Of a stretch of 64,000 bases of DNA, positions 1 through 64,000 are shown piece by piece (position 1 is the first letter of the stretch; each line of letters begins with the position of its first letter). A program made the position numbers and the translations under genes. The stretch spans positions 930,001 through 994,000 of the forward strand of contig JAUFOQ010000004.1 in the NCBI GenBank assembly GCA_040285855.1, in the 5' to 3' direction. The notes beneath the pieces are model-generated. The model did no database searches. It was not told the DNA's origin and was given only the letters and a program-made list of their open reading frames with translations. The DNA comes from Eukaryota sp. GEM-RC1 (lineage: Eukaryota).

Positions 1-2772
1 CTACACCAAACGAAAACACTTTCCCATCCTTGCGAAGTAACAACACGTGATTAGCACCGGCAGAAAGAGAATGGATATTATCCAAGTGATAGAGATCACC
101 TCGGAGTTCTCGTACTGCAAACTCAGCGTCAAGAGTACCAAATATAAAGAGCTCACCTTCTTCAGTTAAGATTACTCCAGCTTCGTCACCGACTGAGATC
201 ATTTTGATTGGAGTTTCACTGATTGGGAAACGGTCAGTGTCATATTGAATGCAGTTTTCGGATTTACGAATATTCACACGTTTTTCAAGGTTTTCAACTA
301 CTACTGGTAATTTGCTTCCATCGTGTCTCAAAATGGAACCAAAACCAGCTGGTACAAAGTCTTTGCCCCACATTTTTAAAATTTGATTGTTGTAGTAAAA
401 TCCCCAAGTTTTAGAAATTCCAAACTGATATTCAGGTTTCTCAACTTCAGGTAGAGTAAAGTGATCAAGAGGTGGAATAACAACTTGAGGCAGTTCGATC
501 GGTGGCGAATTATTTAATAAATTGAAATTAATGGGTTTAAATTCAACTGAATTTCCAAAGGTTCCATTTCCTAGCTGACCTCTATTATTGACACCACAAC
601 CAAAAACTTCTCCATTGGAAGTGACTGCTAAAGAAAACGCATCACCAGCAGCAACGTATTTAACGTCATTCAAAGAAACTTTAACAGGAAATACTCTAGA
701 TTTGCAATCACCCAATCCCAGTTGACCCTGACTATTTGCACCCATCGAAAAGAGATTTCCCTGGAAGTCAACAAACAACACGTGACCACCACTACTTGCC
801 ACGTGGACAATGTTATTTAGATAAGGAACAAAAGCTGGTGTTGTATGCTCATATGTCTTTCGCATATGATCATAAACTGATGACGTGTAGCAAACACTGC
901 CATTTTTTAAAAGACAAAATAACTTTGATGTCGTGGCAGTGATGAATGCCACGTTATCAATGAACCTGGACTTAACCGGAACCTCACGAGCATCTTCTTT
1001 ATTACCATTTCCATATATTGCTCCATTACCACCCTTAAACCAAACACTGCCATCTTTCTTCAAGACAGCAACACAACCATCAGGACATGCAACTTGCTGA
1101 ACATCATCAAATCCATCAAAGTCAACAGCTTGCGGTAATTCTTCTTCTTTTGTAAAAACCCAGTTAAGTTTACCCCACATTTTAAGAGAACCATCCTTTT
1201 GAAGAACTACTGAATGGTACATACTACCACTAATTTGAGCAGTAGAAGAAAGGTTCTTTAGCTTAGCAGGTTCATATAAACAAAGAGTAACGTAGTCATC
1301 ATCATGACCTTCAGCCATGTTTCTAATGTAGTAGCCCCAACCATAAGCTTGGCCAGCTTCATCAATGGCATAGACAGTAAGAGGAGCAGCAGAGATGGAG
1401 GTTATGGGAGACTCAGTAGGAATTGGAACCTTCACTGGAACTCCTGAGCATAGGAATCCATCATCTCGAGGATGTCCTAACTGGCCACGTTCTCCATCAC
1501 CCCAAGCATAGACAGAACCATCAAGTTTAAGAGCAACGGTGGAGTAAAGAGTAACTGCAAGTTTACCATAGAAAGGATTGGATGTGATTTCAGAGAAAGA
1601 AATAGAGAATGAAGAATCATCAACAGGAAGAGAGAGGGGTTCGGAAGGAGGGGATGATGAGGGAACTCTGATGAATGAGGAGATTCTAGTGGGAGAAGGT
1701 AGATTTCGCTTATAAGAAGGCATGTCCGAGGTGTCAATGCCCAATAAAGACATATCCCCCCAACCAAACAGTTTTTGTTTGTCATCAAGCAGAAGGATGG
1801 TGGAATCCACAGGAATTATAGCAGTTGCAGGTATAGACAATGTTGACTTGAACTAGGAAGCATTCCAGCCGTATGAGGCAGTATCGTCGTCAAGAAGTAG
1901 TCTGTTGTTAACATTTTTCCTGTACCAAAGACAGTATCATCAACGCAGATGGCGAATCCATGTTGTTCAGACAGGGCGATATCTTTCACAGGGGGGTAGA
2001 TCAAGTTTCTTCGTGGGTAAAACGACAGGAGATAGAATACTGTGAGACGTAGGGTCTATTCCCCACTCAAACATCGATCCATCCCTAGTTAACGCCAAAA
2101 AGTATTGCCCTGTGATAGCGACTTTAGTGACATTAGAGAGATCGTTGACAGCAAAGGAAATGATTTCGCGGAATCATCCTCATGTCCAAGAGCGGTAGTA
2201 TGTTCTCCCCAAGTATATACAATACCATCTCTAGAAAGAGCGATTGCGGCGATTTCTGACAACTCAATTTGGCAAATGTTGTTCAAATTAGGAACACGGA
2301 TAGGAAGGGGACGAGCATCACCTCTACAACCAGTTCCTAGAGAGAACCTCTCATTCTTTCCAAAAGCCCAGACAGTGCCATCGTTTTTGAGGAACAGGAA
2401 TCTTCGATTTGAAACCCGAATTTGCATGACATCATTGATCGTTTTAACAAGCGTTGGTTTTGGTAGAATATGAGCATCATTTATACCCTCAATTTGTACA
2501 AGATCTTTAACATATCGACCCCAAGCATAGAGCGTTCCATTTTCCAACAGGGCAACAACAGTGCGATCACAGCAGGCAACAGACTTGACTTTCTTCAAGT
2601 GAGGGATTTGTGTAGGAATGTAGGGCGTTCCTGATCTTCCAAGAAAGGAATCAGAATCGGACCAGGAATATAATACTCCATCAGTATCAACAGCAAACAC
2701 CCCAGCTGAAGATCCAGCGACACAGCGAAATCGAGTTGTTGTGAACTTAGATAGGAGATTCCGAAACATCAA
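1..2772 (-). CDS. Large RCC1/BLIP-II repeat beta-propeller protein; runs off the window edge and has several single-base frameshifts
   Basis: Repeated RCC1 motifs (LLENGTLYAWG, LKNDGTVWAFGKN, ALKLDGSVYAWGDGERGQLG, FGWG). The frames rejoin after single-base changes in homopolymers (~2155 T-run, ~1991-1996 C-run). The segment below ~1800 appears to stay open toward position 1. Confidence 0.85.
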
Positions 2773-3881
2773 AATGGATAAGTGATCTTTTCCTACCGTG
2801 ACACAACGTGTCTTTATGACCCTACCAGCAACTTTCTTGTAACTTTTGCAAAGTCACGTCTCAATGTCTTAAAAATACGTCTTTATCGAAAGTGCAGTGT
2901 GCCTGCACTTATGGTTGAATCTTTTTCATTGTTTTGATAGCCCTCAATCCCACATCTACTCAGAGTTACAGTTTATCGTGACATGGCGTTACTGTGTTGC
3001 TTTTAATATCTACACCAATGAGTGAGTTCTCGGGGATTGGATGTGCATAGACTGTTGGACATCATCTACCCCACAATTGTACTTCCCGTTCAATGAGTCT
3101 CAACTTTTCAAAGAGGGTTCGTTGAAATGAAGGCCATTTTGTTTCTCAATTCTCCCTTACTCAATAGATCAAATTACAGTATAATCTGTCCAATTGAAAC
3201 ACCTCGGTGAATGACGTTTTGTTTCAATTGGAGAGAGTTTCATTTGCAGAGAGTTTGTGTCTGCATCAATAAAACTGCTTTAAGGATTATATATAAATTA
3301 AGACATCAATAATATCATCATTTTGATGGACAACAGCTCAACGAGTGGTCTGTTTGCAGTTTGAACATCTTTGTCTTTACAAACCATCTCCAGTTGTCTT
3401 ACTAATCTAGTGATGACTCGAACTCGTGATGTTAGAAACACCTTCTTTCACGTGTATGCGGTATCGTTCCTTTGAGATCGATGCTAAGAGTGGTGTAACT
3501 CATAATATAGAAGATTTTGAAAGAAACAAATTGTGTTTATAAAATTGTGGTTATTGAAATGACGAATGAAATACTTCATGTTACTTCAACATCTTTGAGT
3601 TTATAATCAAACAAACATTATAGTGAGCAGGACTGAATAAATATCTACTAGAAAACGGTGATACTTCTGCAAAATGTTGGAGAAATTGTTTCAAATAGGT
3701 TCGAAAAAGTGTTTCAATTTTCAATTTGGTATTAAATTACTCGGTGGCGTGTGGTTTTGTTTCAATTGGAGAGGTTTCAATTGGAGAGATTATACTGTAA
3801 ATGTGTCTCTTCAAAATGTCCAATGTCTACAGTTGATCTTGAATACCGCAATTTTACAGCAACACCACTTATTGAACCATC

Positions 3882-4845
3882 ATGAACATTCTTGTCTTTG
3901 GTGCTTCTGGAAAAGTATGTCCTTGATAACATCTCATCACAGCAAGGAACTTCTCTCCTTGAATCACTTTTGAGCCACGATAACTTCTCCACGGTGGGAA
4001 AGGTTAGATGCTTCTGCCGTCACAGCAACGATCAGCTACAGGATGTTGTTTCCCGCTCCAACAACAAGTTCGAGGTCTTTGAAGGCAACATTGCCAACCA
4101 CGAGAACGTTCGTCATGCCCTTCAAGACATGGACACCGTTTGTCTGATTCAAAATCCCAAAGAATATGCTGATAATGTCACTGAAGGTGCTTCTTTGGAA
4201 TTCGAATACGGCAAAAGAGTCATTGACCAAGCCATTTCTTCCAATGTTCAGAACTTTGTCCTAACTAGCTGGGCTGCATGTTGTAGTGCCAAGGAGGTTC
4301 CCCATTTCCAATCTAAGGGCGGTCTTGAAAGCTACCTCCGTGACAATGGTAAATGCAACAAGAGCATTGTTAGACCAACATGGTTTATGGAGAACTTGCT
4401 CTTTGAAGAAGAACTAAGCCAACCCCTCCGATCTCAAAAGAAACTTTGCCTTCCGCTTTCTCCCAATGTTAAGTTACCAATGTGTTCTATCCGAGATTGT
4501 GGCCGAGCTGAAGCTGATTGTTGTTTAGATCCTCAAAAGCTTTCTCATCACAATGGCGTCATTGAAATCTGCAGTGATATCAAAACTCCACAAGAAATGG
4601 CTAGAATTCTTGGATGTTCTTTTGAACAGACCAGTTGGAATCAATTCTCTGATGAAGCTTTCCAAAAAATGTACCAGTATCTTGCTTCAGAACCTATTAA
4701 GCCTGACCAGGAATTTTGTAAGAGTTGTTGGAGTAACATGATGACCTTTGAAAACTTTGCCTCTCAAACTGGATTGCAGCAAGAGAAAAGAGGAGAAAGA
4801 ATTGAGGGACAAACTGAGCGAGGAGCTGGCGTCTCTAGAACTTAG
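3882..4845 (+). CDS. NmrA-like NAD(P)-binding Rossmann protein (two exons: 3882-3914 and 3943-4845)
   Basis: Splicing out 3915-3942 gives MNILVFGASGK|QGTSLLESL, a GxxGxxG-type Rossmann start. NmrA-type motifs VPHFQSK and IVRPTWFMEN follow. Confidence 0.9.
3915..3942 (+). other. 28-nt spliceosomal intron
   Basis: GTATGTCCTTGATAACATCTCATCACAG. Its removal restores the frame and the GASGKQG motif, which is uninterrupted (ASGRQG) in the paralog. Confidence 0.9.
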
Positions 4846-5889
4846 ATGTGTAGAAATGTATTCATAAAATTTGAAATTTTGGTTCAAGATTGGTGAAAAT
4901 CAAAAACTTTCTTTAATAAAACAGGACAACGTACTTTTGAGAACTTCAGTGAATTAGAGTTTCCAATTCCTTTTAAGCAGTTTTGACAAAAGTTGCAAAC
5001 AATTACAGAATTCTCGATTCAAAACATATAAATCTGGCGATAATGAAACAAGAGTCCCAGTACAGGTTCATAATGTTCTACAATCAGTTTGGGACCATTG
5101 TTGTTGATTATCTAAGAGAATCTCTTTGTTGAGACAAATCTCAGCCGTCCTGAATATATCAACAACTTACTTTAAGACTTTCCACAACTCGTGATTTCTG
5201 AAGAAAAGAAGTCGAATACGAGGATCAATCCAATGATAACTATGGACTATCAAGAATGCGAAAGATGAGCAGAGAACAGCCAGTTTGTGGTGGTCGTCAA
5301 TCAACATCGCTCGAAAAAAGTGTGACGCAGTTTCTTTGAATCACAGTGATCAAAGATGAACCAAATCTTAACATCCGAACAATCAAGGACGGATCGCATC
5401 AAAGTCCGTGTAATAGAATAAGACAAGGATTTCGACATTTGATTCGAATTGGAAATCAATGAGTAGGGAAGGAAAAGAATTTTGACACGCAGAGATGAAT
5501 ATAAATATTTGCTCTCATATCGTTCAATGCCAAAAGTCAGTGTTTATGTCTCTTCTTTATTTGCCTTATCCATCTCAATGTCTTGATTACCTCCATTTAC
5601 CCCGTTTTTGGCTCTGGTAGACAGTGTTGTTCATCTTTTTAGTTTCTCTGCTTTACAGTACTACCATTGAATTCCTTCATTTTAAAGTCTATTGTCAGTC
5701 ACTTCTCCTCACTTTGATCTGTTTAAGACACCAAATTCTTTGGTTTTGGGTTTATCAATGGTGAAAGTAATTTTCAACATATCACAGCCCTTTGAATCAC
5801 ACTTTGATTGATACTTTTGATTAACTCAAACTACTCTTTTTTACGACATAAATCTTTCTGTCGTTTCTTTTCACTTTTACACAGCTATC

Positions 5890-6450
5890 TCCTATCGTAA
5901 GCTCTTTTCAGCTGTATAATTACATCTTTTCCATTTGTGCTTCTCCTTATGCTTCGACTTTACATCATCATTGGAATTTTTCCACTCTTGTAATCTTTTT
6001 CTTAATTCTTTTAATTCTTTTCTTAATCGTTTTTTGAGTGGTTTATCAACAAAAACATCTTCCTCTGCAAGCTCAGCGACTGTCTTTGGAGAAACACAAC
6101 GTATCAAATCATATTCATTTGGATTGATACCAACAATACGTTTTTCCTTTAATTGTAATTCTTCCATAATTTCATCTGATGAAGAGCGAATGTCTCTTTC
6201 TGTTGAAATTGAAGATCATCTGAAGACAAATGATTTTGTTGGAGCCACAGTTTTGTCAGCAAGGACGTGATCAACGACCTTTTTTCTTATTTAATCTGCA
6301 TTTTTGCCACGTATACGTACAAATCTGTGATTCATCCATTCAGTATCCAATATGCTGCGGAATCAATGTCTTCGTCATTGGAAAAGGGTTGTTTACACTG
6401 ATTGGTTTTCCATTAACTATACATAAAGATTGTATAGTTCGGTTGATGTA
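5890..6450 (-). pseudogene. Degenerate Fanzor remnant (around RuvC-I)
   Basis: KRIVGINPNEYDL matches KKIAGIDPNEYDL of the 24-28 kb Fanzor. KWKRCNYTA matches KWVTDVYTA, and upstream NNPFPMTKTLIPQHI matches NVFPQRTELIPGYI. The catalytic D is replaced by N and there are stops. Confidence 0.75.
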
Positions 6451-7239
6451 CAGAACATGAGAAATTAATTCTGTCGGCTTTGCTTTCAGTGTCTAGTAAG
6501 TGTTCATAGCCTTCTTTGAAAACATTGGAAACAATGAAAATTCTCTAAAGGTTTTGGGTATCTCCTTTTCAGGAGAGGATTTTGAGGTGTTTTCATCCTT
6601 TTTAGGAGAGGTTCTACCGGATTTTCATTAAATTACGTTATTTGATGTCAAAGTAGAAAGTCCTAATGGATACGAATCAAAATCATTAGATTGCATCAAA
6701 TTTGATTCACAAAGATGTTTGTCTAAAACCAAATATGCTATGTAGGACTACACTATTTCATTTTTTGTATTCCAACAATTTCATTGTTCCGTTTTGTGAA
6801 CAACTGGCGTTGATCTAACGATCCTTTAGAACGTGACTTGACGTAAAATAATTTGTTTGAGTAGAGGTCGGTTAAAAAATGGACTTAAAATAGCTTTTCA
6901 AATGAGTTGGAATGGGCCACAAAATGATGTTAAGCTGACTTGGCTTTTTCGGTAGTTCGGAACTACTTTCCCACCAACAAAAGGCCTCTCATCGAATCCA
7001 CAAACACTTACGTTCGAACAGACCCATAATTGTCTGTTGATCTTTACTCAATCCGGAAGATCTCCTTAACAGTCTACCGTGTCGGTCAAGACATTTCCAG
7101 ATTGTTGTTTTTTTGTCGTTTTTTACTGTGTTCTATATTATCAAATAAAAGTTTAAAGAATTAAATAAAAGATCTGGTCTGATGTTTTACTAGTTGAATT
7201 TATGTCATAAATTTACGAAATCCATACTATCAGTACTAA

Positions 7240-7900
7240 GTTAAGTTGTAATTGCTACATAACATCTCCATTGTGTATGCATGATGCTGTGAGAGACCAA
7301 ATAATACATACCATGTGTAAGTCTTACAAAATTGAATCATTTGTTTCACCACTTCTAAGATCTTCAAAACCAAAAAGTAATTGTAATGACGAATAACAGA
7401 ACCAATTTTTTTTGGTAAACGGAGAGCAGATGTTGTTGTTCCTTCTTCTTCAGACAAATTGTTCGTAGTCAATGTAGTGTCAGTGGATGAATGTAAAAAG
7501 ACCTCTTTAAAGAATTCTTACTCTGAAACTTCCCCTTTAGACATTTGTGAACAAGCCAAACAGCATAAATACAAGAAACCATTGATGGCTCTGAAACAAG
7601 TAAAACACGTTGAATACGAATTATGCCCTTTGCTGTTTCCAATTTATGGACGTTTAGGAAAAGTGCATTTAATTTTTTAAACGATTTCGGAAAAATCGTA
7701 AAAAATAGGATAAGCAAACGTTTTGATCATATGGTATGGATGAATAATATCGTTTTTACTTTTTTTAAAACAATTCCCCTAATCATCTCCAAAGCTTTAT
7801 CAGCAATGAGTTCCTTTTATGACGACAAAGCTGTTATAAGATTTGATATCGACGGGTGTTGTTTTAATGACATCAAATTTTAGTTGTTTCGTCTATTGCA
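7240..7900 (+). mobile_element. Degenerate 3' fragment of a CRE-like non-LTR retrotransposon (REL endonuclease region)
   Basis: Broken frames read HDAVRDQ..MCKSYKIESFV..RRADVVVP..KQHKY. Nucleotide similarity to 33970-34395 and motif similarity to 61956-62948. Confidence 0.65.
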
Positions 7901-8504
7901 TTCAGAATAATATTTTCTCTGAAAAACTATTAGTACTTATAACACTATTTTACTGATGTTTGTTCTTTAAAAGATGCATAGATTAAAACAATGTCCATCA
8001 GTTGGATTGTTCTAAGACCAACAGTTAGTATCTAAGTTAGTTAGTACGATGGATGTCATAAAAGAAATGAATATCAAAATCTGTATTAAGCCACCAAAAT
8101 CAACATCACAAGATGTTGAACTTTCATCATTTTCCACAGAACATATAGATATACAACGACCAGTGTTGAAACACTTAACTATCTTTCATCAGTACACATG
8201 TTTTAGTGAGATCAATCGATTGATAAACACTCATCTTCAACTCTACTCCACTGTTCCTTCTTCTTAGCATGTGTCTAATCGTTTTTTTAAAGATACAAAT
8301 TCAAGTGCCAGTTAGATTCGGTGCATTCTTAAAAGAGCTGGAGACATAAACCAAATGCACCAGTACAATTTACTTCCAAGTATGATTTCGTCCTATCTAC
8401 AAGCAAAAATCCAGATGGCTTTCCATTTGTGATATGAATGCTAAATTTTTCATTGATTTATCAAGTTAATCCTTTATAAAGTCGTTTGGTGTTAGTCTTA
8501 TTAG

Positions 8505-8889
8505 CAGTGTTCGAAAATTTTCCACCCGGACGCCACCCGGGTGGTTACTGGGTGGCATTAAAGAACGAGGCATTAGTTTTGGTGCAAAAAATACTTTGTA
8601 CACCATATACAATAAAACTAAAAGTACTTTAGCAGTGTTTGATATGAAATAACTAACGATGAAGTACTTTGTTTAGGTTTGGGATTAAAAAATACCCTCT
8701 GAAAAATAAATAAATAAGATGATATTAGACTCTCCGAGCCTGGAAATAACTCCTGTTAAAATAATTGTATTCAGATCACGTTGAACAACGAAGTATGTAT
8801 TCAGGAAGTCATGGATTGAAGATGATGGTTTGACCAAAATTTTCCACCCAGTACCACCCAGACGCCACCCGGGTGGTTTTCAAACACTG
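8505..8889. mobile_element. hAT-like MITE A (385 bp)
   Basis: TIRs CAGTGTTCGAAAA / TTTTCAAACACTG, perfect 8-bp TSD CTTATTAG (8497-8504, 8890-8897), and subterminal CCACCCGGGTGG motifs at both ends. Confidence 0.92.
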
Positions 8890-8938
8890 CTTATTAGTGT
8901 GTAGATGTTTTTACAAATTCACATTTGTTCAGGGATCG

Positions 8939-9778
8939 CAGAACGCTAACACGTAACACGCGTGTTAACACGAGTTATGAATTTTCAATGATTTCTAACA
9001 CGTAAACAGGCTTTCCAGTTGATAAAAAACGTCGTTTTTTTATTATTGTCAACGTTTTTTATATTCTGGATTGACACATAAAGCACGACTTTCTACTCCA
9101 CGTTTGTCTTAATTAGACAGGTGTTTTTTCACGTAGGTTGGTTCTGACCAAGCAAGACTGAAAAAAAGGCAAGAGTATTTGTTGGTGACACTATTACTCG
9201 TATAAAATACGCTCTTTGGTTCTGTATCTGAGTGAAACGACCTTCAGGTACACTCGAACAGTGTTCAAGTTGCACACACCTTGTTATCTTCCCACCGTGT
9301 CCACGTGATCACCGTTAGATGGTCACTGTACATCATCTCCATGGTGTTATCGTTGCAATGTTAAAACAACATAGCTACAATGATCGAAATATGAATGATT
9401 TGGTTGACGAAAATGAAGTAAGAATAAAGTGAAAAGTACAAAGAGTTGAACTGCTCCTTTTGAACGTTTTAATTAATTTCGAAAAAAACGTAAAAAACGA
9501 TATAAAACACCGTTATTTATTTTATCAACATTTTTTACAAGCCTGCACACAAATATCGAATATTATTTTCGGTCTGAATGATGTGAAAATGTCTTTTGTT
9601 GCTCAAAGAATGAAAGACGATGTTTTAGAAGTCTTTTACAGGGAAGTAGAGTATCGTAGAGATGAATGTGAAGAACAAGGAGCTATTTATCGTTGATCTA
9701 GAAACCAGGAAAAATTCTTCTAACGCAAACACGTAACACGCGTGTTAACACAATTTTGTAACGTGTTAGCGTTCACTG
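8939..9778. mobile_element. hAT-like non-autonomous element B (~840 bp)
   Basis: Ends CAGAACGCTAACACGT and ACGTGTTAGCGTTCACTG are near-inverted. Flanks CAGGGATCG / CAGGGACG look like an imperfect TSD. AACACGTAACACGCGTGTTAACAC occurs near both ends. Confidence 0.8.
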
Positions 9779-10248
9779 CAGGGACGTTACTTTTTTGGGT
9801 ACCGAATAAATAGTCACTATTCTTGTCAATATTTTTCTTACGTCACAGGCTGTAAAGTTGTAAAGTTTGAGTGTAACATAAAGTTAGTAATTGTCAACTC
9901 TACAAAACTCAATTTAATTGTAATATACAACTGTGTTTCGTTTGTAATTGAACTAATATGGTTAGTACAGAACTATTTGATGAATTGTGACCATTTTACG
10001 TTTGTGAACGAATAAACATCAACAGTACACTTGAGCGCAGTTACTTGTGATCATATTGGTTAAAACGTTACAGAAAGATCAACATTGAGTACTTGGAAAA
10101 ATCGTTAACCTCTGATGTTGTTAAGTATAGCGTAAATGACTTACTCGACTGAGACCACGTTATTGCACGGTTATTAATTGAAGGTCACAACACGTACTAC
10201 AAACACGAAGTGAATTATTTCCAAACACGTGTGTTTCCCTCCATTCTG

Positions 10249-10875
10249 ATGAGTTGGAACTCTCCCGTCTTAACATGTCCACACTGCAATACATCCTTTA
10301 ACCGTTCTGCTGCTGATATATCTTCCTTAAAAAGAAAGCTAGCTCGTTCTCAAAAAGCAATCTCCAAAATGTCCAACCACATGCAGTCCACTATTGAATC
10401 ATTCCACACCCAAAAGAAAGACATCATTAGTTCCTATGAACAACAAATAAAGCAAATCCGTCAATCTCACTCAGATCACACACACCAACAGATTCTTGCC
10501 CTTGAACTGGAGAACAAAAGACTCAAGGAACTTGTCTGCCACTGGAAGCATAAGTATGACCATCTTTATGACTCAAACCGTACTTCAAGATCTCGTCCCT
10601 TTGTTCCACCCTCACCTCCATCTCCTGAATCTTCCACTCAGTCCCCCACTCCATCAGAGGATGTTCAATCAATGTCGTCTGTACTTGATGCCATGGAAGC
10701 TTATGTTCCGTCTGCGTTAGAAAAGAAAAAGAAGAAGCTAACGTCGTCTTCTAGACGATCTGAATCTCTAGAATCCAGCTTTTCATCTCCTTCTGGGAAA
10801 AGAGAATCTAAAATTGATGTAGCTCTGCGTTCTTTAAAGAAGCCTATCTGGATGAGAGCTAGACCTCCTTCCTAA
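10249..10875 (+). CDS. Hypothetical coiled-coil protein with an N-terminal CPHC motif and a Ser/Pro-rich tail
   Basis: Uninterrupted ~208-aa ORF from ATG 10249 with a heptad-like charged helix. Confidence 0.65.
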   Translation: MSWNSPVLTCPHCNTSFNRSAADISSLKRKLARSQKAISKMSNHMQSTIESFHTQKKDIISSYEQQIKQIRQSHSDHTHQQILALELENKRLKELVCHWKHKYDHLYDSNRTSRSRPFVPPSPPSPESSTQSPTPSEDVQSMSSVLDAMEAYVPSALEKKKKKLTSSSRRSESLESSFSSPSGKRESKIDVALRSLKKPIWMRARPPS

Positions 10876-11901
10876 TATTTTAAATATTTTACATATTCGA
10901 GTTTTTAAGTTTTTCTTTCATTACTTAACTTGACTGATTTGTCAGCAATCAAAAGTTTTGTTTTCTTTGGTGATATTGATGATTCTTGCCAGTTAGTTCA
11001 ATGGAGAGACTCGTCATGATTCCTTCTTCTTTTTTTGTAGTATTCATATTACTGAGTCCTGTGTTCCAAAAGAGGAAAGTCGACTAGGATGCCGAGACAC
11101 TTTCCTATTGTAATGGCTCTTATGTATGGATCTATTAGTGCTTTTGTTCACTTGGATAGCACGTTTGTTCCAAATATTGTATTTTCAAAATTTTGATTGG
11201 ATCTAGTGTTGGCTTTTTTCCAATACTGTAGTTGGACCATATTGTCAAATTTTTATTTATGTTTGTTCTATTTTTTGGAAGAAGAGATTCAATTTATATT
11301 GTACGTAAAATACAGCAACGTAATGAACTGTTTGTAGATGAAGGAGACAAAAATAAATATCAAAATAAAAGCTATGAAGCAGTAGACACACATTACTTTA
11401 CTTTACTTGAAACGTCCAAAAGGGTAAAGTAACAAAACTTCAATGTTAGTTTGGTGACCAGAGATGTCCAAAAAGCATCATTACCCAATCTATATTGTAG
11501 AAACTCACCAAAAACAACAAAATATTAAAAACCAAGCAAGTCAGTGCTTGTCTTTTAATATTAACATGGAATGACTCTTTCTAGATTGGGCATGTCTTAT
11601 TAAATACGAAGTTAAGGCAGATATATTGACCAAAATTTTCGGGTTGTTGATGGCAGAGCAAAGCTGAACGGATCTTTTGGGTTCAAGATTTGGAACATAG
11701 TGCCCCTCCATGGCCCATTTGTTGACCGAGTGAGTTGTCCCACAGAGCTGCAGTAAAACCGAGCACAAGTTCTTGACAGTACTTCAACAATTTGACAGAC
11801 TGACCTCCATTCTTTGGAAGGAAGTGACGTCATGTGTATATGGGAAGAGGAAACTAAACACGAATATATATTACAAAAACTATTGAAAAGACGATTGAGA
11901 T

Positions 11902-12026
11902 CAGGGCGTACTTTAATGGCCTTAAAGTAACTTTAAAGTGAAAGTAAAGTAGCGCTTAAAGTAAAGTAAACTACTTTACTTTACTTTACTTTAATTTGGA
12001 ATTTCGGACTACTTTAGTGAAGCCTG
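11902..12026. repeat. Short inverted array of AAAGT/ACTTT units; possible MITE remnant
   Basis: Starts CAGG, ends CCTG. AAAGT repeats are followed by ACTTT repeats. No TSD found. Confidence 0.4.
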
Positions 12027-12274
12027 TACGTCAATACCCCGCGAGAATTGGATTAAAATCCAAAGACTTTAAGTATTTGGATGATGCATGTATCAGCCAC
12101 GTTAATACTGAGGAGCAACAAATCACATAACACTGACAACAATCATTCAAAATTTGAATTTCAAATAATTGATCAAAATAATATATTTCAATATAATAAC
12201 TGGGTCATTATAAGTCAAAAATTCCGCTTAACAAACTTGACAATGTGGGCCAATAAACAATGCCCTCAAGTATA

Positions 12275-15200
12275 TTATTTCAAGAAACCAAAAGTATTCG
12301 ACATACTGAATAGAAGAGAAAATGCACAAAGAACCACCTCAATAGGACTAGTTGAAAAACTGATAAGTACAACTAGCACCAGGCTTTGAATTATGAAATA
12401 ACAGAAACTGTCAAATAGTGAAGCAAAAATTACAACAAAATAACAAATTAACGAAATGAAATGAGGAGAATGACGTTGCACTACCAACACTAAAATTACA
12501 AAAATTAAGTGAATCAACAGAAATACAATTTGCCACACTGATGGAGCTTCATGATCAAGAAATGAAAGTACTGTACCGAACAAAGAGTTGATTGAGAAAA
12601 GAACCGCTCCAAGTAAAAAAAGCACTATTATTCATAATAAAATTGGAAATATTAAACAATCTTGATAGTGTTGCTTTTGAAAGTCCACACAGTGAAATCA
12701 TCATAATAACAAATAAAATCTGTGACGAATCGAAGTGAAATATAGAAGATATGAAATCAATAGCAATCACCCAAATAGAAACCCTACGGAAGAAAATTGG
12801 AGGCAAAACAAAAAGATGATATTAAGAATATTAATGTAATTCGAAAATCGTTTAAACAATCTCTGTTGGCCAAATGAAGAAAGAGATGACGTGGTCATTT
12901 GAATATACTTGAACTTTGATTCAACAAGACATAATTGAATAACTAGCCTATCAGCAAGAAACAAAATGGAAATCAAACAAAGTAAAAATATCATTTTTAA
13001 CCAAGTATTTTCCTTACCAAAACAATAAATCTTGCTGAAAACAGCATCGTCAGTACAAAATTGACACAAATCTCCATAAGCATGACGTGATCTGCAAGAA
13101 TTCTCGTGACAACTATACCAAAACACACACTCATCTAGTTCCCAAGTATCAGTATTTAATCTAAAACCAGGTTGAATTCCAGTCAAATTTCCATATCCAC
13201 ATTCAGCTAAATGAGGACAAGGTAAACAAGACTCTTCAGCATCTAGAGAGTTTAAAGGACAAACACATTGGTCAAGATCGCTAGAACCCTTTTGAAAAGT
13301 TATTCTAGGAAAAGAACAAGATCTACATTCTGAATTGAATTCCGAATTTGAATAATAATTAAAAGCACATTCAACACATTCACCAAGAGAGTTGAATTCC
13401 ATTCCTTTGCACATAAACACCCATGTCCAGAATTCAATTTAGGAAAGTGACAATCATTTGTAACTAGATCGACAGTTGCAGAATGGGATAAATAGCAAAG
13501 GATAATCTTCATTGATTGGAGTGGATTTGTGACTATCTCCAACAAACCGCCATCTAAAATATTGATACCAACTTCGATATCAGTAACTAGAGTAATATCA
13601 GAAAGCAGAACTGCATTAGTAAGGTTGTAGAACTGTTCCTGAATTACAAACTTTGAGGTAATGTTCAAAAGAGTACATGATGGGTCTCCATAATATTGAT
13701 GTCCACAGTCAGATACTTTCAATTGATCAACAATTAAAAATTCTGCAAAATTTTGAATTATGGTTCCATTCCAATTCAAAATTCTAGAATTGAATTCGTA
13801 ATCAACACGATGTTCCTGTAATTGAGGTAATTCATTAAAGAAGAAGGTCACATCATCTGAATGGAAAGTGACAGAATTAAAAAGAAATGTTGAGGATAGG
13901 AGCGAAATAGACCCATTACAATCAACAACAAATCCAATATTATCGACACACAAAATTGGAATTGAAAGATTAAAATAATTTGAATTAACTTCAACAATGG
14001 TTTCACTGAAAATCAAAGAAGTCGCATCAGAAGCAGAAAAACTAATGGGAAAAGGTGCAAAAGAAAAGAAACAATTTCGTGAGAAGAAGCCAGTGGAAAA
14101 TTGAACAGTAGACGTGGACCAAAACATTTCTTTCTGAGAAATAAACGATTCAAACTGTGAAGTTGAATTAAATAATGAAGTTTCAAACTCCATGTAAACA
14201 TCTTCATCAATTACTTCCCCAAGGGCAGTAATACCACGTCCAAAAGAAAAGGGTTTAAAACAAGAATATGATCTATATCCGTAAATTTCTAATTCCAATA
14301 AATATATATTTTCAAGAGCAATTAAAATAATTTCAGTTGTGTGTGGAATGATGATGTCAACAGTACACATTGGAAGCAAAAGCAAAACCACTGGGAATTT
14401 GTTTACAAGAATATGAAGGGGGAAAGAGTTTGATTGTTAGCAATCAGTTCAAAAGAAAGGTTATTATAAGATTCGAAACAACTAGTGTTGGTTGTGATCA
14501 CAATTTGAAATACATCATAAGATGAATCAAACACTATATTGATCGAATCGAATTGTGAGATAAACTCAGAACAAAAAGACACGTCAACGTTACAGCACCT
14601 AACACCATTGAATATTAAGTTATTCGTATAAGTGGTAGTAAAATTAATCCTAGGATGCTCGGCAAATGAAACAAAACAGACATCTTCGAGAAATGCTTCT
14701 CCTTGAATTAAGACTGAGTTGATGAGCACCCCATCAAAAGAAAGTTCTAGTTCAACAAACTCATAATAAGTTGAAATAATGACATCTTCACAGGACAAAG
14801 AATTGTTAGAAGCAACTCCTAAGAATATTCGAGATTCAATAGAACAAGTTAAATTGGAGTTAATAACGCCTCCAACATTTATGAAAATTGTACGATGTTC
14901 AAAAGGACTTACAAAATCTGTAGACGAAGCTTCAATATCGAAAACAACAATAACACCAACATGTTGTAAGCTAAATCCAGACTGTTTCCAAGACCAATGG
15001 TGATAGCTTTGTCCTTTGGAAAAGTTTAACGATGATATATTAAACACGTAAGTTAATGCAAAGTTCGAACTTGATATGTCATTAACTTCAGTAGGATGTA
15101 CAACTACATTGTTGGCCAGGAATAGGGAATCTGGATAGAAGTCACCACTATACGAGAAAACTATGGTTTGAGGATTGGCTAGCGAAATCACAGAAGAGCT

Positions 15201-18200
15201 CAGCAATTCGAGCACTGGGGGTTGGTGAACGGAAACTCGATGCACAAAATTGAAATTTGCTTGGAAATACATAACAGTGAATGAAACTTCAATATTGTCC
15301 ACTTTTAATCCAACAAAGTTAATTTCAAAACGATATGAATTACCAGATACAGTACTTAGTTGACAATCATCAGAACAAGCAATCGAATACAAATAATTGG
15401 GATCAGCGATTTCAATTTGAATTGTCTGGGACACATTGACTTCCATTGATGATGGGATGTTTTCATTAGGAAAAGAAGAAACTGTGCTAATATTGACTGA
15501 TTCTGACAGACTATATAAAGTAATCCAAGTACTAGTACTTTCAATATTTAAAATATTTACTCCTGGGTTGAGAAGGAATGAATTACTTCCCGACGTAACG
15601 AAAATATCATCGACAGACTCAAGCAAATAACACTCAACAACAGAATTAAAATAAACTATTGGTGGAAAGATTACAAAATTACCAATTTCTACAGAAAGAT
15701 GTTCACTTAAATGTCCAAAAGACAAACTCTGTAGGGTATAGTTCCCTGTTCTAGTAAATTCAACCTCAAAATACAGAGTAGATTTGTCAACAGTAAGTAA
15801 CTGAGAAGCAGAATTACTAAAGGAGAAGCAACGTTGAATAACTGAAAACCCATAAGAATCAATTCCTTCAATTTCGATAGACAGGCTGTGAGTAACTGGC
15901 CTTTCAAACCATTGAATGTACTTGGGGTAGATATAGGACGGAGACACAATAAAAGGAAGATTGAAAATAGAGTAACACGCAGAATCAATACAAATACTTA
16001 ATTCATTTGGAACTGTAGAAATAAAAGAAGTAAATGTAATTTTGGCAAATGATGGAGATACTTGGTAATTTGAAATATGAAGAGAGTTCGGAGAATTTAG
16101 TCCGATAAAGGTGTCAATAAAGGAAAAGTCGTTCTGAAAACTATAAACAGTAATTGTACACGGAATACCAACAAAACAAACATATTCAGTATTGTTGGAA
16201 ACAAATGAAGTTACAGGTATTGAAATTAGGCGGGTGAATTGAGGAAAGAATTCTACTAAAATAACAAATTCAGTGATCCCATACAAGTCACTAGTTGAAA
16301 TTTGCAATTCATCTTCATCAATAATTTCGTATGTAGCGCTTTGAACAGACAACTCAAGAGATGAATTTTGAAAACATTGATACATTTTTGAAAAATAAGG
16401 CCCAATTAGCACTATTAATTCCCCCCGAGGGAGACAATGGTGGTGCTGGTAGATAACTAGCTTGTGGAGGAGCAAGATTCAGTTGAAATAAATTACTGGT
16501 TTGGTTCCCAACAATTAAATAAATATTTAAAATATCAGAATTAATATCACAAATGTAGGGAATGTACAATGAAATTTCATCATGAGTGAAATTATTAATC
16601 ACAACTTGAGAGAACCTGAAAGACAGTGAAAAGTACTCAAAAGAGGTTGAAAAATCAGAACCATATATTGAAATATGTCCATGTAAATGAAAAGGATCGG
16701 TTGACACGGACAAAATCACAGGTTTCTTGAAGCAGTGATCAAATGAAATGATGGAAGAATCTGTAGATCTAGAAAGAACCATTTCATGACAACCACGACC
16801 TTCAAAAAAGAATAGGTTTAAAATTTCATGATTATTTGAAGAATAAGCAAGACTTTGATTGATTGGAGCTGTTGAATGAAGAATAACAATAGGATCTAAC
16901 CCAAGATTAAAAGCAAACAGTGGTACAAATCCACCTCTAGTTGGAGGTTCTAGGCTAACAAACTCAATTGGACATATGGGAATGAATAAGTGATGGAAAG
17001 AAAATACTCTGGAAACAGTTAAATTCAAATAAATTGAATTATTCAATGAATTGAAAGATATAATATCATTTAAATAGAAGTCAAGAGAATTCAACAGGAA
17101 CTCGTGGAAGAATTCATCATTATTAGGGACTGAGAGTTCCAGTAATTCTGAAAGATATTCGATATTATTAAAATTCAGAGAAACCTTACAATGAGAGGTA
17201 TTACAACAGTGTTGTGAAGGGGAAATTGAAATATTTGCAATTAATTTGGAAAGATCTAACAATGGAGCATTACCAAGTACAATAGATTCATCATCTATAG
17301 AAAAAGACTTAGCAATCACTGGGAAAAATGACATTATGGTGATATTAGAATGGTTTAAAATCAATGAAGAAAAAAACAATTCCTTGTCAAAATCAAGTAA
17401 ATAGATGCAAGATTTTTCTAAATACAAACCCAATTTAAAATGGTTGTACGAAACACATCCAGACAGAATAGAAGTCTCAAGTGTTAGATAAGATTCAATT
17501 GAAATAATATCAAATGCTGAAGATTTGAACATGTAAAATTGACACACACTCATGAAAAATTGGAAGAAATTAGTTTTAGATCTGGTTAGAACCAAAAACT
17601 GGAGAAAGTCATAATTACGTATAATAATATTCTCAAAGGTACTAGTACTTTCTTTTGACTCTAGGAAAATAGAAGTTGAAACCAAATCAATGGTAACCTC
17701 TTCCATCCCCAGGGTAGAGTTATAAAACACAAGTGTACTATTATTAAAGGATGATGAACCAATGTTACCCAAAGACAAACTCAAGGACGAATCTGATAAT
17801 AAAAACAAGGTATCAAATAATGAATCCGTTATTTTCAAATTCTGAGTGGTAATTGAACCATTAACAGAAGATTCTAGTATACTTCCTGTGCAGTTGGAAA
17901 GAGAAAGAGAGTTGATGGACAATTCTGAATTGACTGTGTTCAGAAAGTTGGAGAAACTGGAATTAACAACCGACACCAAAGATATGATGACATCCTTCGA
18001 ATTGACAGAAGTGAAAACATCACCTTGTACACCTGATAAATTCAAATAATGTAAATTCAATTTACAATCCATCAAAATGAACCACGAAGTAAAAATTGAT
18101 AGGTCAACTTCAACAGTGTGTAAAGCAATAGTTCCAAAGCTATTGTAAACAAAGTTTTTGGCAAAAACTGAAGAAATAGTTAAATAATTTAAAACAATAT

Positions 18201-21200
18201 CAGATTGGTCTAACTGAAATATTGTTTTGCTATTAACCTCCGTTATTGATGAATGACTGAACTCAATAGATGAAGAAGAAGAAACAACCAAATTTTCAGT
18301 ATTCAAGTCAGTAAATATTGAATTGTCGACAAGTACAGACGATGAAGATAAGGAAATTAACGAGTCAGATAAGACACCAGAAAAGACAGAATTGTCAATG
18401 AAAAGTAAAGATTCAAGACAATCAAATAAAAGAAAAGAATCAATAACAAAATCACACTGTGTTAATGTTATAATGGATTTGTCAATTAAAAACAGGCTAT
18501 TATTAGAGACGGATTGAACAGTCACAAAATCAAAAATGATTGATGAATTCAAAATTTCAAAAAGAACCGTATTATGATAAACAATCAAATTATGGATCGT
18601 CAATGAAGATGAAATAATATCAAACAATGTTCCGTCAATTCCATCAATGATCACGTCACCAAGACCAATAACATCCCAATCAACATCAATTAATTTGCCG
18701 AACCCTTGACTAAGGAAATAGTAACCACTACGGAAATAAACCTTCCCTTTTCTTCCCATTCTTTCTAAAACTCCGTTAAAAGAAGCACAAGGACTGTCAT
18801 AAGTTCCACAACAAGAGTCATCAATACCTGCAGTAGAAACATAAGAAACTTCATTCAGCTCTACTACATAATCATTGACAGAGACAATTAAAGAAATTTT
18901 TGAATAAAAAGTGGATATAAGTGAAGCACAAGGATTAATTATACTACTAAATCTTCCATTAATTTGACCAGAATCTATGAGTGTATAATTTTGACTAGTG
19001 GAATCGGACTTTGTGTCAAAGTCTATTTCTAATAATCCATCTAAATAAGCAGTTGCACCAATGATTAATTGAGTAAAAGAAGTTACATTATCGATTTGCA
19101 GTGATACGATGGAAGAAGGAAAAAGAGAAAGATTCTCTTCGAACGTGAAGGTAGATGAAGGATAAATTCTTCCAAAACTTGATATATCAGTAACAATAGT
19201 GCCGAATCCCGTTATAGTTTGATATTCATTGAGGACAATAAGTGTAGAAGAAGAAAAAGTTGAATCAAAAACGCTCAGCGTGTCATTGAAAGTGAAAGAA
19301 ACAAAGGAGATATTTACAAAGTGTTTCATTAAAACATTGGAATGACAAATGATGGACCCACTAGAGGACTGGAATTTGGAAACTGACACGTCATCAAGAA
19401 TCACGTGACTGAAGAAATCCACGGAATTAGCCAATTGGACTTGACCAGTGATCAATGAAGTGTCTACTGATTCTAGAACAATTAAAGATGTCGAAAAATT
19501 TCCAGAATGAATTTCACAAAACTTGTCAATTCTCATCGCACCAGCCCCTAGAACTTGACAGAAATAACATGTGAAAGTCTCAACAACTATTTCAGCATCA
19601 GATGATGACTCAAGAGTAGAAAACGACAAATTTAAAATATTATTAGGATCGAAATACAAAAGATCATACTGAAAACGGCTGTAAATAGCAGTAACATTAA
19701 AGCTTGATGACAAAATACCAACAGAGTGATCACACACGAGCTCACTTGAATGTAGGGTAAAGGAAAGTGTAGGAGATCGAACTTTGCTATGGTCACTTAA
19801 TCTCATGACTGAATCATATAACTCAAGGTCTGATAACTGTTCAAAAATTACACCTTTTGATTGAAGGATCGAAGAAGTTAAGGAGATTGACTTAAGAAAG
19901 AATGAAGTTGTGGTAAACTGGACTGAAGAATCTATAAATGAGAGTCTTCCGTTGCCAAAAAGTCCCTGAAATATACCTGAAGCAAGCTTACTAATATCAA
20001 CTTCAGTTAGAACTCGAGAATAAAATTGAATCGCACGGTATTTCCCTTTAAAAGGAGTGTTATAAGCTGGGACTACTGATGAAAGTGGGAAATACGACGG
20101 CGCCCCATCAGAACATTCGTACGGATCGTATGGATGAACAACATCTCCGATTTCAGATCCGTTAACATACACACGAGTAAACTGCTGATTAAAAGTGAAG
20201 ACTAAATTCATCCATTGGTGCATAGGAAGAGAATCATAAGTAATAGAGGATCCCCAGTAAAGCCTCTGACCTGAAAAGTGGAGTCTACAAGGACTCGAAT
20301 ACCTGAACCCTGCATCACCTTCCTCAATGTAGATCCATAACGATATTGAAGCGTCTCTCCAGCCATGAGGCTCGAGTATGTTGGGAACATAGAGGGTATC
20401 ACCAGGTGCAACATCCAGATATCCACCTCCACTGTCACGTTTCCATTCAGGTCCATCAATTATGATTGCATTAAGATCATGATTGCCTGATAAGTCAATT
20501 GTGCTGGGAGAGTACAACCAGTTATAGTAAAGGAACAAATCAGGGTCAGACGAGTCAAGAACTTGTTTAAGAGTAAATGAAGACGAAGAAACAGAAAACT
20601 CAGCGTGTTCTTGGAGATGAATAATATTGGAAGAATTAAATGATAACAGTGTTTGGAAAAGGAATGCGAATTCAGAGTAAACAGTGCGTAGTTTGAGATA
20701 TCAAAATTAGACCGAAATGAACAGTATTCCGACAACACAAAATTGTTGTAAAATTTTAATTCACTGGAAAAAACATCAAGAGAACCAGACAAAAAAAGAG
20801 AAGACGACGGAGTACACTTAACAATTACTGAATCAAAACTGAATTGAGAATTAGTTGAATGTAATGTGAGAGAACTATTAAAAAAGACCGCCTCTGTAAT
20901 TGTCAATGATTCTACTAGAAAAACCTTATCGTCACCATAAAGATTGATGACGTTTACTTTAGCTGAACTTAGAGTCAAGATGCCATCAAACCAATGGATA
21001 ACTGATGCTTCTAAATAACCGTCACTAATAAAGTCACCATTTGACAAAGAAAGAACATCAAAACGAAGTTCCAAGGTAGTTGAAGTAAATGAAGAAGAAT
21101 CTAACTCAAGATTGGGAAAGAAGGAGTCAGCAGAAAGAAAACGGCCCTGAAGTTCAAAAGAAGAGTGGTCCTTAACAATGCTATTGAAGACTCTTAATAC

Positions 21201-24200
21201 AGCAGACGAAACAATAAATAAAGATGAATTAAAAGAATAAAGACTCTTTAAACTTAACGTTGACAATGAGTTTACAAGAAGAGAAGAGTTTTGTACAATG
21301 ATAGATCCATCACCATATAAATTAGATAGAGATCGGAATTGAGTGTAAGACATCGCTCTAACTTCAATGTCAGATAGTTTCTCTGAGAAAACAGCAACTC
21401 TTCTAATTCTACCTTTAAAAAACTGATCAGAAGATGGTACCCAGTCATTACCACTCTTGTAATAGAGAGATCCCAGAGAGAAGAAATCAGGAAACTCATC
21501 ACAATCATAATTACCGTTAACAGAAGCCATCAGAGCCCCATTGATATACATTTGAGCTCCACTATGATCTGTAGTAACAATCAAGGAAATCCATTGATTT
21601 CTTGGAATCGACAGATCTTTAATGGTTACGTCACCAAGCGATAACTGATCTCCAATTACTAATCCACAACCGGAAGGATTAGTACTAAATCCAAATCTAT
21701 TTGTAGGATCAGAGTCAAACCAAATGGAAAATGCAATTGTAGCTGATTCCCAGCCGAATGTAATATTTGGGATTTTGATAATGTCAGTGAAACTTTCAAA
21801 TTGGTAATAACCATCGGGATTCCATTCAGCACCAGAAACTTCTAGTACATTATTATTATTACCAGAAAGATCATTTCCAGAAGGACTATTTGACCAATCG
21901 TAATAAAGAAACAATGGAAAATCTGATCCAAGTGTAGAATAGGAGGAAATGATTTCAATTTGCGAATTCTGGTCTAATTCAATATTTGAATTTAAATGAG
22001 AGTCTACACGAAGAGTCAAAGAAGTGTTGAACAATTTAAAATTTCCATCAAATGTAACAATAACATCCAAATCAGAATAGAAAGATAACTGTGGTATTTC
22101 AATTACTTCATTAATTGAAAGAATTGAATCATTAGTCAGATTAAACTCGACATTTAATTCAGAAGTCATCATTTTACCTATAGAAATTCTACTTAGTTTC
22201 AGTTCAGGATTAGAAGAACATAACACCAACTTGTTTACTTGCAATTCCCCAATTCCTTCAATTGTTCCACAAAACCAATACAAAGTTTCAACAAAAACAT
22301 TAGACTCTAATGAAAGAGTTGAACATTCAGAAGCTCCTAAAATCAGTGAAGTAAAGTAGGTTTCCTTTGGAGAATTAATAGACAAAAACCCATTTGAATT
22401 GAAATCAGACAAGAAAATGATAGAATCAGTGCTTAGATTCAATGTTCCAGAAAGAAACACTGGAAGAGAAATTCGATTAAACTGTTGAATACCAACACTG
22501 TTAGATTCTCTTGTGATTAGGTTGTGTTCTTCCAATGTCAAAATTCCATTATTAGATGATGATGTCATCATGTTGAAAATCATGTCAATCGAAGTATAAG
22601 CAATGGTTGCCCTTTGATAAGCAGTAACATACGTAATTCCCTTACCCCCTAAAGTAGAAATCTTACCAGGAGTATGAGACTTACCTAGACTAGTGGTTCT
22701 ACCCAGCGATTGACTAATACTAGTACCCCAAGACCACACGTCATTGTTGACGTCAACAGCAATGGAATGATCTCTTCCTGTAGCTGCAGCAATCACGGTT
22801 CCGACCTCAATTACTGAAACTGGATCAAGAGAAGTTTCCTCATCACCAGTACCTAGTCTACCGTCTGAGTTCCATCCCCAACTCCATAGCTTTTGGTTAA
22901 CATCAATTCCAAGAGCGTGATTAAGAGTGGTGTCAATAAAGGTAAACTCAATATGACTAGCAAATTGAGTGAATGGGGGTTGAGATTCATCAGAAGTTCC
23001 TAATTTTCTTCCACAAGTCAGAGTAGTTCCGTCCTCTTTGGTGAAAAAAACAGCTCTACTTGCAGTAATGAATTTAATATTTTCCAAATATTCAATTGAC
23101 GATGGTACAAGAACATTCATTGAACTTTGGGAGCACAAAATATTAAATACGCCATTTCCCCATCCAAATACTTTACCATCTCTAGTTAAAGCAAATATTG
23201 TGGAATGTCGACCAGCAATTTGTTTAATAGTATTTAAACTTTCAATTAAACTTGGGGAACTTCTGTCAATCACATCTCCTAGCCCTAATTCTCCATTGAA
23301 GTTCCCTCCCCAAGAGAACACGTGACCAGAAGCAGTTAAAGCAAAACTAGAGTTGTGAGATGAGAGAACTTGAATAATATTGGAAAGTTCTATTTTGTCA
23401 TGGACAGTTCTTCCTTCACCATTATATCCTAGTTGACCATAAATGTTACTTCCAGCTGTGTAAACGTCACCATTTGTTGAGAGTACAAGAGAATGTAAGT
23501 TGCCGAGAGAAACTTGTCTTATAGAAACATGAAGAGCATATGATTCAGGGGAAATACCATCAGACGAAGTTTGCAAGTCTCCTCCAAGTAGACCATTAGA
23601 ATTCAATCCCCAAACAAAAACATCATTGGGATCCTGAGAAAAGTCGCTATAAGGGGAGGAGAAAGAAGTAGAATTGACAAGAACAAGTTCACCAAAACCA
23701 TCTACATCAATAAAACCACGTTTCCAGTCAAATTGACCAGTGACTATGAGTGTAAGAGAGTAAATCGTAAGATAATCAGAATCCATGGTGAAAGTACGAA
23801 CGGAAGTAAAGGAGTTATGGGATGAAAGATTAGAGAGGAAGCTGCCACCATTGACGACAAGCTCTCCTGATATCGTTAATGTAGAGTTGTGTGTGAACAG
23901 GAGCTCTACATTAGAAGAAAGAGTGAGAGACGATATGTTAACATCAGCATCCAGAATCACTGTTACTGCTATCGTTTGAGGGGGGAGAATAACTGAAGAA
24001 TATGGAGATGGGATCTGTGCGGTGTCCCAATTGTTACTATCCAACCAATAACCATCAGAAGTACTATTCCATCGATGGACTGGAAGCAAAAGTGCACCAA
24101 CAAAAGAAGAACACCCCAAGAAACATGGTTGATTGGTTATAATAGCAGCATTAGCTTGTAGAGGAGGAACAGAGAAAGACTGAATCATGGGATAGAGTTT

Positions 24201-24275
24201 CTCATTAAAACAATCTAGATGTACAAGTACTTCTAGTTCCTTCCCCTTCTTCCCTGCCACCCCCACTCTTCTCAA
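12275..24275 (-). CDS. Giant (~4,000 aa) multidomain surface/membrane protein: RCC1 repeats, two LamG/ConA-like domains, Ser-rich beta-helix-like repeats, IPT/TIG-like repeats, Cys-rich repeats, multi-TM C-terminus
   Basis: Seven consecutive same-strand ORFs join through indels at homopolymer runs (~20657, ~16421, ~14418, ~13406, ~12811, ~12615). RCC1 motifs (WGGNFNGELGLGD, WGWNSDGRLGTGD), LamG-like W..L......Y.NG....FKG..R, CGTYDSPCASF, CxxC-P repeats, then hydrophobic helices. Exact start and end are uncertain. Confidence 0.8.
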
Positions 24276-24426
24276 ATCTCTTCAGTCTATCCACTCAACA
24301 GATGAATTCCACAAATGGACGACCATTGTTCTCTCTGAAAAAAACCTCTCTGTTATCGCGTTATTTTACAACGATGTACATCAATGGATTTCTACTTGTT
24401 TATTCAAACTAAACTGAATAGATTGA

Positions 24427-27400
24427 CTATTTTTTAGTCTTTTTTTGTATAGTTGTAGGTGCAGACATCTTCTTAGGTCTTCTCAGCTTCTCAGGTCGTT
24501 GGTTTCCTTCGATGTGGGATTTGGTAATGTGCCAAATGTTCAACGCACTATTGGTGTCTCTATTCCAAAAGACACCACACTCCTTGTTCTGACAATGAAG
24601 CAATCCATGGCAAGGAACCATTTTTGGAGAAGTTTTAATTCTGGTTTCCTCTTGAATTGTTTGTGACAGCTTTGCTTGAATTTCATCCTTTTCTTCTTCA
24701 CTTAATGCAATGGTATTTTTTGCATTCATACGAATCTTATTTTTGAGCAATTTTTGTTTCCGTTTAAGTCTCTTCAACTCATTCGGGTCTTTGACTTTTA
24801 TGTCACTGACAGTGTCACCATCCCTGTTAGCAAACACACAAGCAGCACATTTTTTTACTGGTACGGAATTCGTCCACCAAGTAAACATAAAATCCAGCTC
24901 TTCTCAAAATACTTCGTAAAAAAGCACCTTGAACTGTAGGTGCTTTTCCTTTCGATGCCTCTTTGCATCCCAATTTCCAAATCCAATGACGATATCACTG
25001 GTATTCTTGTGAGTATCGTCACATAGTTTGGATTTTAGACGATCAATCCAATCAGCCTCAGATTTTTGATTGTTCATGTAGGCCAAAAGTTTGTTTCTTC
25101 GAAACAATTTAGAGTGATATACAGGGAATAGAAGTTCGTCGTGTTCAAGTTTGGCTTTGCAGTAAGATTGAAATTCGTTTAGAGTCAAACACTTAGCTGA
25201 AAATTGTGATAAGTACAAGATTAGATCTTCGACCGAGAAAGAGCTGACATTTCCAATGTCTGGGACAAATTGAAATGTTTTTATCAATATATCCTCTTCA
25301 TCAATTGTTTGCCACAGTGTTGTGGTGTTGGAGTTTCGATCCAAAACGAACGTAAATTGGTTTTTGAACTCTTGTGCAGACTTTTTCAAACTATCAGTCC
25401 TTCTTTCAAATTTTCGGCGCCCAGCAGTGTAAACATCAGTCACCCATTTGTTTTTTTGATTTCTTAAATGATGACTTTTACCAGTTTCATGAACTTCAGA
25501 CTCGTCAAAATTTGTTTCTTCTCTAATTCTGGACCGTTGATCTTCGGCATGCATTTTGGATTTTTCTGTTCTTATATCTTGCAATTTTAAAAGTTCTTTC
25601 TTTTTACTGTACAGAGCTGGCCTTTTAGTTTTTAACTGATCCTTCAAGACATATGGGATCTGAGGTCCCGTACGTTCTGCGATCAAATACGCTAGATCGT
25701 ATTCATTTGGATCTATACCAGCTATTTTTTTGTTTTTCAAATTCTCAAGCTCTAATTTAGACAACTCGTCAATGTATTTTTCTTCGAATTGCCTGGCAAC
25801 GCCATCACAATTTTTCAGGTCGTTTCTCTTGAGTTGGACGGAAACTCCAAAACCATCGGTTAACATACCACAATCGAAGAAATAGTTGTTTGAATTTGAT
25901 TGTATAGCCGTATGATTGTCATTAATAACGCGACTCCATTTTGCCGTTCTAGAATCAACATCATCAGAAACCACTTCATCACCAATCACTTCATCAGAAA
26001 CCACTTCATCACCAATCACTTCATCAGAAACCACTTCATCACCAAAGAGACCACAGTAGTTACCAATGACACCTAGAGTGGATGTATCGATTCGGATGTA
26101 TCCCGGTATTAACTCTGTTCTTTGAGGGAATACGTTGTATATGAACAGCGGCATCGGAACTTCTTCTTTTTCAGTAATAGCTGAAGCAATACATGCATTT
26201 GAAATTTTTGAAATATCACTCATCAGTATGTATGATCTTGAAATGTATTTTTGCCATTTTGACTTCAGTTCAGCAAGAGCATGTTGTTTTGGAAAGTCTA
26301 ACATACTGAGCATGGAATTAATAGTATCAAATTCAAAGGGATAGATGGTCTCATCCAACAGTTCATTTTCAAAAGCCAAACACTTGATTGACTTAAATCT
26401 TGTCATCAATTCATGTTTGATGAAGTGTTTTGCTTCATCAGTGACAAATTTGCAAAAACGAGTCCACAGTTCAGCAGTTACTTCTTCTCCATTTAGAACA
26501 AATTCAACCAGTTGTTGAATGTATTTAGGGAAGCTTAATTCTTTCCATAAATCAATTCTTTCTTCTTGTGACATACTAAGCAAACTAATTAAACAGCTCC
26601 ATTTTGTTGCAGATTTAGATCTCAGTAACTCATCGTCTTGAATTTCAGTGACGGTATCAGTATCCTTTAAGTGTTGGATAGCAAGAGGTTGAGAAACAAA
26701 AGAGTGGATTAAACGAAAGACATCAATTAAAGCATCATACGAAAGTAAGTCTATGGAGATTTGTTTAATTGATTCTTCAAATATTGTAAACTCCATTTTT
26801 TTGGCTGGATGAGTTTCAGGAGCATCAATGAATTCCTTGGTTCTAAGTGCAATATTTAGCCAGCGATTAAAGTGATCAGGAAAATGTGTTTGAATATTAT
26901 TCATAAACGATGTAAAAATTTCTGTGATCGAGTACTCGAGGATTCTAGAGCTTCTTTCGTATTTAGGACGAGTACTCGCATTTGGAAGGTTTGGAAAAAT
27001 ATTCAAGTGAAAGACATTGGCCATTTCAGAACGAAGACTTAATGTTTCCGCTCTTCTAATATTAAATGATACAAATTTTTGAATGTCAGGGACTCCGTCT
27101 TCTGAAGAAAATCTCTCAAATTGTTTCTCAAACATAGCTGTGACCCAGATTGCCGCACGCACAACTTCCTCTGTGAACTTGACTTCAATCGCCTTTCCAC
27201 AATTTTCAAATTTTGTAACAAAAAGAATTTCAGCAAGAGATATGTTCTTCGAACAATTAAATCAACATCGAACACAATAGTCTCGATTTCCATTTTCAGC
27301 TTGATGGGGTTTACAAAATTTTCCAAGCCGCATTTGATAATCTTGTAGTGACTGAGTTCTAAAAGGTGTTGAATTTTGGGATCCAAGAAATATCGGAAAA

Positions 27401-28316
27401 GTTCAGAGGTCATACTGTTTTCATGGCAACACTGAAGAATCAGTTGCTGGTCGTGGTAAGATTCAATTATTACATGATTGTAGTTTAGCCTGAGAAGCTG
27501 GGTGACCAAGATTTCTAAGCTATTCCTACCACCACAATTGTAAAATTTGGAAGCAACGCTGTGTGTATCAAATATGTTAAAAACTTTTTCACATTTTGAT
27601 AGTTGTTGAAAAATAAAGAACGGGATATCAGCAAACCTTTGGTTGATATAAGCAGAGAAATTGAAATTTGGTTGATAATGGAGAAACCGCTTCATCAAAG
27701 AAGGCATGTCAAAAGTCAAAGCATTGTGCCCAACAAAAAAGATAGGCAGATCCTCTCCTAAATAAGACCAAAATGCATTTAGCATATCAAACTCACCTTC
27801 AAATTGAATAGGAGTAATGTTGTCAAGTCTATTAACAGAATAAGTAGTGAGAAGGCAAGAATCAGAAGGTTCAAATGTATTTTGGTTTAAGCAAAATGTA
27901 TGAATGGCAATAATGGTTATTTCATCTTTTTCAAAAACTGGTTCAGGAGAACGCTCGAAATGTTTCTTCTTCAATTCTGCAACTTCAGAAGCATCCAGAA
28001 ATTGCTCGGCTTCAGAGATGAGTTGTTGCAACGAAGGAGCTTCGGAAATTTGAAGGTCAATCGAAGATTTTTCTTTGGAATTAAGTCGTTTTTTGCCTAA
28101 GTTTTTCTTCATTGCTTTGCTTAAGATATCAGCAGCCCAAGATAGATTCTGATTCAATTCAACATTTGGATTGGTCTTTATGGAAATGAACCAGATTTTG
28201 TGTGATTGATCATGCAATATGTAAGGGAGTTCTAAGGACTTTGAAAGTTTGAAAGGTGGAGTCAGACATGAAGACTGTTTGCTCTCACGTTGAATTGCTT
28301 CTTCCAGTGACATCAT
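24427..28316 (-). CDS. Fanzor1-like RNA-guided RuvC nuclease (~1,296 aa after 3 homopolymer corrections) with an N-terminal PolB-type exonuclease-like domain
   Basis: RuvC-I IAGIDPN (D at 25711-25713). IVIGFGNW, then the restored VYLVDEFRTSKKCAAC (E at 24869-24871). Zn finger/RuvC-III HGLLHCQNKEC..WNRDTNSALNI (D at 24556-24558). Terminal RPEKLRR. Fanzor-type FPQRT..IPGYIRIDT and LTDGFGVSV. Confidence 0.9.
25961..26045. repeat. 30-bp in-frame tandem repeat (~2.8 copies) inside Fanzor
   Basis: TCATCAGAAACCACTTCATCACCAATCACT repeated; encodes GDEVVSDEVI units on the - strand. Confidence 0.95.
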
Positions 28317-28375
28317 ACAATGAACAAAATGATATTTATTTACAGAAATTCTAAAGATAGACCAATACTGTAGAT

Positions 28376-29576
28376 CAATGTTCGAAGACATGCATGGACA
28401 CCTTTGAACACGCAGACATGTTTGGACACGGACACTGTGTCTTTTCAAAAACACGCAAACACGTCTTGGACGTGTTTTTCTGTAAAAAACCTAGAAAACT
28501 TCGAAAGTACCCTTCTATTTCCCTCGATATTGTTTAACTTGAATGTTTTTCTACATGTGATACCAAAATAGACTACAATGCGAGCAAAAAGTGGAAAAAA
28601 TACTGAACCTATTGCGCTCTCAATCACCAATTCAACTCAACAGAACCACTTGATCCAAGATTCAGTGATGACATGTCAGGAAAAGGCAAGAATTGGGCCA
28701 AAACGACGTTTTAATAATCAAACTGTGTACCATGGATCAGAAACCGTTTTTGGGGCTTTTATAAAATCGACCTCATTGACATCTTCTGTTTACAAAATCG
28801 GGTCACTATTTACAAAACAGGGTCATCAAACCTCTTCCAACTTTTCTGTATCTACTGGACATCACTGTTCTCAAACTTCATTCACTCTTCTCTTCAACTA
28901 CATGCTTTATTGACATAAAAATATAAAACTAATATACTCTACATGAGAATCCGGTCAAGTGGTGATGGTTCTCCAACATAGTTGGGGAAATCCCATTCCT
29001 CCATCAGTTTTTCATCACATTTGGACGGTTTGTTATCATCATCTTCAACAACATCCTCGTTTTCATGCGCTTCTGATTTACATCCTCCATCTATCTCACA
29101 CAAAGAAATCATCAACTTGTCGAGCTCATCATCATCTTCATATTCTTTACGTGCCTTTTTTCTTCCATGAAGGTTAGATCTATAGTGTTTCTTCTTTCTC
29201 CTACCAGTTTTCTTTGAATATAAAAGTGGTAATGTTCTCTTCAAGTGTTCCATGTCCTCACTTAATTGTATGGGATAGAAAACTCCATAGTGATAGGCTT
29301 CTCGATAGTCGTTAATGGTGAAAAACTCAGAAACATAGGACTTTTGGTACACAGCAAAGTCAGGACAGGAAAATCCCAAGCGTTTTCTACATGCAAACAT
29401 AACAATTTGGCACGATAAGCCTCCATATAAAAGTCATAGTCATATAGGAATGATACTAATAACAGGGATTTGGGGACTTCGAAGAGAACTTGAATTGATT
29501 TCAAACAAACATACAAAAACACCCCAAAAAACACATCAAAGACACCGTGTGGACACGAGTGTTAACACCGACAATG
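28376..29576. mobile_element. ~1.2-kb insertion with 8-bp TSD carrying a MULE-transposase-like C-terminal fragment
   Basis: Perfect TSD CTGTAGAT (28368-28375, 29577-29584). Weak TIRs (CAATGTTCG / CGACAATG). GGACAC/ACACG subterminal clusters at both ends. Confidence 0.7.
28939..29430 (-). pseudogene. MULE/MuDR transposase C-terminal remnant (SWIM tail region)
   Basis: GLSCQIVMFAC resembles the SWIM GIPCxHxxAxC end. It is followed by YVSEFFTINDYREAY..YPI and a basic GRRKKK segment, the usual MULE C-terminal order. Confidence 0.6.
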
Positions 29577-30678
29577 CTGTAGATATCTACAGGCTAACAT
29601 TAAGAAGATGTCAACGAAGAATTCATTGCTTTTTTCCTTTGCATAAGGAATGACGCGTCAAGATTGGTTGCTGATGGGGTGGGTGGGTGGGTGGCTAGTT
29701 GTTTCAAGCTATCAATGTATGATATCAATTGTACTAACTGTAGGCAAGCAGAGGCTGATACGGGAACCTCACGCTGAAAAAGGGAAACCCCCAAGTGAGA
29801 TCTTGCCGAATCACCCATTATGTTTATGTTGTATGCGAGGAGTTGTATGCGAGGAGTAGAAGGAAGTAGCTTTATATAGCTGTTTAGGATGGATAGAAAC
29901 ATCCACTTTTTGAGTTATCATGGTTGATTTGATGGGAAACTAAATCACACTCTACTGCCCAGGCTGTGGTCATCCTCTGCTCTTAATGTCTTATCCGGGA
30001 TCAGTTATCCCTAACATTTCTTTCCCCTTTATCTTTCACAGTTTTTCCTCCTCTCGTGTGGGTTTGTTGTTATATCTGTCTGATGCACGGAACATTCTTC
30101 TAGAACGAGACGATCTCAATCCTTTTCGTAGAACCAATGGCGCTGTTCGTCTCAACGAAGGCGTATCTGAAGTTCTAATCTTACTTTCATGTCTGTCACT
30201 TCTTAACTTTTCGTGAATCTCTTATTCTTGTTTTAATCGCTTTGCAAAAGCAATCAGCTTAGAAACTAGACTTAACAGATTGACAAGTGTTACCATGACC
30301 ACGTACACTTTACTACTGGTATTACACATCCGAAATTCCATTCCGTCTTCTTGTCCTTGCTCTGATCCATCAACCGTTTCTTCTCTTCCTAACTGTTCCT
30401 TCAAGTTTATCATCTTTCAACAATATCCGTTTCCATTAATCAACCATCACTTGGGTACATCTATATAGGTCGATGTAGAACACTATATATTCTCCTTGTT
30501 TCCTCCCACATTTTAAACGAATTTATGCGTTTGTTGAACCTTCAGTGTTGATTTCGTTTTTGATTTTTTGACAGCGAATTCTTAAATTCTTAAATAGTCT
30601 ATAATTGTAATCAAATACGATTTTTTATTGAGAAAATAAATCTGATGAGCCAACTAGAATCGTTCTACTGCTAAAAAT

Positions 30679-31004
30679 TAAAGTTGTTAAAAGGTCAGGT
30701 AAACACGGTCAAACAATCGACAGTTTATGTGTGAGTTTCTTGTTTTAAATGATTAAAATTAAATTATCATACACAATGTACTAATAATATAGACAAACAT
30801 TCAAACAAGTATTAGATCTGACTGAGTTTATACGGTTTTTCGTTATTTGATGAATTGATGAAATTGTAGAATTCAGGTCCCAGGCCAAGTCAATGTCCAT
30901 AGTATCAGGTCACGCGTCAGGTAGGGTCGTCAAACAGGGTTGGTCAAGGGAATTGATTGTCAGGATCAACCTGACCTTTGACCCGTGACCCTTTAGCAAC
31001 CCTA
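30679..31004. mobile_element. hAT-like MITE C (326 bp)
   Basis: Imperfect TIRs TAAAGTTGTTAAAAGGTCA / TGACCCTTTAGCAACCCTA, perfect TSD CTAAAAAT (30671-30678, 31005-31012), and GGTCA/TGACC subterminal repeats. Confidence 0.85.
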
Positions 31005-31471
31005 CTAAAAATACTGTTAAGAGTAATCCGCAGTAAAATCGTTGATGCAAGCAATAAAAAGAGTGAACCAAATCATATCTAAGATGAATACGTCATTACT
31101 CTCAATCTAGTTTCTGTGGAAACTTCGACAATTGTCTATGACAGCCAACCCAATGAATTTTTAGTTTTTGGAACCAGTTTTTCACAAATTTGAATTAAAT
31201 GAACATCTTTAGAATTAAAGATGTAAAGTGTCTGACTTGCTACAATGCTGGCTAGAGCGTTATGAGAGATACAGACCGTGCTGTGACTACCAAAATTCGA
31301 AATTCCCCTGTGCAATACGACTGTTCTGACGAAATTCTGTTTACAAGATACACATCGACTGGCTCTCATACATTCGGGCAGTGGCACAATTCTAGGAAGC
31401 CAAAATTGTTGCAATTACTTCGGTGTGTACTTTCATTGTGTATTAGTACCTCACTTGTTTGTATTTTTATA

Positions 31472-31570
31472 ACTTTATTTTATTATAAATGTGATGGACT
31501 AAACAAAAAATTGACATCATAAAAGCCATACTAGTCGTTATCAAATCTTCCAACAGCTCTGTCCTCAAAA
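31472..31570 (-). repeat. Short 3'-end fragment of the CRE-like retroelement family
   Basis: Aligns by eye to 33970-34075 (ACTTTATTTTATTATAAATGT...ACAGCT.TGTCCTCA). Confidence 0.6.
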
Positions 31571-31909
31571 GGGACAATCTATACCTGACTGCAAAATCCT
31601 CTGACCACATTGATTGTTTTTGCCTGCTTTGATCCATCAAACTCGACTTACAGTGTCAGAAGACACCTTCCCACAGTGAATAATAGAGTTCGACAAGAAA
31701 TGTTAATGAGACAAATATGTAGCGAGTAACAAAAAATGTATAATATAGAATGAACCAAAATCCGCAAATTTCTGTTTAATATGAGTTTTATGAATACATA
31801 TTTGCAGCAAAAGGAACTCCTGGACTTCTCCAACCAAAAAAATTTGAGGACATAATTAGTCTCACTAACAAATTAGTCTCACTGAGACCAATTACTGCTC
31901 TCTCATTTA

Positions 31910-33289
31910 ATGTCACTCACATCCACTTCACCCAACACTCTCTCTACACTCCAGTCCAACACTGATCTCCATGATCAAACCATTATCTTTAATGGTGAGT
32001 CCTTCTCTGTCATTAAGTCAGTCATTGCTTCCAACTCTCAATACTTCTTCTCTCTTTGGTTTATGGAGTTTGGAGATCGCTATGAGAATCCTCTGGACTT
32101 CTCTCATTTGCCCATATCATCTGACTCTTTCTCTGCTTTCATCTCTTCCTTCTTTGGTAACTCCATCAACCTCACTTCTTCCAACGTCTATGATATTTTC
32201 TATTTCGCTACTTACTTCCAATGCCCTCATCTTGAGACTACTCTTATGGAGATTCTTCCTTCAAAAATGACCAATTGGGACTGGTGCAGCAAGTTCTTGA
32301 AAAAGTGCGTTGAACAGGAAGACTTGAGAGGATTAAAATTTGTTGGAGAATTTCTTAACGAAATTGAAAATATTTGTCAAGAATCTGAATTTGTCTTCCC
32401 ATTTGTCTTTCTCCAAAGTTTACTTGAATTTTGCACTTCTTCAAGTTCTTTCAAATGGTTTTTAAAGTCACTTGTGGCTTCAGTTAAATCAGAAACTATA
32501 AATTCTGAAGAATTATCTGAAATTCTGACTCTTGTTGACGTTAACCTGTTGACTTTTAAAGACTGGGATGAGCTGTTTTTAAATCCGCTTGAGAATATTT
32601 CAAATATGGAAGAACTATTGATGAAATTTGAACTTAATCAATTACGTCCGATATGTTTTGAGTCATTAATTTCTGAAAATTTGACTTTAAAAGAACAATT
32701 GGTTGAAGCAACTGAATTAATTAAGAAAAAAGATGAAGAAATATTTAAATTGAAGGAAATTGTTGAAAAACAAGTTGAGTGTGCAAAACCTATTGAATCT
32801 TCAGTTTTGCCTTTTTCCTCTAGCCTTAAACATGAAAATTTAAATATTTCAAATGGAGGAAAAACTGTTACTCAGAGTGGTCCAAATGGAACTTGGAAAA
32901 ATGTTCTTTCAAAAACTCCTCTTCTTTCAGGAAATGTTTATAAAGTTAGGGCTAGGAATGGCACTCCTTCGTCGGTTCATAATAGTCTAATGTTTGGAAT
33001 TATTCCTAGAAAAGAGTTTGATTGTAGTGGTGGTATTTTTCAAAATCCAAATGCGCATTGTTTTAGGAGTCGTACAAATAACTTCTTTCCTACAGGATTC
33101 TCTAATGGAATATGGCTCCCAAATGAAATCATTGAAATCACAATTAATCTTGTGAATAATTCAATAACTGTTGCAAAAGAGTCCGACCCTGGATTTAATT
33201 GTACAAGAGAAATTAGTTCTTTAGATAATGATAACTACCACCTTGTTGGATGTTTGCGTGATGAAAATTCTGTTCTTGAATTGTTGTAG
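31910..33289 (+). CDS. BTB/POZ - coiled coil - SPRY/B30.2-like protein
   Basis: N-terminal BTB (DQTIIFNGESF..KSVIASNSQYF..F), a coiled coil, and a C-terminal SPRY-like beta domain (LNISNGGKTV, LMFGI, IEITINL). Intact 459-aa ORF. Confidence 0.85.
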   Translation: MSLTSTSPNTLSTLQSNTDLHDQTIIFNGESFSVIKSVIASNSQYFFSLWFMEFGDRYENPLDFSHLPISSDSFSAFISSFFGNSINLTSSNVYDIFYFATYFQCPHLETTLMEILPSKMTNWDWCSKFLKKCVEQEDLRGLKFVGEFLNEIENICQESEFVFPFVFLQSLLEFCTSSSSFKWFLKSLVASVKSETINSEELSEILTLVDVNLLTFKDWDELFLNPLENISNMEELLMKFELNQLRPICFESLISENLTLKEQLVEATELIKKKDEEIFKLKEIVEKQVECAKPIESSVLPFSSSLKHENLNISNGGKTVTQSGPNGTWKNVLSKTPLLSGNVYKVRARNGTPSSVHNSLMFGIIPRKEFDCSGGIFQNPNAHCFRSRTNNFFPTGFSNGIWLPNEIIEITINLVNNSITVAKESDPGFNCTREISSLDNDNYHLVGCLRDENSVLELL

Positions 33290-33969
33290 CTTCATTTTCT
33301 AATAAACTTAGTACAAATAGATAGTGTGTTGATTCTCATTCCATGTTCCTTGGTGTTCTATGTTAGTGGTTATTTAGAACTGCTATCTACCATTAGTGCA
33401 AGCCTGTGTGCACACATAAGTGGGAGATATTTGTTTGATTAGACATTAACAACATATGACAGGCTTTTATGGTAATAACAAAACAACCTGGAACAAATGT
33501 GCTCCATTTGGTGATGAAATGAAGACTCGGATGTACCGTGTATTAGAAATAGACACTTACTCAATATTGGGTTACGCAACACACGGCCACACGTGCGTCA
33601 TACGAATTACAATTTTTTTTACACATAGTGTGTATGATATTGTTGGACTTGTTATTATTTATGTTCTGTAACTTAAAACGACAATACTATATTTACTTTT
33701 CAATCAAATGGTGTATTTACCCAGCCCCATTGCAAATTACTTTGTACATTCTTTTAAAGTATGTTCAGAATACACACTGGGACTATTGATGCCTCTGTTA
33801 TCTTCATTTTTATGAATTTTATTACTATACTTTTTTCCCCATAAAGTTGCATTGTCCAAAAAATATATTAAGGAAATATATTCTATTAGAAAAACTATGT
33901 TCGATCAGTGACATGGGTGGTCAATTTGCCACACCCTACTCAATACAGAGCTACAGTACTTTTTTTTGA

Positions 33970-34395
33970 GACTTTTATTTTATTATAAATGTAATAGATC
34001 AAACAACTAAAATTTGATATCATTAAAACAACACCCGTCGCTATCCAACCTTACAACAGCTTTGTCCTCATAAAAGGAACTCACTGCTACTAAAGCTTTG
34101 GAGATGATTAGGGGATCTGTTTTAAAAACAGTGAAAACGATCCGATTCAACCATAACATAACATCAACAACAAACAATTTGTCTGAAAAGAAGGGACAAC
34201 AACATCTGCTCTTCGTTTTACCAATAAAATGGTTCTGTTTTTGACATTACAATTATCACTTCCTTTTACAGATCTTAGAAGTGGTTCAACAAATGACTCA
34301 ATTTTGCAAGACTTACACATAGCATGTATTTGATCTTTTACAGCATCATGCATACACGTTCGATAAGTTATGTAGGGATTACAACTTAACAGATG
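33970..34395 (-). mobile_element. Degenerate, internally deleted 3' fragment of the CRE-like non-LTR element
   Basis: MHDAVKDQIHAMCKSCKIESFVEPLL..RRADVVVP; clear nucleotide similarity to 7240-7900. Confidence 0.7.
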
Positions 34396-34502
34396 AGAAA
34401 ACGTTAATTGTTTTCCACAGCTACATTGAAGATTGAAGTTACAGTACTAGTATTCAAGAATATTTGTTTATAGAAACGACCACATTGATTTCGAACAGTA
34501 GA

Positions 34503-35485
34503 TCATCTAGAAATTCCAGTAGCTCTCTGTTCCTGTTGCAGAGCTTCAACGCCCTTCTCAATGAAGTTGTTCCACCCAGTAGAGTTGATAAAGCGATCAA
34601 AATCAACCAAATTTGGGAAACACTTTGAGCAATAATCTATATCTGGATGTACTGGCTGACTTTGCAAGTATTCGTATTGTTGCTGATACGCGGAATCTGA
34701 TAGTTCACTCATTGGTCTTTGTTCAAACGTACATCCTAAACGTTGAGCCATTTCATTAGGAGTTTTCCTATCACTAACTACTTCAATAATGCCATTGTGA
34801 TGTTCTAATTCTCCTGGAATAAGACAGCAAGAAGCTTGAACTCGAGCGACATCTCTGATGCTACACATAAAGAGAGGGCAATCACCAGTTAGTGGTAACC
34901 GTAACTTCTTCTCCTGTCTGATGGAATTGGCGACAGATTCATCATAAATCAAGTTCTCCATCAACCACGACGCTCCTACGGTGAACTCAAGCATAATCAC
35001 ATACGAACAATGTTCTTCCTTGAGAACGTTCCATGATCTCTCAGATATGATTCAATTTTACACTTCGAATGATAATGCGGAACAGTCACAGCAGAACAAC
35101 AAGCGGCCTGACTGCCACCATACACAAAGTTGAAGACACCAGCTTGGTTTGCCATGTCAATAATCTTCATACCCAACTGTAACTCAGCAGAGGAACCTTC
35201 ATTAAGATTCTTTCCGTATTCTTTTGGATTCAAGAGCAAGCAAACAGTGTCCATACCATTCATTGATTGTTGTATGTTTTCTTCATTTCTTAAGTCCCCT
35301 AGAAAGAGCTCGTACTTACCATTGGACTGGGAGATCAAGGAGCGGAGATGAGGAGTTTCGTGACTGCAGAAACATCGTACTTTAGCTACTTTGTTGAACT
35401 TGGCGTGGTGGCGCAGTCCTTCAAGGAAGTTGGTTCCTTGACGACCACTGGCATCAAACAGAAGAATATTGAATGATGAAGACAT
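34503..35485 (-). CDS. NmrA-like protein, paralog of 3882-4845 (exons 35485-35005 and 34975-34503)
   Basis: MSSSFNILLFDASGRQG start. Splicing gives NIVR|ASWLMEN, matching SIVRPTWFMEN. Colinear similarity over the full length. Confidence 0.9.
34976..35004 (-). other. 29-nt spliceosomal intron
   Basis: GTATGTGATTATGCTTGAGTTCACCGTAG. Its removal joins the two ORFs in frame and matches the paralog with no gap. Confidence 0.92.
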
Positions 35486-35983
35486 TGGAAATGGGGCCGT
35501 TCTCAGTGTTCTGTAGATAAAGTAGTATCTACAGTATGGGAAATGTCTACAGCAATATGATTGAGTGATGTACACCCATCAGTCTACAAGTTTAAATAAC
35601 ACACCACTTCGTTCTTCTCAGGACATTGAGTATCCATTGCTTATCAATTAGAATCCGAAATATCATCGTGAACTGAAACGTGGAATGCTCAATGGCCAGT
35701 TCTGTTCAATTCTTTTAGTTCGCTTCAGGTTCTGGACTGCTGAAACAATTTCATGTCGTTTCAGAAATTTAGATAATCTTACTCATTTAATACTATTGTT
35801 GCAGCTCTTGTTGGAGTGACAGTCGTAGTTGTTCAGTATAACCAGATAGTTGGCAATCACATATCACAGTGTGATTTGTGATTACCAATCATCAAAGTTT
35901 CAAATAGAAAAATAAAACACATCTATCCTTAACATGTACTCAATCTAAGTTGTAAAACAGCATTTGTCAATGTATTAACATAC

Positions 35984-37003
35984 TAGACATGTCATTCAGC
36001 GTGACTCGACGCGACGTGACGTCATTTGTTCCGCGTCGGAGTCACTCAGCGCGTACAATGGTCGCGTCGCGTCAACGTCAACGCGTCGAAACGTCGCCGA
36101 AAGTCGTCGCGACGTAGATCCAATTAGAACAATCATTGTCAATGCAATATTATTCATCATATGATTCAATCGATTTCACTATAAATGAACCAAACAGTGA
36201 CCATGTCTTTTTGTAACGTGAACACATGAACTGGCAAACATAAACAAAATACCAAAACAATTGATTGAATAAGTACTACTACAAATTCAACACTCAAGTC
36301 CAAAGTCCGTGATCGTCTTCAGACTTAATCAATTAGTCGAGGATAAATTCTCATCTTCCTTGACACAAACGCCTTAATTTTTTCAGAGTACAGCTTGAAC
36401 ACTGTCTGGAGATAACATCGAATTTGTTTGATGAAATCATTTTTTACATTTAAACAGAACTAAAGACTTTAATTGCAACAATAAATTAAGACAGTACATA
36501 CTAATTCAAAAATGAAAGAAGTTAAATTCTCCACATCAACACGAGAATTATCCCTTTACAACATGGAATAAATGGAACATAAATAATTGGGAATGCTTCT
36601 ATAAGGAGCAAATATCATTCGATTAATCTATTCAGCACCATTAAAAACCGTGTCATTAGAACGACATAAAAGATTAAAATCACTGAATAATTTTATACCT
36701 TCTGGACCAATAACTATCAAAAATTGAAATTCATATTAATTAAAAGAGCTTATTTATACCAAGTTCTACTAGAGAAACTTTTGTCCATAAAATCGGAGTA
36801 AACAAATCACTATAAACTGGGTCAACATATTCAAACATGAAGTGACATTTATATAAGTGACGCGTCGTAACGCGTTGCGACGCGACGCCAAAATTCTGAA
36901 GTCGACGTGACGCGACGTGGAATAAGAAATCAGAAGTCGACGCAGTGCAACGTCGACGTGGCGTTCGACGCGTCACAAGGCGTCACGCTGAATGACATGT
37001 CTA
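35984..37003. mobile_element. hAT non-autonomous element D (1,020 bp)
   Basis: Perfect 22-bp TIR TAGACATGTCATTCAGCGTGAC, perfect TSD TAACATAC (35976-35983, 37004-37011), CpG-rich GACGCG/CGCGTC subterminal arrays, and an internal - strand LSPDSVQA resembling the hAT dimerisation-domain end. Confidence 0.95.
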
Positions 37004-37212
37004 TAACATACACATAGCTGTGGGACAAGACAAAAATCTCTGAACAATAACAAAGCATCAATCACGAATGTAATTGGATTTTCAATTTGACATTTGATTT
37101 TCACATGTATGCAAAGAGAGATTGTGTTCATCTATTTTGAATTTCTGTTGTTGAAATACGGACAAAAAATTACACTGCCTTCTCCACTTAAAAAGGTGTA
37201 ATGAATACGACA

Positions 37213-37456
37213 ATGGAGATCAGTTTGTCTGAATGTTCTGAATCTGTTGAGTTTCAAGCACAGTTTGAGCAAAGCATATCTAGAGAAGAGGCTCTCATTA
37301 ACAGGGGAAATGAAACTGATTTTGACCTCCAAGTTGGAAGAAGTTCAAGAAATTGTAGCACTTATTACGCCTCTAACTGTGATAGTTAGTGATGATAACT
37401 GCAAAACAATACCTGCCGACGAAGACATTAACATTATGTTTGAGATGTCCTTATAG
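37213..37456 (+). CDS. Possible small hypothetical protein (one apparent frameshift)
   Basis: Two overlapping short ORFs with protein-like composition could join near the GGGG/AAA runs at ~37304. No recognisable domain. Confidence 0.25.
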
Positions 37457-37735
37457 TTAGTAGTTATTGCGGAATGATCGAGCCCAGCTTGAAAGTATCA
37501 ATGTGCTGAGTTTGATAGAAAACTGTACTGTTTAAATATCTTCAAGCCGATTCAACTGACTACAGAAATGAAATATTTAATAATTTGTTCAATTTACATA
37601 CGAACACGTAGCTCTCGTTAATATCCTGCTCTCAATAAAAATAAAGCACATTACAATCTCCAGTTACTACGTCAAACTAAGTAGAATAAACCTATTGCTA
37701 TACAGATTTAGCTTTGATAATACCCACTTCACAAC

Positions 37736-39263
37736 TCACGAAGTACTAGTCTTAGATCGCAAGAACCTTCTATATACTAGTTCTACATTATCTCCAACTG
37801 AAACTTCTGAATCTCCATCAATCAATCGTATTTTGACCTTACCAGACTTTCCAAAAGTAGACTCAATCACACCAGTCATTTTACAATCACCCACGTAGAC
37901 GGTCTCATTCAAAAACACTCTAGCTTGAGGAACAGAATCAAACATGCCCCTCATCACTAAATTCTGACCGTCAATCACGCGATCAACAACTCCCGACTTC
38001 GACTTTGTCTTATACAATGACAAATTATTCCCAATAATATTAACTTCACCATAGAAAGCTATCCTACACTGTTTAGAACTCTGAGGGAAATCAAGACGAG
38101 AACAAATAGCCAATCTAGAAGGAGGTACTAGTACTGGTTTAGATAGGGAGACCAGGGCATAGCATTGTGATTTAGCATCTTGATAGTTGTTTAATATCTC
38201 ATAGACTTCATCTGAGAGCTGGAAGAGACTTTCAGAGGCTTTAAACAGCGAGACTCGTCCTACAACTGTATCAAAACCAATCGACACGTGATAATTTTGA
38301 CCTGTTACTATTTCCTGTTTGAACCACGGAACTTTGTTGACTTTTTACTACAAATGATTCAACCTCTAATAAACAATCACGTGAGCTTGTGAGCCAGAAC
38401 CTATCCAATTCAGTAGAAGAAACATCAAGACCAGAGATACAAAGACCAACACGATCACCAGATACTGCTTTCGAAACTTGTTTTTTAAACGATTGAATTG
38501 ATTTAACTTTAACTGGATTCTGTTGAGCTGACAGCACAAGTTCGTCATTTAGAGAGACAACTCCTTCTAGAACAGTTCCAGTGACAACGTTACCCTTGCC
38601 TTTAACTCCAAAGCAATGATCAATGGAGATGATACAGGGAACATTGGAGAAATCAGAAGAAGTAAGGGTTTGAATACGAGGTAGAGTGAGAACAATGGAT
38701 TCTAGGATGGCTAGGAGAGATGTAGTTTGATCAGGTAGGGGAGAATGAGTGGAGAAAGGGATGATAGGGGCCGCAGAGAGGAACTTTGTCTTGTTTAGAG
38801 CTTTAGAGATGGAGGTCTTGGCTTTTTGAATGTAACTGTCTCTAGAATCTTCTGGGAGTAAGTCTATTTTGTTGAGAAGAACAACAGATGGCTTACACAT
38901 GATTTCTCCCAAGACTATACACTCGCCAGTCTGAGTTTGGATGCCTTTGGTGATGTCAATGACTAGAATCATTAGGTCGATGATGGAGCTTCCTCCGATG
39001 ACAGTTCGGAGGAGACTAGCATGACCAGGGTGATCCACAAGGGAATATTGGAGGGACGAAAAGATGTTTTCAAACTGAGAAGGAACTGATGAAGAGAAGG
39101 AAGAGAAACCTAAGTCTAGAGTGATCCCTCTGGATTGCGCCTGCGGGTCTTTGTCAAAACAAGCAGTAGATTGAGTTTGGGAGAGAAAGCGGGCAATGCT
39201 GGTTTTACCACTGTCAACATGGCCAAGTAGACCAATGTTACAATTGAGGGGGTTTAATACCAT
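37736..39263 (-). CDS. EEFSEC: Selenocysteine-specific translation elongation factor (eEFSec/SelB); one apparent extra A at 38342-38346
   Basis: NIGLLGHVDSGKTS, STACFDKDPQAQSRGITLDLGFS, VDHPGHASL, DHCFGVKGKGNVVTGTV, and C-terminal CRIAFYG and GVIESTFGKSGKVK. Removing one A gives VNKVPWFK..YHVSIGFDTV. Confidence 0.93.
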
Positions 39264-39371
39264 TGTCCAGGTGTAATAGCAATCTGCAACAATTGAATTA
39301 AAACTGAATTTCCCTTCAATCCGTTTAGGGTCCTCTTCAAGCTTTTATAATTCTACTCAGCTTATTCTTTA

Positions 39372-40706
39372 ATGCCCACATCGCCATCTAAACCCAAGGC
39401 TAAGACTGTTACAAGTCCTAAAAAATCGAAAAAACCTACCAGTCCAAAGTCAAAATCTGCTTCTTCAAAATCCAAGCCCCAAAGAGACACCAAACCTGAT
39501 GACGATAATACTGATACTTCATCTGCTCGTCCTAAAGTAAAGAAAACCGTCAAACCCAAAGTCAATGTTAAGAACACCTTGTTCTTTCATTTCAACAAAC
39601 CCACTGCTCCACCTCCTCCAGTAGAAGATAATTCTCCACCTATCATCATCACCACTCCTCCACCACAGCCTGTAGAAATCATAGACATCGAAAGTCAGAG
39701 CACCCAGTCCCAAGCTTTAAAACCCAATCCTAACTGGGTTTCTCTAGCTGTTACTCATCCAAATCGCCAATTCCCTCCAGGAACAATCTATGCCAACTTA
39801 TCTCTACCTCTACCACCCACTTCTTACAACAATTCTCTCTCTGACTTTATCCTAACTCCTGATCCTTCAGTTACCTCGCTATCAGACTCTCTTGAGAGTA
39901 AACCACCAACACCTCCAGATGATTATACTACTTTGTTTATTACCCGTAAAAGAAGACGTGTTATCATCCGTGTTGGAGATGAAACACGTGTGTTTAAGCG
40001 TTTTGGCTTCCATGACGATCTCAATAGACCCCCCTTCTTTGGTACTTTCTCTCGCTCTTCTTCATACGTCCGTCCTCGTCGTCCTCTAAATAGAGATGCT
40101 TCTGTTGACTACGACTACGATAGTGCTGAGGACTGGGAGAGTGAAGAAGGAGAGGATCTAGCTTCTGGTGATGAGCAGGAAGAAGTTGAGGAGGAGGAAG
40201 AAGAGGAAGATCCAGGATTCGTAGTAGATGATGGTTATCTAAGTAAAGACGAAGGAAGTGAGGATGAGAGTCGTTGCGTGATGAAGGTCAGTGATGGGGG
40301 TCAGACTGTCGTGATTGGACCTTACTTTAGTTCTAGTGGGGAGGAGAAACCAAAGGAGTTCTCTGAATTGAGTGTTGTGACCTTCATGTCCACACCGATT
40401 AGTATGATTAAGAATAATGTTATTGTTTATGATCACTTGACTGGACCACCGTGGCCTCTGGAAGTCTTGAGAAGTCTGTGTAGGTTTTTAGAAGCCAATC
40501 ACGGGTCAGTTCAAATTATTTCGAAAGGATTTAAAATTTTGTTGGAAGAGCAGAATGCTTCGCTGGAAGCTACTTCTGTTCCAGTAAGAAAGTTCAGTAG
40601 GAAGTCTATCATTGAGGTTATTAAAAGAATTACTGAAAAGGAAGGTCATGGGAAAACTCAAAAGTTTGTGGTAAAACAAGATGTTCGAGACCAGTTGGGG
40701 GTGTAG
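39372..40706 (+). CDS. CHAF1A: Chromatin assembly factor 1 subunit A (CAF-1 p150/Cac1)-like
   Basis: RPPFFGTF..PRRPL.RD..VDYDYDSAEDWE..EGEDL, an acidic tract and FVVDDGYLS, which is the conserved CAF1A core. Confidence 0.88.
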   Translation: MPTSPSKPKAKTVTSPKKSKKPTSPKSKSASSKSKPQRDTKPDDDNTDTSSARPKVKKTVKPKVNVKNTLFFHFNKPTAPPPPVEDNSPPIIITTPPPQPVEIIDIESQSTQSQALKPNPNWVSLAVTHPNRQFPPGTIYANLSLPLPPTSYNNSLSDFILTPDPSVTSLSDSLESKPPTPPDDYTTLFITRKRRRVIIRVGDETRVFKRFGFHDDLNRPPFFGTFSRSSSYVRPRRPLNRDASVDYDYDSAEDWESEEGEDLASGDEQEEVEEEEEEEDPGFVVDDGYLSKDEGSEDESRCVMKVSDGGQTVVIGPYFSSSGEEKPKEFSELSVVTFMSTPISMIKNNVIVYDHLTGPPWPLEVLRSLCRFLEANHGSVQIISKGFKILLEEQNASLEATSVPVRKFSRKSIIEVIKRITEKEGHGKTQKFVVKQDVRDQLGV

Positions 40707-41237
40707 CGGGGTTTAAGTATTTTCAATATTTAGAATTTTGTTGAACTTTGGTTCAATTTAAGATGATAGTTTTTTGCGTGTAATTTTAGTTAGTTCTTTA
40801 TTTTTTGTTTAATGATTTCGGTCGCTTATTGGCTTGTTCTAGAATATCATTTTGTTAATCATTAGTTTCTTTTCTTCCGCAACTGGAGCCAAATAAGATT
40901 CTAGTATTATTGTTCTGATCTATCGAGACTTGATTTTACTGATAAAACAATCAGCAAATGATAACCATTACTTCTGTCATCGCCAATGATTTGTCAATTT
41001 GTCAACGAAACCGTTGTTATTCAAATCGCAAGGAAATAGGGGCGGTAGATTAGAGTAGAAATCCCAACAAATTGTGTATGCTATCATCAAACATGATTAA
41101 ATCTAGGTACTGATCAGAATTATACTGATCTCCAGTGAGTAGACTGGAACATTGTCAGGTGTTATTTTAATAGAAACAAGCAGAAAGTAGTCGCGGTATT
41201 TTGAGAGTCAGATTCATGAGCTATTTCTTCAGATTCA

Positions 41238-42056
41238 ATGTCGACTCTTCTACATATTCTTCTGTTTCTTTTACTTGCTTTGTATACATCAGCTGATGTT
41301 ACTACGTTCGATTTTCGATCAGAACACGACAACTGTGTTCCTCCGATAAAAGATCAAGGATCCTGTGCTGCTGGATATGCTTTCTCTTCCACCTATGCCA
41401 TCTCTGCCCGGCAATGTCTTCTAACATCAGAACTTTCTGATCCTTCTGAACAGGAACTCATTTCATGTCTTCACGGTTGTGATACTGGCCACCTATCTGA
41501 TGTTTCGAGCTATGTCGCTGATAACGGTCTCCGCTCTTCTTCCTGCTTCACTTATCATGAAAGGGACACCTCTTGCATACCCAGATGCTCTTCTTCCGTA
41601 ATAGGCTTTATACCCGTTGTATGGGTTAATGCGACATCTTATGTCTTTGACGCCTCACTTTCCTTCATTAAACAACAAGTTGTAGATCACGGTCCCATCA
41701 CGATTACCATTCCCATATACGAAAGCTGGATCTCGTATACTGGAGGGATATACGACGCCCATATCAATGATACCAGTCTTGGCTACCATCACGTCAACAT
41801 CATTGGCTTTGATGATTCGGAGAACTCTTTCCTTTTGACGAATTCCTTTGGCACTGATTGGGGAGAAAATGGCTATTGGAAGGGGAATCAATCATCAGAG
41901 ATGTTTCCGTGGGGTTTAGCCGTTATGGGGTTTCACCCAACCCCAGAAGAACTACCATTTGATTGGACTTTGTACGTCATCATTGGTGGGATTGTCGTGA
42001 TATTGTTGCTTGTATTGGGTTGTTTCTATTGTTTTAAGTTGTCACGGAAGTATTAG
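41238..42056 (+). CDS. Papain-family (C1A) protein, probably catalytically inactive, with signal peptide and C-terminal TM
   Basis: FDFR, DQGSCAAGYAF (catalytic Cys is Gly), SEQELISC, YTGGIY, HHVNIIGF, NSFGTDWGENGY, and a hydrophobic C-terminal anchor. Confidence 0.9.
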   Translation: MSTLLHILLFLLLALYTSADVTTFDFRSEHDNCVPPIKDQGSCAAGYAFSSTYAISARQCLLTSELSDPSEQELISCLHGCDTGHLSDVSSYVADNGLRSSSCFTYHERDTSCIPRCSSSVIGFIPVVWVNATSYVFDASLSFIKQQVVDHGPITITIPIYESWISYTGGIYDAHINDTSLGYHHVNIIGFDDSENSFLLTNSFGTDWGENGYWKGNQSSEMFPWGLAVMGFHPTPEELPFDWTLYVIIGGIVVILLLVLGCFYCFKLSRKY

Positions 42057-42518
42057 CTTTCAATATTATTAGTTTTTGTGAGATTGGACAGTGTTTTTTC
42101 GATCTTTTTTTAGCATTTTGTATATTATTTTTGTATTTTAATTCATTCTTTCAATCCTTTTTATGATCTTCCAAGTGTCTCCGACCCTGTCCTTCCTGTT
42201 GTTTCATTTTCTTCTACAATTTTCGTATGATAACACAGGGCCTTTTTTGTAGTGGTATCATAAAAATTCTGTTTGTTTCGGTGTTAAGTGGGTTGGAAAA
42301 TACAATTTTTATATGGGTGTCAGATAACTCAGTGTGTATAACAACAGTATCTGTGAACATGGGACCACAAAAAAGTAGCCGCATTGTCGCGATTGCCTTA
42401 TTTTGCAGACAGTATTTTACAGTAGTAGCTAATGTTTGTTCAATCACTGTCAAAGTGTCAATCTGTCACTAAGAGTCTAGGTCTTCAATTTCTTTCTTCT
42501 GCACACTTTTTTGCTTTG

Positions 42519-44247
42519 ATGACCAGTCCTTTTTTTTGAAGATGGTCAGGTTCCTGATTCCTTGTCAGCTGATTCAACCACTATAGGAAGTTCTTCTTCT
42601 CTCTCTGAAAAAAGTAGCAGTAGAGGTGACACTGTCGAAGTTAGTTCTACAACATCTCCTGGACCCACATCATCAATATTCTCCGAAACCGAAGACATTG
42701 AAACTGCAAGCGTCGAGTTGAAAACTCATGCCGAAACATCACCAAGGGTTAGTACATCAACTGTTAATAAAAATGGTTCGTCTACTAGTTCCAATGGGTG
42801 GAGTAAGCATACATCTGAAACTGAGACTAGCAATTCTAGATCTGCAGGATGGGGTTCAGTTGTTTCTTCTGACTGCTGGGAGAAGTCAGCAACACGTAGA
42901 GAACCTGTTGGCGCTTCATCGCAATCCACCTCTGTCAATCCTTCAAAAACCTCTGAACGACCTTCTTCTATCTCTAAAGAACAATCTACAACTTCTTCAT
43001 CTAGCCAACGAAGTGCTCCTGTCCCTTGGGGAAGTACTACAGTGACTATGGAATGGGATAAACCAAAACCCTCTCACAGGGCTTCATCAACTGACCGTGC
43101 ACCCGAGTCTCGTAGAAGCTCCAGTCAACAAAGCTCCAGAAGTACTCCTTCCCGACCTGAACAGTCATCTGGTTGGGGACGTCAGACTGAATCCAGTGGT
43201 CAATGGGCCAGACCGGAACCATCTCCAAGAGCTCCCAATGGACGGTCTGATACTTCTAGAAGATCTGACGACCGTTCTAGCACTTCCTCTAGTTGGGCCA
43301 GACCGAGAAACCAAGACGATGATCGACGTGTTTCAAGACAATCTCCAAGATCACCTGATCGTTCATCTACCAGACAAAGAAGTCCTCCTGAAACTGCTGC
43401 AGTTGTTCATCCATCTAGAAGGAGACCACAACGTGATCTAATTCCACCTGCTCATATCCTAGATCCTGATAGCAACCCCCAACCCAAATCCAGATCACAA
43501 CAAAAGTCTAAACAAAAAGAACCTTCCAGAAGAAAGCGGGGCTCTCGTGGATCCTCTGTTGAGAAGCAGCCCCCGTTTCCATCCAGCGTTCCTCCACCAC
43601 CTCCTTCATCTCACTTCGCCCCACCGTCTCTTATTACACCTCCTCCCCTTGTTTCAACTTCAACTCACGTCCCTGTACATCCTTCCCGTCAACCAGCCAG
43701 ACCCTTAGTCCCACCTCCTGAAATTCTAGATCCTGACCGCTATGGAGGTCCCTCTCGAGGTTCTCGTAAACGCAGATCTAATACTCCTCCGCCACTCCAA
43801 CCACCTCCTAAAATGGACACTCCTTCACACTTCACTCCAAGGGGATCCTGGGGAGCTCATCCTCCAATGCATCACACTCCTCCTACCCATGTTCCTCTTC
43901 AAATGCATCCTTCCCCCTTCCAACAACCTCAACTACCAGCTCCTTCTTGGACAACTCCCTCCGTTGCTGATGTTGGAGAGCCTCTTTATCATCGCACAGT
44001 TCCTGATAACCACCAACTACAGAAATTCCGTCAAGAAATCAATAGTTTTGTTGAAGATAAGTTGGTTCGATACATTAGACAGGGTGTGTTATGTCATCGT
44101 TCAATGCGTCCAATTCTAGAAGGAATTGTATCAGAAGTTTCTAGCAAAGAAATAGGTGCTGGAAACTACGTCATGAGTTCAAAAATGAAGGAAAAAGTGT
44201 GTAAACATATTGATTATACTGTGTACAAAAAATCCAGAGGTCAATAA
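42519..44247 (+). CDS. Ser/Arg/Pro-rich disordered protein with a C-terminal SRI-like helical domain
   Basis: Long low-complexity ORF. The C-terminus FRQEINSFVEDKLVRY...KEKVCKHID resembles Set2-Rpb1-interacting domains. ATG 42519 is in frame if one T is removed from the run at 42530-42537. Confidence 0.65.
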
Positions 44248-44278
44248 GTTTATTATCACACACAATCATTCTATTTAT

Positions 44279-45736
44279 TCATTGCAGAAGTCCGATTCCA
44301 GCAGCATCATCATTGAATACAGAAGAATAATACCTGGGGTATACTCCCGGTACCACTAGTCCCTTTTTTTGATCTTCTATTAGAGCTTGTTTCACAGATT
44401 CTGGTGCATTTATAGAATATTCATTTCTACTTACCTTGTTAATTCTCCCTTGATGTTGTTGGTACACAACTCCCGCCCAATTTATTTTGTTAGTTTTAGA
44501 GAAGCAGTGGTAAAGAGCAACAAAGGCTGCCAACAAAAGATGCATTACTAGTGCTAATCCAGTTTTAATAAAGGGTGTTGATAGAATAAATGAAACATGT
44601 TCTCGAGAAACTTCTTCATTACACTGCTTTAAAACTCTAATTAATGAGATTAAAGTCTTTGTGATAATTCCTAACCCTAATACCAAAGATAATGATGAAA
44701 AAACAACACCAGTACAAGGTTGGGGAATGATGGGGGTGATGGTGGAGAGAATAAACATGAGAAGAGTACAAGTAGCTAGGATAAAGGGGAGTCCAAAACC
44801 AATAAAGGAAAGAGGATTTAACCAGAGTAATAACAGGTTTTGAATTTTGTTGGCAGTAGAGGAATACGTTGTACAAACAAACAATTGTCGACTTAAAAAT
44901 CCCAAATATTTTGAAAAACTAATCCGTGTTGTTAGAGGATTTGGAAACACCGCCATCGGATGACTAGCTATTGTTCTATTATATTGAGAACAAACACTTA
45001 CAGTTGCCATATCATCACTATAACCACCATCACGCCATAAATCCAGAATATTGTATAAATTATTCCTAAATGACGAAAGTTCAAACATCATAAACCCACC
45101 CCACATAAACCTCGTTCTTCTCCCAGTAAATGATCCTAAGTTCAAGAGCCTGTAGTGCATTAGCAGGAGTCCCCAAAAGCCAGCATTGTTAGAAGGAGCT
45201 TCGAAGCAATAACCAGTAGCAGCAAAGACTTGAGGATCTTGAAAGGAAAGAACAAGTTGTTCATAGACACCGGAGTGAACACGGATATCGTCGTCAGTGA
45301 AGAGGACGAAGGAAGAGTCTGGGGAGCAAGCTGCAATGCCTGCGATCTGATTGTGGATCTTTTGGGCATTGTGGAAGGATAAACCAGCTACAACGAGTTT
45401 GCAGTTGTTGTGATGGGAAATAACTGAGTTGATGGCAGAATAGGCTGGATCGGATGTTGATTCAACTACGAAGATGTGTTCTAGAGGTCCTTGATAGTGG
45501 AGTTTGAGAGAAGATTCCCAATTAGTTAGAGATTCAGAATGAGTTCCCTTGCAAACTAAAACAACAGAGATCATGGGTAGAGGTTCAGAGAACCGAGGAT
45601 GGTTGGATTGAGAAAGGGATTTGAGAAGAACTTTACGATATCGAGTTTGGACAAATGTAATACCAGTGAGAACAAACACAGCGACTAAGGCCTGGATATT
45701 GAGTACAGAAAGAAAAGAGCACCAAGTTAGTGACAT
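44279..45736 (-). CDS. Glucosylceramide synthase-like glycosyltransferase (GT21/GT2 fold, plant-type motifs)
   Basis: N-terminal TM, QKIHNQI, FTDDDIRVH, MWGGFMM, GGYSDDM, LSRQ, several C-terminal TMs, INWAGVVY. Confidence 0.85.
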   Translation of the reverse strand: MSLTWCSFLSVLNIQALVAVFVLTGITFVQTRYRKVLLKSLSQSNHPRFSEPLPMISVVLVCKGTHSESLTNWESSLKLHYQGPLEHIFVVESTSDPAYSAINSVISHHNNCKLVVAGLSFHNAQKIHNQIAGIAACSPDSSFVLFTDDDIRVHSGVYEQLVLSFQDPQVFAATGYCFEAPSNNAGFWGLLLMHYRLLNLGSFTGRRTRFMWGGFMMFELSSFRNNLYNILDLWRDGGYSDDMATVSVCSQYNRTIASHPMAVFPNPLTTRISFSKYLGFLSRQLFVCTTYSSTANKIQNLLLLWLNPLSFIGFGLPFILATCTLLMFILSTITPIIPQPCTGVVFSSLSLVLGLGIITKTLISLIRVLKQCNEEVSREHVSFILSTPFIKTGLALVMHLLLAAFVALYHCFSKTNKINWAGVVYQQHQGRINKVSRNEYSINAPESVKQALIEDQKKGLVVPGVYPRYYSSVFNDDAAGIGLLQ

Positions 45737-46747
45737 GTATAGTAAGGGAAGTGATATCCGAACGACATCTAGTTCAATGAGTAGTACACATATTAGAGAT
45801 AAAAAACAACATTCAAGCTGGTTCGCTTAAAAATGATCTGGAACATATGGGAAAACAAGTTCAAAGTCAAAGTTGAAAAGAAATGGTCAAAAAATAATTG
45901 CATTCTGTAATAAAGTATTGGAAGGTAAGTTGATTGTTTGCAATAATGTATTGCAACAGTATGGAGTATTGCAATTATTTATTGCATAATTTTGTCTGCC
46001 TTAGAGCAAATAAACTAACATATCAATTCAATAACAATACAAAATTTCCTTTATTAAAACTCCAAAAGAACAAATGACTAATTTTTCAGCAAAATCAATA
46101 GAAGAGAGTCGTATGCTAACTTGAACCGTCAACAAGATCCATCTTTTGTCCATTCACCGATTCGTTTCCAGTGTTCACATTCCAATAACTTCTATTGATT
46201 GACAAGAATAGCTGTGTTTCAAGTCTTTCATGAATCAGAGCCATTCGTGATAATCCTTTGTTATTCTAACACGACTTTGCCATTTGTTCGGAAGTAAAAG
46301 GACGCATACTGTAATTGTTGAGGACCATAGCTTTCCATACAAACAACTCCACTGTCATGACGTAATGGTCTCATGACATTCATTACTTAATTACACCCAT
46401 ACTTGGAAAATAGATGTATGTTTAACAAATTACAGATACTGCTTACTACAGTCATTTTCCAAACAATTGACTATTTACTCCTATGTGTAGATTATCAGCT
46501 TTGACTATTAATTATATAACATAATTGTTGACATAATGTTTTGTTGTTCCATTTTACGATGTTAAGTTTGTCATGACGTAAGATTGTTATGATGTTCCGA
46601 CATCATGAAGAGCTATGATTTTGAACAAAATCTGCTGTTTAATTCACGAGACATGACGAAGCTTGGTAAATATGTGGTAATCATAACTGTATCTAAGTGA
46701 ATACTGTTCAGAGATGAAAGGGACAAAAATAACCTTCAAATTGAAAG

Positions 46748-47150
46748 TTATGAAACGCTAAACACAGCTTGTTGGTCAACATTACCAAATTTCTTATACA
46801 GCTTCGTCATATTTGATTTCACAATTTTGGGCACACATCGGAACAGACAAAAATTCAATCGGTTATGCCAAATTGATAAGTAAAATCTTTTATTCTGAGA
46901 CTGACAAATAGATCCAAAATCAATTAATAACTGAGAAGTTTTTTCACCAATACTAACAAAAATACAAATAGTAGATGGAACAAATGAACATTTTGAATAT
47001 ACATGCTGATTGAGTTTAGCAACATCGCAGGAGTACAGATGAAGTTTACGTTTTTGGGTTGTTTCCGTCTGGTTAAAACCTTTTGAGATTATGACATTAA
47101 CATGAGTTTGAAAACAGGCACCTAATGTTGTAACATCAAGCAAGAGAATT
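46748..47150 (-). mobile_element. Highly degenerate CRE-like retroelement 3' fragment
   Basis: LLLDVTT...FVP...SIG...IDF...FYLSIWHNRLNFCLFR parallels the C-terminus of 61956-62948 (MDFATV..FAVSLFG..KDF..FRMVEWKNRIVFSIYR). Confidence 0.5.
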
Positions 47151-47356
47151 TGACTGGAATCCTCAATAAAAGGACCATATACGACACCCCAAATTGATTG
47201 AATTGATTTTCTTAATGTTGGGGTACTGCAAAGCAACATCCAAGCTAGAAAATGGTGTGTTTGATGATCCACACACATTGCAACACGTGTTTTGATCACT
47301 GTGAAGTTCAGAGTCTGAACAAAGGTTAAAAGCAAATTGTACATTTTAAATTTCGA

Positions 47357-49364
47357 ATGAATCATGTCTATCTTCCATCGCCTACCTATCATCAAGGTGT
47401 ATCAGTATCATCTATCCATCCGGTATGAGTATAATCTGATGGGAATCTTACCATAGGTCCTTTACAATGTTCCACCTCCCCAGTATGATGAGTCTCCTAA
47501 GAAGCGAAAAAACATCTGCCTAGCCCTAATCTGCTTGATCTTGGTCATTATTGTTGTCTCGGTCCTTCTTTTCCTTTCATCTGACAAAGGAGAAGAGCTT
47601 ATCGAAGGGAATGTTGTCTCTGAATCTGATCAACCTCTAATTGCTGAAATTAAAGTTTCTTGGTACGTTTGTTCTTATCGGAGCGATGAAACATCTTCCA
47701 AAACAGTTTCCACAGAAAGTGACGGTACCTTCAACACTGTGCTTTATTTTACAAACTCGGCAAACTGCCAGGATGTTTTCCGCAATTCATATGTTTACTT
47801 TGAGCTGTCCAGTCCTGATCATTTGTTCTCTCCTAGAACAGTGTCATTTAAAATGTCTGACTACTTTAATGGCAAGCCACTGACCTTGATCGTTGAGTAT
47901 GACTCGTTCCCTGTTAGTGGTCATACTCTGTTCAATGGGAACTCTGTATCAGCTGATTTTGACTACAAACTAGACGGAACAAACGACGAGAAGATTCATG
48001 GTTCAACTGATTCAGAGGGCCGTTTCTCTTTCAATTATAGACTTGCAGGATTTAATCAAGGCTTCTACATTGACTTTCACTTTGAAAACTCTGAGTTCTG
48101 TTTGGAGGGTTCTAAAACAGTTGCTCTTGCGGACGCTGAAGGTCTGATAATCTCATTGGAGTCAACGGGTTCCCCTACTCTAGTTTCTGGAACAGTCATT
48201 TATGAAGGATCACCAGTAGTTGCCACTGTTGTACTTCATCCTTCTAGAGCACTAGAACCAACTACTCTGACAACTGGATCCGATGGTAAGTTCTCTACTG
48301 AAATTTTAGCTTGTGGTTCTAAAATCCAATTCAAAGTAACTTCAAATAGTGGTGAGTTTGATCCGTCCTCAATTGAAAAGTCTCTCGATGACGTGACAGA
48401 CTTAGAGATAAATGTGTACAAGTATTTCACAATCACTGGACAGATAACTGTCAATGGCGCTCTTTCTAACCTACTTGACGTTCGTCTTATTGATAGGAAT
48501 GGACAGACCTTCACGAAAACACCGTCCTCAATTGGTTCTTTCACATTCTCAGACGTCATCGCAGGGAGTGTTCAAATCGGTTCTAATCCATACTGGAGCT
48601 CGTCTCATCAAACATTTACATTGACTGGTGATCGAACCGTGTCTCTCTCCGCCTCTTTCACTGTAAACGTCAACATCCATGCTACTACTTCAGGAAGTGA
48701 TGTTACCGCTGGAGAATCTCGCTTAAGTTGCACAGGTGTAGCTACGCATCTCCAAGATCTTGATAGTAATGGCAAAAGTCAGTTTACTTTCTCACCCTCT
48801 CAAAACACGGTATGTCGAGTAACAGTGGTTTCCCCTGGTTATGCTTATTGGATGTCACCTAGCTTTTCTCTAAAAGAAGCCGTATCATTCGATGCGGAGC
48901 TACAATATGCCGAAGCACTCTATTTCTTACATGGGACTGGCCAAGTATATCTAGGAGTTGGATCTTCTGACTGGAAGGATTCCTCATCACTTAACCCCAA
49001 CAGTGGAACTCCAACCTGTCGTGGTGGCAAATTATGGATTAATTGTCAATCTAGTCCATTTACTACTTCTGACTGCCAAACTCATTTCGATCTTCTCAAT
49101 TTCTACATGTACCCTGCTTCAACTGCTGCCCTCACTCAAGACTCTGTTACCCTCGAAATTGGTCTCAGCACTGTTACATGCGCGGAATACGAATTACGGC
49201 AAAATAACGATCAGAATAGATGGCACTGGTATGTTTCACATGGTGGTCCTCACACTGTTGCTGTAACGTACAGTGAACGGGGATTTAGGGGTGAGTGGAA
49301 TGTTGTGGACACCTGGACCTTTAGATGGCATGTATATCATTCAAGCTATACTTTTGGATGTTAA
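47357..49364 (+). CDS. Type II membrane protein with prealbumin/carboxypeptidase-regulatory-like beta-sandwich repeats (exons 47357-47422 and 47457-49364)
   Basis: Splicing gives MNHVY..SIHP|VLYNVPPPQY..KKRKN followed by a TM helix. Repeats of the type TDSEGRFSF, TGSDGKFST, TESDGTFNT. Confidence 0.8.
47423..47456 (+). other. 34-nt spliceosomal intron
   Basis: GTATGAGTATAATCTGATGGGAATCTTACCATAG. Phase-0 removal links ATG 47357 to the long ORF and removes in-frame stops. Confidence 0.75.
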
Positions 49365-49892
49365 AATTGTTGACAAGTTACTTGATAAATCATGTGATAG
49401 ACTTCTTTCAATAAATACAGAACCATCGTGTCTGGTTGCGTTCAGGACACACTTTCCGAAACATTTCAGTTTTTAAAAACCGAGTCAAGTCATCAATTCA
49501 ACATTAAAATGTCTTAACACCATCTTTATAGATTTTCAAAGAATGTACATCCATTAACAAAATGAGGATTGATAATTGTACCTTCATTATTAGAGGTTGA
49601 ACTGAGATGGCTTAGAAGTCCGTTTTTTACTTCAGCTTTTTGGAGTGGAATTGATTGGTAGTTTTGACGATTGCATTCTTATTCTATGTTCACTTTTGCA
49701 GGTTTTTTTTTCAATTTTTCTAGATTTCGTTCCTCTTATTATGATTTGCAACATTACACTGACCCTATAGTAACTAATGCATGGTTGTAGATACAACAAT
49801 CATGAGAATACTGGACCAGTTATCACAACTTTCATTGCAAAGACTTCTCTGGATTTGTTGTCATCACGTGAAAAAGATCTCAAAGCTGGTAA

Positions 49893-50700
49893 TCAACTGT
49901 ATTTAGATGGATTGCAGTTTTTTATGGAAATTGTGTACCTCAGAATTATGAAAAGGCTTTTACCAATTTCAACGTTCATATTTTTAATCCATGGTAATTT
50001 AATAACATCTACTTCAGCTACGCACCTTTTATTAGCAAGTGAAGTTATGAGATGATCTTCTGTTGTTACAGATTCAATTGTAGAACTATGTATCAATTTC
50101 AATTTTTGGTTTCCATACTTTATACCTTTAGTAAACCCAGTTCCATCACCGTATAAATCTATAGAAAATTTCCAAATTTTGGAAATCTAACAATTCAAGA
50201 TAATTACTAGACCTAAAATCATTATTAAGATATTCGAGATATTGAATGTTTAATTTTTCCAATTCTAATGACATTATTGCATCATTTGAATAATATAATT
50301 TTAAGCAATTTACAGGTCTTTTTAAATCATATAGACGATATATGGGATAATCAATTAATTCTACAATATCACATACTACAGGTAGTGTGTTACTGTTTTA
50401 GATATCCCAATTATGGATACACATCATTTTTTGCGTATATATTTTTTGAGGAACATTTGATGGGATATTTTCAAGTCCAAATGCAATTTTAGAAGAATAT
50501 GTATGTAATTCATATTCATATTTGAAACTTTCGTGAATATAGAATTGATAACTATATTTATATACTATTTTTCGATAAGACACGTTATTGAATTTTTTTG
50601 AAATCATTGATAATCTGAACTTGGTTTTTTGATCGCATTCGTCATGAGTCATACAATATAAAGTATCAAAAATCATATATAAGAAATAATAATCATTGTA
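49893..50700 (-). pseudogene. AT-rich, broken ORF of unknown function; possible F-box-like N-terminus
   Basis: Same-strand fragments 50398-50676 and 49893-50102 have Ile/Lys/Asn/Tyr-rich composition unlike neighbouring genes. Confidence 0.35.
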
Positions 50701-50847
50701 TTTCCAATAATCATGAAATTCAACATTTCTTTAGAGTTGGAGTAATGTTGGAGGAATCTGATTTAGGATAAAAAAATTACTATATTTTTTTAAAAAACAT
50801 GCTTATGGAAATTGAACAATTATATCAAACTGTTTTATCGAATTTCA

Positions 50848-51385
50848 ACGGCAAAAGTCAGTTTACTTTCTCACCCTTTCAAAACGTGGTATATCGAGTA
50901 ACAGTGGTTGCCCCTGGTTATGCTTATTGGATGTCACCTAGCTTTTCTCTAAAAGAAACCGTCTCCTTTGATGCGGAGCTGAACTTTACTGAAGCACTTG
51001 CTTTCTGGTATTGTGATAGTTCAAGGTATAATCATGTAGCTCTAGGAGTTGGATCCTCTGACTGGACAGATTCTTCATCACTTCAATCTTTTTTCAGTGG
51101 GTCTACAACCTGTCGTGCTGGCAGAATGTGGCCTAATTGTCAATCTACGTCCTTTACATCTTCAGAGTGCTTATCTCATTTCAATGTTCTTAGTTTCTTA
51201 ATGTACCCTGCTTCAGCTGATGCCCTCACTAAAAACTCTGTTACCCTCGAAATTGGTGCCGACCCCGCCCGTTACATGCGCGGAATATGAATTACGGCAA
51301 AATAACGATCAGAATAGATGTCACTGGTATGTTTCACATGGTGGTTCTCACACTATTTCTGTAACGTACAGTGAACGGGGATTTT
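50848..51385 (+). pseudogene. Partial duplicate of the 3' part of the 47357-49364 gene
   Basis: GGCAAAAGTCAGTTTACTTTCTCACCC... through ...GTAACGTACAGTGAACGGGGATTT matches 48771-49286. It is truncated at both ends. Confidence 0.85.
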
Positions 51386-52244
51386 TGCACTGTGTTCAGG
51401 ATGCGTTTCTCATCACATTTTCAGTATTTTTGGCCCTGATCTCTGAAAGAGTTCTTATAATAATATCAGATAATTATGTAGTTTTAGATCATAGCTGCCC
51501 ATGTCAGCATGACGTCATGACAACATAACATTAAATGCCATGCAAAAGTTCAAAAAAATACAACTTCAAAAGTACAGATACATTGTATTTGTATATTTTC
51601 AGTTGTACTTCTATTTGGCTCGTGTATTTGCCCGTGGGTAATAAGTCGAATCTGTCAATTGTTTGTCACCTCCATTTTCTAACGATATTTCTGTAGATTA
51701 GGTCTAAGCTGCAATGGTGATGAAAATCCACAAACTCTAAGAATCTTCAAAACTTAAGCCAACCGGCAAAAGACAGAAGAATTCTATTAAAACTTCTGAA
51801 AGATCACCCAGTGTGTGGTGTCAACGAGATAATCTCCCACCCTCCCCTATTGTATATTTGCAACAAATATGTGCGAATGCCCTTGAAATGATGCGCCTTC
51901 TCCAGTGATTATACACAATGCTACTGTCTCAACACAAACAATGAAATCTCAATTCAGGTCTATTCGTGTTTCAATAATTATCATCTGGTTTTAGTCAGGA
52001 AAGCAGGCCACATCTAACACCAGCATTGTTACGCAATCCATGTACAAAATAGAAGCAATTCTGTTTCATTAACTCGATTTGCATCATAACTATTTAGCCC
52101 TTGTTAATTTATTGACAGTGAAACTCCAGTCACACTCTTCGTGTTGAAGATCAACACAAGATGTTGTGTAGAAATTTTCTATACAATTTCTTAGAAAATG
52201 AGTAGTTTTCTTGAGCAACAACTAACACGTGAGATCAACCCATA

Positions 52245-55200
52245 ATGACTCAACCCCCACTAAAGACAAGGCGTTCCTCAGATGACTTCCTATCAGATGA
52301 CCATACTACTTGTGGTATGTCCTGCGATACAAATCGATCCTCCTCTTTGACATATTCTTCGCTTAATCATGAATCTCCCATGCGTGTCTATTTCCAACAG
52401 TCATTGTTGGTACTGATACAGTTTCATTTCATCAGACGTCTATCTAAGAAATCCTTTAACAGGGGCTTCTCGGATTACCTCCTGCCTTGTATTCAAAATG
52501 TTGGGTACGTGAGTCACCGCTTTTTCGAATCTTTTGTTTCTGCAGTTAAGATTTTCGTTGAAACAAACACTTTTGATGTGGCTCCTGTGTGCCTTCCTCT
52601 ACTATCTTCAATTGCTTCTCTCTTTGGAGCAAAGATACAATCTGTGTCTCTGTCCCTGAACCATCCGATTCAGGAAAAGACATTTTGAATACCCTTTCAT
52701 TACAAGTCTAAAGGCAGAAATCTCTTCTTTTCTACCCCACTTACTTGATTGTTCATCTTCCTTTTATTTATCTCGTCTTAGACGGCTTGATATTACAATC
52801 GGAGATGCTTATGCTCGCGTTCAGCTGAGATGTTTTCCCGTGATTAGACACGATGAAGTCACCAACAAAACACATACGGATGCTTTTAATTCCTTTTGTA
52901 AGTCTCTGATGAATAATACTACTGTTACTGAATTAACAATTAACATCAATTGTCTTAAGTCGTGTGATTTTAATTCTTTTGCAGAAGTGTTTGGCTCCAA
53001 CAAAACATTGAAAGCACTTTGTCTTTGTTTTAAAGTCTCACCTAAATATGAAGAATCGCTGTTACTGTATAATTCAATTGCAATTAATTCAGGCATTGAA
53101 AAAATTGATTTAACTAAACTCTCGCTTAATTCAACTAAGAATCCAATGTTCTTGCACCACTGTTTAACAGTTCCAGTCTTAAAAGTATCACGTTTCCTAG
53201 TGTTTGTTCTTTGACTTCTTCAGAATTCAAGGGTCTTCTGAACAATTCATCGCTTGAAGAACTTGTCTTACATGGAAACTCGTTCGATCCTGAAGATCTT
53301 GCTAATGTTCTAAAATTTAATACTTTTTTAAAGAAAGTTGAAATTTTTGAAGGTTCATTCGTTTTCGCCATTATGCAAAGCTCTTGAGTCAAATTGTACT
53401 CTATTAGAGGTAGACGTTACTACTGCAAGATCATTATTATGTCGAAAAAGTAGGAATCTGACTGACCAAGATGCTCGATCTTTAGGTGATATGATACAAA
53501 AGAACACTAGTTTACTTGTGTTGAACCTCAGTGGGATTACTTTGAATTCATCCCAGTTTAAAATCCTTTTAAACAGTCTGGAACACAATACCGTTTTAAA
53601 GCAAGTTAGCTTACCGATAATGGATTTAGAATGTTTAATCTTAGCTGGTGAAGCAGCATTTGGTGGAAAGTATCTCTCAAACATTGATTTTTCTCCGCAT
53701 ATTATCAGTGTCGAAAAGAACCAGTTTTGCTTTTCGCCAGATAGTTTCCGTAGTACCAATGTAACTGCCGAAGAATTTACGTCTCTACGTTGTTTCCTGA
53801 CTCGTTCGTGTATTAAAGTACTTTCTCTCAAACATTGTCGTTTTACGGACGCAATCTTCACTAGCTTGTGTGATTTAATCAGGGTCAATAATTCACTGTC
53901 TTCTGTTGAATTCAGTTCCATCCAAAAGTATGAGAAAATTCGATATTTTTTCTCAGATGAAGAATTTTCAGAACATGATGATCCCGTTTGCTACAGTCAA
54001 CTATCTTGTGACGATTTTTCCATGTTATTCAGTGCGATTCAGTCCAACCCTCGTTTAACTGGAAGTAAATATCAGTAACAACCATATTCGATTTAATAAC
54101 GTTTTAACTCTTTTCACTCTGGTTTCTAGTAAGAAAATTACCCCAAATGTCCTAGTAAATCCTCACTATATTGATGGTTTTCGAGGTATCATTCGATATC
54201 AAGACAGGCTCAAAAATAGCGATTTGATTGCACTATTAAAAGCTTTAAAATCAGGTGTTTCTATTAAACGTGTTGATTGTCGTGGATGGAGAAGTCCGAG
54301 TCTAAATGGACTTTTAGCTCTCTTTGAAGTTTGTTCAATTAACCAGGCAGTCATAGATCTTCCAATTGCCCCTCACTTTTTTGACGTTGAGAATGGAATA
54401 TTGGTTTTTTCTCCACAACAATTTTCCAAAGTATCCACTGAATATTTGATACCTACTCAATACGTAATGTCTGTCGAAGATATCACATCCCTACAGTACT
54501 TTTTAAAGTGTTTCTGTATCACAGAATTTTCTGTTAAAGGATGTAGTTTTACCGACGAAAGAATCGCTGATTTCAGTCATTTATTTAGGGGTAATGTTTC
54601 ATTGACTGCTTTTAACTTCATCGACTGTAGCGTATCTGATGATGAGCATCTTCCGAATTTAATCAACGCTCTGCAGCCTATTCCTTGTTTGAAAGAGATT
54701 AATTTCACGATTAGTATTATCAATCTCAATGGGCTTCTGGTTGTTTTTAACCAATTCTCAGCTCATAATTGAATTAATAGAATTCAAATTTCTAAACATC
54801 TCATAGATGTATCTCGTGGCTTAATTCGCTATGAAAATATACTTTGCCATGTTGATTTGATTGCACTATTAAAAGCTTTAAAATCAGGTGTTCCTGTTAA
54901 ACGTGTTGATTGTCGTGGATGGAGAAGTCCAAGTATAGAAGGACTTATTGCTTTATTTGAGATTCTTTCTATTAACAAGTCATTGTTGGATATTGATATT
55001 TCGCCACATTTTATTGATATTGAAAATGGTGTTTTTGTTTTGCTCCCAAACGGTCTACCAAGATATCCGCTGAAGAAGTCTCGTCGCTACAGTGTTTTTT
55101 GGAGTGCTTTGAAATCAGAGAGCTCACCCTTAAAGGATGTCGTTTTACTGATGAAGCAATCACTGCGTTGTGTGATTTAATGAAGGTCAATAGTTCTTTG

Positions 55201-55260
55201 ACTTCTGTTGATTTCAGTGATTGTGATCTGCCTAATTGCATTCTGAATCTATGTATGAAA
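52245..55260 (+). CDS. RNI-like leucine-rich-repeat protein with multiple frameshifts (sequencing errors or pseudogene)
   Basis: Repeated NxTLxxLxL motifs (NNTTVTEL, NTSLLVLNL, NNSLSSVEF) and an internal duplication (~54220 vs ~54855). Confidence 0.75.
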
Positions 55261-55953
55261 TTTAGATCGAAACGGTAGCTTCGAAAATATTTACGTAAAA
55301 ACCCACCTAGTTTTACAAGTCAGACATATGCCCAAATTTGTTAACTACTTATCACAACGTTGTATAAGAACTGTAGCACTCAGGAAAGCAACCACAAAAA
55401 GTGAATATTTATTGTTTTGTTTATTGTGTGATCGAACAATGAATATATGCAATCAATTATTGTATTGTAGTGTATGCAGAGTGAGCAAACACGTGTTAGT
55501 ACGTGTTGTCACGTGGCCAAAATCCTTAACACAACTTGAACGACTGATCATAGTATGAAATAAAGGGAGTATGTTGATTGTTAAGGGATAAAGCCACTTC
55601 AATAATGCCATTAGCGAAACATTTCGAAACGTTAAGAATTCGACCAATATTGCCAAATAAATTTGATAACAAATGTCAAAGCTGATTTTACTGGCACTTT
55701 GTGACCTATAATTGAAATATCCATATATGCAACAATATCTAAATCGTTGAATTTAGGTTTTTAACCAACCAAAATTGAATACAAAGGAAGATAAAACAAA
55801 AAAGGGGCTACAGGATCTCCTACGGTACGTTTAATCAGTGTCGATATTTATTTCACATTTATCTTCCACTCTTTTATTGGAGCAAAAAATTTACATTGTT
55901 TTATGAGATGACCTGATTAAAGGTCTGATAACACTACAAATTTTGAACACTAA

Positions 55954-57801
55954 TCAAATTTTGATTCTATCTAATGAAGAAGTTCCTACCATCAATTTCG
56001 ATATTTGTTTGATACCTTTATTACGGCATAGATTAAGGATTTTAACTCTGTGATTGGATTGAATTGCCCCAAAAAGGGCCAAAGCTCCTCTTCCAGTAAT
56101 AGAGTTATGGGAAAGATCTATTTCCGTAACTGTAGAATTGTCTGTCAATAACTCGGCAAAGATTATTGCAGCTTCATCATCAATTTTGTTCGATTTCAAT
56201 ATAACAGTTTTAAGACATGAATTGATCAGTAGTCCAACAATTAGGTTAATTAAATTGTCACTAGTTAGTTCACATCTAGAAAAGTCAACAAAAGTCAACG
56301 AAGTATTGACCTTAAAGAATGATGATAGGACACGGATTGATTCGTCAGTAAATTTACAATTTCCGATAGTAAGATGTTTGATTTTGTACAAATCTAATAC
56401 AATCTGGAGAGATGAAACTTCTGATGCTGCAACCGCTTTGAAAGGATCTTCGAAACCAGGACGCAGAATACGTGAGAACTGAAAAACACCACGGTCTAAA
56501 TCAACGTAATTGGGAGAAAAGTCAATTAAAGAAGTCAAACGACTTTCTCTGTTAGAGGCCAGAATGTCCACTATTTGTATAACACAACCTAAATCCAATG
56601 AACTGAACCGAACTTTCATCAATGACGAGTTGTTTTCAAGTGCATTAAGAACAATTGGAAAACTTGACGACGTATAAAGTAACCCATCAAGATTCAAAAC
56701 AAGTAGACTTGTATTCATTTCCAACATCTCAACAAAGGATTGGATTTCTTGGTCAGTGAATGGATTCTCTACAACACGTATGTACAGCTCCAATAAGGAA
56801 GTATTTGATTCGAGAAATTTAAAAAATGTTGAAAAATCAAATGTGCAATATTTTAATTTAAGTCGTTTCAAATGAGTATTGTGATTTACAATAACGGCCA
56901 GTAACTCACTTTTGAATGTGACGTGTGTTAGACCAAACTCTGTCAGTTTGGATTGTATTACATCCAGATATCTTGACAAAGGTTTTGCCTCAGAACAACC
57001 AAAAGTTGTTTCATCAAGTTCGATACCAAAAATTTTAATTTTTCGAATTAATTTGTTTCTTAGAAGACTTGCTGGAATTGGACCCAATACCTGAGGCCCG
57101 CAAATACCTCTACTAAAAACACTGACTTGCTTTAACGTGGTATTTGAAGAAAAGACTTTTGCGAGAGAGCTACATTGGTCTTCAGTTAAACGAGGAAAGT
57201 TTATGACTAATTTTAGAACCGTGTCGTTTGTCATGAGATGCTCAGCAAAAGAGGAAATTGAAGTTTGAGGCATGATAACAAGATCAAGGCACCGGAGTCG
57301 TGGAAAATAGAGAGGAGAAGATTTTGAAAGAAAACCAAAATATTCTGTTAGATGAAGATTGTGGTTGAAAGAGACTACATCAAATCGAAGATATTCACAG
57401 TTAATTAAGGGTGTATCTCTACCTCTTAAAGAAAAATGAACTGTCGGTCTTGTTACTCCAAAGAAGTTTGTTAAGGATGTCAACCAGGAAACATTTGCAG
57501 TGTTACAACAAACTCCGTTGTGTTTCAAGTACGTGTGAATTGCTGTGAGAGAGGATTCGAAGAAGTGTTGACTCACACAACCAAGCGATTCAACAAAAGC
57601 TAGCAGAGTGATTGTTAATTTTCGGTATGTGCTCCTGCTTCTTGGACCTGGGATATGATCGACGAGTTGTTTCAGTGAATGGTAACTAATGAGTTGGATG
57701 AGAGATTGTGGAAAGGATATGGTACATGAATAGGACTCAGTCTGAGAGACGGACTGACGAGGAAGCTTCATGAGACGGTTTGGAGTTGAAGAAGATCCCA
57801 T
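55954..57801 (-). CDS. RNI-like leucine-rich-repeat protein (intact, 615 aa)
   Basis: NSTVTEIDLSHNSITGRGA, LKSNKIDDEAA, NTSLLVLNL. Confidence 0.88.
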   Translation of the reverse strand: MGSSSTPNRLMKLPRQSVSQTESYSCTISFPQSLIQLISYHSLKQLVDHIPGPRSRSTYRKLTITLLAFVESLGCVSQHFFESSLTAIHTYLKHNGVCCNTANVSWLTSLTNFFGVTRPTVHFSLRGRDTPLINCEYLRFDVVSFNHNLHLTEYFGFLSKSSPLYFPRLRCLDLVIMPQTSISSFAEHLMTNDTVLKLVINFPRLTEDQCSSLAKVFSSNTTLKQVSVFSRGICGPQVLGPIPASLLRNKLIRKIKIFGIELDETTFGCSEAKPLSRYLDVIQSKLTEFGLTHVTFKSELLAVIVNHNTHLKRLKLKYCTFDFSTFFKFLESNTSLLELYIRVVENPFTDQEIQSFVEMLEMNTSLLVLNLDGLLYTSSSFPIVLNALENNSSLMKVRFSSLDLGCVIQIVDILASNRESRLTSLIDFSPNYVDLDRGVFQFSRILRPGFEDPFKAVAASEVSSLQIVLDLYKIKHLTIGNCKFTDESIRVLSSFFKVNTSLTFVDFSRCELTSDNLINLIVGLLINSCLKTVILKSNKIDDEAAIIFAELLTDNSTVTEIDLSHNSITGRGALALFGAIQSNHRVKILNLCRNKGIKQISKLMVGTSSLDRIKI

Positions 57802-58999
57802 AATGTTTTAAATGCGTGTTGTCAAATGTAGAGTCAAACACCCACAACTCAAGTCAAATACTACTACAATGTAATAGTTTAGCCTAACATCAATTAATGG
57901 CTTGCTTCAACAATAATGGAGCTTGTAGCAGCTTTATGGAGCAATTGTATTGATAATTTCCTGCTTATATGGAAGTAAAAATCGGCTCTAAAACGCAACA
58001 TGACACTTTGGATAGATTAATCTTCAAAATAGAAGGATGGGCGTACATCAACATTGTACTGGTATTACTGTGTACGATCGTAATTGTAAGATAATTGTGT
58101 AGACCATCAACACAGTAAAAATATTAGAGACCAATACAAATCGACAATGTGACATTTGAGCAGACAATGAACAAATCAACAACATAATGTAAATGACGAA
58201 TCCTCATTCCAATATCGGTTACAATGAGCCTCTCTACGTTTCCCTACTGTTAGAATAAATAAGCTGTTTTCTTGAAAACAATAGAATTGTATGAAACAAG
58301 GTTGAACATCCATTTGAGGATGACAAGCAATAAATTATTTGAACTAAGAGGGTTCTAGATGTTGTTTCGAATTATTACTGACTTCTTGTATTTTGTTAAC
58401 ACCGGTACCGTGTTTACAAGCTGATTTCCATTGGTCAGTCTAGGATCAATCTCTTAATGTACTACATTGATACCTATGACGTGATTGCTGAGCAATTACC
58501 AATGCTTCAATTTCAATTGCTTCCGTAAAAATAATATAATATATATAAAAATATATATAATGCGATTTCGAGGAAAACCAAATTCCAAAACACTTCTCTC
58601 AACAACAAAGTTGACGCTACCTGGCACTTCCATTGTTCAAAAACTGACTACTGAAATAGCGTCTGGAGTGTTGATTATTTGTGCTGTTATGTCACACGAC
58701 ACATGACAAAATAATCAATGTCAGACTAAAAGAGGGACGACGTTTCTCTAGGATCTGATTGAAAAAGAGACTTATATCTAAAAATCGCACTCGAATTTTT
58801 GATTTTACGAGTAACGAAATCAGAATATTTGTCGACACGTTTCTAGGTTTCCGAAACGTATGTGAACTGTGCAAATATAATTCATCAATTCTGGACGATT
58901 TCTATTTTTTAGTGATCATTGGAAATATTGGGCAAACTTAGAAAAGCAGAAGCTACATAGAGTGTTACGTTTGTCGTACACTACAAATTATGATCATTA

Positions 59000-60856
59000 A
59001 ACAAATTTTGATTCTACCTAATGAAAAAGTCTCTATCATTAATTTCGATATTTGATCGATACATTTATTATGTCAGAGACCAATGGCAACTCTGTGATTA
59101 GATTGAATTGCCCCAAAAAGTGCTAAAGCTCCTTTTCCAGTAATAGAGTTATAGGAAAGATCTATTCCAGCAATTGTAGAATTGTCTGTCAATAACTCAG
59201 CCAAGACAATTGCAGATTCATCATCAATTTTGTTCGATTTCAATGTAGGATTCTTAACATAAGAATTGGTCAGTAATGCAAGAATTAGGTCAATTGTTTG
59301 GTCACTAGTTAACTGACAGGTAGAAATGTCGATTAGAGATGATTTAATTAGATTCAGCCTTAATACCATGGATAAAAGATTGACCGATTCGTCAGTAAAC
59401 CTACAATTTCCTATAGTAAGCTGTTTGATCTTGTACAAATCTAACATAATCTTGAGGGATGAAACTTCTGATAGCCCGGGATGTATTGTGGCAGACGTTC
59501 TTATACTCAAAATGTGAGAACTGGAAAACACCACGGTCTAAATCAACGTAATTGGGAGAAAAGTCAATTAAATAAGTCAAACGACTTTCTTTGTCAGAAG
59601 CCAGAATGTCCACTATTTGTAGAACACAACCTAAATCCAATGAACTGAACCGAACTTTCATCAATGACGAGTTGTTTTCAAGTGCATTAAGAACAATTGG
59701 AAAACTTGACGACGTATAAAGTAACCCATCAAGATTCAAAACAAGTAGACTTGTATTCATTTCCAACATCTCAACAAAGGATTGGATTTCTTGGTCAGTG
59801 AATGGATTCTCTACAACACGTATGTACAGCTCCAATAAGGAAGTATTTGATTCGAGAAATTTAAAAAATGTTGAAAAATGAAATGTGCAATATTTTAATT
59901 TAAGTCGTTTCAAATGAGTATTGTGATTTACAATAACAGCCAGTAACTCGCTTTTGAATGCGACGTGTGTTAGACCAAACTCTGTCAATTTGGATTGTAT
60001 TACATCTAGAGATCTTGAAAAGGTGTGGTCTCAGAACAACCAAAAGTTGATTCATCAAGTTCGATACCAAAAATTTTAATTTTTCGAATTATTTTGTTTC
60101 TTAGAAGACTTGCTGGAATTGGTCCCAATTCCTGAGGCCCGTAACTACCTCGACTAAACACAGTGACTTGTTTTAAAGTGGTATTTGAAGAAAAGACTTT
60201 TGCGAGAGAGCGGCAATGGTTACCGGTTAATCTAGGAGAGTATACGACAAATTTTACAACAGTATCGTTTGTCATGAAATGCTCAGCAAAAGAGGAAATT
60301 GACATTTCAGGCATGATAATAAGATAAAGACTCCTGAGTCGTGGAAAAAGAAGGAGAAGATTTTGACAGAAAACCAAAAGGATGAGATTCTGCTCTGAAC
60401 ATGATAGCCAACACATCAAATCGAAGCCATTCCTTGATAACCAAGTGTGTAACTGTAGCGCCTAGTCTAAGGTGTACAAAGGGTCTTTTACCCCAAAGAA
60501 GTTTGATAGGGATCTCAAGGAGGAGATATTTGCACTGTTACAATGAACTGCATTGTGATCCAAGTACATGTGAATTGCGGTGAGAGAAGATTCGAAGAAG
60601 TGCTGACTCACGTAACCGATCGATTCAACAAAAGCAGGTAGAATCGTCAAGAAGTCTCTGAATGTGGGCCATATCAAACCTTTTGGGTGATGTTCTACGA
60701 GTTGTTTCAGTGAATGGTAACCAATGAGTTGGAGGAGAGATTGGGGAAGAAATATGGTATCTTATAGGACGTTGAATTTGAATTGAACTCGTTCTGAGAC
60801 TCCCATTCAGAAAGTAGGTCCATGAAGTTTGGAGTCGAAGGATAAGATTTGTAGGT
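59000..60856 (-). pseudogene. Disrupted tandem paralog of the 55954-57801 LRR gene
   Basis: Colinear similarity over the whole length, several frameshifts, and MITE E inserted at its 5' end. Confidence 0.8.
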
Positions 60857-60864
60857 GTCCCAAT

Positions 60865-61601
60865 TAGGGCTCCCAATTCACCCCACCCGAGTGACAAAAT
60901 ATTCACCCGGGTCGGGTTCACCCCACCCCGGGTGATGTCACCCATCAAAGATGTCTGGGGTGACCCGGGGTCGATTTAGCCTTGGGGTGGGGTGACCCGG
61001 GTGATATCCCATTTTATTGAAACATGATTTCATACATGTGTGCTGGATGTTGTATTTTTGGCTATATTTACATAATTATACATTTTTATCCAATTATATT
61101 CTCCATTTTCATCAATGTATAAAATCAAGGTCAAGAAATGACTTTTATACAACTGTTTAGTTGTGAATTGTCTATGGAACAAAAACAATAAGATAAATAC
61201 AAAAACTAGGACTCAATATAATTATAGCACATTCATTGCCATTGACACTCACATCAGCTTTTACTTCATAAAAAATACTGAGAGCTAATAGAGCTTTTGA
61301 AAACAAAATACGAATTATTTTAAGTATTGTAAAGACAATACGATTGAACCAAATCTAAAAAACAATTCCTTGTTCATACTTTTTGTAAATAGACTCTTCA
61401 TCTATGAGGACTTGTGTTAGTTCTTTGAATAGATAAAGTATTTCTAATTTCAAGTAATTTATTACATGCACAAGTTTCTATTTGTCATGGGTGAGCTGGG
61501 TGAAGCGGGTGACTTCACCCAGTAATAGGTTCGGGGTCACCCCGGGTGATTCTCAAAGATTGAGGATGGGGTCACCCCACCCGGGTGAATTGGGAGCCCT
61601 A
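60865..61601. mobile_element. hAT-like MITE E (737 bp)
   Basis: Perfect 19-bp TIR TAGGGCTCCCAATTCACCC, perfect TSD GTCCCAAT (60857-60864, 61602-61609), and CACCC/GGGTG subterminal arrays. Confidence 0.95.
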
Positions 61602-61749
61602 GTCCCAATACAGTTAACACCTACACTTCAACACGTGTTGGCCCAACACGCGTTGGATATGTCATTCTTCTTTGTCACTTTAATGAATTTGGGTAAATTT
61701 CTACTGTTCTTGATAAAACTGTATTGATTAAAGATGGAAAACTCAAGTT

Positions 61750-63020
61750 TACTCCAAAGTTTACTTAAACGTATGGATTATTGATGAGCTCTTCATGTTA
61801 TCAGTTCTGGAATCGTTGAAAATCAGTTCTAATTTATGAACTTGGTTCGGTTTAATATGAGCGAAAAATAGATGTGTTTTTCTGTTGGTTGATCTTAAAG
61901 TGAGTTATTCTGTTCTTCTATTCAGAATCTATTCAACACGTGGGGGGCTAAAGATTTGGTATCATCCTTGTCTCCTGAAATGTGGGAATCTTTGTTCCCT
62001 GCTCATTTGAAGGAGATTCCTTTAAAAAATATTTCATCTCTACCGTCTGCTGTATGTAAGCTGCAAAATAGATTGACAAAGAGTTTGAACTCTTGGACTT
62101 TAATAATCGTATTATCTTGGCTAAAACTAATAGTCCCGAGTTCGCTGCTTTTTTTAATTGATCTTTGTGATAGTGGACCTTCTGGATTTATTTCTCAAAT
62201 TCCAAAGGTGTATGGATTACACCTGTCTGTTGAAGCTTGGATGATCAATATGCGTCTTCGTTTGGCTATTTGGCCTGCAAATTTATTAAACTATTCAACT
62301 TGCTCTTGTGGAGCTAATGGTGTTTTTCGTCATTTAATTAATTGTCGTTATTTTATTCATCTACGTGCAATAATTCATGATGGTGTACGTGAATCTTGTT
62401 ATTCCATGTTTAAAGCACATGGTTTTCACTCTAAAGTTGAACCAGTTTTGAATCATCTTTCAGATAATGAATTTACTGATCACAAAAGAGGGGATCTACA
62501 TACTCCGTGGCTTAAATCGAGTCAATCATTAATGGATTTTGCTACAGTGGATGTATGTAACAAATCTTGTGTTAGTAGGATTTTAGATTCTTCTTTTAAC
62601 CCGTTAACAGCTGCTGAAAAGCTCAAACACTCCAAGTATGATCTTCAAGTTGAAGAATTAAATAGAAACTCATATTCCAAATTTGTGTTTCGACTTTTTG
62701 CTGTTTCTCTTTTTGGATCTATTAGTCCTGCTGGTGATCAATTTTTCAAGGATTTCGAAGAATTGTGTAAAGAAAAGAAGCGTAAGTTTAGAATGGTTGA
62801 ATGGAAAAACCGTATTGTGTTTTCCATATATCGGATTATGCCTTTCTATTTCTCAAGATTAATTGAGAAATTGTACAAGTTTGGTGTGAAGGTTAATGTT
62901 GATAAACGTAATCTTTTACCGGGTGGTGATGAAGTCGTTTGGATTTAATCTTAGTATTATTTGTTTGTTTTTACAATTTCATAGTTTGTAGGAAGGTTAC
63001 TTTATTGGGTGCCGAATAAA
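61750..63020 (+). mobile_element. 5'-truncated CRE/SLACS-like non-LTR retrotransposon (post-RT region, CCHC knuckle, REL endonuclease, 3' UTR)
   Basis: ORF 61956-62948: RLRL, CSCG....HLINC, HDGV, KVEP, RGDL, DF, AEKLKHSKY, FAVSLFG. AATAAA at ~63015. The 5' boundary is approximate. Confidence 0.75.
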
Positions 63021-64000
63021 GCTTTGTTCTATGAGTGTTTCGTATATTTATCAGAATGACGTCTATTAGTCGAGATTTTGCCTTTTGATTTTGTTTCAAT
63101 TTTGATTTCGTCAAACTCATACTGTCTTTGTTGGTACTTGGAGTCAAGCAGACAACAGTATAGGCGTTTTGGAGGAGTAGATTACATTTGTGCTTCAGTT
63201 GTTGTGATTATCGTTGTGATTATCGTTGAGATTATCAATGAATTACCACATGTCATTATAGAACATCATTCACCTAAAATTTGCACCTCTTCTACTTGTT
63301 CTCCGACCAGCAATAACAAGTTAGACCAGGTATCCTTGGTTACTGCACTGGTCACAATCAATAGTCTCAGTAGAAAATTCTTTTCACTGGGACTGATTTA
63401 TGTCTTACTTCATTTTGGACCGTTTGGGGGCTAATATCGTCAAACGTAAAATAGTTCAAGTAAGACTAAGTGTTGTGACTAGTTTACAATGCACAAAATA
63501 GAAATGTTGTGTTCCAAGAAGAGGAAGGATCATTTCCTAAAGTAGTATCAGCATTATTAATAATCCTTAATTAATGTTTCATCTGTTTGCTTATCGACAT
63601 AAATTCAACTTCATGTGTTGGAGTTTTATTGTGTATTAGTAAATCATTTTTTATTACTTGTACTTTTGTATTTTCGTGTGTATTTTTGTATTATTGTATT
63701 TTTAGAACAGGTGTTGCTTGTTTTTGACAGCTACGTTTAAATATAAAAAAATTCTCACCATGACTGTTGCGAAAGTTGTCTTAAGTCGGGTTATTTTGTA
63801 TTTTCCTGTATTAACTGAATTTTCCAAGTACGGTCCAAATAGAGAAATTAAAATATAAAAATTTATTAAACTAAACACATCAGAAATTCGTCACGTGTGT
63901 TAAAGGTTCAAAAATCAATCATGAGCCATCAGATCTTTCCCGTGTCAGTGACATTGAAGGAAAGTCATCACATTGGCAATCAATCATGATTTTTGAAGTA

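What the first reader, a model, noticed from the sequence alone, without database searches (positions are those of the whole stretch)
24427..28316. Very large Fanzor nuclease fused to a PolB-type exonuclease-like domain
Seen in sequence: three adjacent - strand ORFs become one 1,296-codon ORF with three single-base homopolymer fixes (+1 nt at ~27210, +A at ~24951, -A at 24850-24856). These fixes also reveal the hidden motif GKAPTVQG..RRAGFYVYLVDEFRTSKKCAAC, so all three RuvC acidic residues and the CxxC..CxxxxC finger are present. The first ~320 aa lie in the same uninterrupted frame as the Fanzor N-terminus (YKIIKCGLENFV..IVRRTYLLLKFFLL). They show the PolB proofreading-domain pattern in order: FISIKT, DEITII, FEGEFDMLNAF, VGHNALTFDMPSL, FDT, NSLEIL..LL, QCCHEN. 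Established knowledge: Fanzors are omegaRNA-guided TnpB-derived nucleases and are usually much shorter. Inference: this is an exonuclease-domain-Fanzor fusion, an architecture I do not recognise as described, which may bind or process DNA ends or the guide RNA.
Basis: partly seen in the sequence, partly recalled or inferred. Interest (0 to 1): 0.93.

Follow-up and report, generated by a model that had tools for sequence, protein, structure and literature searches.

The report
Fanzor nuclease with built-in proofreading exonuclease
This is a broken-up copy of a gene for a Fanzor (a likely RNA-guided DNA cutter of eukaryotic transposons) joined to a DNA-polymerase-type proofreading domain; intact relatives in another protist keep both active sites, which would let one protein cut DNA and likely trim the loose end so the transposon can be copied back, while this copy's trimming site looks degenerate.

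Summary
The fusion is real. Window ORF1 carries Pfam PF03104 above its cut-off, in frame with the Fanzor1 N-terminus. Read through three one-base breaks (X at each), the 1,295-aa product is colinear with intact, single-ORF 1.39-1.49k-aa relatives from a second protist. Six of those 10 proteins keep all three exonuclease motifs (DEDDy) and all three RuvC motifs. The window family and that family group together in a tree (SH-aLRT 99), apart from 40 ordinary Fanzor1s.

(1) The window's own exonuclease lacks an intact ExoI and has ExoIII YxxxD changed to QxxxE, so it is probably dead. (2) The first break is shared with a 94% identical second copy, so whether this copy is intact in life is open (about 45%).

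Best mechanism (inferred): during RNA-guided homing the exonuclease trims the displaced 16-17-nt 3' strand back to the insertion junction. I found no natural Fanzor-exonuclease fusion in the papers searched. The intact relatives also start with a 2A ribosome-skipping motif. Verdict: new variant of Fanzor1.

The parts
27348..28316 (-). N-terminal part, aa 1-323: PolB-type 3'-5' exonuclease (DEDDy-fold) domain, catalytically degenerate. ExoI candidate FISIK (28190) or SIDLQ (28064), ExoII GHNALTFD intact (27731-27708), ExoIII QCCHE (27434-27420)
   Evidence: Pfam PF03104 27.4 bits, above cut-off 23; PHROG polymerase hits; alignment with P0170 and archaeal PolB P0165; coordinates
27213..27347 (-). 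Fanzor1 first WED strand and first REC helix (YKIIKC...RRTYLLLKFFLLQ), in the same open frame as the exonuclease domain
   Evidence: aligns with P0170, P0007 and P0008; Fanzor1 profile match begins at aa 320
27206..27215 (-). Break 1: one-base phase break in an A4/T3 context; the same phase break is implied at the locus of the second copy P0001
24958..27210 (-). Fanzor1 REC/WED/RuvC-I body with lineage-specific insertions; RuvC-I Asp in GIDP at 25713-25711
   Evidence: 285 hits at E<=0.001 among 1.84 billion representatives; weak PDB hit to GtFz1
25936..26055 (-). 15-nt tandem repeat coding (V/I)GDEV/VSDEV, an acidic insertion in WED
24942..24957 (-). Break 2: one-base phase break just before GKAPT
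   Evidence: sister protein P0042 reads RKGKAPT through in one frame
24857..24952 (-). Hidden frame with the RuvC-II Glu (VDEFRTS; E at 24871-24869)
24850..24856 (-). Break 3: A7 run between TSK and the first zinc-finger cysteine
24427..24849 (-). C4 zinc finger (TNB) with a long helical insertion, RuvC-III Asp (NRD; D at 24558-24556), and stop codon
   Evidence: weak PF07282 and NF040570 hits
24280..24460 (-). Expected place of the omegaRNA scaffold and element end; not demonstrated
   Evidence: whole region z -0.6; best of 36 windows z -2.4, not significant after multiple testing
28939..29433 (-). Upstream multicopy ORF resembling the C-terminal tail of a Mutator/FAR1-type transposase; possible remnant of the carrier element (lead only)
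   Evidence: two further copies in its 90% cluster; ESM Atlas SWIM/FAR1-like clusters at 0.86-0.88; no Pfam hit

Best explanation
This is a transposon-borne Fanzor1 gene fused at its N-terminus to a family-B-polymerase-type 3'-5' exonuclease domain, and the ancestral protein likely cut empty insertion sites under RNA guidance and then likely trimmed the freed 3' strand so the element would be copied back, while the window's own copy likely keeps only a degenerate trimming domain. Shown: the fusion, its colinearity with intact relatives, both catalytic sets in those relatives, and the degenerate exonuclease motifs here. Inferred steps: (1) an omegaRNA from the element's 3' end guides RuvC to the empty site. 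(2) Fanzor1 cuts the displaced strand 16-17 nt beyond the TAM (SpuFz1, PMC10432273), which leaves a free 3' single strand on the TAM side. That strand does not match the donor, where the element follows the TAM. (3) The exonuclease, joined by a short linker to the WED strand at the TAM end of the protein, digests this tail back to the junction so the 3' end can prime copying of the element. In the window's subfamily the domain most likely only binds or caps that end, or is a structural relic.
For: Intact single-ORF fusions P0005, P0152, P0164, P0168 and P0170 (1,394-1,491 aa), with PF03104 at 45-49 bits plus PF07282 at 30-32 bits in the three scanned. PDB hits of P0170 to SpuFz1 (E 4e-8) and to yeast Pol delta exonuclease (E 2e-4). 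Six of 10 relatives hold FDVET, NxxxFD, YxxxD and the RuvC D/E/D. The domain is still alignable between window and P0170 (E 3e-6 over aa 171-320) although the Fanzor parts are only 22-27% identical, which suggests long retention under selection. The tree gives one clade. Precedents read as passages: T4 polymerase 3'-5' exonuclease and DexA affect intron-homing efficiency (PMC2988022); Pol delta proofreading can remove up to 40 nt from an invading 3' end (PMC10868807); restorative homing of OMEGA systems (PMC13565253).
Against: No activity data. The window's exonuclease lacks at least two of the four acidic residues and the ExoIII Tyr in both visible copies, so the trimming step cannot be general to the clade. 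Exonuclease-free Fanzor1s are the rule: 2 of the top 150 hits and 0 of 8 giant-virus loci carry the domain, so trimming is normally done by the host. Restorative homing is listed as shown for TnpB and IscB, not for Fanzor. In the one yeast test I read, a proofreading-dead Pol delta did not change the repair pattern. No omegaRNA, terminal repeats or target duplication were found. The position of the domain relative to the DNA is argued from general Fanzor1 layout (recalled), not from a model.
Confidence: 0.45

Rival explanations
1. The domain is a passenger or scaffold. It was captured once, is kept for folding, localisation or protein binding, and has no role at the cut.
For: Catalytic residues are lost in the window subfamily, yet the domain is retained. 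Ordinary Fanzor1s work without it.
Against: The full DEDDy set is kept in 7 of 10 relatives, that is all 7 that span the whole domain. The exonuclease region is the best-conserved of four regions among six copies (94.7% against 92.3-94.0%; a small difference).
Confidence: 0.2
2. The exonuclease makes the break destructive. It chews 3' ends after cutting, prevents clean re-ligation, and so destroys or mutates the target (rival elements, viruses), like engineered TREX2-Cas9 fusions.
For: The same domain order and intact catalytic sets in the relatives. Engineered precedent seen only as a search listing and abstract start (PMC13370227).
Against: A multicopy mobile context (10 copies in one species, several in another) fits selfish maintenance better than defence. 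No guide arrays were looked for or seen.
Confidence: 0.15
3. The domain matures the guide: it trims the 3' end of the omegaRNA precursor.
For: Some DEDD nucleases act on RNA (recalled). The fusion point is near the RNA-binding WED domain (recalled).
Against: All profile hits are to DNA-polymerase proofreading domains, which are DNA enzymes (established knowledge).
Confidence: 0.1
4. The domain serves transposition itself, cleaning excision footprints or element ends of a Mutator-like carrier, independent of RuvC cutting.
For: Upstream multicopy ORF with a SWIM/FAR1-like lead. DEDDh accessory nucleases are reported in P and piggyBac elements (passage in PMC3627910).
Against: No full transposase, terminal repeats or target duplication found here.
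Confidence: 0.1
5. On the state of this particular copy (a separate question): it is a true pseudogene, and at least break 1 is an inherited lesion.
For: P0001 has the same phase break, bridged by its gene caller with a 29-nt GT..AG skip. None of the three visible close copies (window, P0001, P0002) is whole. Three breaks in 3.9 kb is above the 0.8-1.5 expected from host genes (P 0.04-0.19).
Against: All three breaks sit at base runs. There is no in-frame stop in 1,295 codons. The other copies break at other A-runs. The host eEFSec gene is split at an A5 run, and a giant host gene has four run-associated breaks (junctions placed by my reading).
Confidence: 0.55

Closest known systems
Fanzor1 (SpuFz1, GtFz1, PpFz1)
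   Same: WED-REC-RuvC-TNB order, D/E/D catalytic triad with the late Glu (VDExRTS), C4 finger, multicopy eukaryotic context.
   Different: About 1,300-1,400 aa against 600-700 aa for most (PMC11423790; median 655 aa among 76 full-length hits). It has an N-terminal PolB exonuclease domain and large REC, RuvC and TNB insertions.
Family-B DNA polymerase proofreading domain (PF03104; Pol delta, archaeal PolB, herpes UL30)
   Same: DxE / NxxxFD / YxxxD order and the F.SE.ELL..F...D.I.GYN..FD.P core.
   Different: No polymerase domain. A roughly 45-aa acidic insertion follows ExoI in the relatives. Catalytic residues are degenerate in the window copy. The donor is unresolved (best hits: yeast Pol delta, an archaeal-type PolB, herpes UL30, all weak).
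T4 group I intron homing (homing endonuclease plus 43Exo/DexA)
   Same: A homing nuclease depends on a PolB 3'-5' exonuclease (PMC2988022).
   Different: Separate proteins there, protein-guided recognition, bacterial phage.
Accessory DEDD/DnaQ nucleases of eukaryotic transposons (P, piggyBac, LTR elements)
   Same: A mobile element carries a 3'-5' exonuclease (passages in PMC3627910 and PMC6338049).
   Different: Not joined to an RNA-guided nuclease; described as DEDDh or DnaQ-like rather than PolB-type.

Membership tests
Fanzor1 | C-terminal motif D-X(n)-[TS][TS]-XX-C4 finger-X-RD, with a RuvC triad | tested here: met
   Present after read-through and without any repair in P0170. The spacers are longer than the published range because of insertions.
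Fanzor1 | Homology to Fanzor1 along WED/REC/RuvC | tested here: met
   380 bits against a profile of 75 outside homologues; PDB hits to GtFz1 (window, E 0.005) and SpuFz1 (P0170, E 4e-8).
Fanzor1 | omegaRNA encoded at the element's 3' end | tested here: inconclusive
   z -0.6 overall; best window z -2.4 of 36; no DNA of other copies to test covariation.
Fanzor1 | Association with a transposon (multicopy, defined ends) | tested here: inconclusive
   Multicopy shown at protein level; no terminal repeats or target duplication found; Mutator-like remnant is only a lead.
Fanzor1 | RNA-guided, TAM-dependent DNA cleavage | not testable with these tools
   needs an experiment
PolB-type DEDDy exonuclease | Sequence profile match | tested here: met
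   PF03104 27.4 bits (window) and 45-49 bits (relatives), cut-off 23
PolB-type DEDDy exonuclease | Catalytic D,E (ExoI), D (ExoII), Y,D (ExoIII) in the window copy | tested here: not met
   ExoI reads FISIKTN or SIDLQ; ExoIII reads QCCHE; ExoII intact. P0001 agrees where it overlaps.
PolB-type DEDDy exonuclease | Catalytic set in the intact relatives | tested here: met
   FDVET, GYNCDKFD and YCxND in 7 of 10 proteins. ExoI is assigned by motif likeness to P0165 (AYDIET); the automatic alignment did not pair them.
PolB-type DEDDy exonuclease | RNase H-like DnaQ fold | tested here: inconclusive
   AlphaFold2 failed (pLDDT 36.9 and 34.0). ESM Atlas neighbours are PolB-exo/RNase_H_2 clusters at 0.87-0.89, a lead only.
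Family-B DNA polymerase | Palm/fingers/thumb polymerase domain | tested here: not met
   No such Pfam hit in the window ORFs or in P0005, P0164, P0170.

The most novel reading that the evidence does not exclude
This is a natural self-contained 'cut, trim and home' enzyme. One polypeptide makes an RNA-guided break and, with a captured polymerase proofreading domain, removes its own non-homologous 3' tail. It defines a protist-restricted Fanzor1 clade with two old subfamilies: one with a live exonuclease behind a 2A ribosome-skipping leader, and one (the window's) with a repurposed end-binding domain.
Probability: 0.4. Interest if true: 0.88.

Novelty: new variant of a known kind. Interest (0 to 1): 0.76.

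Why it matters
What Fanzors do for their elements in eukaryotes is still inferred from bacterial TnpB, and how the break is processed is unknown. A natural fusion with an intact proofreading exonuclease makes this testable in one protein: exonuclease-dead versus wild type should change the ends and the homing rate. It would also be nature's version of the nuclease-exonuclease fusions that genome engineers build. The intact relatives (for example P0170) can be expressed without any repair, so the test does not depend on the window's breaks.

Tried and rejected
No sequencing run was listed, which is no evidence either way.

Two AlphaFold2 jobs gave unusable models, so no fold search was run.

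Searches for more fusions:
- Window ORF2, 431-1,374 aa: only P0001.
- P0005 aa 255-640, 810-2,578 aa: two clusters of relatives plus one archaeal-type PolB.
- Exonuclease alignment, 202-648 aa: only the window's own protein.
- Viral contigs: nothing; two phage Pol A loci, of which I read one; eight ordinary Fanzor1 loci without the domain.
- Metagenome contigs: nothing in two scans.
These are word-based searches and miss distant forms.

Readings considered:
- A real 29-nt intron at break 1: disfavoured. It scores 41 against 74 bits, removes a conserved helix, and its splice ends (GTGTTC..AAG) are poorer than those of the 29-nt intron inferred in a host gene (GTATGT..TAG).
- A programmed -1 shift at A AAT TTG: possible but unlikely. 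G-ending heptamers slip poorly (recalled) and the relatives are in frame there.
- A hidden ExoI in another frame: none seen.
- Terminal inverted repeats or target duplication: none above chance (best score reached by 23.5% of controls).
- A 2A motif in the window: none in six frames.

The first tree run timed out and was redone with 44 rows. Earlier scan findings: none for this genome or sequence; four unrelated notes by words.
Full report
Setting. The window is eukaryotic. It holds RCC1, BTB, LRR and eEFSec genes (for RCC1, BTB and eEFSec; LRR by my reading) and at least one 29-nt GT..AG intron, inferred from an uninterrupted paralogue. The closest named records are labelled Eukaryota sp. GEM-RC1, TZLM1-RC and TZLM3-RCL. 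NCBI lists the two I looked up as unclassified eukaryotes.

Observation. Three minus-strand ORFs abut at 27039-28391, 24904-27135 and 24427-24888. A fourth short frame between the last two carries the RuvC-II glutamate. Joined with X at each break they give 1,295 aa with no stop. Against a profile of 75 full-length outside Fanzor1s, the joined protein scores 380 bits. The one-base shift at break 1 scores 74 bits, the 29-nt-intron alternative 41, and the unshifted frame 27. Breaks 2 and 3 read through score 190 bits, against 84 and 65 for the separate ORF ends. Homology pins break 1 between LLQ and FEN. The first 323 residues are in the same open frame as the first Fanzor strand and hit PF03104 above its cut-off.

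The fusion is old and intact elsewhere. A search of 1.84 billion representatives with ORF2 gave 285 hits, of which 150 were listed. One, P0005 (1,473 aa), is a single ORF with PF03104 (49 bits) and the TNB finger (32 bits). Its cluster and a second one hold 10 proteins from TZLM3-RCL. Five run unbroken from the exonuclease to the native C-terminus. Seven of 10 have all three exonuclease motifs, and six of 10 also have all three RuvC motifs. P0170 is colinear with the window read-through (22% and 27% identity in two blocks), and its PDB hits are SpuFz1 and yeast Pol delta exonuclease. In a 44-row tree the window protein, P0170, P0168 and the fragment P0042 form one side of a branch (SH-aLRT 99) against 40 other Fanzor1s. 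These are long branches, so attraction cannot be excluded, but shared insertions after GIDP and in the zinc finger agree. Fragments suggest that both subfamilies occur in more than one species: six are nearest the window type and one (P0067) nearest the P0170 type, among four references. Their N-termini are unseen. Outside this lineage the domain was not found: 2 of 150 top hits carry it, both in-lineage, and 0 of 8 giant-virus Fanzor loci.

Catalytic state. The relatives read FVSFDVET, GYNCDKFD and YCxND, a full DEDDy set. ExoI is assigned by likeness to AYDIET in the archaeal-type PolB P0165, not by the automatic alignment. The window keeps ExoII (GHNALTFD), but ExoIII is QCCHE and ExoI is either FISIKTN or SIDLQ. 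P0001 agrees from aa 68 on. Structure prediction failed twice. ESM Atlas neighbours are PolB-exo and RNase_H_2 clusters at 0.87-0.89, a lead only.

Is this copy alive? In favour of assembly error: all three breaks sit at base runs, there are no stops, and the RuvC residues are intact. The close copies break at other A-runs (P0001 near 26165, P0002 near 25780). The host eEFSec gene is split at an A5 run, and a giant host gene has four run-associated breaks (junctions placed by my reading). Against: P0001 moves between the same two frames at break 1 by a 29-nt skip, so its locus has the same phase break. None of three visible close copies is whole. Five host breaks in 12.9-25.4 kb predict 0.8-1.5 breaks here (P of three or more 0.04-0.19). 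From that count I left out the NmrA break (an intron) and the LRR and paralogue breaks that are not at runs and look like real decay. I put 'intact in life' at about 0.45. The architecture does not depend on it.

Element context. The ORF 600 bases upstream (28939-29433) has two more copies in its 90% cluster. It resembles the tail of Mutator/FAR1 transposases (Atlas 0.86-0.88; no Pfam hit). Fanzor1 in MuDR-like elements is described (PMC3627910). No terminal repeats or target duplication were found, and the omegaRNA region folds no better than shuffles overall.

Mechanism (inferred). SpuFz1 cuts the non-target strand after base 16-17 and the target strand after base 20-21 (PMC10432273). At an empty site, the TAM-side end thus carries a displaced 3' strand that does not match the donor, where the element follows the TAM. 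The far end needs no trimming. A single-strand 3'-5' exonuclease tethered at the N-terminus would remove exactly this tail. Precedents: T4 polymerase exonuclease and DexA affect intron homing (PMC2988022), and Pol delta proofreading can remove up to 40 nt from an invading end (PMC10868807; the same paper found no effect of the proofreading mutant in its own assay). Restorative homing is listed as shown for TnpB and IscB, not Fanzor (PMC13565253). Confidence 0.45. The rivals are scaffold (0.2), destructive end-chewing (0.15), guide trimming (0.1) and a role in transposition (0.1).

Literature. Searches: Fanzor+exonuclease+fusion (25 papers); Fanzor (174, 40 listed); TnpB+DEDD+fused (8); TnpB+DnaQ+exonuclease (3); TnpB/Cas12/domain fusions/exaptation (29, 12 listed). 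From the listings none describes a natural fusion. Term searches of main texts found no 'exonuclease' in PMC10711439, PMC3627910, PMC10432273, PMC10530073, PMC11423790, PMC13565253 or PMC10691335. I saw passages only, for these and for PMC2988022, PMC10868807, PMC3708506, PMC6338049 and 10.64898/2026.06.03.729735. Supplementary tables were not opened and subscription journals are not covered, so 'undescribed' is provisional. Most Fanzor1s are 600-700 aa (PMC11423790).

Side finding. All 8 TZLM3-RCL proteins that include the N-terminus carry LDGDVExN(P/L)GP about 170 residues before the exonuclease (7 NPGP, 1 NLGP). This matches the 2A signature GD(V/I)ExNPGP known from N-termini of non-LTR retrotransposon ORFs, where the motif alone does not prove activity (PMC3708506). 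The window has none.

Verdict. Observation confirmed; interpretation supported with corrections. New variant of Fanzor1; interest 0.76.

Noticed in passing
P0005, P0152, P0154, P0164, P0167-P0170 (N-termini): A canonical 2A ribosome-skipping motif (LDGDVExNPGP) precedes the exonuclease-Fanzor protein in 8 of 8 relatives with an N-terminus (one has NLGP). P0168 and P0170 start about 30 residues before it. Known from non-LTR retrotransposons; I saw no report for a Fanzor or DNA transposon in the passages read.
   Followed up: partly
window 28939-29433 (-): Multicopy ORF resembling the C-terminal tail of a Mutator/FAR1 transposase (degenerate SWIM region, basic GRRKKK patch); possible remnant of the carrier element.
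   Followed up: partly
window 34976-35004 (-): A 29-nt GT..AG intron in an NmrA-like gene (family name by my reading) whose paralogue at 3886-4845 lacks it. The organism appears to have very small introns, which can mask frameshifts in gene calls.
   Followed up: partly
window 37736-39344 (-): Selenocysteine elongation factor eEFSec, split by one extra base in an A5 run at about 38345; suggests selenoprotein machinery and assembly indels.
   Followed up: partly
window 12767-24188 (-): A probable single gene of about 3,800 codons (RCC1 repeats, laminin-G, IPT-like and cysteine-rich parts, C-terminal membrane helices by my reading) broken into five ORFs at base runs.
   Followed up: partly
P0067, P0042, P0108, P0003, P0006, P0012, P0016: Fragments show two Fanzor1 subfamilies of this clade spread over three named species; whether each carries the exonuclease is unknown.
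   Followed up: partly
window 61899-62948 (+): A 349-aa ORF with a C-x-C...H...C...RH-like motif and a restriction-like nuclease pattern, resembling the end of a non-LTR retrotransposon ORF (recalled); no Pfam hit.
   Followed up: no
window 52233-60945: A cluster of LRR paralogues; several are broken at non-run positions and look like real decay.
   Followed up: partly
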